Assembly (NCBI GenBank): GCA_017466205.1 | Contig: JAFTUP010000199.1 | Location: 1-53,972 of the forward strand | Origin: Clostridia bacterium | Lineage (GTDB): Bacteria; Bacillota; Clostridia; Oscillospirales; Acutalibacteraceae | Direction of reading: 5' to 3' | DNA: 53,972 bases | In this document: positions 1 through 53,972 of the stretch, piece by piece | Numbering within the stretch: position 1 is the first letter of the stretch | Layout of the letters: every line of letters starts with the position of its first letter | The notes under the pieces: model-generated | Databases searched by the model: none | Told to the model about the DNA's origin: nothing | What the model saw: only the letters and a program-made list of their open reading frames with translations | Translations under genes and position numbers: made by a program

Positions 1-133
1 AATACAAATAATCATCAGCGTATAAAGGTGTGTAATAATTCAAGATATAGAACAAAAAACCAATAAAAAAAGTAACTATAACAATAATATAAGGTTGTTT
101 ATAATTCTTTTTATTTTCTGCTGAATTGACCAT
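1..133 (-). CDS. N-terminal part of a membrane protein gene running off the left edge (possibly DUF6056-like glycan-locus membrane protein)
   Basis: ATG at 133-131 (minus). It reads MVNSAENKKNYKQPYIIVIVTFFIGFLFYILNYYTPLYADDYLY with no stop to position 1 and has one clear TM helix. It is below the ORF-track length cutoff. The family guess comes only from the TM-then-YADDY pattern. Confidence 0.45.
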   Translation of the reverse strand, partial: MVNSAENKKNYKQPYIIVIVTFFIGFLFYILNYYTPLYADDYLY

Positions 134-188
134 TATTCTCACTTCTTAAAAATCCAAATTTCTATTGATATAAGCTATACTCAAATGA

Positions 189-238
189 ATTATGCCATAA
201 ATTCTGCCAAAAGTCAATGGCAGAATTTATGGCATAAT
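189..238. promoter_or_regulatory. Perfect 20-nt inverted repeat (10-nt spacer) in the divergent intergenic region upstream of the XRE gene; candidate operator
   Basis: 189-208 attatgccataaattctgcc is the exact reverse complement of 219-238 ggcagaatttatggcataat; the spacer is aaaagtcaat. It lies between two divergently oriented starts (133 minus, 260 plus), so it is not a terminator. Confidence 0.5.
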
Positions 239-259
239 ATAATATAGACGGTGATTGTA

Positions 260-478
260 ATGGTTTACAAAAGATTACGTGATTTACGTGAAGATAAAGA
301 CTGGACACAGCAACAAATTGCAGATATGCTGTTTATTAACAGGCGGACATATTCCGCTTATGAAAACGGTGTCAATTCAATGACACCGGAAACTCTTATA
401 AAAATCGCTAAAATCCACAATGTAAGTGTTGATTACATTCTTGAATTAACAGACAACCCTATACCATACGAAAAATGA
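260..478 (+). CDS. XRE-family helix-turn-helix transcriptional regulator (72 aa from the ATG at 260; the ORF track starts at GTG 251)
   Basis: LRDLREDKDWTQQQIADMLFINRRTYSAYENGVNSMTPETLIKIAKIHNVSVDYIL is a textbook Cro/C1-type HTH. GGTGA lies 5 nt before the ATG at 260. Confidence 0.9.
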   Translation: MVYKRLRDLREDKDWTQQQIADMLFINRRTYSAYENGVNSMTPETLIKIAKIHNVSVDYILELTDNPIPYEK

Positions 479-515
479 TGTGTCATTCAAAACAACAGAA
501 CGACACATCATTTTT
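475..515. terminator. Bidirectional hairpin between the convergent XRE and acyltransferase genes
   Basis: atgatgtgtc (475-484) pairs with gacacatcat (502-511), followed by a T-run at 511-515. Confidence 0.55.
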
Positions 516-1746
516 ACTTATTTTCTTTTCCTTTAAGATATCTTACAGCTACTATGTATTTTGTTGCGGAACGTGGATAAGGACTTTTGATTTCATAATA
601 ATGGTCTTCCGTAACTATCAGCAAATTCATTCTTGAAATGTAGCAAATCTTTTTGATTTTTTCAATAGGAACGACAGTCTTTTCATTATCAGTTATTGCT
701 ATGCAGTTTCCAAAAAGCTCTAACTTTGCATCAGTACTTCTGACAACGATTTTATCATTTTCCAGATATGAAACAGTTTGCTTTTCATCACTGAAAAGCA
801 GCTCTGCTGTGCCTTTCTTTTCATCCGTAAGTTTCTTGATAAGATTTTTTTGGAATTTATCCCAATCAACAATATTATCAAAAGGCAAATCTTTTCCGTG
901 CCAGAATCCGTATTCATCAATTTTTGCAGAAAAACCACAATTGCAGGAGATTTTGTCATCACAACTTTTGAGCGTTCCGATTTTTTGACATTTCGGACAA
1001 CCATAAAGTGTTGTTTCAGCACACTCAGCCGGTTTTTCACCTTTATATTTATGCGGCTCCTTGCGTTGTTCATCATAAACATTTACATAAAGGTCTTTGA
1101 GAATACATTCATAAAGCTCATCAACAGACATATTTTTTATCTGTTCCTTTGAATATATGTTTGCAACCTTGCCAAATGTAGGACCTTTTCTGCTTTTTAT
1201 TGCCCAACGCGGTGTTTTCACATATCCGCCTGACAGACGATATGTTATCAACGGACACCCACATTCCTTTGCAAGAACAGCATTTCTTTTTGAAATGTAT
1301 GCGGTTTCACCATTGGTATTTTTGCCACCCTCAATGTGGACTGCGACGTTTACACCTGCTTTTATATTATTTACTATTTCATTATATAAAATATCTGTAC
1401 TTTTTTCTCTGTTGTTTACAATAGGAGCAACAAAGAATTCAAGCACACATCTTACAACCTTATTTCTCGCAAGGTGATCACTTATAACATTTCTTATATA
1501 AGTGTTAAAACAGATGAACTCATAAAATGGGTCGAGATTTTCAACATGGTTTGCAAAGAGCAAGAACGGTTCTTCCTTAATCTTAATTTTTTCACCACGA
1601 AAATTAAGGAGATGCTTTATAGGAAGTGTCAAATTAAATCTGCCGACAAAGAAAAAGAATTTCAAGCGTGAAAGACCTTTTCTGTATTTTTTCATTTCGT
1701 TTTTATTCATATTTTCACCATATTTTTTGCAAACAAATGCAACCAC
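514..1746 (-). CDS. PlsC/LPLAT-family acyltransferase with a C-terminal Cys4 zinc-ribbon and an extra domain
   Basis: Acyltransferase motifs NHVENLDP (HX4D) and HIEGGK are present. CPKCQ...CNCG forms a zinc ribbon. The ORF-track start is a GTG; ATG at 1710 (MNKNEMKK, GGTGA upstream) is an alternative start. Confidence 0.75.
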   Translation of the reverse strand: MVAFVCKKYGENMNKNEMKKYRKGLSRLKFFFFVGRFNLTLPIKHLLNFRGEKIKIKEEPFLLFANHVENLDPFYEFICFNTYIRNVISDHLARNKVVRCVLEFFVAPIVNNREKSTDILYNEIVNNIKAGVNVAVHIEGGKNTNGETAYISKRNAVLAKECGCPLITYRLSGGYVKTPRWAIKSRKGPTFGKVANIYSKEQIKNMSVDELYECILKDLYVNVYDEQRKEPHKYKGEKPAECAETTLYGCPKCQKIGTLKSCDDKISCNCGFSAKIDEYGFWHGKDLPFDNIVDWDKFQKNLIKKLTDEKKGTAELLFSDEKQTVSYLENDKIVVRSTDAKLELFGNCIAITDNEKTVVPIEKIKKICYISRMNLLIVTEDHYYEIKSPYPRSATKYIVAVRYLKGKENK

Positions 1747-2909
1747 TACAATCCGATTTCGGATATAAAATCATCGTACTCACTAACCAAATTCATATCT
1801 GTATCCGAAACTTTCTTTATATACTTAAGCTTTTGTGGTATTTCTTTTATGTTCACAAAGCCTCTTGCAACCCACGCCACAGGCAAAAGATATTTTCTAC
1901 CCTTAATGAACTTATAGCGTTCTTCTATTTTTTGTGCACTTGGAAACAACGTGTCCTTTAAAACGCTTCCTTTGGAGCCTGATTCATCATTTCTTATGGA
2001 TATTATTGATTTATCTCTTGCTTTGCCGAATAAATCAGCACTAAAAGTATATTTTTTCAAAACCTCTGTACTACCTGCTTTTATATCATTTATTTCAAAA
2101 GGTAGCTCTATTTGAAACCAGTCACTACAGGCAACAATAACCGTTTTGAAAAACTGCTCCAATTGCAGATTTTTGAAATCTTCATTTATTTTTTCAAAGT
2201 TCAGAACATCACTATTCGCCTTAATAAACAATGCAATATCCATATACATTCTTATTCCGGCACCACCCTTATATAAATGCTTTGCCAGATGACAAAAAAG
2301 ATATATAAGGTGAATATCCTTCTGTGGTGATAATCGTTCACCGACCTCCTTTTCGGCCGTGTCCAAAGCACCGGAAAAGAACGAAACTACTTGTTCACCT
2401 TTACCCAAATCGGAATCCATAAGCTCCGTGTGAACCTCACACCTGCTTATATCATTATAATAGCTATAGGTCGGCTCCCAATTTTCTTTTACATTATAGC
2501 CGCTTTGGGTAAATATTTTGTCTGCTTTTTTTCTGTCCTGTTTGCTTATAAGAATATCTATATCACCAAAAGTACGAAGCTCCGGAACAGGATAAAGTGT
2601 ACGCAGATACCATCCCTTTACAGGCATGTGAGGAATATTATTATCGCTCAGCTTTTGCGACATAATTTCAAACATAGCAACTTTTTTAAAATTTTCCGCA
2701 ACAGTCTGATAATAGCAATCCGTAAGCTTTCTTTTAAGCTTCTCATCTTTTATTATATCCCATTTTTTATCCATATAGGCTAAAATGGGCAAGATGTTTT
2801 GAAAATAAAAGGTATAGAAAACCTTAATTTCCTGCACATCATGGTTTAAACAAGGCTTTCTGTTGTGTATAAATGCAGAAAGAATCTCCAATATAATATT
2901 TTCTGACAT
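1746..2909 (-). CDS. Uncharacterised nucleotidyltransferase family protein (NTP_transf_5-like)
   Basis: 387 aa. The RTFGDIDILI motif and overall pattern are typical of the PF14907-type family. Its stop overlaps the downstream start by 1 nt. Confidence 0.7.
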   Translation of the reverse strand: MSENIILEILSAFIHNRKPCLNHDVQEIKVFYTFYFQNILPILAYMDKKWDIIKDEKLKRKLTDCYYQTVAENFKKVAMFEIMSQKLSDNNIPHMPVKGWYLRTLYPVPELRTFGDIDILISKQDRKKADKIFTQSGYNVKENWEPTYSYYNDISRCEVHTELMDSDLGKGEQVVSFFSGALDTAEKEVGERLSPQKDIHLIYLFCHLAKHLYKGGAGIRMYMDIALFIKANSDVLNFEKINEDFKNLQLEQFFKTVIVACSDWFQIELPFEINDIKAGSTEVLKKYTFSADLFGKARDKSIISIRNDESGSKGSVLKDTLFPSAQKIEERYKFIKGRKYLLPVAWVARGFVNIKEIPQKLKYIKKVSDTDMNLVSEYDDFISEIGL

Positions 2910-2935
2910 TTACAATCACCTCTTTTACTTTTCTG

Positions 2936-3214
2936 TTAGGGTGACAGAAATAATCCAAACCTGTTTTTTACAGGCTGATTTCCGTCAATCCATCGTTAAA
3001 ATACTCGCAAATCCACAAAGGATTTGCTGCGTTTTGTGCCTTGTCTTTCCAAAAATCCTCACTGTAAAAAATCTTCGACCTTAAAACTAGATATTTTTAT
3101 TTGGATTTTTGGTATTGAGGGTGAAGGAAGGCTGTCGCCTTTCAAATCCGAAATACCGAAAAGGCTTAAAAATAGCCGTTTTAAGGCAAGTTCGGATTAT
3201 TACTGTCACCCTAA
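2936..3214. repeat. MITE-like intergenic element bounded by 21-nt terminal inverted repeats
   Basis: 2936-2956 ttagggtgacagaaataatcc versus the reverse complement of 3194-3214 (ttagggtgacagtaataatcc) gives 20/21 matches. It encloses about 240 bp with internal hairpins (gcaaatcc-acaaa-ggatttgc at 3007-3027). The right arm overlaps the stop of the 3206-4081 gene. Confidence 0.5.
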
Positions 3215-4081
3215 ATTCAATACACATATTTCAGGCAAATTAAAAACCCTTGGAATAAACTTGTAACCGGATAATCCGGATGTAATAACCATCTTCATAT
3301 TTTCCCCGAGCATATAAAATCCGTAATCATATTCAGGGAATATTCCTTGCATTGGTGAATACACGCCACCCACAAAGGGAAGCCTTACAACTCCGCCATG
3401 GGTATGACCACTCACCACAAGGTCAATATTGCTCCAATACTGGTGTGCACCGTTAAAGATAAATGTATCCGGCATATGGGCTAAAACAACTGTAGGTAAG
3501 GATGTTTTTTCCATATCCTTTAAAAAGATATATTCATTTGAGTTTTCAAACTCTTCTTTCGTTCTTCCAAAAGGAAATGCGTGACCCATTGTTCCGCCTA
3601 CACGGATTATTTGCCCACCTATTTCGCAATCCACAAAGGAATCGTCTAAAACCACAACTCCATTTTCAGTAATCGTTTCTACAAATCTGTTAATTATATC
3701 ACTGTTGTATTCTTTTTCTTGATTACCATACGAAAAATACACAGGTGCAATATCCAGAAGTCCGCTGAGTAACTTTACAGTTTTAGAAAAACCATTCTTC
3801 GCATCGCCATCATCAAGCATATCACCAACAACAAAAATCGAATCAGGCCTTTGCTCACTTATTTTAGCTAACAGTCGTGTGTTATCTCTGCCATATTCTT
3901 TACCATGAAGGTCAGAAATAACAACAACTCTCACACTACCAGACAATTCTGAAAGGTTGATGGTGTACTCAGAAACCTTAATACAAGCATTGCTTATTAT
4001 AGTAGCCGTAATTGTTATAACAAGTACAAAAGCTAATATTATAACCACAGTTTTTTTCAATTTATTTCGTTTAAAGTTCAT
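3206..4081 (-). CDS. Membrane-anchored metallophosphoesterase (calcineurin-like)
   Basis: N-terminal TM helix. Motifs SDLHG, GDMLDD, GNQE and SGHTHGG are present. Confidence 0.85.
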   Translation of the reverse strand: MNFKRNKLKKTVVIILAFVLVITITATIISNACIKVSEYTINLSELSGSVRVVVISDLHGKEYGRDNTRLLAKISEQRPDSIFVVGDMLDDGDAKNGFSKTVKLLSGLLDIAPVYFSYGNQEKEYNSDIINRFVETITENGVVVLDDSFVDCEIGGQIIRVGGTMGHAFPFGRTKEEFENSNEYIFLKDMEKTSLPTVVLAHMPDTFIFNGAHQYWSNIDLVVSGHTHGGVVRLPFVGGVYSPMQGIFPEYDYGFYMLGENMKMVITSGLSGYKFIPRVFNLPEICVLNLG

Positions 4082-4848
4082 TTTTTAAAAATTGCTCTTT
4101 TTATATTGTCTACAGTTGAGTCGCCGATAATTTTTCTTAACAACAATTTTGGGAACTGCTTCACTCTTTCTCTTCTGTACTTATCCCAACGCTTCAATGT
4201 TTTTTGTCGTTCTTCCTCTGTGTTCCACGTGGCATCAAAATGATGTATAGAAAAACTGTTATGCGTTTTTTCAATTGTTCCGGTGTGGGAATTTTTTGCA
4301 CAAAAATATTCCGGTGGATAGATTATTACATCAGCGACATTGTTTATTGTGTTTGGATTAATCTCCTCACTGTATTTTTCAAATGCTTGTGTAGTAATAA
4401 GCGGACAAGTCAATATCGGTTTTGTAGGATCCCATTGTTCATAGTAATCCATATTTTCTTTTATAAAGCAGTGCTCTTTTTCGGCACCAAATCCAAGACC
4501 GGTATTAACATATCCCGTACTTTCAAGCCCCATAAAGGCACGATTGTTTAAGAGTGGATTTATATTTTTCAAAAGTTCCACATCTGTATCAAAATACACT
4601 CCACCGTTGTCATATATTATTTTTAATCTGACATAATCTGTTAAAAAAGCCCACTTTTTCTGCTCATACATTGCCTTACAGTAAGTGTTACAATTAACAT
4701 CAAAATTGCTTTCGTTCCACTCAATTATTTCGTAATCCGGACAATATTTCTTCCAACTTTTAATACATTTTTCAGCTGATTTGGGTAGTGGATTGCCTCC
4801 AAACCAGCAGTAATGAATAATTTTAGGTATCATAATTGAACACTTCAC
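4078..4848 (-). CDS. GT32-type glycosyltransferase (DXD sugar-binding region; capsular polysaccharide synthesis protein-like)
   Basis: IPKIIHYCWFGGNPLP and TDYVRLKIIYDNGGVYFDTDVE are present. There is a 4-nt overlap with the downstream gene. Confidence 0.8.
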   Translation of the reverse strand: MKCSIMIPKIIHYCWFGGNPLPKSAEKCIKSWKKYCPDYEIIEWNESNFDVNCNTYCKAMYEQKKWAFLTDYVRLKIIYDNGGVYFDTDVELLKNINPLLNNRAFMGLESTGYVNTGLGFGAEKEHCFIKENMDYYEQWDPTKPILTCPLITTQAFEKYSEEINPNTINNVADVIIYPPEYFCAKNSHTGTIEKTHNSFSIHHFDATWNTEEERQKTLKRWDKYRRERVKQFPKLLLRKIIGDSTVDNIKRAIFKK

Positions 4849-4857
4849 CTATACTAA

Positions 4858-7149
4858 CTAACATTTAAAAATCATCATTTTTATTATGTATTTAATATGT
4901 TCCTTTGGGGACATAACAACATTTTCTAAAGGAACAGCATATTTTTCACAAATAGCTGACATTTTAGTTTTTTTATTTTGTAATTTTTCAATCAATTCAT
5001 CATAAAAAACGGGTAAAGGCAAATTTGACATTTGCTGATATTGTATATAGTCATCTATAGGCTGCTCTTGTAAAAAACATGTTTTCTGTTTTTTTAGTTC
5101 CTCAATAATACTTTCCCCATTTGGGGTTGCACATAAAACCATACTTACTCCTGTAGTATCATCAGAAAACTTTGGACCCCAATAATCACCAAGCCTAATA
5201 TCAGCGTAAGTGAATTTTCTGTATCTACACTCATAGCATGACTTCATATAACAATTTCCAACTTCGAACATTCTAAAATAATCATCTTTTTCCTTTGGAA
5301 TACAGCATGATTTTTCACCATCAGATGAACAAATATGAATATGTCTCCATCCCATAGGCTTATATCTAAAAACAACACTTGTCTTATGTGGATTTAGTCC
5401 ATATTCCATATTCAATTTTTGTTTATATTTATCATACAAATGATAAGATGGTACACCATGACAAATCAAATCAATATATAATATATCATTTCTATCTGAA
5501 AAAAGCTTTTGTGCGCCGGCTATCTGACATGGTGTGCCAAAAATAGCAACAGGATTGTTACATGTTCGAATTTGCTCTAAAACGCCGGAAAAATCGCTCT
5601 GCATATACTTTGAATTTTGAAAAAGACATAAATCCTCTTCATTTTCCACTAAAACATGTTCAGCTTTCTGAGTTTCAGAATTAAAGGTGCATCCGGCAAT
5701 GGCAAAGCCCTTATTTATAAGTAGGCTACTAATTCTGTGTGCTGCACCACCACTAGATGATTTCAGTAAAACCGCAGCATCGTTATCCTTATAAGAAAAC
5801 AAGCGACAATCCTTTGTGTCTGTTGCTTCCTTGCGTTGTTGTACAGGGCAAACTGAAATGCACTTTCCACAGTTCACACATAATGTATCATCCACAAATG
5901 ATTGATAAAAACCATTCTCGTTCATTTTTATATTTATAGCTGAAACGGGACAAACTTCTCTGCATGCACCACAACCGCAACACAAAGAATTGTTTGTGTA
6001 TATATTACCATTCGAAACATGATTTTTCGTACTTGCATCATCAAATGAGATTATAGACGACTTCAAAAAATCGACAGATAAATCTCGTAATGTCTTTAAT
6101 TTGAGCTCAACCAAATTATAGTCTATATGATGGTTAAGCTGTGGCAATATATCTTTGTCATTGTATAGATTCTGCGTTAAATCAAGTGATTTTAAAAGAT
6201 GTAAAACGCGTGAATTTTGATTTTGGGGGTCATTTTTTTTAAATCTCTTGAATGCCGTAAATTGTTTTTTGAAATTTACAGAAAAAGCTATTCCATGAAA
6301 TGAATCAGTACAAACATACGAACCATTATATATTAGCTCTAAAAATTCCTGAGGTCCTATGGCAGAATCAATACAACCCTTTCTTTTTAAATCTTCATCA
6401 TACACAGGAATTACTTTAACTTCAAGATTCATTTGTTCCGAAAGTCTGTATATTTCATCCCAATGTTTAGCTTCTTGACCTAACATATATGCAATCAAGT
6501 ATGGTTGTGTATGTTTTTTCTTCAAATCAAATGAGTTCTGCCACTCCTCATCAGTTAATAATAAGGTGGGGTCAAGAACAACCGAAGCTTTTTTTGATGT
6601 TAACTTTTCGATTATTGCTTTCCCTGCACCTTCTCTAACAGAAATACATTTAAAATCTGATAAATATTTTTTTATTTGTTTTTCTATATAAAAATCCTCA
6701 ATCTCGTTAACACCAAAACTCGGTGCATACGAAATCTTCTTATCGGGATTTCTAACAAAATCTAAAAAGTAGTGCGGATTAAAACAAAGGGGAGACCAAA
6801 CTTGATCACTTCCGCAAATAAAACCATCAAATTCAGTATTAAGTGCTTCCAGGTCAGATAAATCTTCACATTTAGATGTAAACTTTAAGTTTTTATTTAA
6901 AAAACTATCAAAACGAGTTTCCTTTTCTATACTATTAAAATAATTTAAACCGACATGTTCTTTTTTCTTAAATCTTTTTAATATTTTTGAAAATCTATAA
7001 TCGGGAACAGAACGAAAATGGCCACATGGAATATAATTGACGATAAAAGGGTCAGTACCAAGCATGCGGAGTTTTGCCGTTAACGCAACTGCCTGTAAAA
7101 CTGTACCATAATTACGATAATGAAACCACGTCATAATACCAAGTTTCAT
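4858..7149 (-). CDS. Fusion protein: polysaccharide pyruvyl transferase (N-terminal) + 2x[4Fe-4S] ferredoxin + FrhB/F420-dehydrogenase-beta-like domain (C-terminal)
   Basis: The N-terminus MKLGIMTWFHYRNYGTVLQAVAL is pyruvyl-transferase-like. The middle carries CCGCGACREVCP and CVNCGKCISVCP. The C-terminal half resembles the FrhB/FdhB N+C domains. Confidence 0.7.
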   Translation of the reverse strand: MKLGIMTWFHYRNYGTVLQAVALTAKLRMLGTDPFIVNYIPCGHFRSVPDYRFSKILKRFKKKEHVGLNYFNSIEKETRFDSFLNKNLKFTSKCEDLSDLEALNTEFDGFICGSDQVWSPLCFNPHYFLDFVRNPDKKISYAPSFGVNEIEDFYIEKQIKKYLSDFKCISVREGAGKAIIEKLTSKKASVVLDPTLLLTDEEWQNSFDLKKKHTQPYLIAYMLGQEAKHWDEIYRLSEQMNLEVKVIPVYDEDLKRKGCIDSAIGPQEFLELIYNGSYVCTDSFHGIAFSVNFKKQFTAFKRFKKNDPQNQNSRVLHLLKSLDLTQNLYNDKDILPQLNHHIDYNLVELKLKTLRDLSVDFLKSSIISFDDASTKNHVSNGNIYTNNSLCCGCGACREVCPVSAINIKMNENGFYQSFVDDTLCVNCGKCISVCPVQQRKEATDTKDCRLFSYKDNDAAVLLKSSSGGAAHRISSLLINKGFAIAGCTFNSETQKAEHVLVENEEDLCLFQNSKYMQSDFSGVLEQIRTCNNPVAIFGTPCQIAGAQKLFSDRNDILYIDLICHGVPSYHLYDKYKQKLNMEYGLNPHKTSVVFRYKPMGWRHIHICSSDGEKSCCIPKEKDDYFRMFEVGNCYMKSCYECRYRKFTYADIRLGDYWGPKFSDDTTGVSMVLCATPNGESIIEELKKQKTCFLQEQPIDDYIQYQQMSNLPLPVFYDELIEKLQNKKTKMSAICEKYAVPLENVVMSPKEHIKYIIKMMIFKC

Positions 7150-7174
7150 CGCTTCAGTTCTCCTCCTTTTAATA

Positions 7175-8461
7175 TCAACTATCTATATTCTCTATTTGAA
7201 TAACTTCTGCTTTAGGCAATCTAACTTTTCCCCAAATATTGGACCGCCATGCAAGCTCACCGGGTTTTACATTTTCTTTAACAGAAAAATCTAGACCTTT
7301 AACATATTCAACATCAACATTTGTTCCGAACTCATTGGCAATAAACATTACATAATAACACTGATAGTCGCCAGGGGCTAACGCAGATATATTTATTAAA
7401 AAATCCGCCTGTGAAACATCGCCTGCTTTTCCTGAATAAAAATTATAGGCAAAGCTTGCACATATTCTAGTATCATCAGAAGAATAAACAACGAATCGGG
7501 CATTAAGATTATTAATATCACAATTATTTTTCCACTTCAAACGTATTTTAAGTGGTTCTCCATTTTCAAATGAACAATTCTGCTTATCAACATATTCAGC
7601 GGATATAAGTTTAATATCATTTTTTGTAATCCAGGGTGGCGTTTCAATATCTTCGTAGTTTTTGCTTGTGTTATAATCCATATTGTGTTCTATATATAAT
7701 TGAATTGCCTTTTCAACGTCACCATCAAAAATGATTTTACCATGGTCAAGAACAATACAGCGACTGCAAAGCTGACGAATTGTATTCATATTGTGGCTAA
7801 CATAAAGAACTGTTCTACTTTCTCTAGAAGCCGCATCTTTCATTTTCCCAAGGCATTTTTGCTGAAATTTCATATCACCTACAGCTAAAACCTCATCCAT
7901 AATAAGAATTTCACTGTCAAGGTGAGCAGCCACCGCAAACGCAAGCTTTACATACATGCCTGACGAATATCTCTTAACAGGCGTATCTATAAATTTTTCC
8001 ATTTCAGCAAAGGCTACAATTTCATCAAATTTTTTGGCAATCTCTTCTTTGGTCATACCAAGAATTGCGCCGTTCATATAAACATTTTCGCGACCTGTAA
8101 GTTCCGGATGAAAGCCTGTGCCTACCTCAAGCATAGACGCAATTCTTCCGTTAAAGGAAATTGTCCCCTTTGTAGGAGCAGTAACGCGAGAAAGAAGTTT
8201 TAAAAGAGTGGACTTACCCGCACCATTGTGACCAATTATACCTACAGCCTCACCTTTATTAACTTGTAAAGAAATATCATCAAGTGCCAAAAATTTTTCG
8301 TTAAGCTTAACATTTTTAGTTCCGATTTTTGTTGTAGGGTCCTCTTTTTTGAGAAGCTTTGCCCAAAGCCTTTGCAAATCATCTCTCAAGGTTGTTCCGC
8401 CAATTGCTCCCAGACGATATTCCTTTGAGACATTTTCAATTTTTACAGCAACTTCATTCAT
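7175..8461 (-). CDS. Polysaccharide/teichoic-acid export ABC ATPase (Wzt/TagH-like) with an extra C-terminal domain
   Basis: Walker A GHNGAGKST, signature YSSGM, Walker B ILIMDE. About 180 aa follow the NBD, beta-rich, as in Wzt C-terminal glycan-terminus-binding domains. Confidence 0.85.
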   Translation of the reverse strand: MNEVAVKIENVSKEYRLGAIGGTTLRDDLQRLWAKLLKKEDPTTKIGTKNVKLNEKFLALDDISLQVNKGEAVGIIGHNGAGKSTLLKLLSRVTAPTKGTISFNGRIASMLEVGTGFHPELTGRENVYMNGAILGMTKEEIAKKFDEIVAFAEMEKFIDTPVKRYSSGMYVKLAFAVAAHLDSEILIMDEVLAVGDMKFQQKCLGKMKDAASRESRTVLYVSHNMNTIRQLCSRCIVLDHGKIIFDGDVEKAIQLYIEHNMDYNTSKNYEDIETPPWITKNDIKLISAEYVDKQNCSFENGEPLKIRLKWKNNCDINNLNARFVVYSSDDTRICASFAYNFYSGKAGDVSQADFLINISALAPGDYQCYYVMFIANEFGTNVDVEYVKGLDFSVKENVKPGELAWRSNIWGKVRLPKAEVIQIENIDS

Positions 8462-8470
8462 AACTAAACC

Positions 8471-9313
8471 TCACACAGTATCGGCAAATGTTTTTTCTAT
8501 TCTGCTAAATAAAACTATACCGATAAAGAGAACAATAATCGTCACTATCCAACTTATTAAATAATATTTTAAGTCAAAGTATCCTGTGCCAAGAAATGCA
8601 TATCGCATAGCAATCACTACAGGTGTTATTGGATTTAACATATATAAAGAAAGATATTTTTCAGGAATTATGCTTATATCGTAAGCAATTGGCGTTGCAT
8701 ACATCCAAAGCTGTGTTCCGAACCCCACCGCCATTGCAAGGTCACGATATTTAGTGGTACAAGCAGAAATTATAACACCAAAACCGAGGCCAAGTAAAGC
8801 AAGCTGAACAATGAACAACGGAAATAAAAAAATGTACAAATTAGGCTCAACACCCGAAGGTACTATTAGATAATAAATCCAAAATATTAAGAAAAATACA
8901 AATTGAATTGCAAATGGAATAAGTTGAGATATTACCGAAGAAATGGGCATTACAAGTCTTGGAAAATACACCTTTCCAAGGATTGCCGCATTTGCAGTAA
9001 AGGTACTTGAGGTTGTTGTTAAACAGCCTGAAAAATACTGCCAGACTATATTTGCACTTAAGTAAAACAGAAATGTGGGAACTCCGGCTGGAGCTAACCC
9101 TGCAACATTACCAAAAACAAGAGTAAATATTACTGTTGTTATAAAAGGCTGTATAATTGCCCACGCAGGACCTAAAATAGTTTGCTTATATTGTGAAGTA
9201 AAATTTCTTTTAACAAACAAAATTATAAGGTCCTTATATTTTAAAAGTTCCTTCAAGTGTAAATCAAACCAACCATTTTTTGGCTGAATGACTGTTGTGA
9301 ATTTTTCGTTCAT
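8471..9313 (-). CDS. ABC-2 type polysaccharide export permease (Wzm/TagG-like)
   Basis: 280 aa with six predicted TM segments. It lies directly upstream of the Wzt/TagH-like ATPase, and ILGPAWAIIQPF is an ABC-2 N-terminal pattern. Confidence 0.85.
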   Translation of the reverse strand: MNEKFTTVIQPKNGWFDLHLKELLKYKDLIILFVKRNFTSQYKQTILGPAWAIIQPFITTVIFTLVFGNVAGLAPAGVPTFLFYLSANIVWQYFSGCLTTTSSTFTANAAILGKVYFPRLVMPISSVISQLIPFAIQFVFFLIFWIYYLIVPSGVEPNLYIFLFPLFIVQLALLGLGFGVIISACTTKYRDLAMAVGFGTQLWMYATPIAYDISIIPEKYLSLYMLNPITPVVIAMRYAFLGTGYFDLKYYLISWIVTIIVLFIGIVLFSRIEKTFADTV

Positions 9314-9328
9314 TTTATTCCTCTCGTT

Positions 9329-10513
9329 TTAAAATAATTGTTCAAGTTGTAAAATAATTTTTTGATTTATACCATCAAAATCACAATTCATCAAAGCGCT
9401 TTTACAGCACTTAAGTTTTTCTCTGTTTTCGTACAAATTCGAAATGCTTTCACAAACGGATTTTTCATTTGCATCGCACAAAAATCCATCAACATTATTT
9501 TCAATTTGATTTCCTGCCGCTGCGTAGGTTGTAAGAATTGGTGTACAAAGAATTTTAGCTTCCATAATAGAAAGGCTATAGCCTTCAAACAAACTCGGCT
9601 GAATAAACAAATCGCAATTTTTCATATATGGATAAGGGTTATTTTTCATCCCCAACATAAAAATATGCTTTTCCATTTCAAGTGCCGATATTTGTTCTCG
9701 GAGCTCCTCTTCAAGGGGTCCTCCGCCCACCATATACCAATTAATGTCTGTATATCCTTCCCTGACAAGTTTACTAATGGCCTCCACTGTATAACTCAAG
9801 CCCTTAACAGGCGATAATCTTCCGCAGGAAACTATATTAAAATTATTTTCCGAAAAAAGACCTTCTTCAATAGGCTCTCTACTTTTTTCTATAATTGAAT
9901 CTATATCTATAACATTATTAACAGTAACAATTTTTTTTGCGTATTTTTTTCTATATACCTTCAGTTTTTCTGCAATATTATCTGATACTGCAATTATCTT
10001 TTCACTTTTTTTGTAGCCATAGCGGTCGTGATATTCCTTCCGCATTGCACCGTGGTGATAAAACATTAAAAATTTTTTTGCATTTATAGCCTTAACCGTT
10101 ATTTCTGCCACTCTATCACTATAAATAACAGCTGTATCAAAGCCTTCTCCCTTCAATTGTTCTTTTATGTAAACGGAATAAAGATGATTTTCCAAGGCTT
10201 TAAACAAAATATTCAGTATATGCCACAGGAAACGGCGAAAACGAGTAGCCCCTTGTGGTTCTTCTAATATATCATATAGCTTTTTATATTTGTAAGGCTT
10301 TGTAAATGTAACAAGGCTATGCCTGTCTGCCACAATAAGTCTGCAGTTTTTTGTTAACCTTTCCGCCATATCAAGATAATTTTCCGAAATAAGACAGGTC
10401 ACTTCATATTTATTGTAATCAAGCTTATTAATAAGATTTACAAGTGCTGTTTCTATTCCGCCAATCCACAAGGCCTGACTTACAAAAATAATTTTTTTCT
10501 TATTATTTTTCAA
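9329..10513 (-). CDS. GT4 (GT-B fold) glycosyltransferase
   Basis: The C-terminal pattern FIQPSLFEGYSLSIMEAKILCTPIL is an E-x7-E type motif. Confidence 0.8.
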   Translation of the reverse strand: MKNNKKKIIFVSQALWIGGIETALVNLINKLDYNKYEVTCLISENYLDMAERLTKNCRLIVADRHSLVTFTKPYKYKKLYDILEEPQGATRFRRFLWHILNILFKALENHLYSVYIKEQLKGEGFDTAVIYSDRVAEITVKAINAKKFLMFYHHGAMRKEYHDRYGYKKSEKIIAVSDNIAEKLKVYRKKYAKKIVTVNNVIDIDSIIEKSREPIEEGLFSENNFNIVSCGRLSPVKGLSYTVEAISKLVREGYTDINWYMVGGGPLEEELREQISALEMEKHIFMLGMKNNPYPYMKNCDLFIQPSLFEGYSLSIMEAKILCTPILTTYAAAGNQIENNVDGFLCDANEKSVCESISNLYENREKLKCCKSALMNCDFDGINQKIILQLEQLF

Positions 10514-11504
10514 AGCTACTCTTCTCCGATAAAATAGTTTGGAATGCAGATTTCAATTCTTCCGAAAGGTACTGAAAACTATTCTCATCTGCACCGTCAT
10601 TTACGCATATCATATCATTACTCTGGTTCTTAATAGCACTACACACAAACTCCGATGTATTTTCATTAACAGAACAAACAAGGTTATCTGTGTTATAGGG
10701 ACTAAAGTTTCCACTTGCTATTTGCCACCAAAGCATTACCCATTGGTTAACATCATCCGCAGAACGGAACTTATGGAAGCTTGTTTTATTAAGCAAGTCA
10801 CATTCCTTTTCCCACACCTCTTCAAAGGTCTTTTTTAAATATGCTGCGGGAGCATGAAGATTTTTAAAGCCTAAAAAGTTATCAGGAAAAAGCTTTTCCA
10901 GTACAAAGGTTCTTACATTATCCCGCCACCTGTAACTTGAGCTAATATATTTCTTCTTAAAGTTTTTTACTTGTTCTTTTTTATCAAAATGGGTATTTAT
11001 AACACCCATAGCATTAACTGCTGCATGTTGCCAGATACCTGTATCCCCTTTAAATACCATAGGCTCTTCACCACCATAAGTACAGGGTAAGCCCTCGCTA
11101 AAAAATGCCTTTTCATCCATATAACGAACAACAAATGTATCATCATTAAAATAAACAAACTTATCCGTGAGACCGGGTATGCGATGAATATTCATTTCAA
11201 TGGCGTGGGAGCTGAAGGTAGGTAAATATTCATTTGGAATAAAATCCTTATGATTGACTATATTCAGTTTTGGATTCTCTGTGTTAAGAAATTCCGGAAT
11301 ATGTCCCCATGTAACAAAATGTATTTTATTAACCCACGGAGTAAATTTTTCAACACCTCGAAACCAATAGGGAAGCAATCCCCAATCACGATAACGACTT
11401 ACAGAGTTGCTGTCATCATTAACATTGGAATCGTATTTAGATTTTTCACTTTGCCATTTAGGGTCATTACCGTCAACCCAAAGAATAACAAAATCTATTC
11501 CCAT
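10503..11504 (-). CDS. Stealth-family hexose-1-phosphate (capsule phosphodiester) transferase
   Basis: CR1-like DFVILWVDGNDPKW. CR2-like HKDFIPNEYLPTFSSHAIEMNIHRIPGLTDKFVYFNDDTF. Confidence 0.75.
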   Translation of the reverse strand: MGIDFVILWVDGNDPKWQSEKSKYDSNVNDDSNSVSRYRDWGLLPYWFRGVEKFTPWVNKIHFVTWGHIPEFLNTENPKLNIVNHKDFIPNEYLPTFSSHAIEMNIHRIPGLTDKFVYFNDDTFVVRYMDEKAFFSEGLPCTYGGEEPMVFKGDTGIWQHAAVNAMGVINTHFDKKEQVKNFKKKYISSSYRWRDNVRTFVLEKLFPDNFLGFKNLHAPAAYLKKTFEEVWEKECDLLNKTSFHKFRSADDVNQWVMLWWQIASGNFSPYNTDNLVCSVNENTSEFVCSAIKNQSNDMICVNDGADENSFQYLSEELKSAFQTILSEKSSFEK

Positions 11505-12604
11505 AACAAACCTCTTATTTTATTTGTTTTTTGTTTTATAAACTCACACAACAATCCACAACAATAATCTACTTTAAATAATTTAAATATAACTATTCTT
11601 ATATAATCCAACACTATACAGCCTATGAAAATTGCGAGAGATATTGCTATTATTAATACTGATGCTGCTAAAATATTATATTCCGTCAACCATATAAAGG
11701 CATCCTTTAAGATTCTCCAGAAAACCAAGGGATGAACATGAATTATGTAAACAGAAAAAATAGCAGGAGTAACAAAACTAATTAATTTTATAAGCTTTTT
11801 ATTATTTACCTTAATGTTACTGAAATAAAGCAACAAGCAAACCGCCTCACCTACCGCGACAGGTGATGTGTACGACAGAAAAAGGTCTCCATGAGAAGGA
11901 ACACCAAAAAGCTTAGTTGTTACAAGCTCAATAAAATACTTGTATATAAAATTCAATAAAGCAAAGCCTAAAAATGCAATAATACACTTATATGGTTTTT
12001 TTATTGTTACAGGGTATTTTGAAAAATATCCGCCAACCAAATACATAACCATAAGCCACGAAAATTCAAATCCGTTTTGTATTCGTAAAACATCGTTCCC
12101 TAAAGCTAAAAACGGAACAATGCAAAAAACGAAGGTTACTGCTAAAAGAAAATACTGAAATGTTTTTTTGGTTAATGTTCGTATAAGGTGGTTTAAAAAT
12201 GGACTGAACATAAACACTACAAAATACGCATTAAAAAACCAATAACGACCCCTTATTAAAGGAAGGAACATCGATACAGCTTCCTTTACAGAAAAGAACT
12301 CTTTGTTAAAAACAAACAAAATCAGGGAAACGCCTACAGACCAAAAAACAACATTCGCCCATAGCTTAATGATTTTTTCTAATTTGAAGGTGTTTTGCCA
12401 ACCTACATAACCGCTGACAAGAGCAAAGCAGTTTACACCACAATAAGCGATAACACATATTGTATTGAAAAAGTAGTAACCACCTTGCAGACCCTCGTTA
12501 AAATAAGCAGACAAAACTCCGCCCTGCATCAATATGTGAACCATAATAATAAAATACATTGATACAATGCGAAGAATATCTATTCCCACATTTCTTTGCT
12601 TCAT
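11495..12604 (-). CDS. Acyltransferase-3 family membrane O-acyltransferase
   Basis: Polytopic, 369 aa. The N-terminus RNVGIDILRIVSMYFIIMVHI is typical of the family. Confidence 0.8.
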   Translation of the reverse strand: MKQRNVGIDILRIVSMYFIIMVHILMQGGVLSAYFNEGLQGGYYFFNTICVIAYCGVNCFALVSGYVGWQNTFKLEKIIKLWANVVFWSVGVSLILFVFNKEFFSVKEAVSMFLPLIRGRYWFFNAYFVVFMFSPFLNHLIRTLTKKTFQYFLLAVTFVFCIVPFLALGNDVLRIQNGFEFSWLMVMYLVGGYFSKYPVTIKKPYKCIIAFLGFALLNFIYKYFIELVTTKLFGVPSHGDLFLSYTSPVAVGEAVCLLLYFSNIKVNNKKLIKLISFVTPAIFSVYIIHVHPLVFWRILKDAFIWLTEYNILAASVLIIAISLAIFIGCIVLDYIRIVIFKLFKVDYCCGLLCEFIKQKTNKIRGLLWE

Positions 12605-12614
12605 TACTTTCCTC

Positions 12615-13631
12615 TTATCTTCTTACTATACTTTTTACTAAAACCGCAACCTTATGCCTTGCCTGTGTTTTTAAGTTCAATAAGCGTATTTTTAAATATC
12701 GTTCTTCTTTAATATCATTAAAAAAGCTTATATACCTTTCAGGAATTTTACCTTGGTTAATTTCCGTAAAAAGCTTGTTGTTTTTAAAGCTTTCTGCAAT
12801 TTTTTTAATTTGTTTCCTGTTGGAATAATACATCTTTTGTGAAAGGAGCATAAAAAAGAAATTATTAAATACACTGTCTCCGATTTCATCAACAGCTAAT
12901 TCATTGATAGCTTTTTTAAATGGAAAAACATATTCACACAAATCATCTATTCTTTTTAATCTGTTAAAGGCATTTTTCTCGTTTTCAGACTGCCTGTAAT
13001 AATACAAAGCTTTCGGCAAGCAATATATATTTTCACACACCTTTAAGCATTCTAAGGAAAACAAAAAATCCTCCATTAAAAAGTAATTGGTATTAAATAA
13101 GATGTTGTTATCTATAATCAGAGCTCTTTTATAAAACTTGTTGCATGACGATGCAAGAGAGTTTGTGTTGTAAAAACTGTCCAGTTCTGCCCTTATTTGG
13201 TTTTTATTAAGCATTCCGCTCTGCTCCGGAACCAATTTATCGTTCCTGTAGATTTTTCCGTTTTTATAGTAATCAAATCGCATGCCGAAAACAAGTATAT
13301 CAGGTTTTTCTTTTTCTAAAATATCAACACACTCTGAAAATCCGTTTTCTTCAGCAGTATCATCTGCATCAAAAAACATAATATATTCACCTTTTGAAAC
13401 ACCTATACCCTTATTTCTGGTTGCTGAAACGCCGCTGTTTTGTTGCTCAAAATATTGTATAAAGCCATATTCTTTGCAAAGGCTCTTACAAATTCCGGCA
13501 GTATTATCAAAAGAACCATCATTAACTATTACTATCTCGTAATCCTTTAAGCCTGCGGAGATTATACTGTTAACAGTACGCTTTATGCTTGTTTCACAAT
13601 TAAACGCAGGAATTATAACGCTAAGCAACAC
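12615..13631 (-). CDS. GT2 glycosyltransferase
   Basis: LSVIIPAFNCETSIKRTV, VNDGSFDNT and FFDADD are present. Confidence 0.85.
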   Translation of the reverse strand: MLLSVIIPAFNCETSIKRTVNSIISAGLKDYEIVIVNDGSFDNTAGICKSLCKEYGFIQYFEQQNSGVSATRNKGIGVSKGEYIMFFDADDTAEENGFSECVDILEKEKPDILVFGMRFDYYKNGKIYRNDKLVPEQSGMLNKNQIRAELDSFYNTNSLASSCNKFYKRALIIDNNILFNTNYFLMEDFLFSLECLKVCENIYCLPKALYYYRQSENEKNAFNRLKRIDDLCEYVFPFKKAINELAVDEIGDSVFNNFFFMLLSQKMYYSNRKQIKKIAESFKNNKLFTEINQGKIPERYISFFNDIKEERYLKIRLLNLKTQARHKVAVLVKSIVRR

Positions 13632-14742
13632 CTGTTAACCACTCCTCCCAGAAAAATCTGTAATTAGTATAGTCATCATATATGTTAATATCTACATCAA
13701 TATAGCACTTGTTGTAATACCAAACAAGGAATATAGCTAACAAAATTATAATTGCAAACTTTTGCTTTGGTAAAATGTCTAACCTGATACCTTCACTAAT
13801 CCCCTCAAGCTTTTCATCCTTATAATCTGCAAAGGAAAGGGGAACAAAAATAATAAGGAACTGTAAATAGTAGTCCGTAAGCCTTGTAAAAACATTGTCG
13901 AAACCCGAGAACATTTGCAGAACCGCCGCTGCAACCATCAGGTTGGCAACCTTTGAAAAATACTTACCATTAAAGCCTCTTAAAGCAAATCCGGCTATTA
14001 TAAACAGAAGTATTAAAAAGAAACGTCCTCCTAAATCAGCACTATCGCCAATAACATCCTCTTCATAATAAAAATCCTGCATCAGCTTTACTATCTGGTT
14101 TTTATTAACAAATATAACTGTCGCACTACAAATATATATTAAAAAAGTTGGTAAGGTAAATTTTCGCTTTGATAAATAATATGCCGGCAGAAATATAAGC
14201 GAAGGCTTATGAACAAAGGTAGCCAATACTGTAAACAATACGAACTGCTTTGGTCTTTCTTCCATAATACCAACAAAAGCTATCATTATAAGCCCCATTG
14301 CTATCGATTGCTTAATTGCGCTAAAGCCAAAGGAGTAAAAACCCATGCAGTTCCATACCAAAAAACTGAGCCAAGGAAGGGATGAATATTTATAAATTAA
14401 ATAAGCTACCACAACCTCGATAAATATAGCAACGACAATAAGAAATACTTGAAATTCACCATCAGACAAGATTGAAAAAAACTTCATCAGCCAATTGAAA
14501 CCGAAGTTTTTACCTTCTTGAAAAACCTCTTCGCTGAACCATCCCTGGTCGGTTATACGCCAATAATTGTAGCAATAGGATTGCATATCACCGGTCAGAT
14601 ACGGATGCCTTAAGCCTGACAAAAGTGAGTGGAGAACAGTCATTATTACAATATATTGCTTCCTGTCTTTTGTGCCTTGGGGCATTAAAACACCAAAAGC
14701 CATAATTGCAACTAAAAGTAAATAGTATTCTAAACTTTCCAT
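13621..14742 (-). CDS. EpsG-family polytopic membrane protein (Wzy-like repeat-unit polymerase)
   Basis: More than 10 TM helices with EpsG-like composition. ATG at 14742 is preceded by AAGGAGA; the ORF-track start at 14757 lies inside that RBS. Confidence 0.7.
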   Translation of the reverse strand: MESLEYYLLLVAIMAFGVLMPQGTKDRKQYIVIMTVLHSLLSGLRHPYLTGDMQSYCYNYWRITDQGWFSEEVFQEGKNFGFNWLMKFFSILSDGEFQVFLIVVAIFIEVVVAYLIYKYSSLPWLSFLVWNCMGFYSFGFSAIKQSIAMGLIMIAFVGIMEERPKQFVLFTVLATFVHKPSLIFLPAYYLSKRKFTLPTFLIYICSATVIFVNKNQIVKLMQDFYYEEDVIGDSADLGGRFFLILLFIIAGFALRGFNGKYFSKVANLMVAAAVLQMFSGFDNVFTRLTDYYLQFLIIFVPLSFADYKDEKLEGISEGIRLDILPKQKFAIIILLAIFLVWYYNKCYIDVDINIYDDYTNYRFFWEEWLTGVA

Positions 14743-14760
14743 GCTGTCTCCTTTCAAGTT

Positions 14761-15867
14761 TTATTTTATAAAAACAAAGAAATCTTCTGTTACTTTAACT
14801 GAAGCTTCAATTGAAAAGCCTCTACCCCTTTCTATAGCGTTCCTCTCGTATTCTTCTTTTAAGCTGTTGTCGGCCAAAAGCTTTTTAATTCCTTCCGATA
14901 ACGCTTTTGCATCACATTCAGTTATTATTCCGTATTGGGAGCTTCCTAAAAGCTCCTCCATTCCGTTGCATTTAGTTGTAACAATAGCTTTTCCTAATAT
15001 AAGCCCCTCTGCAACAAATGAAGAAAAGCCTTCATAATCCGATGAGATAGCTAATAAATCCGCATTTTTAATATAGGGGTAGGGATTACTTTTAAAGCCT
15101 GAAAGAGTAACCGTCCGCTGAACACCGGAGGAGATAATAGTTTGCTCTAAGTTTACCCTTTCGCCACCTTCGCCGATTATTAAAAGGTTATTTGAAATAC
15201 CGTCATCTAAAAGTAGTCTGTGAGCCTCAATCAGCCTATCAAATCTTTTTTGTTTTGAGAGTCTGCCTACCGAAACAATTGTAGGAGTTTTTTCATAAAA
15301 AGAATAATCATCAACCGTTTCATCTGCTTTTTCTTTAATGCTGTAATCATCTATAACATTGTATATAACTTCAGTATCAAATTCGTTCCCGTATATACTT
15401 TTAAAGCTGTTTTCTACATCCCGGGAAACGCACACAACCTTATCAAACTTCTTATACCAATTCACGCTTTTTGTCTTAAATTCATTTATATTGCTCAACT
15501 TTTTTGACAAATCACAATGAACCCAAGCAATTTTTTTTGCTTTTTTATTTGTTGATGTTGAAATAACCTTTGTAGCACCGCATTCAAGGTAAGCAACCTC
15601 TATATCATAATTGTCCTTAATATGTAGAGGGTAAATTGTTTTCAAAAAAACACTAAGTCTGTATTTATAATTATTTAATTTTGAGTAACAAGGATATATG
15701 TATTTATATCTGATATTCTTGTTTAAATATTTTTCAGGATTTTCCCTCCAGACAGTTTGAACCGTAATATCAAACTTTTCTTTATCCATATTGTTAACAA
15801 GGTTTTGGAGAACCTTTTCTGCTCCACCACCAGATAAGGTTTCTATAAAAAACAAAATCTTAATCAT
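14761..15867 (-). CDS. GT4 glycosyltransferase
   Basis: N-terminus MIKILFFIETLSGGGAEKV. C-terminus SSDYEGFSSFVAEGLILGKAIV. ATG at 15867 lies 2 nt after the upstream stop; the ORF-track TTG is at 15882. Confidence 0.8.
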   Translation of the reverse strand: MIKILFFIETLSGGGAEKVLQNLVNNMDKEKFDITVQTVWRENPEKYLNKNIRYKYIYPCYSKLNNYKYRLSVFLKTIYPLHIKDNYDIEVAYLECGATKVISTSTNKKAKKIAWVHCDLSKKLSNINEFKTKSVNWYKKFDKVVCVSRDVENSFKSIYGNEFDTEVIYNVIDDYSIKEKADETVDDYSFYEKTPTIVSVGRLSKQKRFDRLIEAHRLLLDDGISNNLLIIGEGGERVNLEQTIISSGVQRTVTLSGFKSNPYPYIKNADLLAISSDYEGFSSFVAEGLILGKAIVTTKCNGMEELLGSSQYGIITECDAKALSEGIKKLLADNSLKEEYERNAIERGRGFSIEASVKVTEDFFVFIK

Positions 15868-15869
15868 AT

Positions 15870-16964
15870 TTAAATACCACAATAAATATCAGCAATCTTA
15901 TTTACCATTTTTTTGCTGTCCAAGCCTAAATTTTCAATGATTTTTTCGTATTTATATGAAGTAAGTCTCTCGGAATCACAGATAGCTTCAACCCACATAT
16001 CCGCTGAATCGTTCAACGACAATCTTCTTATCAAATCAGTTAATACCACATCTTGAGGAACGTTATCGCTCATCACACAAGGCAAACCGTTAGTCTGCAC
16101 CTCGATAACCGAAAGAGGCATACCCTCGTACAACGACGGAAACACAAAAGTATCCATTGCACTTAAATATTTATGTACATCCGTAACATTACCTGTCATT
16201 ATTATCTTCCCAGATAAACCAAGGTCAATTATCTGCTTCTCTAATTTTTGCCTGTCTTCACCTTCACCTAAAAAAAGAAGTTTGGCATTGCTCTTCTTTT
16301 TTAGTATTTCAGGCATCAAATTTATCAAGAAACTTTGGTTTTTCACTTCTGCTAAATGTCCCACATGACCTATAACAAAGTTATCTGTAACTTTGAGATT
16401 TTTTCTTATTTCTTCACGATAAATTTCACTATAAGCAAACTTTTTTGTATCTATGCCATTAAGAATAGTGACTCCTTTTTTATGGTATCGAGTTTTACCG
16501 AAAAGAATTTCTCCTGCTTTTATACCGCAACCTACATAATGTGTTGAAAAGTTTATTATTATCAGTTGCATAACTTTTTCATACAATCTTTGAATCCGAC
16601 TTTTATCAGGTTGAGCATCTACACTGTGAGAATGGGAAATTCTTATAGGAACTCCACACATTTTGGCTATAAGCATTGCCCAGCCTGAATTAAACATTGT
16701 ATGTGCATGCACAACGTTATACCTATTACCCTTAATCAATCTATAAAGCTCTTTCAGGTAATTAATATAGCTTGACGAAGGTTGGGATAAATGATAAACA
16801 TTACAGCCTTTTTTTATTAATTCACCTTCGTATTCCCCGATTTCATCACCAAAAACAACGTAGTCTATTTGATAAAAATCTGAATCAAGGTAAAACCCTA
16901 TGTCATGTGCTATTTTTTCAGCTCCTCCTATTTTTAAAGAAGCTGCAATCTCTAAAACTCTCAT
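15870..16964 (-). CDS. GT4 glycosyltransferase
   Basis: MRVLEIAASLKIGGAEKIA and FPSLYEGMPLSVIEVQTNGLPCV are present. Confidence 0.8.
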   Translation of the reverse strand: MRVLEIAASLKIGGAEKIAHDIGFYLDSDFYQIDYVVFGDEIGEYEGELIKKGCNVYHLSQPSSSYINYLKELYRLIKGNRYNVVHAHTMFNSGWAMLIAKMCGVPIRISHSHSVDAQPDKSRIQRLYEKVMQLIIINFSTHYVGCGIKAGEILFGKTRYHKKGVTILNGIDTKKFAYSEIYREEIRKNLKVTDNFVIGHVGHLAEVKNQSFLINLMPEILKKKSNAKLLFLGEGEDRQKLEKQIIDLGLSGKIIMTGNVTDVHKYLSAMDTFVFPSLYEGMPLSVIEVQTNGLPCVMSDNVPQDVVLTDLIRRLSLNDSADMWVEAICDSERLTSYKYEKIIENLGLDSKKMVNKIADIYCGI

Positions 16965-16976
16965 AATAATTCCTGA

Positions 16977-17957
16977 TTATTTCAATTTATTAATCACTTG
17001 AAATGTTACATCCAATATACCAACAAGTTTAACCTTTATAGGAATTGATATTATTTTGCATTTAAAACCTGTAGGAGTAACTTTTTGTCTATTAAACAAG
17101 CTGCACATAGCTTTCAGTTTTTGTCTTCGTTCAAGAAAACTTAAATTGCTTTTTGAAAGATCATTTGCTACAGAATAAGCATTCCTGTAATGAAGCCACG
17201 CTAAAGAACGATTCACAGACTCGCTTTCTATATCGCTTTTTTCCAGAGCTTTGCACATACTTTCATAAACGCAAATCAACTGCTCGGAAAGATTTTCTCT
17301 GTATCTCCTTGAAAGTGATTCCTCATTACTCACATCTACAAAATAGATATTACTGTCTATTCTTTCGATTTTATCGGCTGAAAGCAAAAATGTGAAGACA
17401 AAGGTTAAATCCTCACCTACACTCAGTTCCTCACAAAATCTCAAGCCTTTTTTTTCTATAATTTTTCGCTTATAAAGCCTTGCCCAACACGAATTAATTG
17501 ACCGTGTAACTACGCTCTCACTGATAAAAGCTTCTTTCTCGCTTAAGGTATTTACACTGCGTTCGGGCCATGCTCTCACTTCTTTAACAATCCCGTTTTT
17601 TACGATTGAAAAAACAAATTGATAAAAATCCGCATCACTTTTCGTGTAGTTATCAAGCATATCAAAGCATTCACTGTCAACATAATCATCGCTATCTACA
17701 AACATAACATATTTCCCTTTTGCAACCGAAAGCCCTGAATTTCTGGCAGAGGAAACACCGCCATTTTCTTTATGTATATAAATAATGTTATTATGTTCCG
17801 TTTGCAAAGCTTTACAAAGGCTCTCACTCTTATCCGTTGAGCCATCATTTACAATGATAATTTCCACATCAGTTCGGTCTTGTGATGTGATTGATTTTAT
17901 ACATCTTTTTATGGTTTTTTCTGAATTATAGACAGGAATAATTACTGAGTATTTCAT
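16977..17957 (-). CDS. GT2 glycosyltransferase
   Basis: MKYSVIIPVYNSEKTIKRCI, VNDGSTDKS and FVDSDD are present. The ORF-track TTG start is at 17975. Confidence 0.85.
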   Translation of the reverse strand: MKYSVIIPVYNSEKTIKRCIKSITSQDRTDVEIIIVNDGSTDKSESLCKALQTEHNNIIYIHKENGGVSSARNSGLSVAKGKYVMFVDSDDYVDSECFDMLDNYTKSDADFYQFVFSIVKNGIVKEVRAWPERSVNTLSEKEAFISESVVTRSINSCWARLYKRKIIEKKGLRFCEELSVGEDLTFVFTFLLSADKIERIDSNIYFVDVSNEESLSRRYRENLSEQLICVYESMCKALEKSDIESESVNRSLAWLHYRNAYSVANDLSKSNLSFLERRQKLKAMCSLFNRQKVTPTGFKCKIISIPIKVKLVGILDVTFQVINKLK

Positions 17958-17964
17958 TTCACTA

Positions 17965-19095
17965 TTAACCCTCAATGATGCTTAATAATAATAGCTTTAC
18001 TGTCTCTACATCAAACTGCTTACAAAGTTCAAAATTGCTTTTAGACACAACCTCACATTTTTCAGGCGATTTATAAAAGCTAAGGATAGCCTCAGCAAAC
18101 CCATCAACGGAAGTTGCTTGTACCAAAATACCGCTATCTTCGGTTACAATATCCCTATGGCCTCTGTTTTCAGAAGCAACAATCGGTAATCCCGATGCCA
18201 TCTCTTCTATCAGGTTCACTCCCAAGCCTTCTCTGATGCTTGCAGAAGCACCCAGATTACAAACAGATAAAACCCTGTTCACGTCGCGTCTATATCCTAA
18301 AAACTGAATTCTGTCCTCAACATTTAATTCGTTGCATAAATTCTCAAGGTATTCTGCTTTTTCGCCTTTTCCCATAAACACCGCCTTTAATCCGGGGCAT
18401 TCATCCTTAAGTGAAGCAATTGCTCTGATAATAACTTCCTGGTTCTTGTTATTGTTCAATTCACCGATAACTGCAACCGCAAAATCATCACCGGATAACC
18501 CAAGCTCTTTACGGATTTCCAAGCAATCCTCTTTTGATGATTTATAAAATTTTGAAGTACTTACCCCTATACCGGGTATATGGTGAATCTTTCCGTTTTT
18601 CTTTAATCTGAACCGTTTTGCAGCTTCGAAATCTTCTTTATTTATTGTTACAAGTGAGTCAGTAAAATGTGCTGCAAAGCCTTCAATTGCTTTATATATT
18701 AAATTATTGAGCTTTGAGCCACCTTTATAAAAATGAAATCCATGAGCAATATAGGTAATTTTTGTCCCCTTTTTATTAGCGAATGCCAGTCTTGTTAAAA
18801 GTCCCATTACAGGGTCATTGGTAACAACATTATCATAATGCTCTTTTTGGGCAATTTTTATTAATTGAAGAAAACCTTTCAGATTAGACATCTTAAGCGG
18901 GCTTCGGTTTAAAGCTACTGTTTTAATTGAACCATTTTTAATACCGCCAAAGAATTCAACCAAATCATCAATTCTTCCGCCAACCGGGGAACAAGCCAAA
19001 TCGACACAATAACCATTTTCGTGCCAAAACTTAATGTGATCAGTAAAAAACTGAACTGCCATTAAATCTGTACAAGTCAACAATATCTTCTTCAT
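17965..19095 (-). CDS. GT4 glycosyltransferase
   Basis: GT-B pattern with C-terminus SIREGLGVNLIEEMASGLPIV. Confidence 0.8.
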   Translation of the reverse strand: MKKILLTCTDLMAVQFFTDHIKFWHENGYCVDLACSPVGGRIDDLVEFFGGIKNGSIKTVALNRSPLKMSNLKGFLQLIKIAQKEHYDNVVTNDPVMGLLTRLAFANKKGTKITYIAHGFHFYKGGSKLNNLIYKAIEGFAAHFTDSLVTINKEDFEAAKRFRLKKNGKIHHIPGIGVSTSKFYKSSKEDCLEIRKELGLSGDDFAVAVIGELNNNKNQEVIIRAIASLKDECPGLKAVFMGKGEKAEYLENLCNELNVEDRIQFLGYRRDVNRVLSVCNLGASASIREGLGVNLIEEMASGLPIVASENRGHRDIVTEDSGILVQATSVDGFAEAILSFYKSPEKCEVVSKSNFELCKQFDVETVKLLLLSIIEG

Positions 19096-19190
19096 TTCCC
19101 TTAATACCTCAATTGTTTTTCAGCAATTATCTTCCCACTTATTTTATGAACATCGCGAAGATATACCTAATCACCTGCTACACCTCAAAA

Positions 19191-20927
19191 CTATTGTTTC
19201 TCCAATGTACCATCTTCCATGATTTTATAAACGGCTTTGCAATATTTAAGCATACTCTCCCTGTGAGTTGTAATAAGTCTAACCTGCTTCGGCTCAGATA
19301 CCATAATATTTTCAAGAACCTGTGACTCTGTCTGCGAATCGAGTGCAGATGTAGCCTCATCCATAAGCAATACAAGTGATTTTCTGAGAAGAGACCTGGC
19401 AATTGCCAATCGTTGAAGCTGACCTTGTGAAAAATTTGCTCCGTGCTCGTTAAGCTCTGTTTGTATTCCTTGCGGAAGAGAGTTTATTAAAGAAGAAAGC
19501 TCTGCCTGATGCAATACATTTTGCAATTCCTCATCTGTGGCATCATTTTTTACTATTCGCAGATTATCCTCAATGGTACCGGAAAATACACCTATATCCT
19601 GCGGAACATAGGAACAAAAGCGCCTTGTACTGTCTGAAGCATTTATAGATTCACCCTGTGAAGTCGTGAAAACTATTTCACCCTCCGTAGGCTCAAGCAA
19701 ACCTAAAATCAGCTTAAATATTGTAGTTTTTCCCTCACCGGATGCACCGATAAGTGCAATAGTTTCACCAGGTAATACTTTAAAATCTATATTCTTAAGA
19801 ACAGGTGCTTCTCCATCGTCATATTTAAAAGAAACATTTTTAAACTCGATTCCCACACCTGTATTTTTAGCCTTATCAATAATTTCAAAAGCTTTTTCTC
19901 TTTGAGCATCCTTTTCTGTTTTAAAGCTTGTTATTTCCATAATTCTGCCGGCAGAGGTTGCCACAGATATAGCACTTGGCGCCAACGAAGCCAACGAATT
20001 AAAAGAAGATGAAAGCGTACCTGAAATTTGTAAAAACAGAGTCATTGTACCATAGGTAATAGCACCCTGCCACAATCGGTAAACACCCCAACCATAGCAA
20101 AAATACGAAACAACCATACCGATAACAGAAAAGCACAGGGTCATTAATATATTGAACTTTTCGTATTCAAGGCGAGTTTGCCTGTAGGTATTAAGTAATT
20201 TTGAAAAATTATTAATGTAATCCTTAGTAAGGTCAAACGCCTTGATAATTTGAATATTCTGAACAGACTCCTCCGAGTATGACAAAACATCACCGTTGAT
20301 TTTTTTCGTTTCTTGGCTGTATTTCCTTATAGTTTTAACCAACAGTCTGGATGAAATAAAGAAGAAAGGTGCACCGAGAAGTGCCAGCACAGCCATAGTT
20401 TTATCATAGTAAAGCACTATGGCCAAAGAGCCGAAAAACTGAACAAATCGTGTAATGGCACTTGGTATAAACCCTATAACACCCGACGAAACAGTTGAAA
20501 CATCTCTCTCAAGTCTGTTGATTAAATCTCCGGAATGGTATTTGCCGATTTCCTGCCAGTCAGCAGTAACAATATGCGAATAAATATCCTCTCTTATTTC
20601 GTTATCGACCTTTGAGTTCACATTGGCGGTTATCCAGGAGGATACCGATGAGAAAAGAAACTGAAAAACAGTAAGTGCAATAACAAGTGTAGCGGAAGTA
20701 ATCAGCTGCTCCTTAGTATGTGAAACAACTGAATCAATAAGATATTTTGATGCAACAGAAACGCACAACGACATAACAGTTGAAATAAAGCCAAATAAAA
20801 TATAGATAAAACACATAAGTCTATATTTTTTTGCATATCTTATTATCCACTTCCACTCATTTAACATATTCGCAATAAGAGTGGTGAATTTTTCAGATTT
20901 TCTCATCATTCTCTGCCCTTCAAACAT
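19191..20927 (-). CDS. MsbA-like ABC exporter half-transporter (6-TM domain + NBD)
   Basis: Walker A GASGEGKTT, signature FSQGQLQRLAIAR, Walker B LLMDEATSALD. An alternative start is ATG at 20909. Confidence 0.85.
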   Translation of the reverse strand: MFEGQRMMRKSEKFTTLIANMLNEWKWIIRYAKKYRLMCFIYILFGFISTVMSLCVSVASKYLIDSVVSHTKEQLITSATLVIALTVFQFLFSSVSSWITANVNSKVDNEIREDIYSHIVTADWQEIGKYHSGDLINRLERDVSTVSSGVIGFIPSAITRFVQFFGSLAIVLYYDKTMAVLALLGAPFFFISSRLLVKTIRKYSQETKKINGDVLSYSEESVQNIQIIKAFDLTKDYINNFSKLLNTYRQTRLEYEKFNILMTLCFSVIGMVVSYFCYGWGVYRLWQGAITYGTMTLFLQISGTLSSSFNSLASLAPSAISVATSAGRIMEITSFKTEKDAQREKAFEIIDKAKNTGVGIEFKNVSFKYDDGEAPVLKNIDFKVLPGETIALIGASGEGKTTIFKLILGLLEPTEGEIVFTTSQGESINASDSTRRFCSYVPQDIGVFSGTIEDNLRIVKNDATDEELQNVLHQAELSSLINSLPQGIQTELNEHGANFSQGQLQRLAIARSLLRKSLVLLMDEATSALDSQTESQVLENIMVSEPKQVRLITTHRESMLKYCKAVYKIMEDGTLEKQ

Positions 20928-22440
20928 CTAAATCATCATCAAAACGGAAACCATAACCATATTCCTCGGCATTACCGTATTTGCCATATTTACCATACTT
21001 GCCACCGTATTTACTGTATTTACCATACTTACCGTAGCTCTTGTAATAGCCATATTTATTATAAGCCTTGTAGTAACCATAACCCATAATACTCGTTTGA
21101 GCACCATTTAAAACACAACCTAAAATTTCAGAATCGGTGGAAATTATCGAATCTAAGCCATCCTGAATTTTAGAAATTCTTACAGTATCCTGTAAAATCA
21201 CATATAAAACGCCATCTGCAGCCTGTGCCACAAACATAGCATCCGAAGTAATGCCACACGGTGCTGTATCGACAAAAACCAAGTCATAATCCACCTTAAC
21301 AGAGGAGAAAATGTCTGCCAGATTATCGCTGTTAACAATCTCTTTCGCATCTCCGGTGGCAACAAGTGTCATCACATAAATTTTATACTTCTCAAGATAT
21401 GCGATTTTGTACTTATCCGTAACAATTGAATATTCTAACTCATCCTCGTTAACCCTGAGTGCTTTTAACACACCGGGACTATTCAGAGCACAATCCACGA
21501 TAAGCACCTTTTTGCCTATTATTCCAAAGGATATTGCCATATTTACGCAAACAGTTGTTTTGCCTTCACCTGCAATGGTGCTTGTAACGGCAACAACTTT
21601 TTTATCTTCCTTCAGCATTTTTTTGATAATAGTTCTTAATGTCCTTATACTATCAGGAAATCTGTCATCGGTTAAATTACCGTTAATAAGCAGGGGCTCT
21701 GCACCCTCTTTTGAGTTTTTCTTAAGAATAATATGCGGAATAATACCCAAACACTTAATATTAAGATTATTTCTTATATCCTTTTTAGTGCGAACCGTAG
21801 TTCTTAAAACTGTATAACAAAGCAGAAGAATCAGGCCTAAAATCAAGCCATAGGTAACACTCTTAAATGCCTCGTCAAAATAGGCAGGCTTGTTATAAGG
21901 CTCTTCCGGCAAAACAGGACTTCTGATAACATTAAACTTAATATTACCAACAACATATTTTGCAATTTCAGGATAATTTTCCATAGTGCTGATAAGTGCA
22001 TCATAAGTCAACTGCGGTTCATAGCCCTCTGCTCTTAATGTAAACATATTTGAACCCGAAACAGATGACGCTGTCAGGCTGACAGGTATTGAGGATAAAT
22101 GCAAATCAGCTGCCACCGCATCCTGTAACAATTTACTGCTTAAAATACCGGGAAATGTTGAAGAAAGGTGGGAGGCTGTTGAAGCATCATAATAGAAATT
22201 ATACGCAGAAATTCCGTTTATAGAGGAAGCTCTGTCCTGTGTGCTTACAGTAAAAGTAACCTCAGCACTATACTTTGGTATATAGCTTCTGTGACACTTA
22301 AAAACTGAAAAAACACAGCACACCACACAAACAATTGCAATAACCCACCAGAACTTTTTAAAGCCACGACAAAAATCGCTGAAGTAAAAGGATACGTTAT
22401 CTTCCTCGTTAAATTGTAATCCACTTTCGTTCATACTCAT
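20920..22440 (-). CDS. Fused Wzz-like chain-length domain + BY-kinase-like P-loop domain with a very long Tyr-rich tail and a degenerate Walker A'
   Basis: Two TM helices flank an extracytoplasmic domain. Walker A AGEGKTT, Walker B DLVFVDTAP. The Walker A' region reads VLIVDCALNSPG and lacks the second Asp. The C-terminus is GYGYYKAYNKYGYYKSYGKYGKYSKYGGKYGKYGKYGNAEEYGYG. Confidence 0.8.
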   Translation of the reverse strand: MSMNESGLQFNEEDNVSFYFSDFCRGFKKFWWVIAIVCVVCCVFSVFKCHRSYIPKYSAEVTFTVSTQDRASSINGISAYNFYYDASTASHLSSTFPGILSSKLLQDAVAADLHLSSIPVSLTASSVSGSNMFTLRAEGYEPQLTYDALISTMENYPEIAKYVVGNIKFNVIRSPVLPEEPYNKPAYFDEAFKSVTYGLILGLILLLCYTVLRTTVRTKKDIRNNLNIKCLGIIPHIILKKNSKEGAEPLLINGNLTDDRFPDSIRTLRTIIKKMLKEDKKVVAVTSTIAGEGKTTVCVNMAISFGIIGKKVLIVDCALNSPGVLKALRVNEDELEYSIVTDKYKIAYLEKYKIYVMTLVATGDAKEIVNSDNLADIFSSVKVDYDLVFVDTAPCGITSDAMFVAQAADGVLYVILQDTVRISKIQDGLDSIISTDSEILGCVLNGAQTSIMGYGYYKAYNKYGYYKSYGKYGKYSKYGGKYGKYGKYGNAEEYGYGFRFDDDLDV

Positions 22441-22477
22441 TCTTGTAATCTTCCTTTTTTCGGATTAGAGATAATAG

Positions 22478-23887
22478 TTAACCATTTAAACGCCATTTAC
22501 TACGAGAGTATTTGCTGTCATCACCGGCACCTGTAAATGATGCCACAGGTAAATCCGGGTGAGTATCATTAAGAATGCAGCCTGCCAGATTACCGCCGAC
22601 GTCTGTAACAGTTAAAATAGCATCGTTTATTGTAGTAGTTTCAACAACATCTGTTTTTACCACAAGTATAGTCTTATCTGCCGCTTTAATAATTTCATTT
22701 ACAGATGAGTCGACAGAAATAGGTGCCGTGTCAATTACAACATAGTCCACCATTTTCCTGAGAACCTTAATTGTATCTTTAGCCGCACCGCTTTCAATCC
22801 ACTTGTAGCTGTCTGCGTATGGGCGGGTATTAATAGCTAAATACAGATTGGTCTTTTTATACCGTCTTAATCTATAGTTATTTTTTGAGCTTTCACCATT
22901 AAAGAACAAGCCTAATTCGGAATTTTCTTCATAAGTGCAACCAAAAAGCTTATAGATGGCTGGTTTTTTTCCATCCATATCCATTAAAACAACCTTTTTA
23001 CCCTTGCGTGCAAGAGAAAGTGCCAGGTTTGAAGCAATTGTTGATTTACCCTCGTTTTCCGCGAAGCTTGTAACAACAAAAACTTTTGAACCATCCCGCA
23101 TTTTCTGGTGCTCAATTTTCGCCACAATCCTGTTAAACGACTCGATATACCTCGTACTTATAAAAGCATTGCCTTCAATAAGCAATCCCTTTTTCTTCTT
23201 TGAAATCAGGTCTTTTATTGTTCTGTGTTTGTTTTCGTGAGGAATACACCCCAAAAGCTTTCCGCTCACCCTATTCTTGAAATCTTTCTCACTTTTCACC
23301 GTATCTCTGAACACAGAAAAAACAATAATTGCACCGGTACTGATTAAACCGATTAAAAACAATGTTTTGGTTTTACTGTGCTGTAAACCAACGCTTGATG
23401 GTACAGAGGACATTGAAGGATACTTCAAAATAGTAATTACCGAATTTTCAAAAACTTCTTCAGAAATATTAGGGTAAACCTGCAAAATAGCATTAAGAAG
23501 CTCGTAGGATCTTTGGGGACTGTCAGAAACAACGCTTATATTTATAAAGTTTGTATCCGGTAATACAGTTGCGGTAATTTTGCCGTCAAACTTTTCAAGA
23601 CCAAGGTATTCGGCAGCCTCTTTTTCCATAGTGGGCTCGGAAAAAACATTTGAAAAAACCTCTGCCATTTCAGAAGAAACACTATACGTGGACATTGTAC
23701 TTGATGAAGAGCCCTTCACATTAACAACAACTGTTGCTGTCGAAGTGTATTCCGGCTTGTAAATGCTGTACTCAGCAATATATATGCCCATAACTCCTAT
23801 AAGAAGGCATAACAAAACCACCCAGATGTTTCTTAATAAATCTCTGAGGACACTATAATATTCAATTGAAATTTTGCCTTTTCTCAT
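22478..23887 (-). CDS. Fused Wzz-like chain-length domain + BY-kinase P-loop domain (canonical motifs, no Tyr cluster)
   Basis: Walker A AENEGKST, Walker A' VVLMDMDGKKP, Walker B YVVIDTAP. The C-terminal tail has only one Tyr. Confidence 0.8.
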   Translation of the reverse strand: MRKGKISIEYYSVLRDLLRNIWVVLLCLLIGVMGIYIAEYSIYKPEYTSTATVVVNVKGSSSSTMSTYSVSSEMAEVFSNVFSEPTMEKEAAEYLGLEKFDGKITATVLPDTNFINISVVSDSPQRSYELLNAILQVYPNISEEVFENSVITILKYPSMSSVPSSVGLQHSKTKTLFLIGLISTGAIIVFSVFRDTVKSEKDFKNRVSGKLLGCIPHENKHRTIKDLISKKKKGLLIEGNAFISTRYIESFNRIVAKIEHQKMRDGSKVFVVTSFAENEGKSTIASNLALSLARKGKKVVLMDMDGKKPAIYKLFGCTYEENSELGLFFNGESSKNNYRLRRYKKTNLYLAINTRPYADSYKWIESGAAKDTIKVLRKMVDYVVIDTAPISVDSSVNEIIKAADKTILVVKTDVVETTTINDAILTVTDVGGNLAGCILNDTHPDLPVASFTGAGDDSKYSRSKWRLNG

Positions 23888-23915
23888 CGAAATTACTCTC
23901 CCGGAATAAGTTTTA

Positions 23916-24731
23916 TCACTCTACAACAACATTCAAAACGGAATGACCCTCTGCTCCATTCCTGTCTGTAACGAAATAATTGACAATATAGGTTCCGCTT
24001 TTTTGAATTTCCACATTATCATCTATGCGGACATTAGAGGTTAAATCTTCGCCATTTTTACTTGTTGCTTCGACTATGTAATCTTTAAAATTAACATTCT
24101 GATTTTTATCAACATAAATCAGGTATTCCTTAAGCTCGATTTTTGGAGCTGAAAGGCTTCTTTCTTCCATAATCAACGGAAGAGAAAGAGTTGATGTGTC
24201 TCCTTTTTTATTGGTAACGGTAAGATCAAGAGTGAACACACCCGTTACTGACGAGGTGTAATCAGGGCTTGTTATAACAACATTCCCGGAAATATCACCT
24301 TCAATGCAATCTACAGCACCGACATACGAGGAAATATTTACATTTTCATAAAGAGAAAAGCACAGACTGTCTGTTACCTTAAACCTCGGTGCAATATAAT
24401 CTGTATAGCAAACCTTTCTTGTAGCATGAGCAACATGGTTATTGCTGTCACAGACCGCATATTTAACCTCACAGACACCGGGCTCAATAAATCTTGAAAT
24501 AGATTCAACAATAACCTTGTCAGTCAGGTCTCCGTCCTTTTCGTCCGTGGCTTTAACACCTTTAAGAAAGTCCGCATCGGAAGCATTGCACTTCACTTCA
24601 ATAAAGTCATTTTCTATTGTGATTTCTGGTACGGTATCATCCTCATTTGTCTTCTGAAGAAAGAAGACAACAGAAAAAGATATCAGAGTAACAATAAAAA
24701 CAATTATTACAGAATTTCGCATTATTCGCAT
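23916..24731 (-). CDS. Membrane-anchored protein with Ig-like (DUF5011-type) repeats; first gene of the glycan locus
   Basis: N-terminal TM helix. ATDEKDGDLTDKV and the repeated beta-rich modules are typical of bacterial Ig-like domains. GGGAGAG RBS lies before the ATG at 24731. Confidence 0.65.
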   Translation of the reverse strand: MRIMRNSVIIVFIVTLISFSVVFFLQKTNEDDTVPEITIENDFIEVKCNASDADFLKGVKATDEKDGDLTDKVIVESISRFIEPGVCEVKYAVCDSNNHVAHATRKVCYTDYIAPRFKVTDSLCFSLYENVNISSYVGAVDCIEGDISGNVVITSPDYTSSVTGVFTLDLTVTNKKGDTSTLSLPLIMEERSLSAPKIELKEYLIYVDKNQNVNFKDYIVEATSKNGEDLTSNVRIDDNVEIQKSGTYIVNYFVTDRNGAEGHSVLNVVVE

Positions 24732-24781
24732 AAAATCTCTCCCAAATTACGCAATACGACATTTTATTTATAGTTAATTTC

Positions 24782-24810
24782 ATTTTACCATACAAAATAT
24801 CCAAACGCAA
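24782..24810 (-). promoter_or_regulatory. Putative SigA-type promoter of the glycan locus
   Basis: On the minus strand: TTGCGT (24810-24805), 17 nt, TGgTAAAAT extended -10 (-10 hexamer at 24787-24782). Confidence 0.4.
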
Positions 24811-24852
24811 GGGAAATCCCTCAATTAAATATATATTTATATACATTAAGGC

Positions 24853-24892
24853 ACAAAAAAAGGACTTCGTGACAAATACTTGCCACGAAGTC
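24853..24892 (-). terminator. Rho-independent terminator ending the rSAM/giant-protein/76-aa operon
   Basis: gacttcgtg (24863-24871) pairs with cacgaagtc (24884-24892). On the minus strand the stem is followed by CTTTTTTTGTG. Confidence 0.8.
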
Positions 24893-24909
24893 TTTTAAAA
24901 AGTTGATTT

Positions 24910-25140
24910 TTATGAAAGGAATCCTTGTTCACTACCTAATTCAACAGAAGTGAATTTGCAGTAGTAGTCAATCGGAACTTTTGTTTCACAAGCTTCATTC
25001 ATACCAAAGATTTTATCAGCATCGTATCCTTCACCGAGAATATCAGCAATAAGCTCCAAATCCACCTGTACAAGGCAAGTGCTTGGGCTACCTACAGCAG
25101 CTGAAGCGAATACGAGTGTAGGTTTAAAATAATTTTTCAT
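24910..25140 (-). CDS. 76-aa acidic, 3-Cys small protein of unknown family; candidate modified peptide
   Basis: GGAGG lies 10 nt upstream of the ATG and overlaps the stop codon of the giant gene (ttttaaGGAGGtattggtgatATG). A terminator follows directly. The sequence ends ...CETKVPIDYYCKFTSVELGSEQGFLS. Confidence 0.7.
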   Translation of the reverse strand: MKNYFKPTLVFASAAVGSPSTCLVQVDLELIADILGEGYDADKIFGMNEACETKVPIDYYCKFTSVELGSEQGFLS

Positions 25141-25155
25141 ATCACCAATACCTCC

Positions 25156-28100
25156 TTAAAATAAATTTGCAAAAGATGCGAAAAGCTTTTTGAAGAAAGC
25201 GGAGATTTTTGCGAAGATGCTGTCCATAACATCAGGAACTTCGATAACACTACCGCCGTTATTGTTATTACCGTTATCATCACTCGGCTCATCAGCATCC
25301 GGAACATCAACCTCAGGCTCCTGTGTATTATTGTCAACAACAGCATTGTAATCATAAGAGTTAGGCTCAACTGTTGTTGGCTCAACAGAAAGTGACATTG
25401 CCATAAGAGTTAAATCTTCACTTGCAACTACCTGAGCTGTTGCATCAACAAGCTTAAGGTTGTTTACGCTAAGAAGTCCATCACCTGTATTTGTAATAAT
25501 AACATTAGCTTTACCTGTAGTTGTATCAATATCGAGGTAAGGAGTGATGTCAAAATACTGCTCTGTTGCTGTATTTATGTCAAATGTAATAGCATTTTCA
25601 CCTGAAGCAACCTTTGTCGTAGTAGCACCGTCAACTGCACGAAGGCTGATCATAACTCTTGAATCAGCATTAGGAACAGTAACATTGAATGCAACAGCGT
25701 GTGAACCGTCAGTATCTGTTGCTTTCTGTAAGTAAAGCTCGTGCTGAGGACCAACTGACTGATAGTTTGCAAATGTGAGTGTTTGTGCATTGCCATTTTC
25801 GTCGGCTGCAAGCTCACCTACAACATACGCGAACAAGCCGCTGTCACTTGTAATTGTGTTACCTTCACCAGATGCTAATTCACCAACGATATTGTAGTAT
25901 GTAGCACCCTTTTCAGAGTCAATGTAAAGTGAAGAATCTTCACCAAGAGGATTATAAACACGGATACCGTCGATATAGCAATCAAGCTCAACATCTGTAG
26001 TTGTTGTTGCACGAGTACCTGAAACTGTATGAGCAACAGGACCTGTACCACCGTTAAGAATTGAGTTGTCATTGAACCAGATGTATTCAATTTCATCTGC
26101 AGGAACATCAATCTTCATAGCCTTGAGGAGACTTTCAACAGTATATCCGTCACTGTTGAACATACCTGCGAGTGAAGAACGAGTACCTGAAAGAGCATTA
26201 GCAGTTGAAAGGTAAGCTGCTGTAACTTCAACAGTATATGTACCGTATCCGCCTGCGTTTGTATAGTTAATAATCGGAACCTGCTTAAGAAGAGCACCGT
26301 CATAGTTTTCTGTATCTACATAATATGTATCAACCATGAAGACCTTTTCGATTTCACCTGCAGCATTCTTGATGTTAACCATCTGAATACCTGTAGTCTT
26401 ACCGCATGCAGCCATAAGGTCGAAGCCTGTACCTGTGTAGCTGAATGTCATAGTTTCGCTACGCTTTGTTGTTGAATTAACAGTTGTCTTGTATACAGTA
26501 CCGTTAGAATAGCCTGCACCGTTACTTGCGTAAACATCATCATAACCGTAACGGTCGTTGTCACCTGAAAGTGTCTGATATGTTTCAAGAGCTGTACCGT
26601 CTAATGTCCAATTTGACTTAGCTAAAGAACCAGCTGTTGAAGCAGTAAATCTCTGTTCCTCAAAAAGAACGTTAGAAGCAGGAACAATATTGATTCTGAA
26701 CCAGTCATAAGTTCCGTCATCACGCTGAATGAGACAGTATGAGCGATTATCAGCTTCAGTATATGCACCTGATACAAGCTCATAAGTCATATCAAGATTG
26801 CTGTTAGCAAATTTGAGTGCAACATTGGATGTTTCACGAGTTGTCTTATATGTTGACTGCTTATTAAGTCCGCCGTCAACAGAGAGAAGAGTACCGTTAA
26901 TATCGCTGTCGTACATAGGCATATCGTAGTCGAGAACATAAGTGTACTCAGGGATATTAAAGTATTCTGTCGGGAAATACTTAAATGCGTCAGTAAGTGC
27001 TGTATCTTTATAGATAGCAGTTGTTGCAGTATTGTTGATTGAAGTATTTGTAATGTTTGCATCTTCGTCAGCAAGCACACCCTCAATCTTTATTTTAAGC
27101 TTACGACCTGTTTTAGACTGTGAAACATATTCAGTAGCGTAGTTATAACCTGTAACAGAAATAGCTCTTGTGTCACTGACAGATGTTGTAACATTTGCAG
27201 TAGATGCTACAATTTCTTCACCCTTGAATGTGAATCGTTCAACAGCGTCGAAGTTACCTTCTACAAGTGTAGTTGTGATTGTAATACCATCAAGAAGATT
27301 ACCGTTTGCGTCTGCAATAGGCTTAAATGCTTCATTAAGTTCTTCGAAAAGGATGGATGAAGCAGAAAGATTTGAAAGACCAACAGCCTCGTTCTTGGTG
27401 ATTTCTCGGCCGGCTATCGAGCTAAAATTAAGGAAGTTGTCCATTGAAGTGTTCGCCATGTTGATAACATATTCAACACCGTCAATGTTTCCACCGCCCA
27501 AAGATGTCAAAGTTGTAGCCGCAGGATACTTGGAAGAAACAGCCTCCATATATGTGTTCTTGTCCCAGCTGTCGTTATCAGCACCAACGATAATACTGTA
27601 AATAAACGCACCGTTTGTATTTTTCAGTGTGTTTGCTTTTGCGATAACATTATTTGCGGCAGTGGTTATGTTAGCACCATCATAAGCACCCGGAACACCG
27701 TCGGACATAAAGATGATTGCAAGGTTTCTATCGCCGTCTGCATCATAAGTTGAACCGGAATTTGCAACAATGTTCTGTGCAAACTGAAGCTCCATACCTG
27801 TGTTGTCAGACTGCTGACCACTTGATGCAACATTAGCAATCTGTGTTTTGATTGTAGAAGCGTTTGATGCACTCCAGAGAGCATCTGTAAAGCCTGATGT
27901 TGCCCATGAACTGCTTGTATTGAGGTAAGATGCTGAACCGCCATATGTTGTAACAGCGATTCTGTTATCTGAACCTTCTGCTGCAATCTGGTCAACAATA
28001 TCTGCAGCCTTTTCCTTGATTGTGTACATTGGTGTCTGGTAACCGTTTTCATTAGCTGTTATGAATTTGTAGTATGTACCATTATAAATCTTACAGTTCT

Positions 28101-30672
28101 GACGATTACCATTAGTTGTACTTTGAGCTTCAGCAGAATAGTTTGTGCCGGCATCAACATTTGTAATGAACTCAGTTCTTGTCCATGTCTGTATTGCTGA
28201 GATACCTGCGTTAGTAACACCGGGCAATACATAATAAAGTCCGTCATCGGCAACATAATATGTCCAAATCTTCTGGTGATATGTTCCACCTATACCCAAG
28301 AAACCGCCTGTTTTTGCCTGTGTATTAATAGCTACGTGAATTCGGTAATAGTTACCATCTGAGTGCTTGTAATATAACGCTTCATTGGTAAATGCGTATC
28401 CGTAAACACCGGTACCATTATCATCAGATGTTATCGACGTCGATGCCATCTGTGAAAGTGTTATGTCACCACTGTTTTCCTGAATACCTGTACCGTCGGA
28501 ACCGTCGTTAACAGATTCTGAAGTATCCATTACGATGATAAAGTCAGTAGGTCTTTCACCAACATACTGATACTGGTTTGGTGAAATTGCGTAAGTTTCA
28601 AGGTCGATAGTATATGTACCGTTAGACTGAAGCTCAGCCTGCATATCCGTATAAACACGGCTTTCGTAAGTTGTTGCAGTTTTGTCAACAACACGCTTGT
28701 AAATATAGAAAACACCATGGTCAAATGTTGTAACTTGGCCGCCCAATACGTTTGAACCTGTACCGTTCAAGCCGTCTGTATGGAATGTACCCGGCTGTTC
28801 TGTTACACCTGAATACATTGCAACGGTACTATCTGTATAATATTTATTATATGCGGTGTTATAGCTTTCTGTTGTACCGTCATTACACCAGAGGTAATAT
28901 CCGCCACCGGAAATGTAGAAGCCGCCTTTGCCGTTTTCCGCAAGAACCATACTTGTTCCGCGGGCATTATCCGTTGCCATTGCAATGCTTGTTGCATCAC
29001 AATAGAAATTAGGATAATTACTATAAGTATATTCATTATTCTTTATACTGTATGCACCGCTGCCCAATGAAGTTAATTCCCAACGAATATTTCTTACATC
29101 ATCTTTTTCAGCGTTGGTAAGGTAAAGCTTGCCACCTTCAACAGAATACTCAGTAATAGCGTGGCCGATTGCACCTGCATAACCGGCTGCATTATTCTGA
29201 TCACGCTTTGAAAGATTATAGTGCTGATAACCACCATGTGAATCGATTGCATAAAGAATAGGCATCTGAGTAACAGGATCCTTTTCAGATGATTCGTAAA
29301 CGATAATATAATCCTCACCGTCAACAATCTCTGAAAGGCTTGTTACAGGCTCATAATGAAGAGCATTATTATCCTCTGTTTTAACCATATTCTGAAGTGC
29401 ATAAGGGTCAATTTTCCAGATAACGTCAACCGGCTTTTCGCAGTTACCGATAGATGTTACTCCACTGCTTTCGTTCATATACTTATTTGAAGCACCTTCG
29501 AAAGTACAGAAAATAAGATCATTGATAACGCAAAGACCTTCTGACATAGGCATCATTTCATAGGTTTCATACTCTTCAATTACATATCCCTTTACAGTCT
29601 TTGTTGTGCTGTTATCACTGCTTGTGCTGATAGTCAGTTCCTTTGTAGGGATTGCACTAAGGTCAATATCAGAAACAATAAGCTTACTTGTTTCACCAAA
29701 GCCGAAGCTAACTGAGTTACCGGCACCTGAACCGTAAGAACAACTTAAATAAAGCTTACCGCTGTCAACAACCGCATACTGAACATCCTTGATGTTGTTG
29801 TTAAGAGCGATAGTATGAGTTGGATTGCTTCGGCTGTCAGTAGCACCACTCTTAAGGTTATTCCATTCTTCTTCAGATGTTGAACCCTGAAGCTTATAAC
29901 CGAAAACCATGGAGTTATACTGTGAGTTTGCAGGAGCATTATAATCGTCCGCTGCAATGGTCACACCGGCAAGCTTAGCACCTAAATCGTAGAAATTACC
30001 CATCCAAAGATAGCCTTGGTCATAGCAAACATAAGCAGTATAAGCAGTCTTACTGTCACTTGTTACAGAACCAACCTCGTAGAACTCAATTTCATCTACG
30101 AGCTGAACAACTCTATGTTCACCCTCTGCGATACCGTCAAGTGCTGAAATAGGAGCATAAGCAATACTTCTATCAGTATCACCACATGAGTAGTAAATAT
30201 TGTTTTCTGAGAAAGCAATACCGCCACCGTGGTCCATATTTACTGTACCGTCTACGTTAAGGAATGAAAGCATTGCAACGAAATCACCTGTTGCAGCATC
30301 AAGGCAGAATGCCTTACTGGAAGCTGTTCCATCATTATGGTATGCAGTAACAATCATCCAGTCCTTTTCAGGATAATATGTCATACCCTGAACAACGTAG
30401 TCCTGAGTAGCATTAAGACCCGGAATAACAATATCTGTTGCCTCACCGGCACCATTCAGATAATAGTTTTTGTAGTTTGCGTAGTCTGTTGCATAATCAG
30501 TAACAACACGCTCCTGCGTAATTGTTTCGTTTGTGCCGTCACTTGTTGTAATTGTGCCTGCAGCACCTACATCAATCTTCATAAACGGAAGACCGATAGC
30601 TACAATCCCTATAAGAATAGCGAATGTAAGCAACAAGGACATGCCCTTTTTTAACATTCTTTTCTTTTTCAT
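25156..30672 (-). CDS. 1838-aa secreted multidomain protein with a VWA (MIDAS) domain carrying a large insertion; adhesin-like
   Basis: GGAGGT lies 8 nt before the ATG at 30672 (MKKKRMLKKGMSLLLTFAILIGIVAIGL signal/anchor). VWA motifs are DFIIVMDTSES ... NRIAVTTYGGSA ... LAIIFMSDGVPG. Propeller-like, lectin-like and jelly-roll-like regions are present. There is no LPXTG. The C-terminus is DSIFAKISAFFKKLFASFANLF. Confidence 0.85.
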   Translation of the reverse strand: MKKKRMLKKGMSLLLTFAILIGIVAIGLPFMKIDVGAAGTITTSDGTNETITQERVVTDYATDYANYKNYYLNGAGEATDIVIPGLNATQDYVVQGMTYYPEKDWMIVTAYHNDGTASSKAFCLDAATGDFVAMLSFLNVDGTVNMDHGGGIAFSENNIYYSCGDTDRSIAYAPISALDGIAEGEHRVVQLVDEIEFYEVGSVTSDSKTAYTAYVCYDQGYLWMGNFYDLGAKLAGVTIAADDYNAPANSQYNSMVFGYKLQGSTSEEEWNNLKSGATDSRSNPTHTIALNNNIKDVQYAVVDSGKLYLSCSYGSGAGNSVSFGFGETSKLIVSDIDLSAIPTKELTISTSSDNSTTKTVKGYVIEEYETYEMMPMSEGLCVINDLIFCTFEGASNKYMNESSGVTSIGNCEKPVDVIWKIDPYALQNMVKTEDNNALHYEPVTSLSEIVDGEDYIIVYESSEKDPVTQMPILYAIDSHGGYQHYNLSKRDQNNAAGYAGAIGHAITEYSVEGGKLYLTNAEKDDVRNIRWELTSLGSGAYSIKNNEYTYSNYPNFYCDATSIAMATDNARGTSMVLAENGKGGFYISGGGYYLWCNDGTTESYNTAYNKYYTDSTVAMYSGVTEQPGTFHTDGLNGTGSNVLGGQVTTFDHGVFYIYKRVVDKTATTYESRVYTDMQAELQSNGTYTIDLETYAISPNQYQYVGERPTDFIIVMDTSESVNDGSDGTGIQENSGDITLSQMASTSITSDDNGTGVYGYAFTNEALYYKHSDGNYYRIHVAINTQAKTGGFLGIGGTYHQKIWTYYVADDGLYYVLPGVTNAGISAIQTWTRTEFITNVDAGTNYSAEAQSTTNGNRQNCKIYNGTYYKFITANENGYQTPMYTIKEKAADIVDQIAAEGSDNRIAVTTYGGSASYLNTSSSWATSGFTDALWSASNASTIKTQIANVASSGQQSDNTGMELQFAQNIVANSGSTYDADGDRNLAIIFMSDGVPGAYDGANITTAANNVIAKANTLKNTNGAFIYSIIVGADNDSWDKNTYMEAVSSKYPAATTLTSLGGGNIDGVEYVINMANTSMDNFLNFSSIAGREITKNEAVGLSNLSASSILFEELNEAFKPIADANGNLLDGITITTTLVEGNFDAVERFTFKGEEIVASTANVTTSVSDTRAISVTGYNYATEYVSQSKTGRKLKIKIEGVLADEDANITNTSINNTATTAIYKDTALTDAFKYFPTEYFNIPEYTYVLDYDMPMYDSDINGTLLSVDGGLNKQSTYKTTRETSNVALKFANSNLDMTYELVSGAYTEADNRSYCLIQRDDGTYDWFRINIVPASNVLFEEQRFTASTAGSLAKSNWTLDGTALETYQTLSGDNDRYGYDDVYASNGAGYSNGTVYKTTVNSTTKRSETMTFSYTGTGFDLMAACGKTTGIQMVNIKNAAGEIEKVFMVDTYYVDTENYDGALLKQVPIINYTNAGGYGTYTVEVTAAYLSTANALSGTRSSLAGMFNSDGYTVESLLKAMKIDVPADEIEYIWFNDNSILNGGTGPVAHTVSGTRATTTTDVELDCYIDGIRVYNPLGEDSSLYIDSEKGATYYNIVGELASGEGNTITSDSGLFAYVVGELAADENGNAQTLTFANYQSVGPQHELYLQKATDTDGSHAVAFNVTVPNADSRVMISLRAVDGATTTKVASGENAITFDINTATEQYFDITPYLDIDTTTGKANVIITNTGDGLLSVNNLKLVDATAQVVASEDLTLMAMSLSVEPTTVEPNSYDYNAVVDNNTQEPEVDVPDADEPSDDNGNNNNGGSVIEVPDVMDSIFAKISAFFKKLFASFANLF

Positions 30673-30804
30673 GTTCATTACCTCCATTTTTTTCAAATGA
30701 AAATATTTTTTACAAATTCGAAATCCGAATTTGCTTATTTCTTTGTTTATGTTCCGCGAAGACTTATAATAAGCACAACACGGTGCGGTTTTGCGTTTAT
30801 AAAT

Positions 30805-31899
30805 TTACTTTATCCCGAATTTTTGCATTTCCTTGCAGTATGCTTTCGCCTTTCGACACACATATTCGGGTACTTTGGAGAAGCTGCCTGTCTCCGCAAA
30901 GGAAACTGCTGCACAAATATCACAATGCTTTCGATATTCGCAATTTTTACATTCTCCGGGCAATTTTATTTCTTCACGTGCTTGGTTGATATTCTCCCAG
31001 GCAGTGTTAAAATCTTTAATTTCAACGGAAGGCTCTGTCATCATTCCGCAAGGTGTCATTTTACCGTCGTAGGTAACCCAGAATGAGCTTAACCCTGCCC
31101 TGCAGGATATACCCTCACATTCATCTGTAAGAAACTCACGCTTTTGCTTTGGTTCATCTTTTTTGTCGGATTTCAGCAGCTCTGCAAGAACTTCTTCACC
31201 AAGACTTTTCAGTTTATAATCAAAAGCAAGCCTTGCAGCCTCTTCCGCACTCAGTCTGAATGCTTCACCGCTTGCTCGTACAGGAGCGAAAACATAGCTG
31301 ACAACCTTCATTCCTATGCCCAAAGCCTCGGCATAAGCTCTTGCTTTACTCAGATCATCTTTATTAAGAGGCGTTATGGTGTAATTAAATCGAATATTCA
31401 CACCATTGTTCTTCAAGCCCTCAACAGCATATTTGACCTTTTCGTAAGCACTCTCATCTCCGCAAAGGTCTGCATAAGTCTTTGCAGAGCAACCATAGAG
31501 GGTTATATTAATCCTCTGTGGAGGATAAGTTTTAAAAAACTCTATATACTCATCGTCAATCAATGTGGCGTTAGTATTTATATTTACAAGAAAGCCCATT
31601 TCCCTGAGTTTCAGGTAAAGCTCTTTAAAATCACTCCTGACGAGTGGCTCACCACCCGTTAACAGCAAATTCAATGTGCCCCTTTTTTTACATTCCTCCG
31701 CAAGGTTCAACCACCACTCGGTAGGCTTTTCCCGGCTTTGCGCCTCCTTGTTGCAAATGCCCTTATGTATGTAGCACATTTTACAATCCAAGGTGCACCT
31801 GGGAGTCAGCTCAAAGGTACCTGCAAGAGGTATTCTGCCCAAATCGGCTTTCATAAAAAGCTTGTTTATAAATAAATTGTACGCATTTTCCATAAGCAA
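30805..31899 (-). CDS. Radical SAM enzyme with a C-terminal SPASM-type auxiliary-cluster domain (peptide-maturase-like, no fused RRE)
   Basis: CTLDCKMCY (CX3CX2C) sits about 35 aa from the N-terminus, and GGEPL is present. C-terminal Cys pattern: CRAGLSSFWVTYDGKMTPC ... CKNCEYRKHCDICAA. The ORF-track start is a TTG; ATG at 31893 is an alternative. Confidence 0.85.
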   Translation of the reverse strand: MLMENAYNLFINKLFMKADLGRIPLAGTFELTPRCTLDCKMCYIHKGICNKEAQSREKPTEWWLNLAEECKKRGTLNLLLTGGEPLVRSDFKELYLKLREMGFLVNINTNATLIDDEYIEFFKTYPPQRINITLYGCSAKTYADLCGDESAYEKVKYAVEGLKNNGVNIRFNYTITPLNKDDLSKARAYAEALGIGMKVVSYVFAPVRASGEAFRLSAEEAARLAFDYKLKSLGEEVLAELLKSDKKDEPKQKREFLTDECEGISCRAGLSSFWVTYDGKMTPCGMMTEPSVEIKDFNTAWENINQAREEIKLPGECKNCEYRKHCDICAAVSFAETGSFSKVPEYVCRKAKAYCKEMQKFGIK

Positions 31900-31905
31900 T
31901 TACTG

Positions 31906-32751
31906 TTATTCGTTTTCCAATGCCGATTTCAAAGCCTCTACCGCACGCTCATCCGGTGTGCAATCCAAATGATAAACGTTAACCGCACTGAGAATTCTGT
32001 TTATTAATTCAACACATTTCACAGGCACTCCGGGAGTTTGCATATCTATATATGTGTTGCCCAGAATCGCCTGCAGACCACGAACAGCAGTCAGCTTTTT
32101 AACGATATTCTGTGGGCTTTGACCCAGCTCAACTATTGCTTTAAGCGGTAGCTTTTTGTTCTCACAAATTCCGCTTGTACCGCAAAACGGTACTCCACAA
32201 GCATAAACCTTATTATCTATGCAACACAATCCTGCTTTATCACCATTGATTACCGTTGCTCCGCCAAACCTACGCCAAAGCTCCGCCTGGGTGCTTTTGC
32301 CCGTTCCGCTTGGTGCGGTGAACAATATTGCCTCACCGTCCACCTCTATAAAAGAGGCGTGCATCAATAGTGAATCAAAATACAGAAGAGACTCCGCCAG
32401 ACCGATTGTACTCCACATATAACGCTCGTCCATAAGGGTTTTAAAGCTGCCTTCGGCAAAGGTTATTTCCTTTTGCGATAAATCATCCGTCGTTGCTTTT
32501 ATAACAGCACCATCAGCGGAACCCATATATATGCGCTTATAAAGCATATTTTCCGCAGTACAATAGTCACACTCGCCTCTTTTTGACCATTCGCCGTTTA
32601 TTTCGGGCAAATTCTCGGTAACTCTGCACTCTACGGTTATATCTGACTTTGCGGATTCTACAAGAAACTTTTTCCAATTTTCGGAATCAGCCGGAAAGAA
32701 AGGAGCACTGAGACTCAATAACTTTCCGCATATAGAATAATTCCTCAGCAT
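31906..32751 (-). CDS. HPr-kinase-C-domain-like P-loop protein (ScmC / HprK-related-kinase type)
   Basis: HASFIEVDGEAILFTAPSGTGKSTQAELW is a P-loop in HprK-like context. GGGAGAG RBS is present. The stop lies 6 nt before the rSAM start. Confidence 0.7.
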   Translation of the reverse strand: MLRNYSICGKLLSLSAPFFPADSENWKKFLVESAKSDITVECRVTENLPEINGEWSKRGECDYCTAENMLYKRIYMGSADGAVIKATTDDLSQKEITFAEGSFKTLMDERYMWSTIGLAESLLYFDSLLMHASFIEVDGEAILFTAPSGTGKSTQAELWRRFGGATVINGDKAGLCCIDNKVYACGVPFCGTSGICENKKLPLKAIVELGQSPQNIVKKLTAVRGLQAILGNTYIDMQTPGVPVKCVELINRILSAVNVYHLDCTPDERAVEALKSALENE

Positions 32752-32786
32752 CCGCTACTCTCCCACTGTCTCATGATATATAGGTC

Positions 32787-32815
32787 ATTCTAACACACTT
32801 TAAAACATTTGTCAA
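32787..32815 (-). promoter_or_regulatory. Strong SigA-type promoter for the HprK-like/rSAM operon
   Basis: On the minus strand: TTGACA (32815-32810), 17 nt, TGtTAGAAT (-10 at 32792-32787), about 35 nt upstream of the ATG at 32751. Confidence 0.6.
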
Positions 32816-32907
32816 CTACTGATTATTTTTATCTTCTGTTCTGTGGGTGCTGTTATTACAATGCTCAGGGAAAATCGCTTTTAATTGCTCTGATTTTATA
32901 ATTCAAT

Positions 32908-32936
32908 TTGCTATTTTATCAGAAATGTGCTAATAT
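32908..32936 (+). promoter_or_regulatory. Putative promoter of the PqqD-like gene
   Basis: TTGCTA (32908-32913), 17 nt, TGcTAATAT (-10 at 32931-32936). Confidence 0.5.
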
Positions 32937-32969
32937 TGATGATAATATCTTAAATGAAAGGTGATTTTT

Positions 32970-33245
32970 ATGACCAACGAAACCTTTAAAATTAAATCCG
33001 GATATGTTTTAAGAGAGATTGAAGGCGAATTTTTGGCAATTCCCTTTGCACCGGAGCTTAATTCATCAAATATTATAATTCTCAACCCTGTAAGCGGACT
33101 CCTTTGGGAAAAACTCCAAAGTAAATGTACTCTCTCACAGCTTGTTAAGGCTGTTACCGAGAATTTTACGATTGATGAGGCAACCGCACAAAGTGATATT
33201 GAAGAATTTTTGCAAATGCTTAAAGAAAACGATATGCTTGAATAA
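32970..33245 (+). CDS. Stand-alone PqqD-family protein (RiPP recognition element / peptide chaperone)
   Basis: YVLREIEGEFLAIP...ILNPVSGLLWEKLQSKCTLSQLVKAVTENFTIDEATAQSDIEEFLQMLKENDML matches the PqqD pattern. AAAGGTGA RBS lies before the ATG at 32970; the ORF-track GTG is at 32961. Confidence 0.85.
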   Translation: MTNETFKIKSGYVLREIEGEFLAIPFAPELNSSNIIILNPVSGLLWEKLQSKCTLSQLVKAVTENFTIDEATAQSDIEEFLQMLKENDMLE

Positions 33246-33332
33246 CTTGCAGGATTATTAGCAACAAAGGTATTCTCTTTTTTCTATTACATTATATATT
33301 AAGCAATTATATATGCTGATTTTACGCAAATA

Positions 33333-33371
33333 AAGTGCCGGAACCGTGATAAATCTATGGTTTCGGCACTT
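33333..33371. terminator. Bidirectional hairpin after the PqqD-like gene
   Basis: aagtgccggaacc (33333-33345) pairs with ggtttcggcactt (33359-33371), with one G-U pair. Both flanks are T-rich. Confidence 0.55.
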
Positions 33372-33374
33372 TAA

Positions 33375-33600
33375 TCATTTATTTTCTTTTGCAGTGTTTA
33401 AAATAGAAATTAAAATCATTTTTATTTCAAGGCAATCATTAAGTAGTGATTCGCCCTCTTTTTCATTTATGTATTCAGATAAAATCAACAGTCGCAACCA
33501 ATACTCCGTTTCTGCAGTTTCTTTAAGTGATATTTGTAATTTTGCAATAAAATCGGTTGTGACGCAAGTGATTAGCGATATAACTCGCCAAAGGCGAATA
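33375..33600 (-). pseudogene. Start-less C-terminal remnant of a four-helix-bundle protein gene (23S rRNA-intervening-sequence-protein family)
   Basis: Minus-strand frame ending at the TGA (33377-33375) reads ...DFIAKLQISLKETAETEYWLRLLILSEYINEKEGESLLNDCLEIKMILISILNTAKENK. The ETEYWL.LL motif is typical of that family. There is no in-frame start for a full-length protein, and the frame runs open into the tRNA. Confidence 0.5.
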
Positions 33601-33642
33601 TAACTGAAAAAACTCTTATTCTTTCGAACAAGAGTTTTTTTC

Positions 33643-33717
33643 TGGCACCCCCTGCGGGAATCGAACCCACATCTAATCCTTAGGAGGGATTTATTCTATC
33701 CATTGAACTAAGGAGGC
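33643..33717 (-). tRNA. tRNA-Arg (anticodon CCT), CCA encoded
   Basis: Hand-folded cloverleaf: acceptor GCCTCCT/AGGGGGT (2 G-U pairs), D stem GTTC/GAAT, anticodon stem AATCC/GGATT with loop CTCCTAA, T arm GTGGG-TTCGATT-CCCGC, discriminator G, CCA. Confidence 0.85.
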
Positions 33718-33730
33718 ATATATGTTCAGT

Positions 33731-33810
33731 GTCATTCTGAGCGAAGCAAAAGCAGTGCAGGCGTGGAAGCCTGCCACTACGCGATCGTCTTTTTTTCTCC
33801 TCAGAATGAC
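33731..33810. repeat. GC-rich palindromic intergenic repeat (gtcattctgag ... ctcagaatgac type)
   Basis: Arms 33731-33741 and 33800-33810 are exact inverted repeats. The inner hairpin is gcaggc-gtggaa-gcctgc. The 27-nt core 33757-33783 recurs inverted at 43270-43296 (26/27). Confidence 0.7.
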
Positions 33811-33812
33811 AA

Positions 33813-34670
33813 TTATTCTACTTTATAGCTTTGTGACCATTGGTCAACCATTTTGTCGAACTCGTCACCTTTGAGTTCTCTCAAGCATTGAGTTCTGTAT
33901 GTATCGTAATAACCATAAGTTTCATCAAAGACATCAATTCTCTGAACAAGGAAAGCGTAATTATTTATCACAATCGTTGATGCAGAGCCAACCTTGACAT
34001 TTTCAACCTGTGTGTAAAATCCGCTCGGAAAGCTTCCGTCATAGGATGAATTTATCAAAGCACTGTGAACCTCTCTGTCAGTAGCAGTCTCAATAGGTGT
34101 TCCTGTATTCACAAGTCCCTCTGAGGTTGCAAAACCGTTGATAATGGCTGCTTTTTCACTGTCTGTCATGGGAACAGTTGCACCTGTTTCATCAATATTG
34201 AAAAGGTACTCGGTTGCATAGGAAATTGCAATGTAATTTGCTTTGAAGTACTTTTTTATTGAATCCTCACTTACGGGTTCAACACCGCCCTGACCGTAAT
34301 AATAGTCAAGAAGCACATCCTCATAAACCTTCGAGCTTTCAATTTTATAAATTGTCTGTTTTGAAATATCTAATTTCTGATAATGAATTCCGTATAAATG
34401 CCACAAATTATCAACATCTGATGACAATTCTGATTTCTGTGCTGATGAAAGTGACAGATTTCTGTTGTTAAACTCTGAATTTATAGTCACATATCTCGAA
34501 ATAGCTTTTTCTATTTCAGTCTCATTTCCCGAATACAAATCCTCAAAATAAGAATAAACCTCATTGTCGATTTTTGTTCCGTTCACCTTTACCCTTGCAG
34601 GACCTGAACAGGAAGCAAACGAGAGCAGACAAGTCGCAATAACAAGCATTAACGAAACAGCTTTTCTCAT
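33813..34670 (-). CDS. Putative lipoprotein (SurA/PrsA N-terminal-domain-like, no PPIase motifs seen)
   Basis: MRKAVSLMLVIATCLLSFASCSG is a signal peptide with a lipobox-like Cys. The remainder is hydrophilic. Confidence 0.6.
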   Translation of the reverse strand: MRKAVSLMLVIATCLLSFASCSGPARVKVNGTKIDNEVYSYFEDLYSGNETEIEKAISRYVTINSEFNNRNLSLSSAQKSELSSDVDNLWHLYGIHYQKLDISKQTIYKIESSKVYEDVLLDYYYGQGGVEPVSEDSIKKYFKANYIAISYATEYLFNIDETGATVPMTDSEKAAIINGFATSEGLVNTGTPIETATDREVHSALINSSYDGSFPSGFYTQVENVKVGSASTIVINNYAFLVQRIDVFDETYGYYDTYRTQCLRELKGDEFDKMVDQWSQSYKVE

Positions 34671-35365
34671 TCTGCACTCTCCTTTGAATCCAGGTATTCC
34701 TTATAAAGCTTATCCTTTAAAAGACGTTTTTCATTTTCCAGTTGTCTTTCTTCCTTAACCTTTTCCTTATCCTTGCCGATAATACCGTTTCGCAAGAATG
34801 CAACAAGGAGCATTGTTATGACAGCACCCAAAGCACAGCTGATAAAGTCAACCATTGTGTCAGTATTACCCTTTTGAAGCGTCATTCCGTAAATTGAATC
34901 CATTGTGAACTCATAAATCTCCCAGCCAACAGCAATTCCCAAAGCAAAGGTTAATGAAAATAATGAAGACATAGCGGGACCTAAATCTCCGCGTTTACGA
35001 TAAATTATATTTGCAAAATCATAACCGAACCAGGCTGAAAGTACACCTGAGGCAAAGTGAGTGACAATATCAAAATGCTCAAAGGTGGTTCTGTTGTTGA
35101 TTGTTGAGCCTACGCACACACCGATAAAAATGAAAAGTGAAAGCATTGTCTGAGTTGATGCTTCAACCTCGATTATAAATGATTTTGTACCGAAAATCTG
35201 AAAAAAATCCCAAAGGTGAGTAAAAATTATTGCAAAAATAGCTTCAAGAAACTCAACAACTGAGCCATGAAAAAGCCCGTAAATGCCCCAACATAAGATA
35301 ATTACACGGAGGCAAATCCAGAGTATTCTTTGATTTTTTGACAAATAGCCATAAGTTTTAGTCAT
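34667..35365 (-). CDS. Polytopic membrane protein of unknown function
   Basis: 232 aa with about 6 TM helices and a charged C-terminal coiled tail. There is a 4-nt overlap with the downstream lipoprotein gene. Confidence 0.6.
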   Translation of the reverse strand: MTKTYGYLSKNQRILWICLRVIILCWGIYGLFHGSVVEFLEAIFAIIFTHLWDFFQIFGTKSFIIEVEASTQTMLSLFIFIGVCVGSTINNRTTFEHFDIVTHFASGVLSAWFGYDFANIIYRKRGDLGPAMSSLFSLTFALGIAVGWEIYEFTMDSIYGMTLQKGNTDTMVDFISCALGAVITMLLVAFLRNGIIGKDKEKVKEERQLENEKRLLKDKLYKEYLDSKESAE

Positions 35366-35418
35366 TTTTAACCACCAATAATTTTTATCACTTAAATAAT
35401 ATCACAATACAATTATTT

Positions 35419-37287
35419 TTACAAGGAAAGTATTACAAAAGAACATTCATCAATGAAAACTTCTCCGTTTTTCACATTTTCACCGTAAAGTGTTTTTGCA
35501 TTTTTATAATTTTCAGGCAGACCGTAAGTAATTGAATGTTCATTTCGGTTTACAATCACCATAATATCGCCGGTTTCATTATGACGACGATATGCCACAC
35601 ATCCCAACATCCCTGAAACAGGAGAAAAATATCCCTCACGGAAAACCTCATTTTCTGTTCTGATTTCGCCTAATGTTCTGTAAAAGGTAACAAGCTCCTG
35701 ATTTTCCTTTCCCCAAGGGTAACAGCCACGGTTAAACGGGTCCTTATATCCCTGCAGTCCTGCTTCATCACCGTAATATACAGATGGCACACCCGGTAAA
35801 GTGTATTGCAATGCAGCCGCACATTTTAAAAGACGGACACCTTTTGCATATTTTTCAGCATCAAGGAAATGTTGAGACTGCCATACACGGTCACGATATT
35901 CACAGGATTCACCTGAAATTTTTGTAATTGCCCGTTCTGTATCATGAGTACCTATATGATTCATCATAACATCAAGACATTGTTTCGGATAATTCTCCAC
36001 AATCTGCATTATGGTTTCCATAAAGCGTTCAGCCTTACCGTTACGACAAAAATCAAGAATAGCATTTGCAAAAGGATAATTCATTACGGAATCGAACTGA
36101 CTACCCAGAAGATATCGACGACGACTGCCATAACTGTGCTTTGTTGTGGCATCCTCCCAGACCTCACCCATCAGAAGTGCATCAGGCTTTGTCTTTTTAA
36201 GTCTTTCACGAAGCTCATCAATGAAAATATCAGGCAACTCATCAGCAACATCAAGACGGAAACCGTCTGCTCCCGCTTTAAGCCATTTTTCTATAATTCC
36301 ACCTTTACCGTTAATAAACTCACGATATTCTTCGCCCTCTTCAATAACCTCAGGAAGAGTTTCAAAGCCCCACCAGCTTTGGTATTTATCCGGATAATTT
36401 GTAAACTTATACCATTTATAGTATGGACTTTCAGGAGAATTATAAGCACCTAAAGTTTCATATCTGCCTTTTTTATTGAAATAAACGCTGTCATCACCCG
36501 TATGAGAGAACACACCGTCAAGGATTATGTGAATTCCTTGCTTTTTTGCAGACTCGCAAAGGTTCTTGAAGTCTTTTTCAGTTCCCAGAACAGGGTCAAT
36601 TTTTCCATAATCTGCTGTATCATATCTATGATTTGAGTGTGCTTCAAAAATGGGGTTTAAATAAATACAATTTACTCCCATAGACTTGAGATATGGCAAT
36701 TTTTCCTGAATACCCTTTAAGTCACCACCGAAAAAGTCGTTATTAAGAACTTTTCCCTCTGCAGTTGGTCGCCATTCGGGTTCGTTCCCCCAATCGGAAC
36801 GCAGCACTCTGTCAGTTGGCACATTTTTCTTTTTCTCACCTGAATTATAAAATCTGTCAGGGAAAATCTGATAAATTATACCACCTTTAATCCAATCAGG
36901 TGTTGTAAAATCTTTTTCAGTAACTGTCAACTGCCAGTCTTTTCGTGCAAAATGTGACCCTGCGAAGCCACCCACTCCGTTTTCAGTCTGAAGAACAGAG
37001 CTTCTGCCGTAAGATGAGCAATAATCAAAATGATACCAGTAAAGACCCTCTTTTTCTATGTCAGTATGAATGTCCCAGATTTCAGCATCATCACCGCACA
37101 TACCTGCCCAAAGCATATCTCTTTCTTCATAATGTCCGTCATCACGACGAATAAGCAAAATTGCTCTGTTACAACAAAAAGAGCGTGGCATACAAAGGCG
37201 AAAATGAATTTTTTCACCCGCTGAAACACTGCCGAATCTATCTTTAAAAAACAAATCTCTTGAATTGTATGGAATAAAACTCATCAT
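35419..37287 (-). CDS. GH13 alpha-amylase-family enzyme (neopullulanase/cyclomaltodextrinase-like), cytoplasmic
   Basis: GH13 conserved regions YLNPIFEAHSNHRYDTADY, GFRLDVADEL, MGEVWED and NHIGTHDTER are present. There is no signal peptide. Confidence 0.85.
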   Translation of the reverse strand: MMSFIPYNSRDLFFKDRFGSVSAGEKIHFRLCMPRSFCCNRAILLIRRDDGHYEERDMLWAGMCGDDAEIWDIHTDIEKEGLYWYHFDYCSSYGRSSVLQTENGVGGFAGSHFARKDWQLTVTEKDFTTPDWIKGGIIYQIFPDRFYNSGEKKKNVPTDRVLRSDWGNEPEWRPTAEGKVLNNDFFGGDLKGIQEKLPYLKSMGVNCIYLNPIFEAHSNHRYDTADYGKIDPVLGTEKDFKNLCESAKKQGIHIILDGVFSHTGDDSVYFNKKGRYETLGAYNSPESPYYKWYKFTNYPDKYQSWWGFETLPEVIEEGEEYREFINGKGGIIEKWLKAGADGFRLDVADELPDIFIDELRERLKKTKPDALLMGEVWEDATTKHSYGSRRRYLLGSQFDSVMNYPFANAILDFCRNGKAERFMETIMQIVENYPKQCLDVMMNHIGTHDTERAITKISGESCEYRDRVWQSQHFLDAEKYAKGVRLLKCAAALQYTLPGVPSVYYGDEAGLQGYKDPFNRGCYPWGKENQELVTFYRTLGEIRTENEVFREGYFSPVSGMLGCVAYRRHNETGDIMVIVNRNEHSITYGLPENYKNAKTLYGENVKNGEVFIDECSFVILSL

Positions 37288-37380
37288 TGCACCGCCAAAA
37301 ATGAATATTAATTTATTTTACCAAAACAAGAACCATATTGCAATAGAAAAGAATAGTGATATTCGTTGACGAAGACAAAA

Positions 37381-37584
37381 AAGATTAAAACTAATTCAAC
37401 AAATCGGAGGTTATCGAGATGATTCAATTCCCCTCCCTCATTGAGGGAGGTGGCATTTTCGTAAGAAAATGACGGAGGGAGTTTGTTGTTTCACTTGATA
37501 ACTCCTTCAGTCTCACTTCGTTCGACAGCTCCCTCACGGAGGGAGCGGAATGGCGTTCGTTCATCCCGACAAATTATAATTTGT
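37381..37584. repeat. Cluster of GC-rich CTCCCTC/GAGGGAG hairpins plus a 24-nt module shared with 43410-43433
   Basis: Hairpins cctccctc-att-gagggagg, cattttc-gta-agaaaatg and gctccctc-acg-gagggagc. 37561-37584 tcatcccgacaaattataatttgt is the exact reverse complement of 43410-43433. Confidence 0.65.
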
Positions 37585-37594
37585 ACTATAAATA

Positions 37595-37624
37595 ATGATG
37601 GTGCAAATCGCTTTACACCATCAT
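37595..37624 (-). terminator. Hairpin terminator after the lipase gene
   Basis: atgatggtg (37595-37603) pairs with caccatcat (37616-37624). Both flanks are T/A-rich. Confidence 0.55.
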
Positions 37625-37634
37625 CATTTTTTAA

Positions 37635-39689
37635 TTAATCTTCTTTTTTCTTTAACATAACTACAGATGTTGTCAATGCAACTCCACACACAGCAAGAGC
37701 TATTACAACTGATTTTGGCTGAAAACTATCTGTATCAGGAATTTCAACATCAGTTATTATCTCTTTGTTTTCTTCTGTTGTAGTTTCATCAACAACAGGC
37801 TTTTCTGTACTAATTTCCGTTTCAGTACTTTCAGTTGTTTCTTCAGGTTTTACTGTTTCTTCAGGAGCAGGAAGAACCTCTTCATTCACAGTTTTCTTTA
37901 CAAGATGTGAATAAATTTCCATATTTTCATCACTCATAGCGATAAAACTGAACTCTTTTGTTGCAATAGTATGCTGTGTATTATCAATTATGTATGTAAC
38001 AGCAACTTTAAAAGGTTTATCTGCAGTTTCAGGTGAAACATTGTTTACATCAATCACATATTTTTCACCAACCTGAAGTACTGTATTGATTTCGAAATTA
38101 TAGTCCATATCTACACCATTGACATCAACACAAAGAATGTGAATCGGTGATGTATTCGAGAGGTTTTCAATAATCAATTCTGTATCTGCAGAAGAATGAT
38201 ACCCTACATCAGTATTATCAAAATGCACATAAATATTATCAGCGTGCTTTTGTGTATAATTGAACTGTGGGAATCTTTCATCATCAAACACAGTTTCAAG
38301 TTCTCCCCAAAGATATTCACAGACAATCTGTCTTGTATATGGGTCATTAAAATACTGACCGTGAGCCTGACCTATTGCATACCATGTGTGGTCAGGTGAA
38401 AATCCTGTAGAAGCATCAAGGTTATATTCAGGTGAAATGTGATAATGATTTGGATTATCACAATTTATATTCTGTTGAACATAGTCGGCAGGTAAAGTTT
38501 CGCCTAAAGGAGTACAGTATGAGCCTGATGAAAGATGAGCATCAATAACAAGGTCACCATTATAATTCTGTCCGCTGACAGACTCGTATCCAACACCTAC
38601 AATATGACCTATTTTCATTCCCTCTTCACGGAGCTGTGCAAGCTTCTTTGAAAGATTATCGCCTGCAGCAAGATTTGTATGAAATTCAACAGTATCGTAA
38701 TACGCTTTTCCGTTTTCTTTAGCAGATAAACCTGTAAATTCAACTGCTTCTTCAAAATAATCATTAGGAATAAAATCAAGAAGAGACGGCATGTGTGCTG
38801 CTTTCATCACAAGCTCCTCATCACTTAAAACTCTGTTCAAAAGTGCAATAAGGTCTTCAAGAGTCAGATATTTAAATATCAGGTCAAAATCCTCTTCCAT
38901 ATCAAATGCATACTGAATCCATTTCATAAGATTCTGCATATCAAGGTCAAGAGTTTTTCCTGTAAACAGCTGTCCGACTACGGTTGTACCGAAGGTTGCA
39001 GGATTTGCAAGAATAGCATTTCTCACATCATGCTTATGACCGTAATAATAAAGGTATGATGTACCGTATTGACCTCCGTGGCTAAGTCCCATAAGGTCAA
39101 CCTTATCACTACCTGTAATTCCCTTTACCTCCTGAATGTATTCATCAATTGCCTTTGCATAATCAACCTGACTTTTTCTCCAGTCATAAGTAAAACCAAA
39201 CACATTTTCTGCACCAACCATTTCTATAGCGGTTTCACAGAATACACTTTCAGGAATATATTCCTCCATATCATTTTCAATGAGTGCAGAAATCTGTGTT
39301 GCAGCAGCACCTTTTGGATAATACGTAAGGTTTTCTCTTGAAGAACCATCAGGATTAACACCTATTGGAGCGAGAGCATCCTTAAGAATTTTTGACCACG
39401 CTTCTGCAATAGCATCATATCCCATTGCAGTACCTACAATACCTGCAGGCAAAGCTGCAACTAACTCTAAAATAAGTTCGCCAAGGTCAAGATGCCAGGC
39501 TTTGACAACATCACCTGTTTCAGAGTCGATTATAGGCTCGCCATTTTCATCTGTATAGACGAGTGTTGGTCCTGAATATCCCTGTAACACAATAACAGGT
39601 ACTACCTCTTCCTCTTTTGCAAATGCAAACAAAGAACAAGTTGAAAACACCATAATAACTGCAAGAATTACTGATAAAACCTTTTTCAT
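37635..39689 (-). CDS. Secreted LCAT-like alpha/beta-hydrolase lipase/esterase with a Thr/Glu-rich linker and a C-terminal TM anchor
   Basis: Signal peptide MKKVLSVILAVIMVFSTCSLFAFA. FGFTYDWRKS is a YDWR motif, and the nucleophile elbow is GLSHGG. The C-terminal helix is VVIALAVCGVALTTSVVML followed by KKKED. GGGGAAGG RBS lies before the ATG at 39689. Confidence 0.75.
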   Translation of the reverse strand: MKKVLSVILAVIMVFSTCSLFAFAKEEEVVPVIVLQGYSGPTLVYTDENGEPIIDSETGDVVKAWHLDLGELILELVAALPAGIVGTAMGYDAIAEAWSKILKDALAPIGVNPDGSSRENLTYYPKGAAATQISALIENDMEEYIPESVFCETAIEMVGAENVFGFTYDWRKSQVDYAKAIDEYIQEVKGITGSDKVDLMGLSHGGQYGTSYLYYYGHKHDVRNAILANPATFGTTVVGQLFTGKTLDLDMQNLMKWIQYAFDMEEDFDLIFKYLTLEDLIALLNRVLSDEELVMKAAHMPSLLDFIPNDYFEEAVEFTGLSAKENGKAYYDTVEFHTNLAAGDNLSKKLAQLREEGMKIGHIVGVGYESVSGQNYNGDLVIDAHLSSGSYCTPLGETLPADYVQQNINCDNPNHYHISPEYNLDASTGFSPDHTWYAIGQAHGQYFNDPYTRQIVCEYLWGELETVFDDERFPQFNYTQKHADNIYVHFDNTDVGYHSSADTELIIENLSNTSPIHILCVDVNGVDMDYNFEINTVLQVGEKYVIDVNNVSPETADKPFKVAVTYIIDNTQHTIATKEFSFIAMSDENMEIYSHLVKKTVNEEVLPAPEETVKPEETTESTETEISTEKPVVDETTTEENKEIITDVEIPDTDSFQPKSVVIALAVCGVALTTSVVMLKKKED

Positions 39690-39747
39690 TTTCCTTCCCC
39701 ATTTCAATATAATATAACTTTATTTTATTCCTTATAAAACTACTTGT

Positions 39748-39786
39748 CAATAAAAAAGAAAGCGGTACTCTTTTCAGAATACCGCT
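39748..39786 (-). terminator. Rho-independent terminator after the 39803-40927 gene
   Basis: On the minus strand: agcggtattc-tgaaaa-gagtaccgct followed by TTCTTTTTTATT. Confidence 0.7.
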
Positions 39787-39802
39787 ATATTATATTAAAT
39801 TT

Positions 39803-40927
39803 TTACTCTGTTACTGACCAACCGAAGTTATATGTAATTGAAGATGTGCATGGGAACTCAACAACTACTGTACCGTAATCAGCCAATGCACCTGCGAAAG
39901 TAATGTTTGCTGTGATAATCATATTCTTTTCATAGGTTGCATAAGCCATTTCATCAGTTACAGCATTGATACCTGCTGTAATTTTGCAAGGAGTAAATGC
40001 AATTTCAAAGGAATTAAGCTTCATATAGCTTTCAGCAGCCTTGAACTGCTCCATAATTCCGTCTTTTTCACGAACTGTAAATGCCTTTTTAACACTTGCT
40101 TCTTCAGGCTTAACTACCATACAAATTGTTCTGTAAAGCTCTGACGGAACGAAAATATATTCGCCTTCTTCGTCTTCAGCATTGTTACCCTTTTCATCAA
40201 GGTCATAAACAAGAGTAGGAACTACTGATGTATAAATCGGATATGTGTTAGTTTCCTTGTCTGTATAAAGGTCAGCAAGAGTAAGAGTACTTGCATTCTT
40301 TTCACCAATAGGATAAATAATATCAGTGAGGTCAGCACCTTTTTCAACAATTTCCTCTGAATTCATAAGGAATGAATCAATGTTTTCAAGTGCCATATCA
40401 GCATAAAGACGGAATGCTGCACGGAACTTATCCTGGTCAGGGAGCTCAACACCGTCAACTGACTTGAACACAACACCGTCACCGTGATTAATCCAGAAAG
40501 CTTCATCGTAAGAAACAAAAGCAGTTTTATTCACCTTAATGTCATTGATTAAGCCGTTGAAATAATCAAGAACTTCCTGCTGATTTCCTGTAAACTGTGC
40601 CCATTCTTCCTCAGTAATAAGAGCAAGAATATCTTCAAAATAATCTTCTGAGCCGTATTTTGAAACAAGCTCATAATATGAAAGCTCAACTTCTCTATCA
40701 TCTAATTTTTTATTGAAGTTTTCATAAAGTGTTGCAAGCTTGTCACCAGGAAGAATTTCCTTTAATTCTCCGTAAGTGAATACGAATGAAACATCCTTAA
40801 GGTCTGTTTTTGATGTAACAGCAACCGGTCTGTTAACCTCAGTTTCACCGCTGCAGCCTGCAAATGTTCCTATAAGCATTGTAAACGCTAACACAAGTGC
40901 GATAATTCTTATAAAATTCTTTTTCAT
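39803..40927 (-). CDS. Lipoprotein of unknown function
   Basis: MKKNFIRIIALVLAFTMLIGTFAGCSG is a lipobox FAGC. The mature part is acidic. Confidence 0.7.
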   Translation of the reverse strand: MKKNFIRIIALVLAFTMLIGTFAGCSGETEVNRPVAVTSKTDLKDVSFVFTYGELKEILPGDKLATLYENFNKKLDDREVELSYYELVSKYGSEDYFEDILALITEEEWAQFTGNQQEVLDYFNGLINDIKVNKTAFVSYDEAFWINHGDGVVFKSVDGVELPDQDKFRAAFRLYADMALENIDSFLMNSEEIVEKGADLTDIIYPIGEKNASTLTLADLYTDKETNTYPIYTSVVPTLVYDLDEKGNNAEDEEGEYIFVPSELYRTICMVVKPEEASVKKAFTVREKDGIMEQFKAAESYMKLNSFEIAFTPCKITAGINAVTDEMAYATYEKNMIITANITFAGALADYGTVVVEFPCTSSITYNFGWSVTE

Positions 40928-40951
40928 ATCTCTTTTCCCCTCTCGGTGAAA

Positions 40952-42223
40952 TTAATAACTGTCTTTAAGTCCCTGCTCGTCAAACAGGTATATTGTTTCA
41001 AGCACTACTTTAAGTGAATCCTCAAGTGTCTTCATTTCAAGAACACTAACATTATCATCACGAGTGTGATAATATCTTGCAGGAGCCGGATCCATACTTG
41101 TAAATGCAACCGATTTGATTCCTGCCTGCTGCGTTGCAGCCGCATCAGTAGAGCCCAACGGAATAGTTGAAAGCTTAACCGGAACGTCTGCGTTTTCAGC
41201 TGCCTTTTTCATAAGAGCACAAGCCTGCTTGTCAAGACTGACTGTTCCTGTCATATCCTTTGTGATAACTGACATAAACTCATAATCTCGAAGAGTATCA
41301 AGTGCGATAAACACAGTTTCAACACTATCGTTTTTAAGCTCGTCAGCGTGAGCCTTTGCAAAAGCCTTTGAGCCGCGAAGACCTTCTTCCTCAGCACCAA
41401 CTGACATTGCAACGATTTCAGTATTTTCAAGACGGATATCATTATGCTTGAAATAAAGAAGTGCAGCCATTGATGTAAACACACCTGTAAGGTCATCAGC
41501 AGCACCGTCAACAGGCATTTTCCAGTTTACAAAGAACATTACTGCAATAAGTGCAGGAATTGCAAGAGCCTGAATGACAAGAAGTACAATTTCTGCAGTA
41601 CGATTATCGACAAAGAAGCCTGCGATTGAAAAACCCAATGTAATTAAAAGGCTTAAAACTGCGGAAACGATAATCATTGTTACCATTTTTGAGCCACCAA
41701 GGTATGTGTATCTCCATTCATAAGCAGTATCTATATGACCACCTATGATAATTCTTCTTTTTGTTTCACCTGATGCTTTTCTTGTACAAATCACATTACT
41801 TGATTCCTGCTTTTTAAAGAATGGGTCAAGAACCTGTTTATACAAAAGGAATTCACCAAGAAGGAAGAAAACTGCCAGAACAACAAGTGCAACAGACACA
41901 ATTCTCAGTACAGTTTCAACAACCGGTGGCATATTGAATGCAAAACAAAGTATTCCGAGAACTGCCGCAACAAGAGCCAAAGCACCGTCAATCATGACCC
42001 AGCTCATAAATGCTTTCGGACTTAATGTGAAATTTTCTCTCTTAACTTCGTCGGCTATTGGAGTCATAAGTTTTTCAACATAATCCTGACCCTTTTTCTC
42101 GCCCTCATAACCTGCAGGACGAGGGCCAACCTCTTTACATACTTTTTTTATTTCTCTGATAGCAAAGTTTGAACACTCACGAACTTTTGAAGGATAGTGA
42201 GGGTGACTTTCATACGCTTTCAA
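40952..42223 (-). CDS. Membrane-bound M28-family metallopeptidase
   Basis: IIIGGHIDTAYEW and SVGAEEEGLRGSKAF are M28 zinc-ligand motifs. An internal multi-TM block is present. TTG at 42223 has GGGAGG 9 nt upstream; the ORF-track GTG is at 42271. Confidence 0.75.
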   Translation of the reverse strand: MKAYESHPHYPSKVRECSNFAIREIKKVCKEVGPRPAGYEGEKKGQDYVEKLMTPIADEVKRENFTLSPKAFMSWVMIDGALALVAAVLGILCFAFNMPPVVETVLRIVSVALVVLAVFFLLGEFLLYKQVLDPFFKKQESSNVICTRKASGETKRRIIIGGHIDTAYEWRYTYLGGSKMVTMIIVSAVLSLLITLGFSIAGFFVDNRTAEIVLLVIQALAIPALIAVMFFVNWKMPVDGAADDLTGVFTSMAALLYFKHNDIRLENTEIVAMSVGAEEEGLRGSKAFAKAHADELKNDSVETVFIALDTLRDYEFMSVITKDMTGTVSLDKQACALMKKAAENADVPVKLSTIPLGSTDAAATQQAGIKSVAFTSMDPAPARYYHTRDDNVSVLEMKTLEDSLKVVLETIYLFDEQGLKDSY

Positions 42224-42379
42224 ATCGGAAAACCTCCCACGATACAAGTATATACTAAAGTATTGTATCACACTTTTTTTATTTAGTCACTATTATTTTT
42301 AAAATTTTTGCAAATATTGACATTATTACGAAAAAAGAATAAACTATTATGTACTATAAATTTGTTTAGGAATTTAAAT

Positions 42380-43201
42380 ATGAAAAAAAGACAGTTAAAA
42401 ATCCGCGGAACACTTTTAATATCACTTATAATAATTTTAGGCTCACTTTTAATCCTTTATTTTGCATTTTGTCGTGGTGGTGAATATAATTCTGCACCTA
42501 TTACAACCACAAAAGTTGAAACTACAACAGAACAAACAACAGAGCCTGTTGTGGAAGAAAGTACAGAAGCACCCACAGAGCCTGAAGAAGAAATTACGGA
42601 AGAGCCGATTATCTGGGACAATTACAGTCCTGTAAGCATTCTCAAGAGTGAAAATTGGGCTTTGACACTTATCAACAAGAAATATCCTCTTGATAAAAAC
42701 TATTCACCATCAACAGCAACCGTGGTTGAAGGCAGCTCAGTTACTGCTGATGTCCGTGTTGCAGAGGCTTATCGGCTTATGTACAACGCTGCATTGGCTG
42801 AGGATGTTGTCCTCACTCCATATTCAGGATATTGCAGTTATCAGAGACAGAAAACAATTTATGATAATAAGGTTCAGGCATTTATTCTTCAGGGACTCAC
42901 TGAGGATGAAGCAAAATTAAGTGCTGAAAAAAGGGTTGAACCTGCAGGCTGCAGTGAAAACGGAGCAGGACTTGCAGTTGATGTAATCAGCGCAAGTGCA
43001 GGATTCTCATCAACCAATGAATATAAGTGGCTTGTGGCAAATGCTCATAATTATGGTTTTGTACTTCGTTATCCTGAAGACAAAACTGAAATCACAGGTA
43101 TGATTTATCAGCCATGGCATTGGAGATATGTTGGTATTGAGGTCGCAACAGAAATGAAAGAACAAAACCTCTGCCTTGAAGAATTTTTGGGTGTAGTGTA
43201 A
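42380..43201 (+). CDS. VanY/M15B-family D-alanyl-D-alanine carboxypeptidase, membrane-anchored
   Basis: MKKRQLKIRGTLLISLIIILGSLLILYF is the anchor, followed by a Thr/Glu-rich linker. SGYCSYQRQ, SENGAGLAVD and QPWHWRYVG are present. The ORF-track TTG at 42308 is unlikely to be the start. Confidence 0.8.
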   Translation: MKKRQLKIRGTLLISLIIILGSLLILYFAFCRGGEYNSAPITTTKVETTTEQTTEPVVEESTEAPTEPEEEITEEPIIWDNYSPVSILKSENWALTLINKKYPLDKNYSPSTATVVEGSSVTADVRVAEAYRLMYNAALAEDVVLTPYSGYCSYQRQKTIYDNKVQAFILQGLTEDEAKLSAEKRVEPAGCSENGAGLAVDVISASAGFSSTNEYKWLVANAHNYGFVLRYPEDKTEITGMIYQPWHWRYVGIEVATEMKEQNLCLEEFLGVV

Positions 43202-43224
43202 AAACAATTTGATAATACAACGAT

Positions 43225-43255
43225 ATGGCGAGGTCAAAACCTCGCCATTGTCATT
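43225..43255 (+). terminator. Terminator after the VanY-like gene
   Basis: atggcgaggt (43225-43234) pairs with acctcgccat (43239-43248), followed by tgtcattt. Confidence 0.6.
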
Positions 43256-43260
43256 TAATA

Positions 43261-43700
43261 AGTAAATCACGCGTAGTGGCAGGCTTCCATGCCTGCATTG
43301 TTGTCATTCTGAGGAGTATAACGACGAATAATTTCTGTTGGTTGAAATGTTGCCTTGGGAGGAGATTCTTCGCTACGCTCAGAATGACCGGGAAAATCAA
43401 TATAACTTGACAAATTATAATTTGTCGGGATGATTAAACAATTTGATATATATTGGTAGGGCGGGGTCTTGACCCCGCCGCCGTTGGTTGATATGTCGCT
43501 TTTCGGCGGGGGGTGCGGGTGTCCAGTGGACACCTCTGCGAAGCAGAAGCACCGACCGAACCGGCAGGTGAGACACAAGACCCCGCCCTACCGTGATATC
43601 AATTGGTTATATTTTAAATCAGCGTCGCAGACCCTACAATTCCGAATTACGCATTACGAATTTCGAATTATCCCGATAAACTCCAATTTTCCAACCTCTA
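43261..43700. repeat. Composite block of GC-rich palindromic repeats
   Basis: Contents: 43270-43296 (inverted copy of 33757-33783); gtcattctgag 43303-43313 / ctcagaatgac 43378-43388; 43410-43433 (copy of 37561-37584, containing the 18-nt perfect palindrome gacaaattataatttgtc); 17-nt perfect inverted arms ggtagggcggggtcttg 43455-43471 / caagaccccgccctacc 43576-43592; hairpin ggtgtcc-agt-ggacacc. Confidence 0.75.
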
Positions 43701-43778
43701 CGAAATGACACATAAATATTGTATTTCCTATCAAAATATGATAAAATAACTTGATAATATGTTTTTGGAGGAGTTATT

Positions 43779-44447
43779 ATGATGAAAATTTCACCATCTA
43801 TTCTTTCTTGTGACTACGGAAGAATGGCAGAAGAATTAAAGGATATGGAAAACTGCGGTGCTGATTATATGCACATTGACGTTATGGACGGTCACTTTGT
43901 TCCCAATATCACATTAGGTGCTCCTCTTATAAAATGCATCCGTAAAGCTACTGATGTACCTTTTGATGTTCACCTTATGATCAGCGAGCCACTTAAATAC
44001 ATTGACGATTTCTGTAAGGCAGGTGCTGACATTATCACTTTCCATACAGAATGTGACTCACCAATTGACGAAACAATCGACAAAATTCTCGCTAACGGTG
44101 TCAAAGCATCACTTACAGTTAAACCAAAAACTCCTGTTGAGGATATTTTCCCATATCTCGACAAGCTTTCAATGGTGCTTATTATGACCGTTGAGCCCGG
44201 TTTTGGCGGACAGAGCTTTATGGAAGATATGATGCCAAAGGTTTCTGCATTAAGAAAAGAAATTGAAAAACGAGGTCTTAACTGCGAAATCGAAGTTGAC
44301 GGTGGTATAAACGAAAAAACAATCGCTATTGCAGCTAATGCAGGCGCTGATGTTTTCGTTTCAGGTAATGCTATTTTCTCAAGCGCTGACCGTAAAGGCA
44401 CAATCGAAAACTTTAAGAAAATTGCAGAAGAAAATTATTGTAAATAA
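43779..44447 (+). CDS. rpe: Ribulose-phosphate 3-epimerase
   Basis: ISPSILSCDYGRMAEELKDMENCGADYMHIDVMDGHFVPNITLG and MTVEPGFGGQSF are present. A GGAGGAG RBS precedes the start. Confidence 0.93.
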   Translation: MMKISPSILSCDYGRMAEELKDMENCGADYMHIDVMDGHFVPNITLGAPLIKCIRKATDVPFDVHLMISEPLKYIDDFCKAGADIITFHTECDSPIDETIDKILANGVKASLTVKPKTPVEDIFPYLDKLSMVLIMTVEPGFGGQSFMEDMMPKVSALRKEIEKRGLNCEIEVDGGINEKTIAIAANAGADVFVSGNAIFSSADRKGTIENFKKIAEENYCK

Positions 44448-44956
44448 ACCTTACCAAGATTTTTGCAGTATTCATTTAACCATTCGTAGCTGATATTTTC
44501 ATATTTTTCTCCATATTCCACCATAAGCTGACAAATTCTGTCACTTTTTTCAGGAACAAATAAAAAATAGTTATTTTTTAACTTAAACGCTTGGCAGGAA
44601 ATATTTTTTTCATAATAAATTCCCGCAACCTTTATAAAATCGAGAAAATCATCAATATTATCAGCCTTAAAAACAACAAAATCCTTATTGGTCTTTATTT
44701 TATAACGGATTTTTTCTTTGCTTGTGAATGTAAAAATGAAAAAGCAACCGCCATTTTCCGTAGGCATTGCTTCAACAAGCACCTTATCACCCTTTGAAAA
44801 TCTTTTTTCGGCATCTATTCTGTATAAAAGCTTTTTCAATAACGCTTGTGTTGTTTCATTGTTGTTCAGCGTTGCGTATGTAATATTAAAGCTTTTCATT
44901 TCGTCTCCTGAAAGTTCAACAAGCATTACATTATTATTAAGTGCTTCAAATGTCAT
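44435..44956 (-). CDS. Short MecA-like adaptor protein
   Basis: The architecture and motif order resemble MecA: the N-terminal beta-hairpin region MLVELSGDEMKSFNITY, and a C-terminal domain FVVFKADNIDDFLDF ... NNYFLFV ... LMVEYGEKYENISYEWLNEY. Confidence 0.55.
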   Translation of the reverse strand: MTFEALNNNVMLVELSGDEMKSFNITYATLNNNETTQALLKKLLYRIDAEKRFSKGDKVLVEAMPTENGGCFFIFTFTSKEKIRYKIKTNKDFVVFKADNIDDFLDFIKVAGIYYEKNISCQAFKLKNNYFLFVPEKSDRICQLMVEYGEKYENISYEWLNEYCKNLGKVYLQ

Positions 44957-45056
44957 AATTACTACTCTCCCTGTTGTACTTTGTCTTCTATTTCATAATA
45001 TTACAGGGACTGGCTGTGTGCAATAAATAAATATTGGAAAAAGTGAGGAACATATT

Positions 45057-46211
45057 TTGACAGACACAAATATCCCTCAAAATTCAATAGATGAAGCAAA
45101 ACGTTCAGTAACCCTTGATTATATTCTTATGCTGTGCGTTCCGCTGGCTGTGGCTGTTTTCAACCACGGTCTTACTGCTATGTTCAACTGCACATTTTCA
45201 TTTTTGACCTGTTATTTACTTGTAAAATTGTCAAAAAACTTCCTTAAAACAGAATTCCCGCCAAAAGCTCCGCAAATTTTTATTATCGCTGTAAGCGTTT
45301 CATTACTTTTACCTGCAGCATCACCCTGGTGGATGACAATATTAACATCAGCCTTTGCTATAGGAGTCTGCGTACTACCATTCGGCAACCTTGAAAATGC
45401 TCCGTTTGTTCCGTCAGCTGCTGCAATATGTTTTGCATCACTCTGCTGGAATGATGTGGTATATAATTATTCTGATGTGGGCGATTCCTTAGGAAAAATG
45501 CTCCTTTTCGGCAATTCTATCGGCAAAAATCTTGTTGCAGTTACAGAAGCACTTGTGGGAAGTGTTCCGTCAGCTATGGGAACAGGCTGTATTCTGGCAC
45601 TTATCGGTGTGTTGATTTTTGTTATAATCCGCAGACCAAAGGACTCAATCGCACCAATCTGTTTTATTCTATCAGCAGGAATTATTTCTGCACTTTTCCC
45701 AAGAGTTTCAACAGGCATAGCTATCTCAGTTGTTATGGAGCTTTCTTCAGGTATGCTACTTTTTGGTGCAGTTTTCTTTTTATCAGCACCGACGATTGCT
45801 CCGAAACGACCGCTTTCAAAAGCTGTCTGGGGATTTGTCGGCGGTATTATCTGTATGCTTGTAAAATATGTAAGTCCCCTTGAGGACAGCACCTGCTTCA
45901 GTTTTTTGATTATTTGTGCAATTTCAGATTACTTTGATAATCTTCCTCTTACACTCAATGAAAAGCGAAGAATTAAGGCACAGGAGCCTTATATTGAAAT
46001 CGAGCCTGTAGCGTCAGTTGTTCCTGAAAAAATTCTTGAAGAAATTCCTGATATGACTATCCGCGAAATAATTGAGCAGACAGATGAGCCTGAGGAAACA
46101 GAAGAACAGTCTTCCTATGAAAGCGAAAGTCTTGAAGCAGTGGTATCTGAAGAAAATACACTTACAGACTCAAAAGCACCTTTTGTAATGGGAGGTGGCG
46201 ATGATGAGTAA
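45057..46211 (+). CDS. RnfD/NqrB-like polytopic membrane protein lacking the FMN-attachment Thr, with an acidic C-terminal tail
   Basis: Homologous blocks are SAFAIGVCVLPFGNLENAPFVPSAAAICFASLCW, MGTGCILALIGVLIFVIIRR and SGMLLFGAVFFLSAPTIAPKRPLSKAVWGFVGGIICMLVKY. The TTG start has GTGAGGA 6 nt upstream. Confidence 0.75.
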   Translation: MTDTNIPQNSIDEAKRSVTLDYILMLCVPLAVAVFNHGLTAMFNCTFSFLTCYLLVKLSKNFLKTEFPPKAPQIFIIAVSVSLLLPAASPWWMTILTSAFAIGVCVLPFGNLENAPFVPSAAAICFASLCWNDVVYNYSDVGDSLGKMLLFGNSIGKNLVAVTEALVGSVPSAMGTGCILALIGVLIFVIIRRPKDSIAPICFILSAGIISALFPRVSTGIAISVVMELSSGMLLFGAVFFLSAPTIAPKRPLSKAVWGFVGGIICMLVKYVSPLEDSTCFSFLIICAISDYFDNLPLTLNEKRRIKAQEPYIEIEPVASVVPEKILEEIPDMTIREIIEQTDEPEETEEQSSYESESLEAVVSEENTLTDSKAPFVMGGGDDE

Positions 46212-47151
46212 TAAAAATTCAACCTTAAAGACGATTCGTAACAGTGCACTTATTAAAAATCCTTTGCTTTTTGAAGCAATAGGTCTTTGTCCTGTTGTTG
46301 CTATTGCTCAATCATTGAAGCTTGCGGTTTTCCTTGCGGTTGTTACTGCAGTTGAACTTGTTGTATGCGAGGTTCTTGCTTCAAAATTCCTTAAAAATGT
46401 CCGTCGTTACTGGCGAGTTGCTCTTTATACAGTTTTTGGTGTAGCAATTATTTTTCCGACAATGTATCTTACAAACAAGATTTTTCCTGATTTATCAGCT
46501 AACTTTGGTGTTTATCTTCCGCTTATGGCTGTTAATTCACTAATCGCACTTCATTGTGAACGTGTGGCAGTTAAAAACGATGTTAAAACAAGCTTTATTG
46601 ATGCTGCCTCTGCTGCGTTGAGCTACGGTGTGGTTGCAATTATAGTTGGCTTTATCCGTGAACTTCTGGCAAACGGTACTGTATGGGGTCACAGCCTTAA
46701 TACTCCTGTTACTCTCTCTGCATTTTCAATGCCCTTTGGCGGACTTATCCTTATGGGATTTCTGGCAGCAGGACTTAAAGCTTATATAAATGTTAAATTT
46801 CCCGAATCAAATCCTGACAAGGCATTTGACACATCTGAAATCAGGCGTTCTCTCCGGGATAATTTTATAAATCTTATGAAGGATGATTTCAATCCTTACG
46901 GAGATTCTGCTGAAGAGGATATTAAAATCTACAATCCGGGCGATAAGTCAGCAAAAGCTGAAAAAAATAAAAAGTCAAAGAAAAGTAAAAACAGTGTTGA
47001 TACTTCTCCTGAAACCGCCTCTCCTGTTACTGAAAATCCTGAAACTGAAAAACGAAGAACATATCTTGATGAATTTTCAGATATTCTTTCAGACCTTGAA
47101 GAATACAAGAACAAAAACAAGTCTGATGATAACGGAGGTGACGGAGAATGA
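46201..47151 (+). CDS. RnfE/NqrD-like membrane protein with one of two conserved Cys lost and a ~110-aa hydrophilic tail
   Basis: NPLLFEAIGLCPVVAIAQS and FGVYLPLMAVNSLIALHCERVAVKN ... FIRELLANGTVWG are present. The ATG at 46201 lies inside the upstream gene, preceded by GGAGGTG. Confidence 0.75.
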   Translation: MMSNKNSTLKTIRNSALIKNPLLFEAIGLCPVVAIAQSLKLAVFLAVVTAVELVVCEVLASKFLKNVRRYWRVALYTVFGVAIIFPTMYLTNKIFPDLSANFGVYLPLMAVNSLIALHCERVAVKNDVKTSFIDAASAALSYGVVAIIVGFIRELLANGTVWGHSLNTPVTLSAFSMPFGGLILMGFLAAGLKAYINVKFPESNPDKAFDTSEIRRSLRDNFINLMKDDFNPYGDSAEEDIKIYNPGDKSAKAEKNKKSKKSKNSVDTSPETASPVTENPETEKRRTYLDEFSDILSDLEEYKNKNKSDDNGGDGE

Positions 47152-47741
47152 GTGTGATTTCAGAGCTTCTTTCTGCAGCACTTTATGTTATGCTGTTCCA
47201 GAACCTCATCTTCAACGGTGGTTATGGCTTGAGCGAAGCTGTTCGTATGAGTGCAAAACCGCGACAGCTTTTCCCGATGGCTGTTTTTATAACACTTTTT
47301 TCAACTGTCACATCCGCAATCTGTGTACTTGTTGACCTTTTCCCTGTTGTAAAAAATCTTAACGAGATTACTCATGCGCTTATTTATGTTGGTATTCTCC
47401 TTCTAATTTACATTATAATAATGATTGCTGTCAATATTTACGGTAAAGTTCAGCCTGCAACAAAACGCAGAATCGGTATAGCTGCCTTTAATACTCTTAT
47501 TTTTGCAATACCTCTCATTAATTACCGTTCAGTTTTCTCAATTGTTGAATCAATCGGTGCGGGTCTCGGTGCAGGTCTTGCTTATGTTATTGCTGTTCTT
47601 CTCATTAACAGCGGTCTTAAAAAACTTGACAGCAACACAAATATTCCGAAATGCTTCAAGGGTACTCCTGCAATTTTCATTTATACTGCAATTTTATCCT
47701 TGGCTTTTTCAGGTATTTCCGGCACATCAGTATTTATTTAA
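47148..47741 (+). CDS. RnfA/NqrE-like membrane protein lacking both conserved Cys
   Basis: The C-terminal block NIPKCFKGTPAIFIYTAILSLAFSGISG matches RnfA. The ATGA start/stop overlaps the upstream gene, and GGAGGTG lies upstream. Confidence 0.7.
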   Translation: MSVISELLSAALYVMLFQNLIFNGGYGLSEAVRMSAKPRQLFPMAVFITLFSTVTSAICVLVDLFPVVKNLNEITHALIYVGILLLIYIIIMIAVNIYGKVQPATKRRIGIAAFNTLIFAIPLINYRSVFSIVESIGAGLGAGLAYVIAVLLINSGLKKLDSNTNIPKCFKGTPAIFIYTAILSLAFSGISGTSVFI

Positions 47742-47753
47742 AGGAATTTTATT

Positions 47754-48887
47754 ATGGCAAAAAACGACAACAATCAACGTCATCTCAAGGGATATTACAG
47801 ATTTTCAAAAAAATATCCTTCCCGACGAGGAGAACGACCTATCCACGAAAGCCGTAAGGCTAAAAAAAGAGAACGCATCAGAACAGCTCTGTTTTGCGTG
47901 TTTTTGTGTTGCCTCTTTGCAGGAATTTTTATTTTTGCGAAATTCTGCTATAACCTTTCAACCCGACCTCTTGATGACAATGTAATTGAAGAAGCTCCAA
48001 CAATTACAGCTGATAATCTCGGTACTGTCCGTGCAACATATCTTCAGAACGATATTCTTGACGATATCGGCAAGCTTAATGAGTTTCTTGATACCGCAAA
48101 AGAAAACGGATTTAATTCAGTTTTGCTTGATTTCAAAACTCAGAAAGGTATTTTAACCTATTCATCAACGCTTATGCCATATTCTGATGACGAAGATTAT
48201 GTTGAAATTGATGTTTCAATTATTGAACGGATAAAGCTTGAAGGCTTTTTAATCCTTGGCAGAATTTATTGCTTTGAAGACACTGTCGCTCCTCAAAGGC
48301 TTAATGCTTATGTATTTGAAAATGCAGAAAAAACAAGAATATGGTTTGACGATTCAGCAATTACAGGCGGTAGAGTGTGGCTTGACCCAACAAATTCCAA
48401 ATCCGTAAAATATCTCACATCAGTAATCAACGAAGTTACTGAACTGGGAGTGGACTGTATCTATCTTGACTCTGTTCAGTTCCCTGAATCACGGGCAGGT
48501 GCTGTTCCTGTTTATACAAAGGACGATGCAACACTTAACAGAAATCTTGTCCTTATGCAATTTATTGAAAAAGCAGTTGCTTCTGCAAACGGACGACCTG
48601 TTATTTTAGGTTGTCCGATAGAGTGTACCGATGGCGGTAACACAGAAAAATGGGGAGGAACACTTTTCGACTCTGCCGCACATATCTGCTCACCGTTTCT
48701 TGAAAATCCCGGAAACAGTGACTTTATCTCATATATCGAAAACACTTATATTGTTCTTAACAATAAAGCACAGAACAACTTTTCAACCGTAAAAGTCATT
48801 CCGACTATTAAATTTCCTGTGGAAAATCTCGATTTTTACGAAAAAATATCCTCAAGCAAGGCAGAAAGTTATATAATTCTTCCTTGA
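47754..48887 (+). CDS. TM-anchored DUF4015/GHL-type putative glycoside-hydrolase-like protein
   Basis: Basic N-terminus plus TM helix ALFCVFLCCLFAGIFIFAKF. The TIM-barrel-like blocks are VRATYLQ, GFNSVLLDFKTQKGILTY, RVWLDPTN and GVDCIYLDSVQFPE. Confidence 0.65.
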   Translation: MAKNDNNQRHLKGYYRFSKKYPSRRGERPIHESRKAKKRERIRTALFCVFLCCLFAGIFIFAKFCYNLSTRPLDDNVIEEAPTITADNLGTVRATYLQNDILDDIGKLNEFLDTAKENGFNSVLLDFKTQKGILTYSSTLMPYSDDEDYVEIDVSIIERIKLEGFLILGRIYCFEDTVAPQRLNAYVFENAEKTRIWFDDSAITGGRVWLDPTNSKSVKYLTSVINEVTELGVDCIYLDSVQFPESRAGAVPVYTKDDATLNRNLVLMQFIEKAVASANGRPVILGCPIECTDGGNTEKWGGTLFDSAAHICSPFLENPGNSDFISYIENTYIVLNNKAQNNFSTVKVIPTIKFPVENLDFYEKISSSKAESYIILP

Positions 48888-48901
48888 TTTTACAAAAAGA
48901 C

Positions 48902-48930
48902 TTGAAATACAATTAATTTTATTGTATTAT
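48902..48930 (+). promoter_or_regulatory. Putative promoter of efp
   Basis: TTGAAA (48902-48907), 17 nt, TATTAT (48925-48930). Confidence 0.4.
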
Positions 48931-48969
48931 TTATAGTGTATTAAACAAAAAAACGGAGGTATATTACCT

Positions 48970-49527
48970 ATGGTATCAGCAGGTGATTTCAGAAACGGCG
49001 TAACTTTTGAAATGGATGGCAACGTATATCAAATCGTTGAATTCCAGCACGTTAAACCGGGCAAGGGCGCTGCTTTCGTAAGAGCAAAAATTAAGAACGT
49101 TATTTCAGGTGGTGTTGTTGAAAGAACATTCAACCCAACTGAAAAGTATCCGACAGCAGTCATTGAAAGAAGAGATATGGAATATTCTTACAATGATGGC
49201 GGTCTTTACTACTTTATGGATCAGGAAACATACGATATGGTTCCTGTAAATGCTTCAGACCTTGGCGACAACTTTAAGTTTGTTAAAGAAAATATGATTT
49301 GTAAAATCCTTTCATATAAGGGTAATGTTTTCGGTGTTGAACCACCAAACTTTGTTGTACTTCAGGTAACACAGACTGACCCTGGTTTTGCAGGCAACAC
49401 AGCAACTAACGCTACAAAACCTGCTACTCTTGAAACAGGTGCAGAAATCAAAGTTCCTCTCTTCATTGAAGAAGGCGAAATGATTAACGTTGATACTCGT
49501 ACAGGCGAGTATATGTCAAGAGCATAA
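48970..49527 (+). CDS. efp: Translation elongation factor P
   Basis: [44 protein letters not shown]; 185 aa; GGAGG RBS. Confidence 0.95.
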
Positions 49528-49570
49528 TTTTTGCTGATTAAGTTAAACTATACTTAACGGAGGATTTATA

Positions 49571-49999
49571 ATGATGACAGTAACAGAAAAAGTAGCATAT
49601 CTCAAGGGTCTTGTTGAAGGTCTTGACTTTGACAAGGACGATAAAGAAACAAAAGTTATCAATGCAGTTCTCGATGTACTTGAGGACCTTGCACTTACAG
49701 TAAGTGACCTTGATGACGAAATGGCTCTCGTTACAGAACAGCTTGATGCTGTTGACGAAGATTTAGCAGACCTTGAAGAAATCTTCTACGATGAATGTGA
49801 CGACTGCGATTGTGACTGTGACGATTGCGACTGCGATTGTGATGAGGATATGTATGAGGTTGAATGTCCTAACTGTGGCGAAATGATTTACTTTGATGAA
49901 GAAATCATTCTTGACGGTCAGGCTGAATGTCCTGCATGCGGTGAAACACTCGAATTCGAAACAGAATGCGAATGTGACTGCTGCGAAGACGAAGAATAA
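49571..49999 (+). CDS. Acidic zinc-ribbon protein (CD1247 N-terminal-domain-like) with a (Cys-Asp)n tract
   Basis: EKVAYLKGLVEGLDFD is the N-terminal pattern seen downstream of efp in Clostridia. CDDCDCDCDDCDCDCDED is followed by CPNCG...CPACG. A GGAGG RBS precedes the start. Confidence 0.7.
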   Translation: MMTVTEKVAYLKGLVEGLDFDKDDKETKVINAVLDVLEDLALTVSDLDDEMALVTEQLDAVDEDLADLEEIFYDECDDCDCDCDDCDCDCDEDMYEVECPNCGEMIYFDEEIILDGQAECPACGETLEFETECECDCCEDEE

Positions 50000-50022
50000 T
50001 AACTTATATCCAAACAAATTAT

Positions 50023-50050
50023 GGACTACCGTTTTGGTAGTCCTTTTTTT
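50023..50050 (+). terminator. Rho-independent terminator of the efp operon
   Basis: ggactacc (50023-50030) pairs with ggtagtcc (50036-50043), followed by TTTTTTT. Confidence 0.8.
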
Positions 50051-50100
50051 ATTGCTTTTCTATCTGTTTAGTGATAGACTATAGTTATGGAGGGATTGAT

Positions 50101-51003
50101 ATGACAGATAACAAAAAAATGATGAAAACTTATACCATTATGTGGGCAATTATTGCAGTTGTTTACGGATTGTGGATGTCCTTTGTAATGAGCTGGGACC
50201 AATATGCTTACATAATTCCGACAGAAGCTGATATGCTTTTACCTGCTGACCAATTTATTGCAAAATTTGACGGTATGCTTTACGGACCGATGTATGCAAA
50301 TGCAACTATCTATTGGCTTTGGGTAATCGGTTCAACTATTCTTTTATTTGTTTATGCACTTTTTATCAAAAAAATATTATTTGCAGAAAAGCTTTCAAAA
50401 GCAACAACGATTTTCTGTGCTGTAAATCTTATTGCAGGATTTGCATTTATCACATGGTATGGATTTTTGGATTTTCCAAAACAGTTCGGCAATATTTTAA
50501 CTGACGTAACTGCAAGTATGTTGGGACTTAAATACCCATTGGAATATAAAATCTGGGGCGTGCTTTCTTCACTTTCAATTTTTACTAATGTTCTCTATAT
50601 GTATCGCAAAAACAACTATTATAACAAAGCAGGAATTATCATAACATCTCTTGGATGTGCTGCACTTTTTGTTACAATAAATGTTCCTTCAGCGGGTCTT
50701 GAACTTATTATGACACCGAGATGCTTAGGACATTGGGCATCTGCTCTTATATTCGCATTCTTTGGTGCAGCAGGTGTTATAATTTTTCTATTCCATAAAT
50801 GTATGGAAAAGGATAAGAAATACATAATTGCAACTGTAATCTTTGTTATTATTCTTGCTCTTATGCTTGTGCTTCTGGTAACAGTGGGTAAGAGTGCATT
50901 TATCGAAAATCTTCCTATGTGGGTTGCTTATGTACTTTTATTCATCATCAACTTTACATCATTTTTTGATAAAAAACTTGTAAAAGAAACTATTAAAGCA
51001 TAA
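50101..51003 (+). CDS. Polytopic membrane protein of unknown function
   Basis: About 8 TM helices. GGAGGG lies 6 nt before the ATG at 50101; the ORF-track GTG at 50071 sits directly after the terminator. Confidence 0.65.
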   Translation: MTDNKKMMKTYTIMWAIIAVVYGLWMSFVMSWDQYAYIIPTEADMLLPADQFIAKFDGMLYGPMYANATIYWLWVIGSTILLFVYALFIKKILFAEKLSKATTIFCAVNLIAGFAFITWYGFLDFPKQFGNILTDVTASMLGLKYPLEYKIWGVLSSLSIFTNVLYMYRKNNYYNKAGIIITSLGCAALFVTINVPSAGLELIMTPRCLGHWASALIFAFFGAAGVIIFLFHKCMEKDKKYIIATVIFVIILALMLVLLVTVGKSAFIENLPMWVAYVLLFIINFTSFFDKKLVKETIKA

Positions 51004-51015
51004 AGGAGAATTCCA

Positions 51016-51426
51016 ATGAAAGATATTTTAATGACAAATATTCCTGCGGCAGTTGCAACAATAGGACTTGTACTTTACTTTTTTGGTATGGCAATTGTAT
51101 TTATTATAAGTCCGCTTAAAAATGCTGAAAGCTTTTCAATCAAGCCTGTTGACAATGCAGGTAAAACAGAAATTCGAGTTTATTACGGTGGTATTTCAGG
51201 TGCTTTGGGTGGATTTTTGCTTTTCCTTATGCTTGCTCTTAAAACACCATATTATTCAATGATTGGCGGACTTTTCTTCTCTACAACGGTATTTGTTACA
51301 AGAACAATATTCCTTTTTGTTGACAAGGGCTGGAAATGTCCTTACACAAAGCTCGCAATTCCTGCAGAGGGACTTTTTGTAATTGCCCTTTGGACTTGCT
51401 TCATTCTTTCAAAGGTTTTATATTAA
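51016..51426 (+). CDS. Small 4-TM membrane protein (DUF4345-like)
   Basis: 136 aa. EIRVYYGGISGALGGFLLF is present. An AAGGAG RBS precedes the start. Confidence 0.6.
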   Translation: MKDILMTNIPAAVATIGLVLYFFGMAIVFIISPLKNAESFSIKPVDNAGKTEIRVYYGGISGALGGFLLFLMLALKTPYYSMIGGLFFSTTVFVTRTIFLFVDKGWKCPYTKLAIPAEGLFVIALWTCFILSKVLY

Positions 51427-51427
51427 T

Positions 51428-52117
51428 ATGAATAAGGAATCAGAGGTTCGTTCAAGGTTGTTTGAATATCAGGATTTAAAATATCGTGATTTCAACTCAA
51501 AGCTGATACCTACCGTCAATAAGGACAGAATTATCGGTGTTCGTACTCCTGTGTTGCGAAAACTTGCAAAAGAATTTAATAAAGCAGATTATAAGGATGA
51601 GTTTTTAAAAGCTCTACCTCACAAATATTATGAAGAAGACAATTTACACGCTTTTCTCATTGAGCAAATTAAAGATTTTGATGAGTGTATTTTTGCTTTA
51701 GATAATTTTCTTCTATATATTGATAACTGGGCAACTTGCGATATGATGACTCCTAAAGTTTTAGGAAAAGAACCCGAAAAATTATACTATAAAATTCAGG
51801 AATGGGTAAATTCCTCTCATACATATACAGTAAGATTTAGTGTAGTAACGCTTATGAAATTTTTTATGAACGAGCGTTTAGATAAAAAGCATCTAAACCT
51901 ACTTTTAACCATTAAGTCTGACGAGTATTACATCAATATGGCAATTGCTTGGTATCTTGCAACAGCACTTGCTTGTAATTGGGATATGGTCATTCCATAC
52001 ATTGAAAAGAAAAAATTCAACAAATGGGTTCACAATAAAGCTATTCAGAAAGCTATTGAAAGTTATCGTATTACTCCTGAACAAAAAACGTATTTAAAAA
52101 CATTAAAGATAAAGTGA
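51428..52117 (+). CDS. DNA alkylation repair protein (AlkD-like HEAT-repeat family)
   Basis: YRDFNSKLIPTVNKDRIIGVRTPVLRKLAKEF and NWATCDMM are present. The ATG at 51428 lies 1 nt after the upstream stop; the ORF-track start at 51383 overlaps the previous gene. Confidence 0.75.
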   Translation: MNKESEVRSRLFEYQDLKYRDFNSKLIPTVNKDRIIGVRTPVLRKLAKEFNKADYKDEFLKALPHKYYEEDNLHAFLIEQIKDFDECIFALDNFLLYIDNWATCDMMTPKVLGKEPEKLYYKIQEWVNSSHTYTVRFSVVTLMKFFMNERLDKKHLNLLLTIKSDEYYINMAIAWYLATALACNWDMVIPYIEKKKFNKWVHNKAIQKAIESYRITPEQKTYLKTLKIK

Positions 52118-52150
52118 AAGAGCAGTTCGTGAAAACTGCTCTTTCGTTGT
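52117..52150 (+). terminator. Terminator after the AlkD-like gene
   Basis: aaagagcagtt (52117-52127) pairs with aactgctcttt (52134-52144), followed by cgttgttt. Confidence 0.65.
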
Positions 52151-52199
52151 TTATATAAGAAATATACACGGCGGGAGCAAGCCCCTCGCCCTACTTTAA

Positions 52200-53015
52200 T
52201 TATTCTGCCATCTTTTTGATAACATCAAAAAACTGCTTTTCTTCACTAAGCTCAATTGCACCTTTATCAACAAGTGCTGCATTTGCAGGATTAATAGGAA
52301 GCTTTGCAAGTACAGGAATACCTAATTCTGCAGCAACTTCGTCAATCTTGCTTTCACCATAAATATAGTGCTTCTTGTTACAATCAGGACATTCAAAATA
52401 ACTCATATTTTCAACAATACCAATAATTGGAACATTCATCATCTTTGCCATATTTACTGCTTTTTTTACAATAAGTGTAACCAAATCCTGAGGGGTTGTT
52501 ACAATAATTATTCCGTCAACAGGAAGTGACTGGAAGACTGTAAGCGGAACATCACCTGTTCCCGGAGGCATATCAACAAACATAAAGTCAACGTCTCCCC
52601 ATACAACCTCCTGCCAGAATTGGTGAATAAGACCTGAAATAACAGGTCCTCGCCAGATAACAGGCTGGTCTTCCTTTTCGAGAAGCAGGTTGACACTCAT
52701 AATTCTTGTTCCAAGCTTTGACTCTAACGGGTACATACCCTCTGCTGTACCTTCAGGATTTCCGTGAACACCAAAAGCCTTCGGAATTGACGGACCTGTA
52801 ATATCAGCATCAAGAATAGCTGTCTGATAGCCCATTGTCTGTGCTGTTACAGCAAGAGAAGATGTGACAAAGCTCTTACCAACGCCACCCTTACCGCTTA
52901 CAACACCAATAACCTTTTTAACGTCACTCATCGGATTGCCCGGAATGTGCAAATCCTGTTTTTTGCTGTCACAGTTTGATGAACAACTGCTGCAATTTCC
53001 ACTACATCCACTCAT
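52200..53015 (-). CDS. Mrp/NBP35-family Fe-S cluster carrier ATPase (ApbC-like)
   Basis: VIGVVSGKGGVGKSFVTSSLA is the deviant Walker A. CPDC is present. The N-terminus is Cys-rich: CSGNCSSCSSNC. Confidence 0.9.
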   Translation of the reverse strand: MSGCSGNCSSCSSNCDSKKQDLHIPGNPMSDVKKVIGVVSGKGGVGKSFVTSSLAVTAQTMGYQTAILDADITGPSIPKAFGVHGNPEGTAEGMYPLESKLGTRIMSVNLLLEKEDQPVIWRGPVISGLIHQFWQEVVWGDVDFMFVDMPPGTGDVPLTVFQSLPVDGIIIVTTPQDLVTLIVKKAVNMAKMMNVPIIGIVENMSYFECPDCNKKHYIYGESKIDEVAAELGIPVLAKLPINPANAALVDKGAIELSEEKQFFDVIKKMAE

Positions 53016-53179
53016 TTTACAAAACCTCTTTCGTAGGGGTCGTAAATTCTCGGCTCCCCTGAAAGGGAGCTGTCACCGTAAGGTGACTGAGGGGTTTTGA
53101 CGACCCGAAATTTATTTTTGAATCCCTCCACCATCTTCGATGGTCCCCCTCCCTTTAACAAGGGAGGCTTTTATAGGAT
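53016..53179. repeat. String of short GC-rich hairpins filling the Mrp-mnmE intergenic region
   Basis: Hairpins gctccc-ctgaaa-gggagc, gtcacc-gtaa-ggtgac, accatc-ttc-gatggt and cctccctt-taaca-agggagg. The style matches 37381-37560. Confidence 0.65.
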
Positions 53180-53972
53180 TTATTTTCCAACACAAAACTG
53201 TGCAAAAATTTCGTTTACAACTAATTCAGTTGCCTTTTCACCGGTTAAAACCATTAAATTTTCAATAGCTGAATCAAGGCAAACTGTAACTGCATCCATT
53301 GTCATACCAAGCATTAACGCATTGTCGGCATCCTTTAAGGCTTCAAGCGCCTTTTTACAACACTCGCATTGACGGTCATTGACAATTGCAGCAGCCGATG
53401 TATCAAAATCTGCTGTTCCCAGAAGTTCCTCAATTGCATTGACAAGCTCCTCTTTGCCTTCGCCTGTTTTTGCTGAGATAAAAATTAACTTAGCAAAATT
53501 TTTGCTCAATTCTTTGCTTAGATTATTTTTATCTAAGTCAATTTTATTAACAATACCTATTACCTTTTTGTCTTTACAAAGTTCAATTAATTTACGGTCA
53601 GCTTCATTTAATTCACGACTGCCGTCAAAAACCGCAAGAACAAGCTCAGCGTTCTGTAATCTTTTTACTGCTCGGTCAACACCAATACTTTCGACAACAT
53701 CTTCTGTCTCTCGTACACCTGCTGTATCGGCAAGACGAAGAGTAATTCCGCCAACATTAACAGTATCCTCAACAACATCCCTTGTTGTACCTGCAATTTC
53801 AGTAACAATTGATTTTTCAGTACCTGAAAGCAAATTCATAAGTGTTGATTTACCCACATTCGGACATCCCACAATGGCAGTATCAACACCTTCCATTATA
53901 ATTTGCCCTTTTGTGAAGTCATTTATGAGCTTTTGAAGATTAAAAATACTCTCGTCAATATGTTCTTTCAAA
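53180..53972 (-). CDS. mnmE: tRNA modification GTPase MnmE, C-terminal part (gene continues beyond the right edge)
   Basis: G domain GCPNVGKSTLMN, DTAG and NKID is followed by the C-terminal helical part ending FCVGK, the characteristic MnmE C-terminus. Confidence 0.9.
   Translation of the reverse strand, partial: LKEHIDESIFNLQKLINDFTKGQIIMEGVDTAIVGCPNVGKSTLMNLLSGTEKSIVTEIAGTTRDVVEDTVNVGGITLRLADTAGVRETEDVVESIGVDRAVKRLQNAELVLAVFDGSRELNEADRKLIELCKDKKVIGIVNKIDLDKNNLSKELSKNFAKLIFISAKTGEGKEELVNAIEELLGTADFDTSAAAIVNDRQCECCKKALEALKDADNALMLGMTMDAVTVCLDSAIENLMVLTGEKATELVVNEIFAQFCVGK

Follow-up and report, generated by a model that had tools for sequence, protein, structure and literature searches.

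The window, the whole 53,972-nt stretch of DNA that was analysed, holds a minus-strand operon encoding a ScmC-like P-loop protein, a radical SAM (rSAM)/SPASM enzyme, a giant secreted protein and a 76-aa peptide, with a PqqD gene on the opposite strand and an EPS locus beyond the operon end. All five genes of the original prediction were confirmed from the sequence where it had placed them, as were its promoter, gaps and terminator. The features, in the order of transcription of the operon, are as follows.

32961..33245, plus strand: gene for a stand-alone PqqD-family RRE protein (PqqD), divergent from the operon; probable start ATG 32970, 91 aa
32787..32815, minus strand: promoter-like site of the sigma-70 type, TTGACA-17-(TG)TAGAAT, 5' of the ScmC-like gene
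31906..32751, minus strand: ScmC-like P-loop gene, 281 aa, APSGTGKST motif
30805..31899, minus strand: rSAM/SPASM gene, 364 aa from TTG; 362 aa from ATG 31893
30673..30804, minus strand: spacer between the rSAM and giant genes, 132 nt
25156..30672, minus strand: giant gene, 1838 aa from ATG 30672
25363..26697, minus strand: the giant's conserved C-terminal module, about aa 1326-1770, ~450 aa
25159..25224, minus strand: C-terminal amphipathic helix tail of the giant, …IFAKISAFFKKLFASFANLF, following an acidic linker
24910..25140, minus strand: 76-aa peptide gene
24853..24892, minus strand: intrinsic terminator-like hairpin and T run, operon end
20920..24731, minus strand: head of the EPS locus, an Ig-like membrane protein of 271 aa plus two fusions of Wzz with a tyrosine autokinase (469 and 506 aa)
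19191..20927, minus strand: MsbA-like ABC exporter of the EPS operon, 578 aa, without a peptidase domain

The promoter-like site (32815-32787, minus strand) is the top-scoring one in 24500-33800 by consensus match only, agreeing at 11 of 12 positions. Read from the sequence, 6 nt separate the stop of the P-loop gene from the rSAM TTG, and the GGAGG of the peptide gene abuts the TAA of the giant. An 8-bp hairpin (30713-30733) lies in the spacer upstream of the giant gene, unaccompanied by a clear minus-strand T tract. The insertion of a DUF559-like gene close to the position of this junction in related loci suggests that the junction tolerates insertions. The giant's open reading frame extends over 25156-30696 (minus strand), giving 1846 aa from a TTG and 1836 aa from the best-spaced ATG. 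At the operon end, the terminator-like hairpin (24892-24863, minus strand) has a 13-pair stem with 6 GC pairs, followed by CTTTTTTTGT. As had been proposed, no credible gene other than PqqD lies on the plus strand between ~500 and 42271; the promoter of its own that had been assigned to it was not recovered, the candidate site falling below the threshold of the promoter scan. A tRNA-Arg(CCT) gene, absent from the original prediction, lies at 33643-33717 on the minus strand.

The maturation proteins

The P-loop protein carries the precomputed annotation PF27840:ScmC. Its match to the curated ScmC family (TIGR04249) reached 23.8 bits against a cutoff of 125 (E 2.4e-5) and covered residues 128-183 only; Hpr_kinase_C (PF07475) gave E 0.048, and HprK_rel_A (TIGR04352) scored 18.6 bits against a cutoff of 200. 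With the AF2 model (pLDDT 95.7) as query, the best 50 Foldseek matches were all PEPCK or HprK/P (E 4e-7 to 7e-5), and a profile of the ScmC-like family matched only HprK/P in the PDB, over a region spanning H131, the P-loop and NGD. The P-loop, His131 and Asp171 are invariant and align with catalytic positions of HprK/P. The similarity to HprK is remote (profile E 0.27; TM 0.25-0.5), NGD occupies the place where HprK and PsmK carry DD, and the model includes an additional N-terminal beta domain of ~110 residues. On the basis of its HprK/PEPCK fold, we regard the ScmC-like protein as a putative peptide Ser kinase. Residues that HprK-like kinases phosphorylate include the C-terminal Ser in paeninodin and pseudomycoidin (PMC6993621) and Ser3 in LPP (PMC13381572). 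The description of the cassette as an orphan has to be dropped because the P-loop protein has 6,527 representative relatives.

The rSAM enzyme matched PF04055 (1.4e-23) and aligned over its full length, at sub-threshold scores, with the SPASM families AhbD, NirJ2, ScmE, PqqE and PapB. Heme-pathway families headed the curated matches (AhbD, 112 bits; NirJ2, 81 bits; both far below cutoff), with ScmE at 79.2 of 400 bits, ScmF at 56.1 of 400 and PapB at 59.6 of 340, and QhpD was not among the best 25 NCBIfam matches. Since all curated matches lie far below cutoff, the chemistry of the enzyme is not readable from homology. The nearest solved structure was that of the sactisynthase SkfB (4.6e-13), a thioether-forming enzyme, and CteB and PapB were also detectable relatives. 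The rSAM and SPASM Cys clusters originally recognized in this protein are strongly conserved (CX3CX2C and seven SPASM Cys, kept in 74-76 of 76 homologues), and the reported lack of an N-terminal RRE holds, the core beginning at residue ~29 with no RRE before it.

PqqD matched PF05402 at 5.5e-14. Its best NCBIfam matches, both below cutoff, were the lasso PqqD chaperone NF033536 (3.7e-8) and ScmD (1.5e-7; 31.6 bits against a cutoff of 100), and TIGR04353, the PqqD partner of the HPr-rel-A system, was not among its matches. Of 86 related loci, 48 have a PqqD homologue within 10 kb; among the 47 long ones, 22 have none within ±10 kb.

The giant protein and the 76-aa peptide

The giant begins with a signal-like segment and has no recognisable leader, and a search against PDB sequences returned no homologue. 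Its earlier labelling as a VWA protein stands only in part: the split VWA domain of the N-terminal region is sub-threshold (PF00092, aa 889-1037, E 0.011, 16.5 bits against a cutoff of 23.8), while a DxSxS MIDAS-like motif is visible, with DTSES and SDG readable in the sequence. The VWA of a related giant (locus L073) reaches the threshold at 24.6 bits. Orthologues at 32-68% identity occur in 30 loci. The N-terminal parts differ among giants (VWA, GH20, Listeria-Bacteroides repeats, Big_3), and the C-terminal module is the only part common to all variants, tblastn having detected q1326-1838 in loci with otherwise different giants. Its alignment contains 12 invariant columns and a near-invariant Cys (30/32) within SACGxxTG. 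The module matched no Pfam family and no PDB sequence; its low-confidence model (pLDDT 52) is beta-rich, with CBM-like jelly-roll structural matches, and places the tail helix at residues 505-526. Similar tails occur in most related giants and in an S8 peptidase of related loci.

The 76-aa peptide matched no family in Pfam and NCBIfam searches. Database relatives formed 292 clusters, and in the 119 listed ones, which the following counts cover, YxxPx[LVIFAM] was present in 118 and a C-terminal Ser in 119, compared with a C-terminal Ser in 18 of 202 other small ORFs. All 50 peptides encoded 3' of giants end in Ser. Seven positions are invariant in the peptide alignment, namely Y4, P7, C22, F45, C51, C61 and the C-terminal S76; the leader motif is YxxPxL in this peptide (Y4, P7, L9) and YxxPx[L/I/V] across the family. 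The core is conserved rather than hypervariable, and a long, well-conserved core is atypical of RiPP natural products. Discrete lasso and LPP RREs bind [Y/W]xxPx[L/V/I/F/A], and binding by LppB needs YxxP (PMC13381572). Of the three candidate substrates originally put forward (this peptide, the giant, or a product encoded elsewhere), the evidence favours the 76-aa peptide because its leader is of the RRE type (YxxPx[L]) and because three Cys and the C-terminal Ser are invariant in it. Searches of the accessible literature and family databases recovered no record of the peptide family or of its pairing with the giant.

Conservation and genomic context of the module

The ScmC-like protein was used to retrieve 80 species-level loci from Acutalibacteraceae/Oscillospiraceae MAGs. 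The same set recurs across ~80 genomes: a ScmC-like protein, an rSAM/SPASM enzyme, a secreted protein of 1,500–2,950 aa and a peptide of 66–90 aa. In nearly all 80 loci the rSAM gene adjoins the ScmC-like gene, at a distance of 6-40 nt. When giants were counted as ORFs of at least 1300 aa (n=52), a YxxP peptide ORF lay at -4 to +34 nt from the 3' end in 50 of 52, and both of the peptide-less ORFs are on the strand opposite to the ScmC-like gene, away from the module. This linkage is kept across gene orders (ScmC-rSAM-giant-peptide; giant-peptide-(lipoprotein)-ScmC-rSAM-PqqD) and despite the exchanged N-terminal domains of the giants, and the adjacency persists where identity has fallen to 32-35% for the ScmC-like protein and to ~25% for the peptide. 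Starting from distant peptide homologues recovered the same set, with one locus outside an EPS context. Two related loci (L017, L044) have second cassettes without a giant, in which a peptide keeping YxxP…S is encoded between the rSAM and ScmC-like genes. The proposed tie between a RiPP-type maturase set, the giant and the 76-aa ORF is supported by co-occurrence across ~80 species-level genomes, in counts that shared ancestry inflates because the loci come mostly from one order; linkage of the ScmC-like, rSAM, giant and peptide genes, not its absence, is what the related genomes revealed.

The EPS locus opens with genes matching PF16403, Wzz with AAA_31, and TIGR01007. In 34 of 47 long related loci the module has EPS markers next to it; at some loci (e.g., L084) such markers are missing. 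The ABC protein of this locus (ABC_membrane, 3.1e-38; ABC_tran, 1.2e-28) is a candidate exporter of the peptide; its orthologue adjoins the ScmC-like gene in many related loci and lies within 10 kb in 41 of 86. No leader peptidase was evident within the window, and neither the SpI-like proteins encoded at related loci nor their sugar-1-phosphate NTP_transferase (not LppN/PsmN) had a tblastn match in it. Sub-threshold SpI-like genes occur in 10 of 86 related loci. At locus L088, a signal-peptidase-I-like gene (TIGR02228 at 3e-6) stands between the ABC and PqqD genes, an arrangement resembling LppD/LppS/LppB of LPP clusters.

Proposed maturation route and alternative explanations

This gut Clostridia gene set looks made for peptide cross-linking and phosphorylation. 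It probably constitutes a RiPP-type maturation system dedicated to the 76-aa peptide, genetically coupled to the giant and usually heading an EPS locus. The chemistry, the export route and the partnership between peptide and giant are inferred from which genes are present, how their domains and folds are assigned, how well their linkage is conserved and which features of the peptide are kept. PqqD would bind the N-terminal YxxPxL leader, and the rSAM/SPASM enzyme would act on the three invariant Cys, most likely generating intramolecular thioether cross-links as in sacti-/ranthipeptides and QhpC. The ScmC-like enzyme may use ATP to phosphorylate a Ser, for which Ser76 would be the likeliest site, by analogy with PadeK of paeninodin and PsmK of pseudomycoidin. 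The modified peptide could then be exported by the MsbA-like ABC protein of the adjacent EPS operon. Outside the cell, its conserved core of ~50 residues may partner the C-terminal module of the giant, a role for the giant to which gene adjacency alone points.

There is a minor chance that the ScmC-like protein is not a Ser kinase but an ATP-dependent partner of the rSAM enzyme, for example a scaffold, or an activator that works by adenylylation or carboxylate phosphorylation. The C-terminal Ser would then have another use, such as signalling export or processing, or providing the site at which a glycan or the giant is attached. The remoteness of the HprK similarity, the missing DD pair, the N-terminal beta domain with its unassigned role and the tight spacing of the ScmC-like and rSAM genes are consistent with such a partner, as is the lack of an assigned function for the ScmC and HprK-rel-A families, which NCBIfam names only as cassette proteins. 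However, the P-loop, His131 and Asp171 are invariant at the catalytic positions of HprK/P, and the characterised HprK-like RiPP enzymes are all Ser kinases, two of which target a C-terminal Ser.

The identity of the substrate and the meaning of the giant raise two further alternatives. It is rather unlikely that the locus is a self-contained RiPP cluster whose secreted product is a bioactive or signalling peptide, for instance a bacteriocin or a quorum signal of the ranthipeptide-like kind, with the giant and the EPS genes kept by inherited synteny and lacking a functional tie. All parts of such a cluster are present (RRE, rSAM/SPASM, tailoring enzyme, ABC exporter and leader-bearing Cys peptide), the predominance of one order raises the counts, and loci such as L084 do without EPS markers. 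Yet the -4 to +34 nt spacing of giant and peptide (50/50 pairs) has outlasted divergence of both the ScmC-like protein and the peptide, gene reordering, and an N-terminal exchange that left the C-terminal module alone in place, and the peptide core is not hypervariable. More improbable still is that the maturases modify this C-terminal module before Sec export, in an anSME-like manner, with the 76-aa protein as an accessory or chaperone. rSAM/SPASM enzymes can modify full-length proteins, anSME maturing sulfatases, and the giant is both linked to the cassette and endowed with the near-invariant Cys in the module that all giants share. Against this, the RRE-type leader is carried by the small peptide and not by the giant, which has a signal sequence in its place; the three Cys and the terminal Ser of the peptide are invariant across the 119 listed clusters; and the giant-less cassettes retain the YxxP…S peptide.

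Comparison with known systems

The QhpC/QhpD/QhpF system, which matures the gamma subunit of quinohemoprotein amine dehydrogenase, offers an analogy in function only. QhpC is a subunit of ~80 aa whose three Cys are thioether-cross-linked by an rSAM/SPASM enzyme; a dedicated ABC transporter exports it, and it assembles with large extracytoplasmic subunits encoded alongside. The present locus differs in having no Trp for a quinone cofactor and no heme subunits, in involving the surface protein of a Gram-positive in place of a periplasmic enzyme, and in its extra kinase-like enzyme and RRE. With the sacti-/ranthipeptide maturases (SkfB, CteB, PapB) it shares an rSAM/SPASM enzyme with intact clusters and a Cys-bearing leader precursor. 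In those systems, however, the RRE is usually fused N-terminally, whereas here it is separate, the scores fall below all family cutoffs, and the long conserved core, the HprK-fold enzyme and the giant partner set this locus apart.

SynChlorMet (ScmC/ScmD/ScmE/ScmF) and the HPr-rel-A system, the latter reportedly described by Haft and Basu in 2011, also combine an HprK-related P-loop protein, a PqqD homologue and rSAM/SPASM. Membership in either of these systems, which the original prediction had named as known cassettes of this kind, finds no support in the scores, which miss all curated cutoffs widely (NCBIfam TIGR04248-04251, TIGR04352-04353). SynChlorMet has two paralogous rSAM/SPASM enzymes (ScmE, ScmF), whereas the window has one. 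We know of no product or precursor for either system, while at the present locus both a precursor family and a giant partner can be identified.

The closest known system is that of the LPP/paeninodin clusters in Bacilli capsule loci. In paeninodin and pseudomycoidin biosynthesis (PadeK/PsmK, PsmN), an HprK-family kinase targets the C-terminal Ser side chain and a PqqD-like B1 RRE recognises the leader of the precursor, and an HprK-fold enzyme, an invariant C-terminal Ser, a PqqD and a leader peptide are found here too. An ABC exporter is likewise common to both, and capsule loci are frequent neighbours of those clusters. Neither a lasso cyclase (C) nor a B2 peptidase domain was found in the operon proteins or the scanned neighbours; cross-linking here would instead be the work of rSAM/SPASM, and the P-loop protein belongs to the ScmC family (PF27840), not to Hpr_kinase_C.

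The LPP clusters of Bacilli (Popov et al. 2026; PMC13381572) also qualify the statement that no such case had been described: clusters of an HprK-like kinase and an RRE in capsule loci are known, but these lack an rSAM enzyme and a giant. Descriptions of LPP list no radical SAM enzyme and no giant-protein partner, and give the products as linear. The LPP core is variable and phosphorylated on Ser3, whereas the core here is conserved, with three invariant Cys and a terminal Ser. LPP precursors have the extended leader YxxPxVLxHQxIxFETxxS, of which the 76-aa peptide has YxxPx[L] only, without VLxHQxIxFETxxS, and LPP clusters carry a signal peptidase I of the archaeal type (LppS) as well as an uncharacterised NTP transferase (LppN). 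What the two have in common is a stand-alone RRE, an HprK-like enzyme and an MsbA-like ABC exporter, matched here by domain or fold, a precursor (35-200 aa in LPP) with an N-terminal YxxPx[V/L], and a setting inside capsular polysaccharide loci beside a tyrosine autokinase.

Results

Organization of the module and its surroundings

The module comprises a ScmC-like P-loop gene, a radical SAM/SPASM (rSAM) gene, the gene of a giant secreted protein and a small peptide gene, with a PqqD (RRE) gene transcribed divergently. ORF mapping and a signal scan located the five ORFs, the promoter and the terminator as the original prediction had placed them; the sequence likewise bore out the two gaps, of 6 and 132 nt, and the position of GGAGG directly at the stop codon of the giant gene, and the predicted domains were recovered by Pfam (Radical_SAM, 1.4e-23; PqqD, 5.5e-14).

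Features of the module in the window
24892-24863, minus strand: clean terminator-like hairpin with T run (signal scan)
24910-25140, minus strand: 76-aa ORF (ORF map)
25156-30696, minus strand: giant ORF, 1838 aa from ATG 30672 (ORF map)
30805-31899, minus strand: radical SAM ORF, 364 aa (ORF map)
31906-32751, minus strand: P-loop ORF (ScmC-like), 281 aa (ORF map)
32815-32787, minus strand: promoter TTGACA-17-TG-TAGAAT, the best sigma-70-like site of the region (11/12 positions)
32961-33245, plus strand: divergent PqqD ORF, probable start ATG 32970 (ORF map)
33331-33373, plus strand: 18-pair terminator-like hairpin of the PqqD gene
33607-33640, minus strand: hairpin, the terminator of tRNA-Arg(CCT)
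33643-33717, minus strand: tRNA-Arg(CCT), just upstream of the module (Rfam)

The tRNA gene is flanked by the hairpin of the PqqD gene on one side and by its own terminator on the other, and the GC content of the module (26-32 kb) is 0.40-0.41, slightly above that of its flanks (0.33-0.38). A genomic island, an idea raised by the adjoining tRNA gene and the slightly elevated GC, was set aside because the set is syntenic with the exopolysaccharide (EPS) locus in many genomes. A megablast search of PLSDB for a plasmid origin returned no matches, and an Rfam search of the gaps for non-coding RNA yielded the tRNA and nothing else. The sole content of the window's 132-nt spacer between the rSAM and giant genes (30673-30804) is an 8-bp hairpin at 30713-30733. 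At least seven related loci (L009, L030, L032, L033, L036, L045, and L059) carry a 116-167-aa gene, judged by eye to be DUF559/Vsr-type endonuclease-like, that separates the rSAM gene from either the giant or the ScmC-like gene (e.g., L032:12052-12495), at a site that looks like a recurrent insertion point of a selfish element.

Downstream of the module, the window contains an EPS locus encoding an Ig-like membrane protein, two fusions of Wzz and tyrosine autokinase (tandem paralogues of 469 and 506 aa; 20920-23887, minus strand), an ABC exporter, and glycosyltransferases. Searches of the window by tblastn and Pfam for a leader peptidase, an NTP transferase, CpsB, or an S8 peptidase returned nothing. 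In 36/86 related loci, the small peptide and Ig-like genes flank a CpsB gene; no such CpsB/PHP tyrosine phosphatase was found in the window. Also absent from the window is a pair consisting of a PF00483 sugar-1-phosphate nucleotidyltransferase and a galactokinase-like GHMP kinase, which adjoins the ABC exporter gene and diverges from the ScmC-like gene in nine or more related loci (among them L020, L034, L037, L041, L042, L046, L047, and L057; e.g., L046:3070-3807, L020:6835-8037) and could supply an activated sugar for EPS or for decoration of the peptide. Some relatives encode, between the ABC and PqqD genes, a 155-172-aa protein whose matches to signal peptidase I of the archaeal type are sub-threshold (3e-6 and 2e-4).

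Conservation of the gene set

A genome scan with the ScmC-like family alignment returned 80 loci from different species, nearly all of them Acutalibacteraceae, Candidatus Fimenecus, or Oscillospiraceae MAGs from animal guts, with the closest relatives of the window at 80-87% identity, suggestive of a Fimenecus-like Acutalibacteraceae source for the window. Using tblastn and ORF clustering, we found a recurring order of ScmC-like gene, rSAM gene, giant gene (1,500-2,900 aa), and small ORF (66-90 aa), often followed by genes for the CpsB phosphatase, the Ig-like protein, and two Wzz/kinase proteins; the ABC exporter gene frequently adjoins the ScmC-like gene directly. More distant loci display an alternative order of giant, small ORF, in some cases a lipoprotein, ScmC-like, and rSAM genes, followed by the PqqD or ABC exporter gene. 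A census that was independent of our ORF selection covered 52 stop-to-stop ORFs of 1300 aa or more for which downstream sequence was available, and a YxxP small ORF lay at -4 to +34 nt after the giant ORF in 50/52 cases; the two exceptions are on the strand opposite to the ScmC-like gene, apart from the module.

Reverse searches from distant peptide homologues led to the same set each time. In one such locus, L084, where the set lies outside any EPS locus, a giant (2953 aa) and the peptide are followed by a protein of 221 aa, by a 276-aa protein that occupies the ScmC-like position and bears no annotation, and by rSAM and PqqD. In L086, a giant with a GH20 domain is followed by the peptide, a lipoprotein, ScmC-like, rSAM, and PqqD, and in L088, another GH20 giant is followed by the peptide, ScmC-like, rSAM, ABC exporter, a 155-aa protein, PqqD, CpsB, Ig-like, and two Wzz genes. 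A second ScmC-like and rSAM cassette (with or without PqqD) is present in some genomes, where it either sits at the distal end of the EPS locus or runs convergently to the first one (minus strand at L017:3-2046, L044:3-2064, and L028:18534-20699). The second cassettes of L017 and L044 have no giant; their rSAM and ScmC-like genes flank the gene of a YxxP peptide that is 56-65 aa long and contains two Cys, and the L017 peptide ends in ...GFVS.

The small peptide

The small ORF has, as judged from its sequence, the anatomy of a precursor peptide. Peptide alignments revealed the consensus M-x-x-Y-x-K-P-x-[LIV] … S-C … F-x-x-x-E-x-C … Y-C-K-F-[TS] … F-x-S-COOH, in which Y4, P7, C22, F45, C51, C61, and the C-terminal S76 are invariant. 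A profile search of public data identified 292 peptide clusters of 72-90 aa, none with a Pfam family and the few that bear names being called hypothetical; neither Pfam nor NCBIfam holds a curated family for the peptide. Among the 119 clusters listed of these 292, YxxPx[LVIFAM] occurred in 118 and a C-terminal Ser in all 119, with three Cys in 55 and four in 59, while a Ser ended 18 of the 202 other small ORFs of the same loci. The motif [Y/W]xxPx[L/V/I/F/A] is bound by discrete lasso-peptide RREs, and YxxP is essential for the binding of the linear polyphosphorylated peptide (LPP) precursor to its RRE (PMC13381572). In a peptide subfamily with ...CYHVP... and four Cys, a 221-240-aa predicted lipoprotein of no known family is always encoded between the peptide and ScmC-like genes (e.g., L073:9269-9991, L086:10344-11039, L084:10299-10964) and may be a further component of this variant.

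The tailoring proteins

The sole curated NCBIfam matches of the ScmC-like protein were ScmC (23.8 bits; cutoff, 125) and HprK-related kinase A (18.6; cutoff, 200), and membership in the SynChlorMet or HPr-rel-A systems was rejected because these cutoffs were missed. Precomputed annotation places the protein in a newer Pfam family, PF27840:ScmC. An exhaustive HMMER search returned 6,527 representative relatives at E <= 1e-3, of which 3,828 reached E <= 1e-10; with thousands of relatives, the cassette is not the orphan it had been taken for. The 959-nt contig of P0101, a distant ScmC-like representative, offered no informative context. An AlphaFold model built on a 32-sequence alignment was confident (pLDDT 95.7), and the best 50 Foldseek matches in the PDB were all PEP carboxykinases or HPr kinase/phosphorylases (E 4e-7 to 7e-5), so that the ScmC-like P-loop protein is, by its modeled fold, HprK-like.

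The rSAM enzyme aligned end to end with the SPASM-bearing AhbD, NirJ2, ScmE, PqqE, and PapB in NCBIfam, all far below their cutoffs, and its top curated scores were to heme-pathway enzymes. The CX3CX2C motif and seven SPASM cysteines are kept in 74-76 of 76 homologues, and the closest solved structure is the thioether-forming SkfB. Lasso PqqD chaperones were the best curated matches for the PqqD proteins of the window and of its relatives; no PqqD gene was present within 10 kb in 22/47 long related loci.

The giant proteins

The giants share their last ~450-500 residues (aa 1326-1838 of the window's giant) and nothing else. Their N-terminal parts comprise Listeria-Bacteroides repeats with Big_3, Big_3 with VWA, or a GH20 catalytic domain, and the VWA domain originally ascribed to the window's giant amounts to a sub-threshold match (E 0.011). 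The alignment of the shared module contains 12 invariant columns and one near-invariant Cys. No direct sequence homologue of the giant was found in the PDB, and its C-terminal module had no sequence matches in Pfam or the PDB. A poor model of this module (pLDDT 52), built from a shallow 14-sequence alignment, is beta-rich with a terminal helix; its fold matches were CBM36, xylanase CBMs, and the jelly rolls of Cry toxin domain III, with TM < 0.2 relative to the query, which hints at best at jelly rolls of a carbohydrate-binding-like kind.

In most giants, the C-terminus is an amphipathic helix preceded by a linker that is acidic or rich in proline, as in the window (...IFAKISAFFKKLFASFANLF after an acidic linker; 25159-25224, minus strand). 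An S8 subtilase adjoining the cassette in four related loci (e.g., L041:4285-6105, minus strand) has a similar tail, ...FFQKLISFFKNLF..., and the tail may be a common surface- or membrane-anchoring element. In many orthologous giants (L018, L025, L028, L041, L043, L055, L057, L060, and L063), ~500-600 nt of unmatched sequence split the match to the first ~275 residues of the window's giant from the rest; therefore, either an extra domain is inserted after residue ~275 or the N-terminal unit is modular.

Discussion

In the pathway we propose, PqqD would bind the YxxPxL leader of the peptide, the rSAM/SPASM enzyme would cross-link the three Cys, most likely as thioethers, and the HprK-fold ScmC-like enzyme would phosphorylate a Ser, most likely Ser76. 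The product would be exported by the ABC transporter and its leader removed by a peptidase encoded elsewhere, and the conserved core and the C-terminal module of the giant would work together on the cell surface, in the vicinity of the capsule. The weak points of this mechanism are the loci lacking PqqD, the heme-pathway scores of the rSAM enzyme, and the remoteness of the ScmC-like protein from HprK, with NGD in place of the DD of HprK. This last point is pertinent to the reading that the ScmC-like protein is not a kinase; HprK/P was the sole kinase-family PDB sequence match of the family profile, and the alignment spans the invariant His131, the P-loop GKST, and the NGD motif.

The giant itself was also considered as the substrate, being one of the three candidates originally named together with the 76-aa peptide and something encoded elsewhere. 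The giant belongs to the recurring gene set and its shared module retains a Cys; the giant-less cassettes of L017 and L044 carry a YxxP peptide, so that what the maturases have in common is the peptide and not the giant, and the three candidates can be narrowed to the 76-aa peptide. Another reading takes the system for an ordinary secreted RiPP that has the giant next to it by chance. The suspected functional tie among maturases, giant, and 76-aa ORF is borne out by comparative genomics through the near-constant coupling of giant and peptide in the census. This pairing, together with the likeness of the giants in their C-terminal module alone, points to a RiPP-type pathway for cell-surface or capsule biology rather than an antibiotic.

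A bolder and improbable extension of the proposed pathway is that the cross-linked peptide, with its C-terminal phospho-Ser, is the adaptor of an unrecognised surface-display system of Gram-positive gut anaerobes that tethers giants to the capsule. The phospho-Ser of the exported peptide would be extended with, or attached to, EPS from the adjoining locus, with PsmN as a precedent, and the docking site of its conserved core would be the CBM-like C-terminal module of otherwise unrelated giants (adhesins, GH20 glycosidase), such that large surface proteins would be held at the capsule via a RiPP-like peptide.

Cassettes of HprK-related, PqqD, and rSAM/SPASM proteins were reportedly predicted by Haft & Basu in 2011, and to our knowledge none of their precursors has been identified so far; our description of the SCM cassette follows the NCBIfam names. 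In the literature searched, no paper brings HPr kinase, SPASM, and PqqD together, and the homologues are named hypothetical protein, radical SAM protein, and PqqD family protein at NCBI. A candidate precursor family is now identified for one large branch of these cassettes, and the clear testable sites in the peptide are the three Cys, the terminal Ser, and, for RRE binding, Y4/P7. Gut Clostridia of animals and humans (Acutalibacteraceae/Oscillospiraceae MAGs) commonly carry the system; clusters of the peptide number in the hundreds and ScmC-like representatives in the thousands, all annotated as hypothetical.

The closest described system is the LPP family of Bacilli. Its clusters lie within capsular polysaccharide loci and combine a discrete RRE and an HprK-like kinase with an MsbA-like exporter, a SipW-like signal peptidase I, and an NTP transferase; the YxxP-leader precursors are polyphosphorylated on Ser3, and radical SAM enzymes are nowhere mentioned in that paper (PMC13381572). 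Paeninodin and pseudomycoidin are phosphorylated by their kinases on the C-terminal Ser, and PsmN then places hexoses on the pseudomycoidin phosphate (PMC6993621). The 155-172-aa signal-peptidase-I-like protein of the module's relatives mirrors LppS, whereas the window has no such gene. Our findings widen the 2026 observation of HprK-like and RRE peptide clusters in capsule loci to another class of bacteria and to radical chemistry. The system is a variant of the RRE-dependent, HprK-like-tailored peptide pathways of capsule loci, and it differs from those of the LPP type by the addition of a radical SAM/SPASM enzyme, a conserved Cys3…Ser-COOH peptide family, and the coupling to giant surface proteins.

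Follow-up and report, generated by a model that had tools for sequence, protein, structure and literature searches.

The window analyzed here, a stretch of 53,972 nucleotides from a Clostridia bacterium (Acutalibacteraceae), contains at positions 45057-48887 an operon of four genes: three on the plus strand encode membrane proteins resembling RnfD, RnfE and RnfA (below, D', E' and A'), and the fourth encodes a DUF4015 TIM-barrel protein with a single transmembrane helix. The features are as follows.

44435..44956, minus strand: MecA-like adaptor gene, 173 aa (PF05389, 48.9 bits vs. a cutoff of 22.5)
44990..45050, no strand assigned: conserved intergenic block TTCATAATATTACAGGGACnGGCnGTGTGCAATAAATAAATATTGGAAAAAGTGAGG, containing the ribosome-binding site of the D-like gene
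45057..46211, plus strand: RnfD/NqrB-like gene, 384 aa, TTG start (PF03116, E = 1.1e-35)
46186..46194, plus strand: Shine-Dalgarno sequence GGGAGGTGG inside the 3' end of the D-like gene, serving the overlapping E-like gene
46195..47151, plus strand: RnfE/NqrD-like gene, 318 aa counted from GTG (PF02508, E = 1.7e-29)
47132..47141, plus strand: Shine-Dalgarno sequence ACGGAGGTGA inside the 3' end of the E-like gene, serving the A-like gene
47148..47741, plus strand: RnfA/NqrE-like gene, 197 aa (PF02508, E = 3.8e-15)
47754..48887, plus strand: membrane-anchored DUF4015 (glycoside hydrolase (GH)-like TIM-barrel) gene, 377 aa (PF13200, E = 4.7e-20)

The D/E and E/A reading frames overlap in the window, the A-like ATG overlapping the E-like stop codon as ATGA, and the DUF4015 gene starts 12 nt past the A-like stop. 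Across the family, the 4-nt overlap between the E stop and the A start occurs in 12 of 15 lineages, and most lineages have a GGAGG(T)G-N-ATG-N-stop layout at the D/E junction. Together, the embedded Shine-Dalgarno sequences and the ATGA overlaps establish that the four-gene operon is translationally coupled. The E-like gene probably starts at the ATG at 46201 or 46204 rather than at the GTG at 46195. A C-terminal 'GGxD/GxE' common to D' and E' was considered as a protein motif and rejected, because it reflects the embedded Shine-Dalgarno sequence of the downstream gene.

The MecA-like gene is divergent from the D-like gene and is a constant neighbor in both close and distant loci, including two (L090 and L091) that contain an RnfC-like gene; the link of MecA to the module rests on gene adjacency alone. 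The intergenic block between the two genes is near-identical in loci L001, L002 and L007, and partially so in L003 and L005, with flanking proteins that are just 50-65% identical. Its minus strand matches TGCACA-16-TATTAT, and neither an RNA structure signal (z = -1.1) nor an Rfam match was obtained for the block. It is likely to be a shared promoter/operator.

Pfam scans of the remaining ORFs revealed no RnfC, RnfG, RnfB or ApbE gene in the 54-kb window. The membrane subunits are themselves true homologs of those of Rnf by Pfam, and in the case of D' (core, residues ~15-309) also by fold: its AF2 model matches 7zc6_D with a TM-score of 0.77 in Foldseek. Their NCBIfam Rnf/Nqr scores lie 3-4 fold under the cutoffs, with D' scoring 58 bits on the rnfD profile TIGR01946 (cutoff 207) and a negligible 26.8 on the nqrB equivalog (cutoff 350), A' scoring 52 bits on the rnfA profile TIGR01943 (cutoff 229), and E' also below NCBIfam cutoffs.

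The ligands of the redox cofactors have been lost from all three proteins. In D', the segment 'SDVGDSLGK' stands opposite the canonical 'DGVTTATPL', such that the column of the flavinylated Thr is occupied by Asp143 (family MAFFT alignment) or Leu145 (pairwise phmmer alignment), and there is no Thr anywhere in residues 137-150. The adjacent Ser144, which corresponds to a canonical Pro/Ala, is nearly invariant in the clade. Counted over 20-23 non-redundant family sequences (n = 23 for columns of D and E, n = 20 for those of A), the FMN-Thr column varies freely (T in 11/23, with D, K, M, L, I, V, A or E in the rest), and the SGAT flavinylation motif has lost its Ala. E' retains the first cluster Cys (GLC32P), but its second is Ser115 ('VNC' to 'VNS115'); in the family, the first column holds Cys in 13/23 and F, A or S in 10/23, and the second holds Cys in none of 23. 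Both cluster Cys of A' are replaced ('GLC' to 'GLS29' and 'TNC' to 'FNT116'), with Cys in 0/20 at the first column and 1/20 at the second, the latter from a single outlier locus. Gained residues are also evident: Cys121 of E' is new and conserved in 22/23, and A' has acquired an intramembrane Glu30/Arg33 pair ('GYGxSEAxR'; E30 in 18/20, R33 in 19/20).

A sequence-only reading of this locus had anticipated much of the above. Its claims of trio homology, gene overlap, lack of RnfC/G/B in the window, a TM-anchored DUF4015 gene 12 nt downstream (one TM helix, PF13200), a flavin site without Thr, a kept GLCP with a lost T-N-C motif in E', and the loss of both Cys motifs from A' were all upheld. It had named mis-alignment of the ligand residues as a possible refutation; this failed, in that the alignments to solved Rnf/Nqr structures are sound and confirm the losses. 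Its assertion that a canonical electron relay is beyond the trio is supported, and the Cys columns, the FMN-Thr column and the NCBIfam scores extend it to the family. Of the hydrophilic tails that it put at 90-110 aa, that of D' holds (~90-109 aa past the last hydrophobic helix), whereas that of E' is slightly longer (~124 aa). Both tails lie in the cytoplasm and are disordered apart from short acidic helices that are conserved: in D' the disordered acidic part spans ~310-384 and includes the conserved helix LEAVVSEE (359-366), and the polyampholyte tail of E' bears the motif YLDEFSDILSDLEEY.

If the trio were instead a second redox enzyme, either with redox partners (of the RnfC/G/B type or others) encoded elsewhere or with unconventional ligands or cofactors, then the current annotation would be correct. 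In F. duncaniae A2-165, 'rnfDEA' (CG447_09840-09830) carries the annotation of a putative second rnf operon, reported to occur in addition to a canonical rnfCDGEAB operon, and is counted as such in a published metabolic scheme (PMC10781979). That operon, from a cultured organism, is likewise an orphan D-E-A trio in the same order and likely belongs to the same family, although its membership, ligand status and any DUF4015 neighbor are unverified; it was treated as an energy-conserving Rnf, and our analysis argues otherwise for the family of the window. Also in favor of a redox enzyme are the RnfC-like Fe-S protein encoded upstream in deep-branching relatives, the 11/23 sequences with Thr at the FMN column, and the new Cys in E'. 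But a [2Fe-2S] center requires four Cys, and the window has one of the four, with no invariant one in the family consensus; the SGAT Ala is missing and the Thr column tolerates Asp, Lys, Met and Leu; even in the relatives that still contain RnfC, the flavinylation motif and the two cluster Cys of E' are gone; RnfG, RnfB and ApbE are nearby in no locus; and equivalog scores are three to four times under cutoff. We consider a redox role very unlikely. An unconventional cofactor cannot be excluded, because about half of lineages have Thr at the FMN column and the new Cys in E' is near-invariant.

The module family comprises 258 clusters (E<=1e-10) from Oscillospirales gut bacteria. The arrangement recurs in >80 independent loci and is far beyond chance; the order MecA-like (minus strand)/D/E/A/DUF4015 persists down to ~30% identity. 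The partnership with DUF4015 suggested by the sequence-only reading is real by synteny: D-E-A-DUF4015 is found in 13 of 16 non-redundant lineages with sufficient flank, and in L092 it occurs with unrelated downstream genes. In one sub-lineage (L012, L014-L016) and in L090, DUF4015 is not adjacent and the trio is still kept. A large part of the synteny (rpe ... efp) could be phylogenetic inertia inside one order.

In two deep-branching relatives (L090 and L091), D is preceded by an RnfC-like gene that is truncated, and the D of these RnfC-containing intermediates gives near-canonical scores (175-195 bits vs. a cutoff of 207). Routine adjacency of rnfC/G/B would have refuted the sequence-only reading, and this does not apply: RnfG, RnfB and ApbE were near no locus examined.

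Decay was the other foreseen refutation. That an rnf operon was duplicated and the trio is its copy decaying into pseudogenes could be argued from the loss of the cofactor ligands and the very low Rnf equivalog scores. This reading is refuted, and all but excluded, by intact frames and conserved lengths in >80 loci, by the newly gained conserved motifs, by the retention of translational coupling, and by purifying selection (pN/pS of 0.08-0.18): the values of 0.095 for D, 0.099 for the E core and 0.176 for A indicate that the membrane cores are constrained as strongly as the enzyme domain (0.083), with the E tail far more relaxed (0.42). Nearly every member has the D and E tails, which are 20-480 aa long. 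The few split ORFs are probable sequencing errors, because the same assemblies also have a split rpe.

The DUF4015 protein has a basic cytoplasmic N-terminus with a conserved peptide (GYYxFSKKYP...ESR), one TM helix (residues 44-62 by hydropathy (KD), within an AF2 helix at 34-70) and an extracytoplasmic barrel from ~90; its match to the PF13200 profile covers no more than the first two thirds. Foldseek ranks 4s1a first (PDB search 4.7e-9), then Cwp19, followed by GH31, GH36 and PgaB. With the DUF4015 TIM-barrel Cthe_0052 (PDB 4S1A) it has in common active-site-type residues and the K, CFxD, WxD, WL(D/N)P, D and FP motifs, and it differs in its N-terminal TM anchor and conserved cytoplasmic peptide. 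Cwp19 (GHL10) of C. difficile acts on peptidoglycan as a lytic transglycosylase (PMC6016235), an example of what a GH-like barrel of the clan can do, but its Pfam family is another one and CWB2 repeats bind it to the wall. In YkyA fusions, DUF4015 alternates with polysaccharide deacetylase domains (PMC12700454). To our knowledge, activity has yet to be demonstrated for any DUF4015 member, and because the model is moderate (mean pLDDT 63) and the nearest characterized neighbor is in a different Pfam family, the substrate is a guess. The envelope or polysaccharide role proposed in the sequence-only reading remains an inference from fold and domain-fusion hints only.

Taken together, this widespread Oscillospirales operon is, very likely, a redox-dead descendant of the Rnf/Nqr core joined to a single-pass membrane protein that bears an extracytoplasmic GH-like barrel, with a MecA-like gene divergent upstream, and derived from an Rnf operon by the stepwise loss of G and B, then C, and of the cofactor ligands. 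Like Rnf, the Na+/H+-translocating ferredoxin:NAD+ oxidoreductase, it keeps the D-E-A gene order, the ion-path residues and, in deep-branching relatives, an RnfC-like gene; it differs in its missing subunits and ligands, its long disordered tails, the buried Glu/Arg pair and its ecto-enzyme partner. Na+-NQR has the same membrane subunit families and folds (NqrB/D/E), but the module lacks NqrA, NqrC, NqrF, cofactor ligands and quinone chemistry.

What persists in the membrane is the ion gate. E' retains Arg74 (RnfE R67), Asn114 and Glu122 (RnfE E115), and A' retains Asn115 (RnfA N112); the equivalents of RnfE R67, E115 and N107 are present in 23/23, 22/23 and 22/23, and that of RnfA N112 in 20/20. 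A point against a conserved ion path is RnfA E88, which belongs to the canonical ion-pair network and has been lost. Residues of RnfE/A that gate and bind Na+ are known from mutagenesis and structure in A. woodii (PMC11889175), and their retention directly supports the earlier suggestion of a repurposed ion path or scaffold.

Our leading reading, which we advance as falling a little short of probable, is that the Rnf core became a redox-independent, ion-conducting conformational device that controls or serves an external envelope-glycan enzyme. The inverted E'/A' heterodimer would form an alternating-access path for Na+ or H+, with the cytoplasmic Arg-Glu gate and two half-helix Asn performing as in canonical Rnf. 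The [2Fe-2S] cluster, formerly the controller of ion affinity, would be replaced by the buried Glu/Arg pair of A' together with Ser/Thr and the new Cys of E', and with this replacement, ion binding or flow down its gradient, not electron transfer, would drive the inward/outward switch. In canonical Rnf, the RnfA/E switch moves RnfG (PMC11889175); the DUF4015 enzyme may take the topological place of this single-TM external subunit, such that the complex would link the energized state of the membrane, or a signal from the cytoplasm, to how active this enzyme is or where it is placed, its task being to cut or remodel an envelope glycan (peptidoglycan or wall polysaccharide). The D' and E' tails with their acidic helices and the YYxFSKxYP peptide may serve as docking or regulatory sites, with the MecA-like/ClpC system as one possible partner. 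By untested analogy, FtsEX is a transporter-derived, non-transporting complex that passes conformational change to an external wall-cleaving enzyme; it has no homology to the module and is ATP-driven, as opposed to the ion flow or cytoplasmic partners proposed here. Ion conduction, a physical complex with the DUF4015 protein, the substrate and the direction of coupling are all inferred, and a physical tie between the DUF4015 protein and the trio has neither an experiment nor a complex model behind it.

Two alternatives retain a membrane function without redox chemistry. The trio could possibly be a secondary transporter, ion-coupled or a facilitator, that imports sugar or muropeptides released by DUF4015 (AmpG-like) or exports or flips a glycan precursor. 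According to a review, the RnfA/E pair is built like alternating-access symporters; the fold of D' is distantly Amt/urea-channel-like; and the former cluster cavity is lined by new polar or charged residues (Ser, Thr, Glu, Arg, Cys). Operons, moreover, commonly join an enzyme that cleaves glycans outside the cell to a membrane carrier. Against this, no substrate-binding protein, sugar-catabolic or recycling genes are conserved beside the operon (rpe and efp are housekeeping), the cavity is small, the long regulatory-type tails and the enzyme's conserved N-terminal peptide are atypical of simple permeases, and the trio is retained in lineages without an adjacent DUF4015. An unlikely alternative is a passive scaffold that conducts nothing, anchoring the enzyme while its tails recruit MecA/ClpC, division or sporulation proteins. 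The short conserved helices of the tails in nearly all members, the MecA-like adjacency, and the precedent of NqrA, an Rnf-derived subunit kept without cofactors (according to the review), favor this; but near-invariant buried gate residues and a gained buried Glu/Arg pair are hard to reconcile with inertness, and it is the membrane cores that are strongly constrained and the E tail that is far looser.

As the sequence-only reading had supposed, no described function for the D-E-A-DUF4015 module was found in the literature searched. The module is common in gut Clostridia, and annotations routinely mistake it for a working Rnf complex.

The Rnf complex is made up of six subunits (C, D, G, E, A and B) that are encoded together, whereas the window has D-, E- and A-like genes only, followed by a gene for a DUF4015 protein:

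45057-46211 (+): D-like gene, 384 aa, TTG start; PF03116, E 1.1e-35, 123.9 bits
46195-47151 (+): E-like gene, 318 aa; PF02508, E 1.7e-29, 103.5 bits
47148-47741 (+): A-like gene, 197 aa; PF02508, E 3.8e-15, 56.8 bits
47754-48887 (+): DUF4015 gene, 377 aa, starting 12 nt past the A-like stop; PF13200, E 4.7e-20

All three membrane proteins exceed the Pfam gathering cutoffs, and the D-like fold resembles the RnfD chain 7zc6_D (Foldseek, TM 0.77), yet none meets the NCBIfam/TIGRFAM model of its Rnf counterpart (rnfD, 58.1 bits vs. a cutoff of 207; rnfE, 70.8 vs. 213; rnfA, 52.0 vs. 229). Scores against the corresponding Nqr models are lower still (nqrB, 26.8 vs. 349.9; nqrD, 53.2 vs. 244.9; nqrE, 28.4 vs. 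247.6). Because the Pfam matches are accompanied by scores far under the curated Rnf and Nqr cutoffs, we regard the three proteins as true homologues of these subunits and not as their orthologues. When the remaining ORFs of the window were scanned against Pfam, no RnfC, RnfG, RnfB or ApbE, and no NqrA, NqrC or NqrF genes were detected; what the scans did show was a large polysaccharide-synthesis cluster, radical-SAM, amylase, M28 peptidase, VanY, rpe, MecA-like and efp genes. Among relatives, whose gene context was limited to 10-kb flanks (the rest of the window's own genome being outside the data), RnfG or RnfB occurred in no locus surveyed, and a truncated C-like gene in only two (L090 and L091). 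The trio, though homologous to Rnf/Nqr, fails on subunit set, flavinylation site, cluster ligands and equivalog scores, and it is very likely a redox-dead, Rnf-derived module with a DUF4015 partner.

The sequence-only reading had claimed that the flavin-bearing Thr and the Cys ligands were lost, and these residue-level claims held both in pairwise HMMER alignments to the solved Rnf chains of C. tetanomorphum, A. woodii and A. vinelandii and the Nqr chains of V. cholerae, and in a MAFFT alignment of non-redundant family members that included canonical sequences. The E-like protein keeps the first cluster Cys (GLC32P) and has Ser115 at the second position, and in the A-like protein the two Cys are replaced by Ser29 and Thr116, such that Cys32 is the sole survivor of the four [2Fe-2S] ligands. 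In the D-like protein, 'SDVGDSLGK' occupies the site of RnfD 'DGVTTATPL', with Asp143/Ser144/Leu145 at the flavinylation site, and no Thr lies within residues 137-150 in the alignments to either the solved chains or the family.

Cofactor-ligand columns (non-redundant family alignment) and ion-path columns (family alignment)
E-Cys1: C13 / F5 / A4 / S1
E-Cys2: S13 / P6 / A4
A-Cys1: S16 / D2 / G1 / Y1
A-Cys2: T19 / C1
D FMN-Thr: T11, otherwise D, A, M, I, V, L, K or E
RnfE R67 equivalent: R in 23/23
RnfE E115 equivalent: E in 22/23
RnfE N107 equivalent: N in 22/23
RnfA N112 equivalent: N in 20/20
RnfA E88 equivalent: not retained

Because the ligand columns are variable or substituted across this alignment, none of the redox ligands is a conserved trait of the family. 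The near-invariant Ser144 is unlikely to be a substitute site of flavinylation: It aligns with the Pro/Ala that follows the Thr, and family D proteins do not conserve the (S/T)GAT Ala. The rival view that the trio is a cryptic redox enzyme, set against these columns, is very unlikely. Ferredoxin:NAD+ oxidoreductase activity coupled to ion pumping, which defines Rnf, is very probably lacking in an orphan trio of this kind, an inference made from sequence alone.

A second alternative is that the three genes are pseudogenes, and this we rejected on the ratios of pN/pS within a single human-gut lineage, from which 15 closely related strains were compared. Values were 0.095 for the D core and 0.075 for its tail, 0.099 for the E core and 0.42 for its tail, 0.176 for A, 0.083 for the DUF4015 domain and 0.153 for the N-terminus plus transmembrane (TM) segment of that protein, with rpe, at 0.025, as a comparison. 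The few split ORFs all come from assemblies in which rpe is split too, and we therefore attribute them to sequencing errors and not to decay, such that the pseudogene reading is all but excluded.

In the Rnf complex of A. woodii, an ion pair between R67 and E115 of RnfE forms the cytosolic Na+ gate, the mutations R67A and E115K each abolish autotrophic growth, and RnfA N112 is placed, with TM4a/b-loop backbone atoms, at a buried Na+ site by the cluster (PMC11889175). Every one of these side chains is retained in all, or all but one, of the aligned family members (see the ion-path columns). Moreover, residues have been gained: In the A-like half-helix, directly after the lost Cys ('GYGxSEAxR'), there is Glu30 in 18/20 and Arg33 in 19/20 members, and the E-like protein has acquired Cys121, beside the E115 equivalent, in 22/23. 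By the alignment, the electron wire has been lost and the ion gate preserved, with a charged Glu/Arg pair at the former position of the cluster. An inert scaffold, i.e., a trio with no activity of its own, is unlikely when viewed beside these residues.

The family to which the trio belongs is large. The D-like query had 188 word-index matches, the best 120 of which are mostly about 385 aa, and a profile word-index search returned mostly members of the close clade. An exhaustive HMMER search over 1.84 billion cluster representatives found 752 clusters at E<=1e-3, 258 at E<=1e-10 and 41 at E<=1e-30. Because canonical RnfD reaches only about 39 bits against this query, the several hundred better-scoring matches constitute a distinct subfamily, whose members have an RnfD-like core and a hydrophilic tail ranging from none to about 480 aa. 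Named members include Candidatus Fimivicinus, Ca. Fimenecus, Acutalibacteraceae and Oscillospiraceae MAGs, and MAGs labelled Clostridiales or Lachnospiraceae bacterium; judging from these names, the family is likely distributed mainly among the Oscillospirales of gut communities. Several of the clusters reach very high abundance in metagenomes of the human gut: A single A-like sequence occurs on >700 contigs, and one cluster of DUF4015 partners has 2,193 members.

Annotation pipelines name these genes 'RnfABCDGE type electron transport complex subunit D/E/A'. A transcriptome study of Faecalibacterium duncaniae lists 'rnfDEA (CG447_09840-830)' alongside a canonical rnfCDGEAB and treats both as energy-conserving (PMC10781979). 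It is possible that the trio coexists with a real Rnf in this cultured relative, the membership of CG447_09840-830 in the family being unverified; by GC content, none of the loci that we surveyed is from Faecalibacterium. To count an orphan rnfDEA of this family as a second energy-conserving Rnf is very likely wrong, and this inference affects reconstructions of energy metabolism for many Oscillospirales gut MAGs.

In relatives with 46-71% D-like identity, the gene order is rpe / MecA-like (-) / D / E / A / DUF4015 / efp / Cys-rich acidic protein. Scanning metagenomes with a profile of intermediate members yielded 80 loci, whose ORFs were then compared with the window proteins, and the order is unchanged even where D-like identity to the window is only about 30-35%. 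D-E-A was found on the available contig in 17 of 21 non-redundant lineages, and where 1.3 kb or more of sequence was available past A (16 lineages), DUF4015 directly follows it in 13. All three lineages without an adjacent DUF4015 gene belong to a single sub-clade (L012, L014-L016), where NifS/ThiI or other genes take its place; in the most divergent locus (L008), the gene after A begins like a DUF4015 protein, and in L092 the D-E-A-DUF4015 series is followed by unrelated Ldh_2 and AP endonuclease genes. Near the trio in the sub-clade without adjacent DUF4015 we also observed a 449-aa, N-terminally anchored protein (L014 6998-8347 and L015 4618-5967, both on the minus strand), which we take to resemble the spore germination protein YpeB, a hint of spore formers. 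The MecA-like gene (PF05389, 48.9 bits in the window vs. a gathering cutoff of 22.5, and 64-67 bits in L014/L018) lies divergently upstream in essentially all flanked loci, including loci of the L036 type, where the gene escaped phmmer.

Between the MecA-like and D-like genes, a block of about 55 nt (44990-45050) is near-invariant although the proteins of these relatives are only 50-65% identical. It contains a minus-strand promoter-like element (TGCACA-16-TATTAT) and an inverted repeat (CAATA-N6-TATTG). An RNA leader or riboswitch was rejected (folding z-score -1.1, no Rfam match), and since there is no signal of RNA structure, the block is likely a shared regulatory region of promoter/operator DNA. 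No intrinsic terminator was predicted between the D-like start and 50023, the sole strong terminator being a bidirectional hairpin at 50023-50043, past the Cys-rich gene. There is a promoter-like site ahead of efp (48902-48930), with promoter-like counts overall at chance level.

Several other features of the window were recorded along the way:

514-24731 (-): polysaccharide/cell-wall-glycan cluster with GT1/GT2/GT4 glycosyltransferases, an EpsG-type polymerase, a Stealth protein, acyltransferases, a 763-aa pyruvyl-transferase/FrhB/4Fe-4S fusion, an ABC-2 exporter, Wzz/ParA-like tyrosine-kinase-type proteins and an Ig-like surface protein
25156-30696 (-): 1846-aa ORF without a Pfam match, between the glycan cluster and the radical-SAM gene
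37635-39707 and 39803-40927 (-): conserved 690-aa protein and conserved 374-aa putative lipoprotein, neither with a Pfam match, adjoining the M28 peptidase gene; the same three genes occur in L005/L006
43202-43778: 578 bp without genes, separating VanY from rpe (about 115 bp in L005)
49571-49999 (+): 142-aa, very acidic, CxxC/CDC-rich protein without a Pfam match, whose gene immediately follows efp in every close relative (L001-L007)

The VanY-rpe gap is bordered by 17-nt direct repeats (43201-43217 / 43743-43759, 88% identical) and contains a 24-nt inverted repeat (43448-43471 / 43576-43599, 88% complementary); it is possibly a small MITE-like insertion. A functional tie between the module and the polysaccharide cluster was rejected, the cluster not being syntenic with the module in relatives.

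The DUF4015 partner matches PF13200 with 72.4 bits (cutoff 27) over profile positions 3-189 of 313, and its sole sequence relative in the PDB is 4S1A, the uncharacterised DUF4015 protein Cthe_0052; to our knowledge, no member of DUF4015 has been characterised. Its AF2 model (mean pLDDT 63, 80-90 in the barrel core) has an N-terminal TM helix and a beta/alpha barrel, and Foldseek ranks 4S1A first, then C. difficile Cwp19, then GH31/GH36 alpha-glycosidases and the C-terminal domain of PgaB. The GHL10 domain of Cwp19 is a peptidoglycan lytic transglycosylase (PMC6016235, PMC5765458), and DUF4015 replaces polysaccharide deacetylase domains in YkyA-domain fusions (PMC12700454, the sole mention of DUF4015 in the literature searched). 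Trio-linked partners conserve K128, CFxD176, WxD199, WL(D/N)P212, D234 and FP244, in common with 4S1A, and carry a cytoplasmic N-terminal peptide, (S/G)YYxF(S/R)KxYP...ESR, that is missing only from L092. Together, the fold neighbours, the YkyA fusions, the conserved residues and the N-terminal peptide suggest an active envelope-glycan enzyme whose cytoplasmic end serves for docking; this is possible but tentative, in that both activity and docking are inferred and the substrate is not established. For glycoside cleavage, there are only the hints that we infer from the likeness of fold to Cwp19 and the YkyA fusions. A rival explanation that bears on this enzyme, namely that the trio is a solute transporter for its products or substrates, is also possible.

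The arrangement of the partner is that of RnfG, which has its N-terminus inside, one TM helix and its domain outside: The DUF4015 protein, whose N-terminus is strongly basic and whose barrel lies outside beyond a single TM helix, has an equal topology with a barrel of the glycan-cleaving type. Of the tails, that of the E-like protein (a polyampholyte of about 124 aa) can be placed in the cytoplasm, because R67 sits in the TM2-TM3 loop at the cytosolic entry for Na+ (PMC11889175) and RnfE has six TM helices. The D-like tail, which we take to be cytoplasmic from the known topology of NqrB, opens with a Lys/Arg cluster and extends about 90-109 aa past the last hydrophobic segment; it is acidic and, within the clade, conserves the motifs EPYxEI, VVPxEILxEIPD and ESESLExVISEEN, the last of which forms the one helix (359-366) in an otherwise disordered tail in the AF2 model. 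Across the family, E-like tails are 100-430 aa and likewise have an acidic amphipathic helix close to the C-terminus. Some members have very long tails (e.g., P0313, L087 1120-2991 and P0352, encoded at L091 2807-5212): D-like proteins reach 657-801 aa through coiled-coil-like tails rich in K/E/A, an E-like protein of 623 aa has a tail rich in Ser/Thr, and tail length ranges >20-fold with cores constant.

The D- and E-like tails share a C-terminal 'GG(D/G)xE'. We rejected this element (also written 'GGxD/GxE', and present in distant members too) as a protein motif or degron, since it is the embedded Shine-Dalgarno sequence of the overlapping next gene. The ribosome-binding site upstream of the E-like ATG, GGGAGGTGG, is embedded in the D-like coding sequence, and the true E-like start is likely the ATG at 46201 or 46204; ACGGAGGTGA, 7 nt ahead of the A-like ATG, is the ribosome-binding site within the E-like coding sequence, and this ATG overlaps the E-like stop as ATGA. 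Because of these embedded sites and overlaps, and because the layout is found in most lineages, we conclude that the genes are translationally coupled.

Two deep-branching loci bear on the origin of the module. L090 and L091 have the order MecA-like (-) / RnfC-like / D / E / A, and their RnfC-like proteins are truncated, with SLBB, two 4Fe-4S motifs and a degenerate 51K (NADH/FMN) domain:

L090 7926-8981: RnfC-like, 351 aa; TIGR01945 rnfC, 103 bits vs. a cutoff of 246
L091 1588-2814: RnfC-like, 408 aa; TIGR01945 rnfC, 140 bits vs. a cutoff of 246

Their D proteins score 175-195 bits against the TIGR01946 cutoff of 207. Both E-like Cys and the flavinylation motif are absent; the second A-like Cys is kept in both loci and the first in L090. 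An Fe-S subunit is, in these two loci, encoded upstream of a membrane core without an electron path. We infer a stepwise decay of a canonical Rnf operon already situated beside mecA, in which the loss of G and B would have come before that of the ligands and C would have been the last to go, DUF4015 having joined at an early stage. This amounts to a stepwise exaptation of the core of a respiratory complex, intermediates of which are extant: C-D-G-E-A-B to C'-D'-E'-A' to D''-E''-A'' plus DUF4015.

In canonical Rnf, the reduced A/E cluster raises the affinity for Na+, and binding of Na+ causes an inward/outward switch of RnfA/E that moves the single-TM, external RnfG (PMC11889175). The gate and switch architecture of RnfA/E would be retained in this family, with the Glu/Arg pair in place of the A/E cluster and the DUF4015 protein in place of RnfG. 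The trio may then be a conformational device that conducts or senses ions independently of redox chemistry and is coupled to the DUF4015 enzyme, and the cytoplasmic tails and N-terminal peptide may be regulatory docking sites, with the MecA-like adaptor as a candidate partner. Such a device, coupled to an envelope-glycan enzyme, is the most economical reading available to us, and we hold it with enough reserve to think it rather more apt to fail than to stand. The part assigned to MecA-like/ClpC is no more than possible, in that it rests only on conserved divergent adjacency, without interaction data. A bolder version, which we offer as a possibility, is that a respiratory pump became a redox-free mechanotransducer, driven by or sensing the ion-motive force, in which a Glu/Arg-controlled rocker-switch actuates a wall glycan-cleaving enzyme at the position of RnfG and the tails dock a MecA/ClpC-type system. 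If true, the module would represent a new class of envelope-remodelling machine confined to a major group of gut Clostridia, and also a natural 'cofactor-free' mutant in which the ion path is RnfA/E and not RnfD.

Neither the literature searched nor a 2025 review of Rnf/Nqr was found to describe such a module, and the transcriptome study of F. duncaniae was the only paper that targeted searches brought up. What is new, we infer, is a widespread branch of the Rnf membrane core, unrecognised until now, that is without cofactors, is paired with a new partner and has a function that is probably envelope-related. Because the gate residues of RnfE/A outlast all redox chemistry, ion conduction by A/E is testable without redox coupling, and the family is a natural experiment on the open question of the ion route through Rnf/Nqr. 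For the abundant gut anaerobes that encode it, the module suggests an uncharacterised and highly conserved function in the cell envelope.
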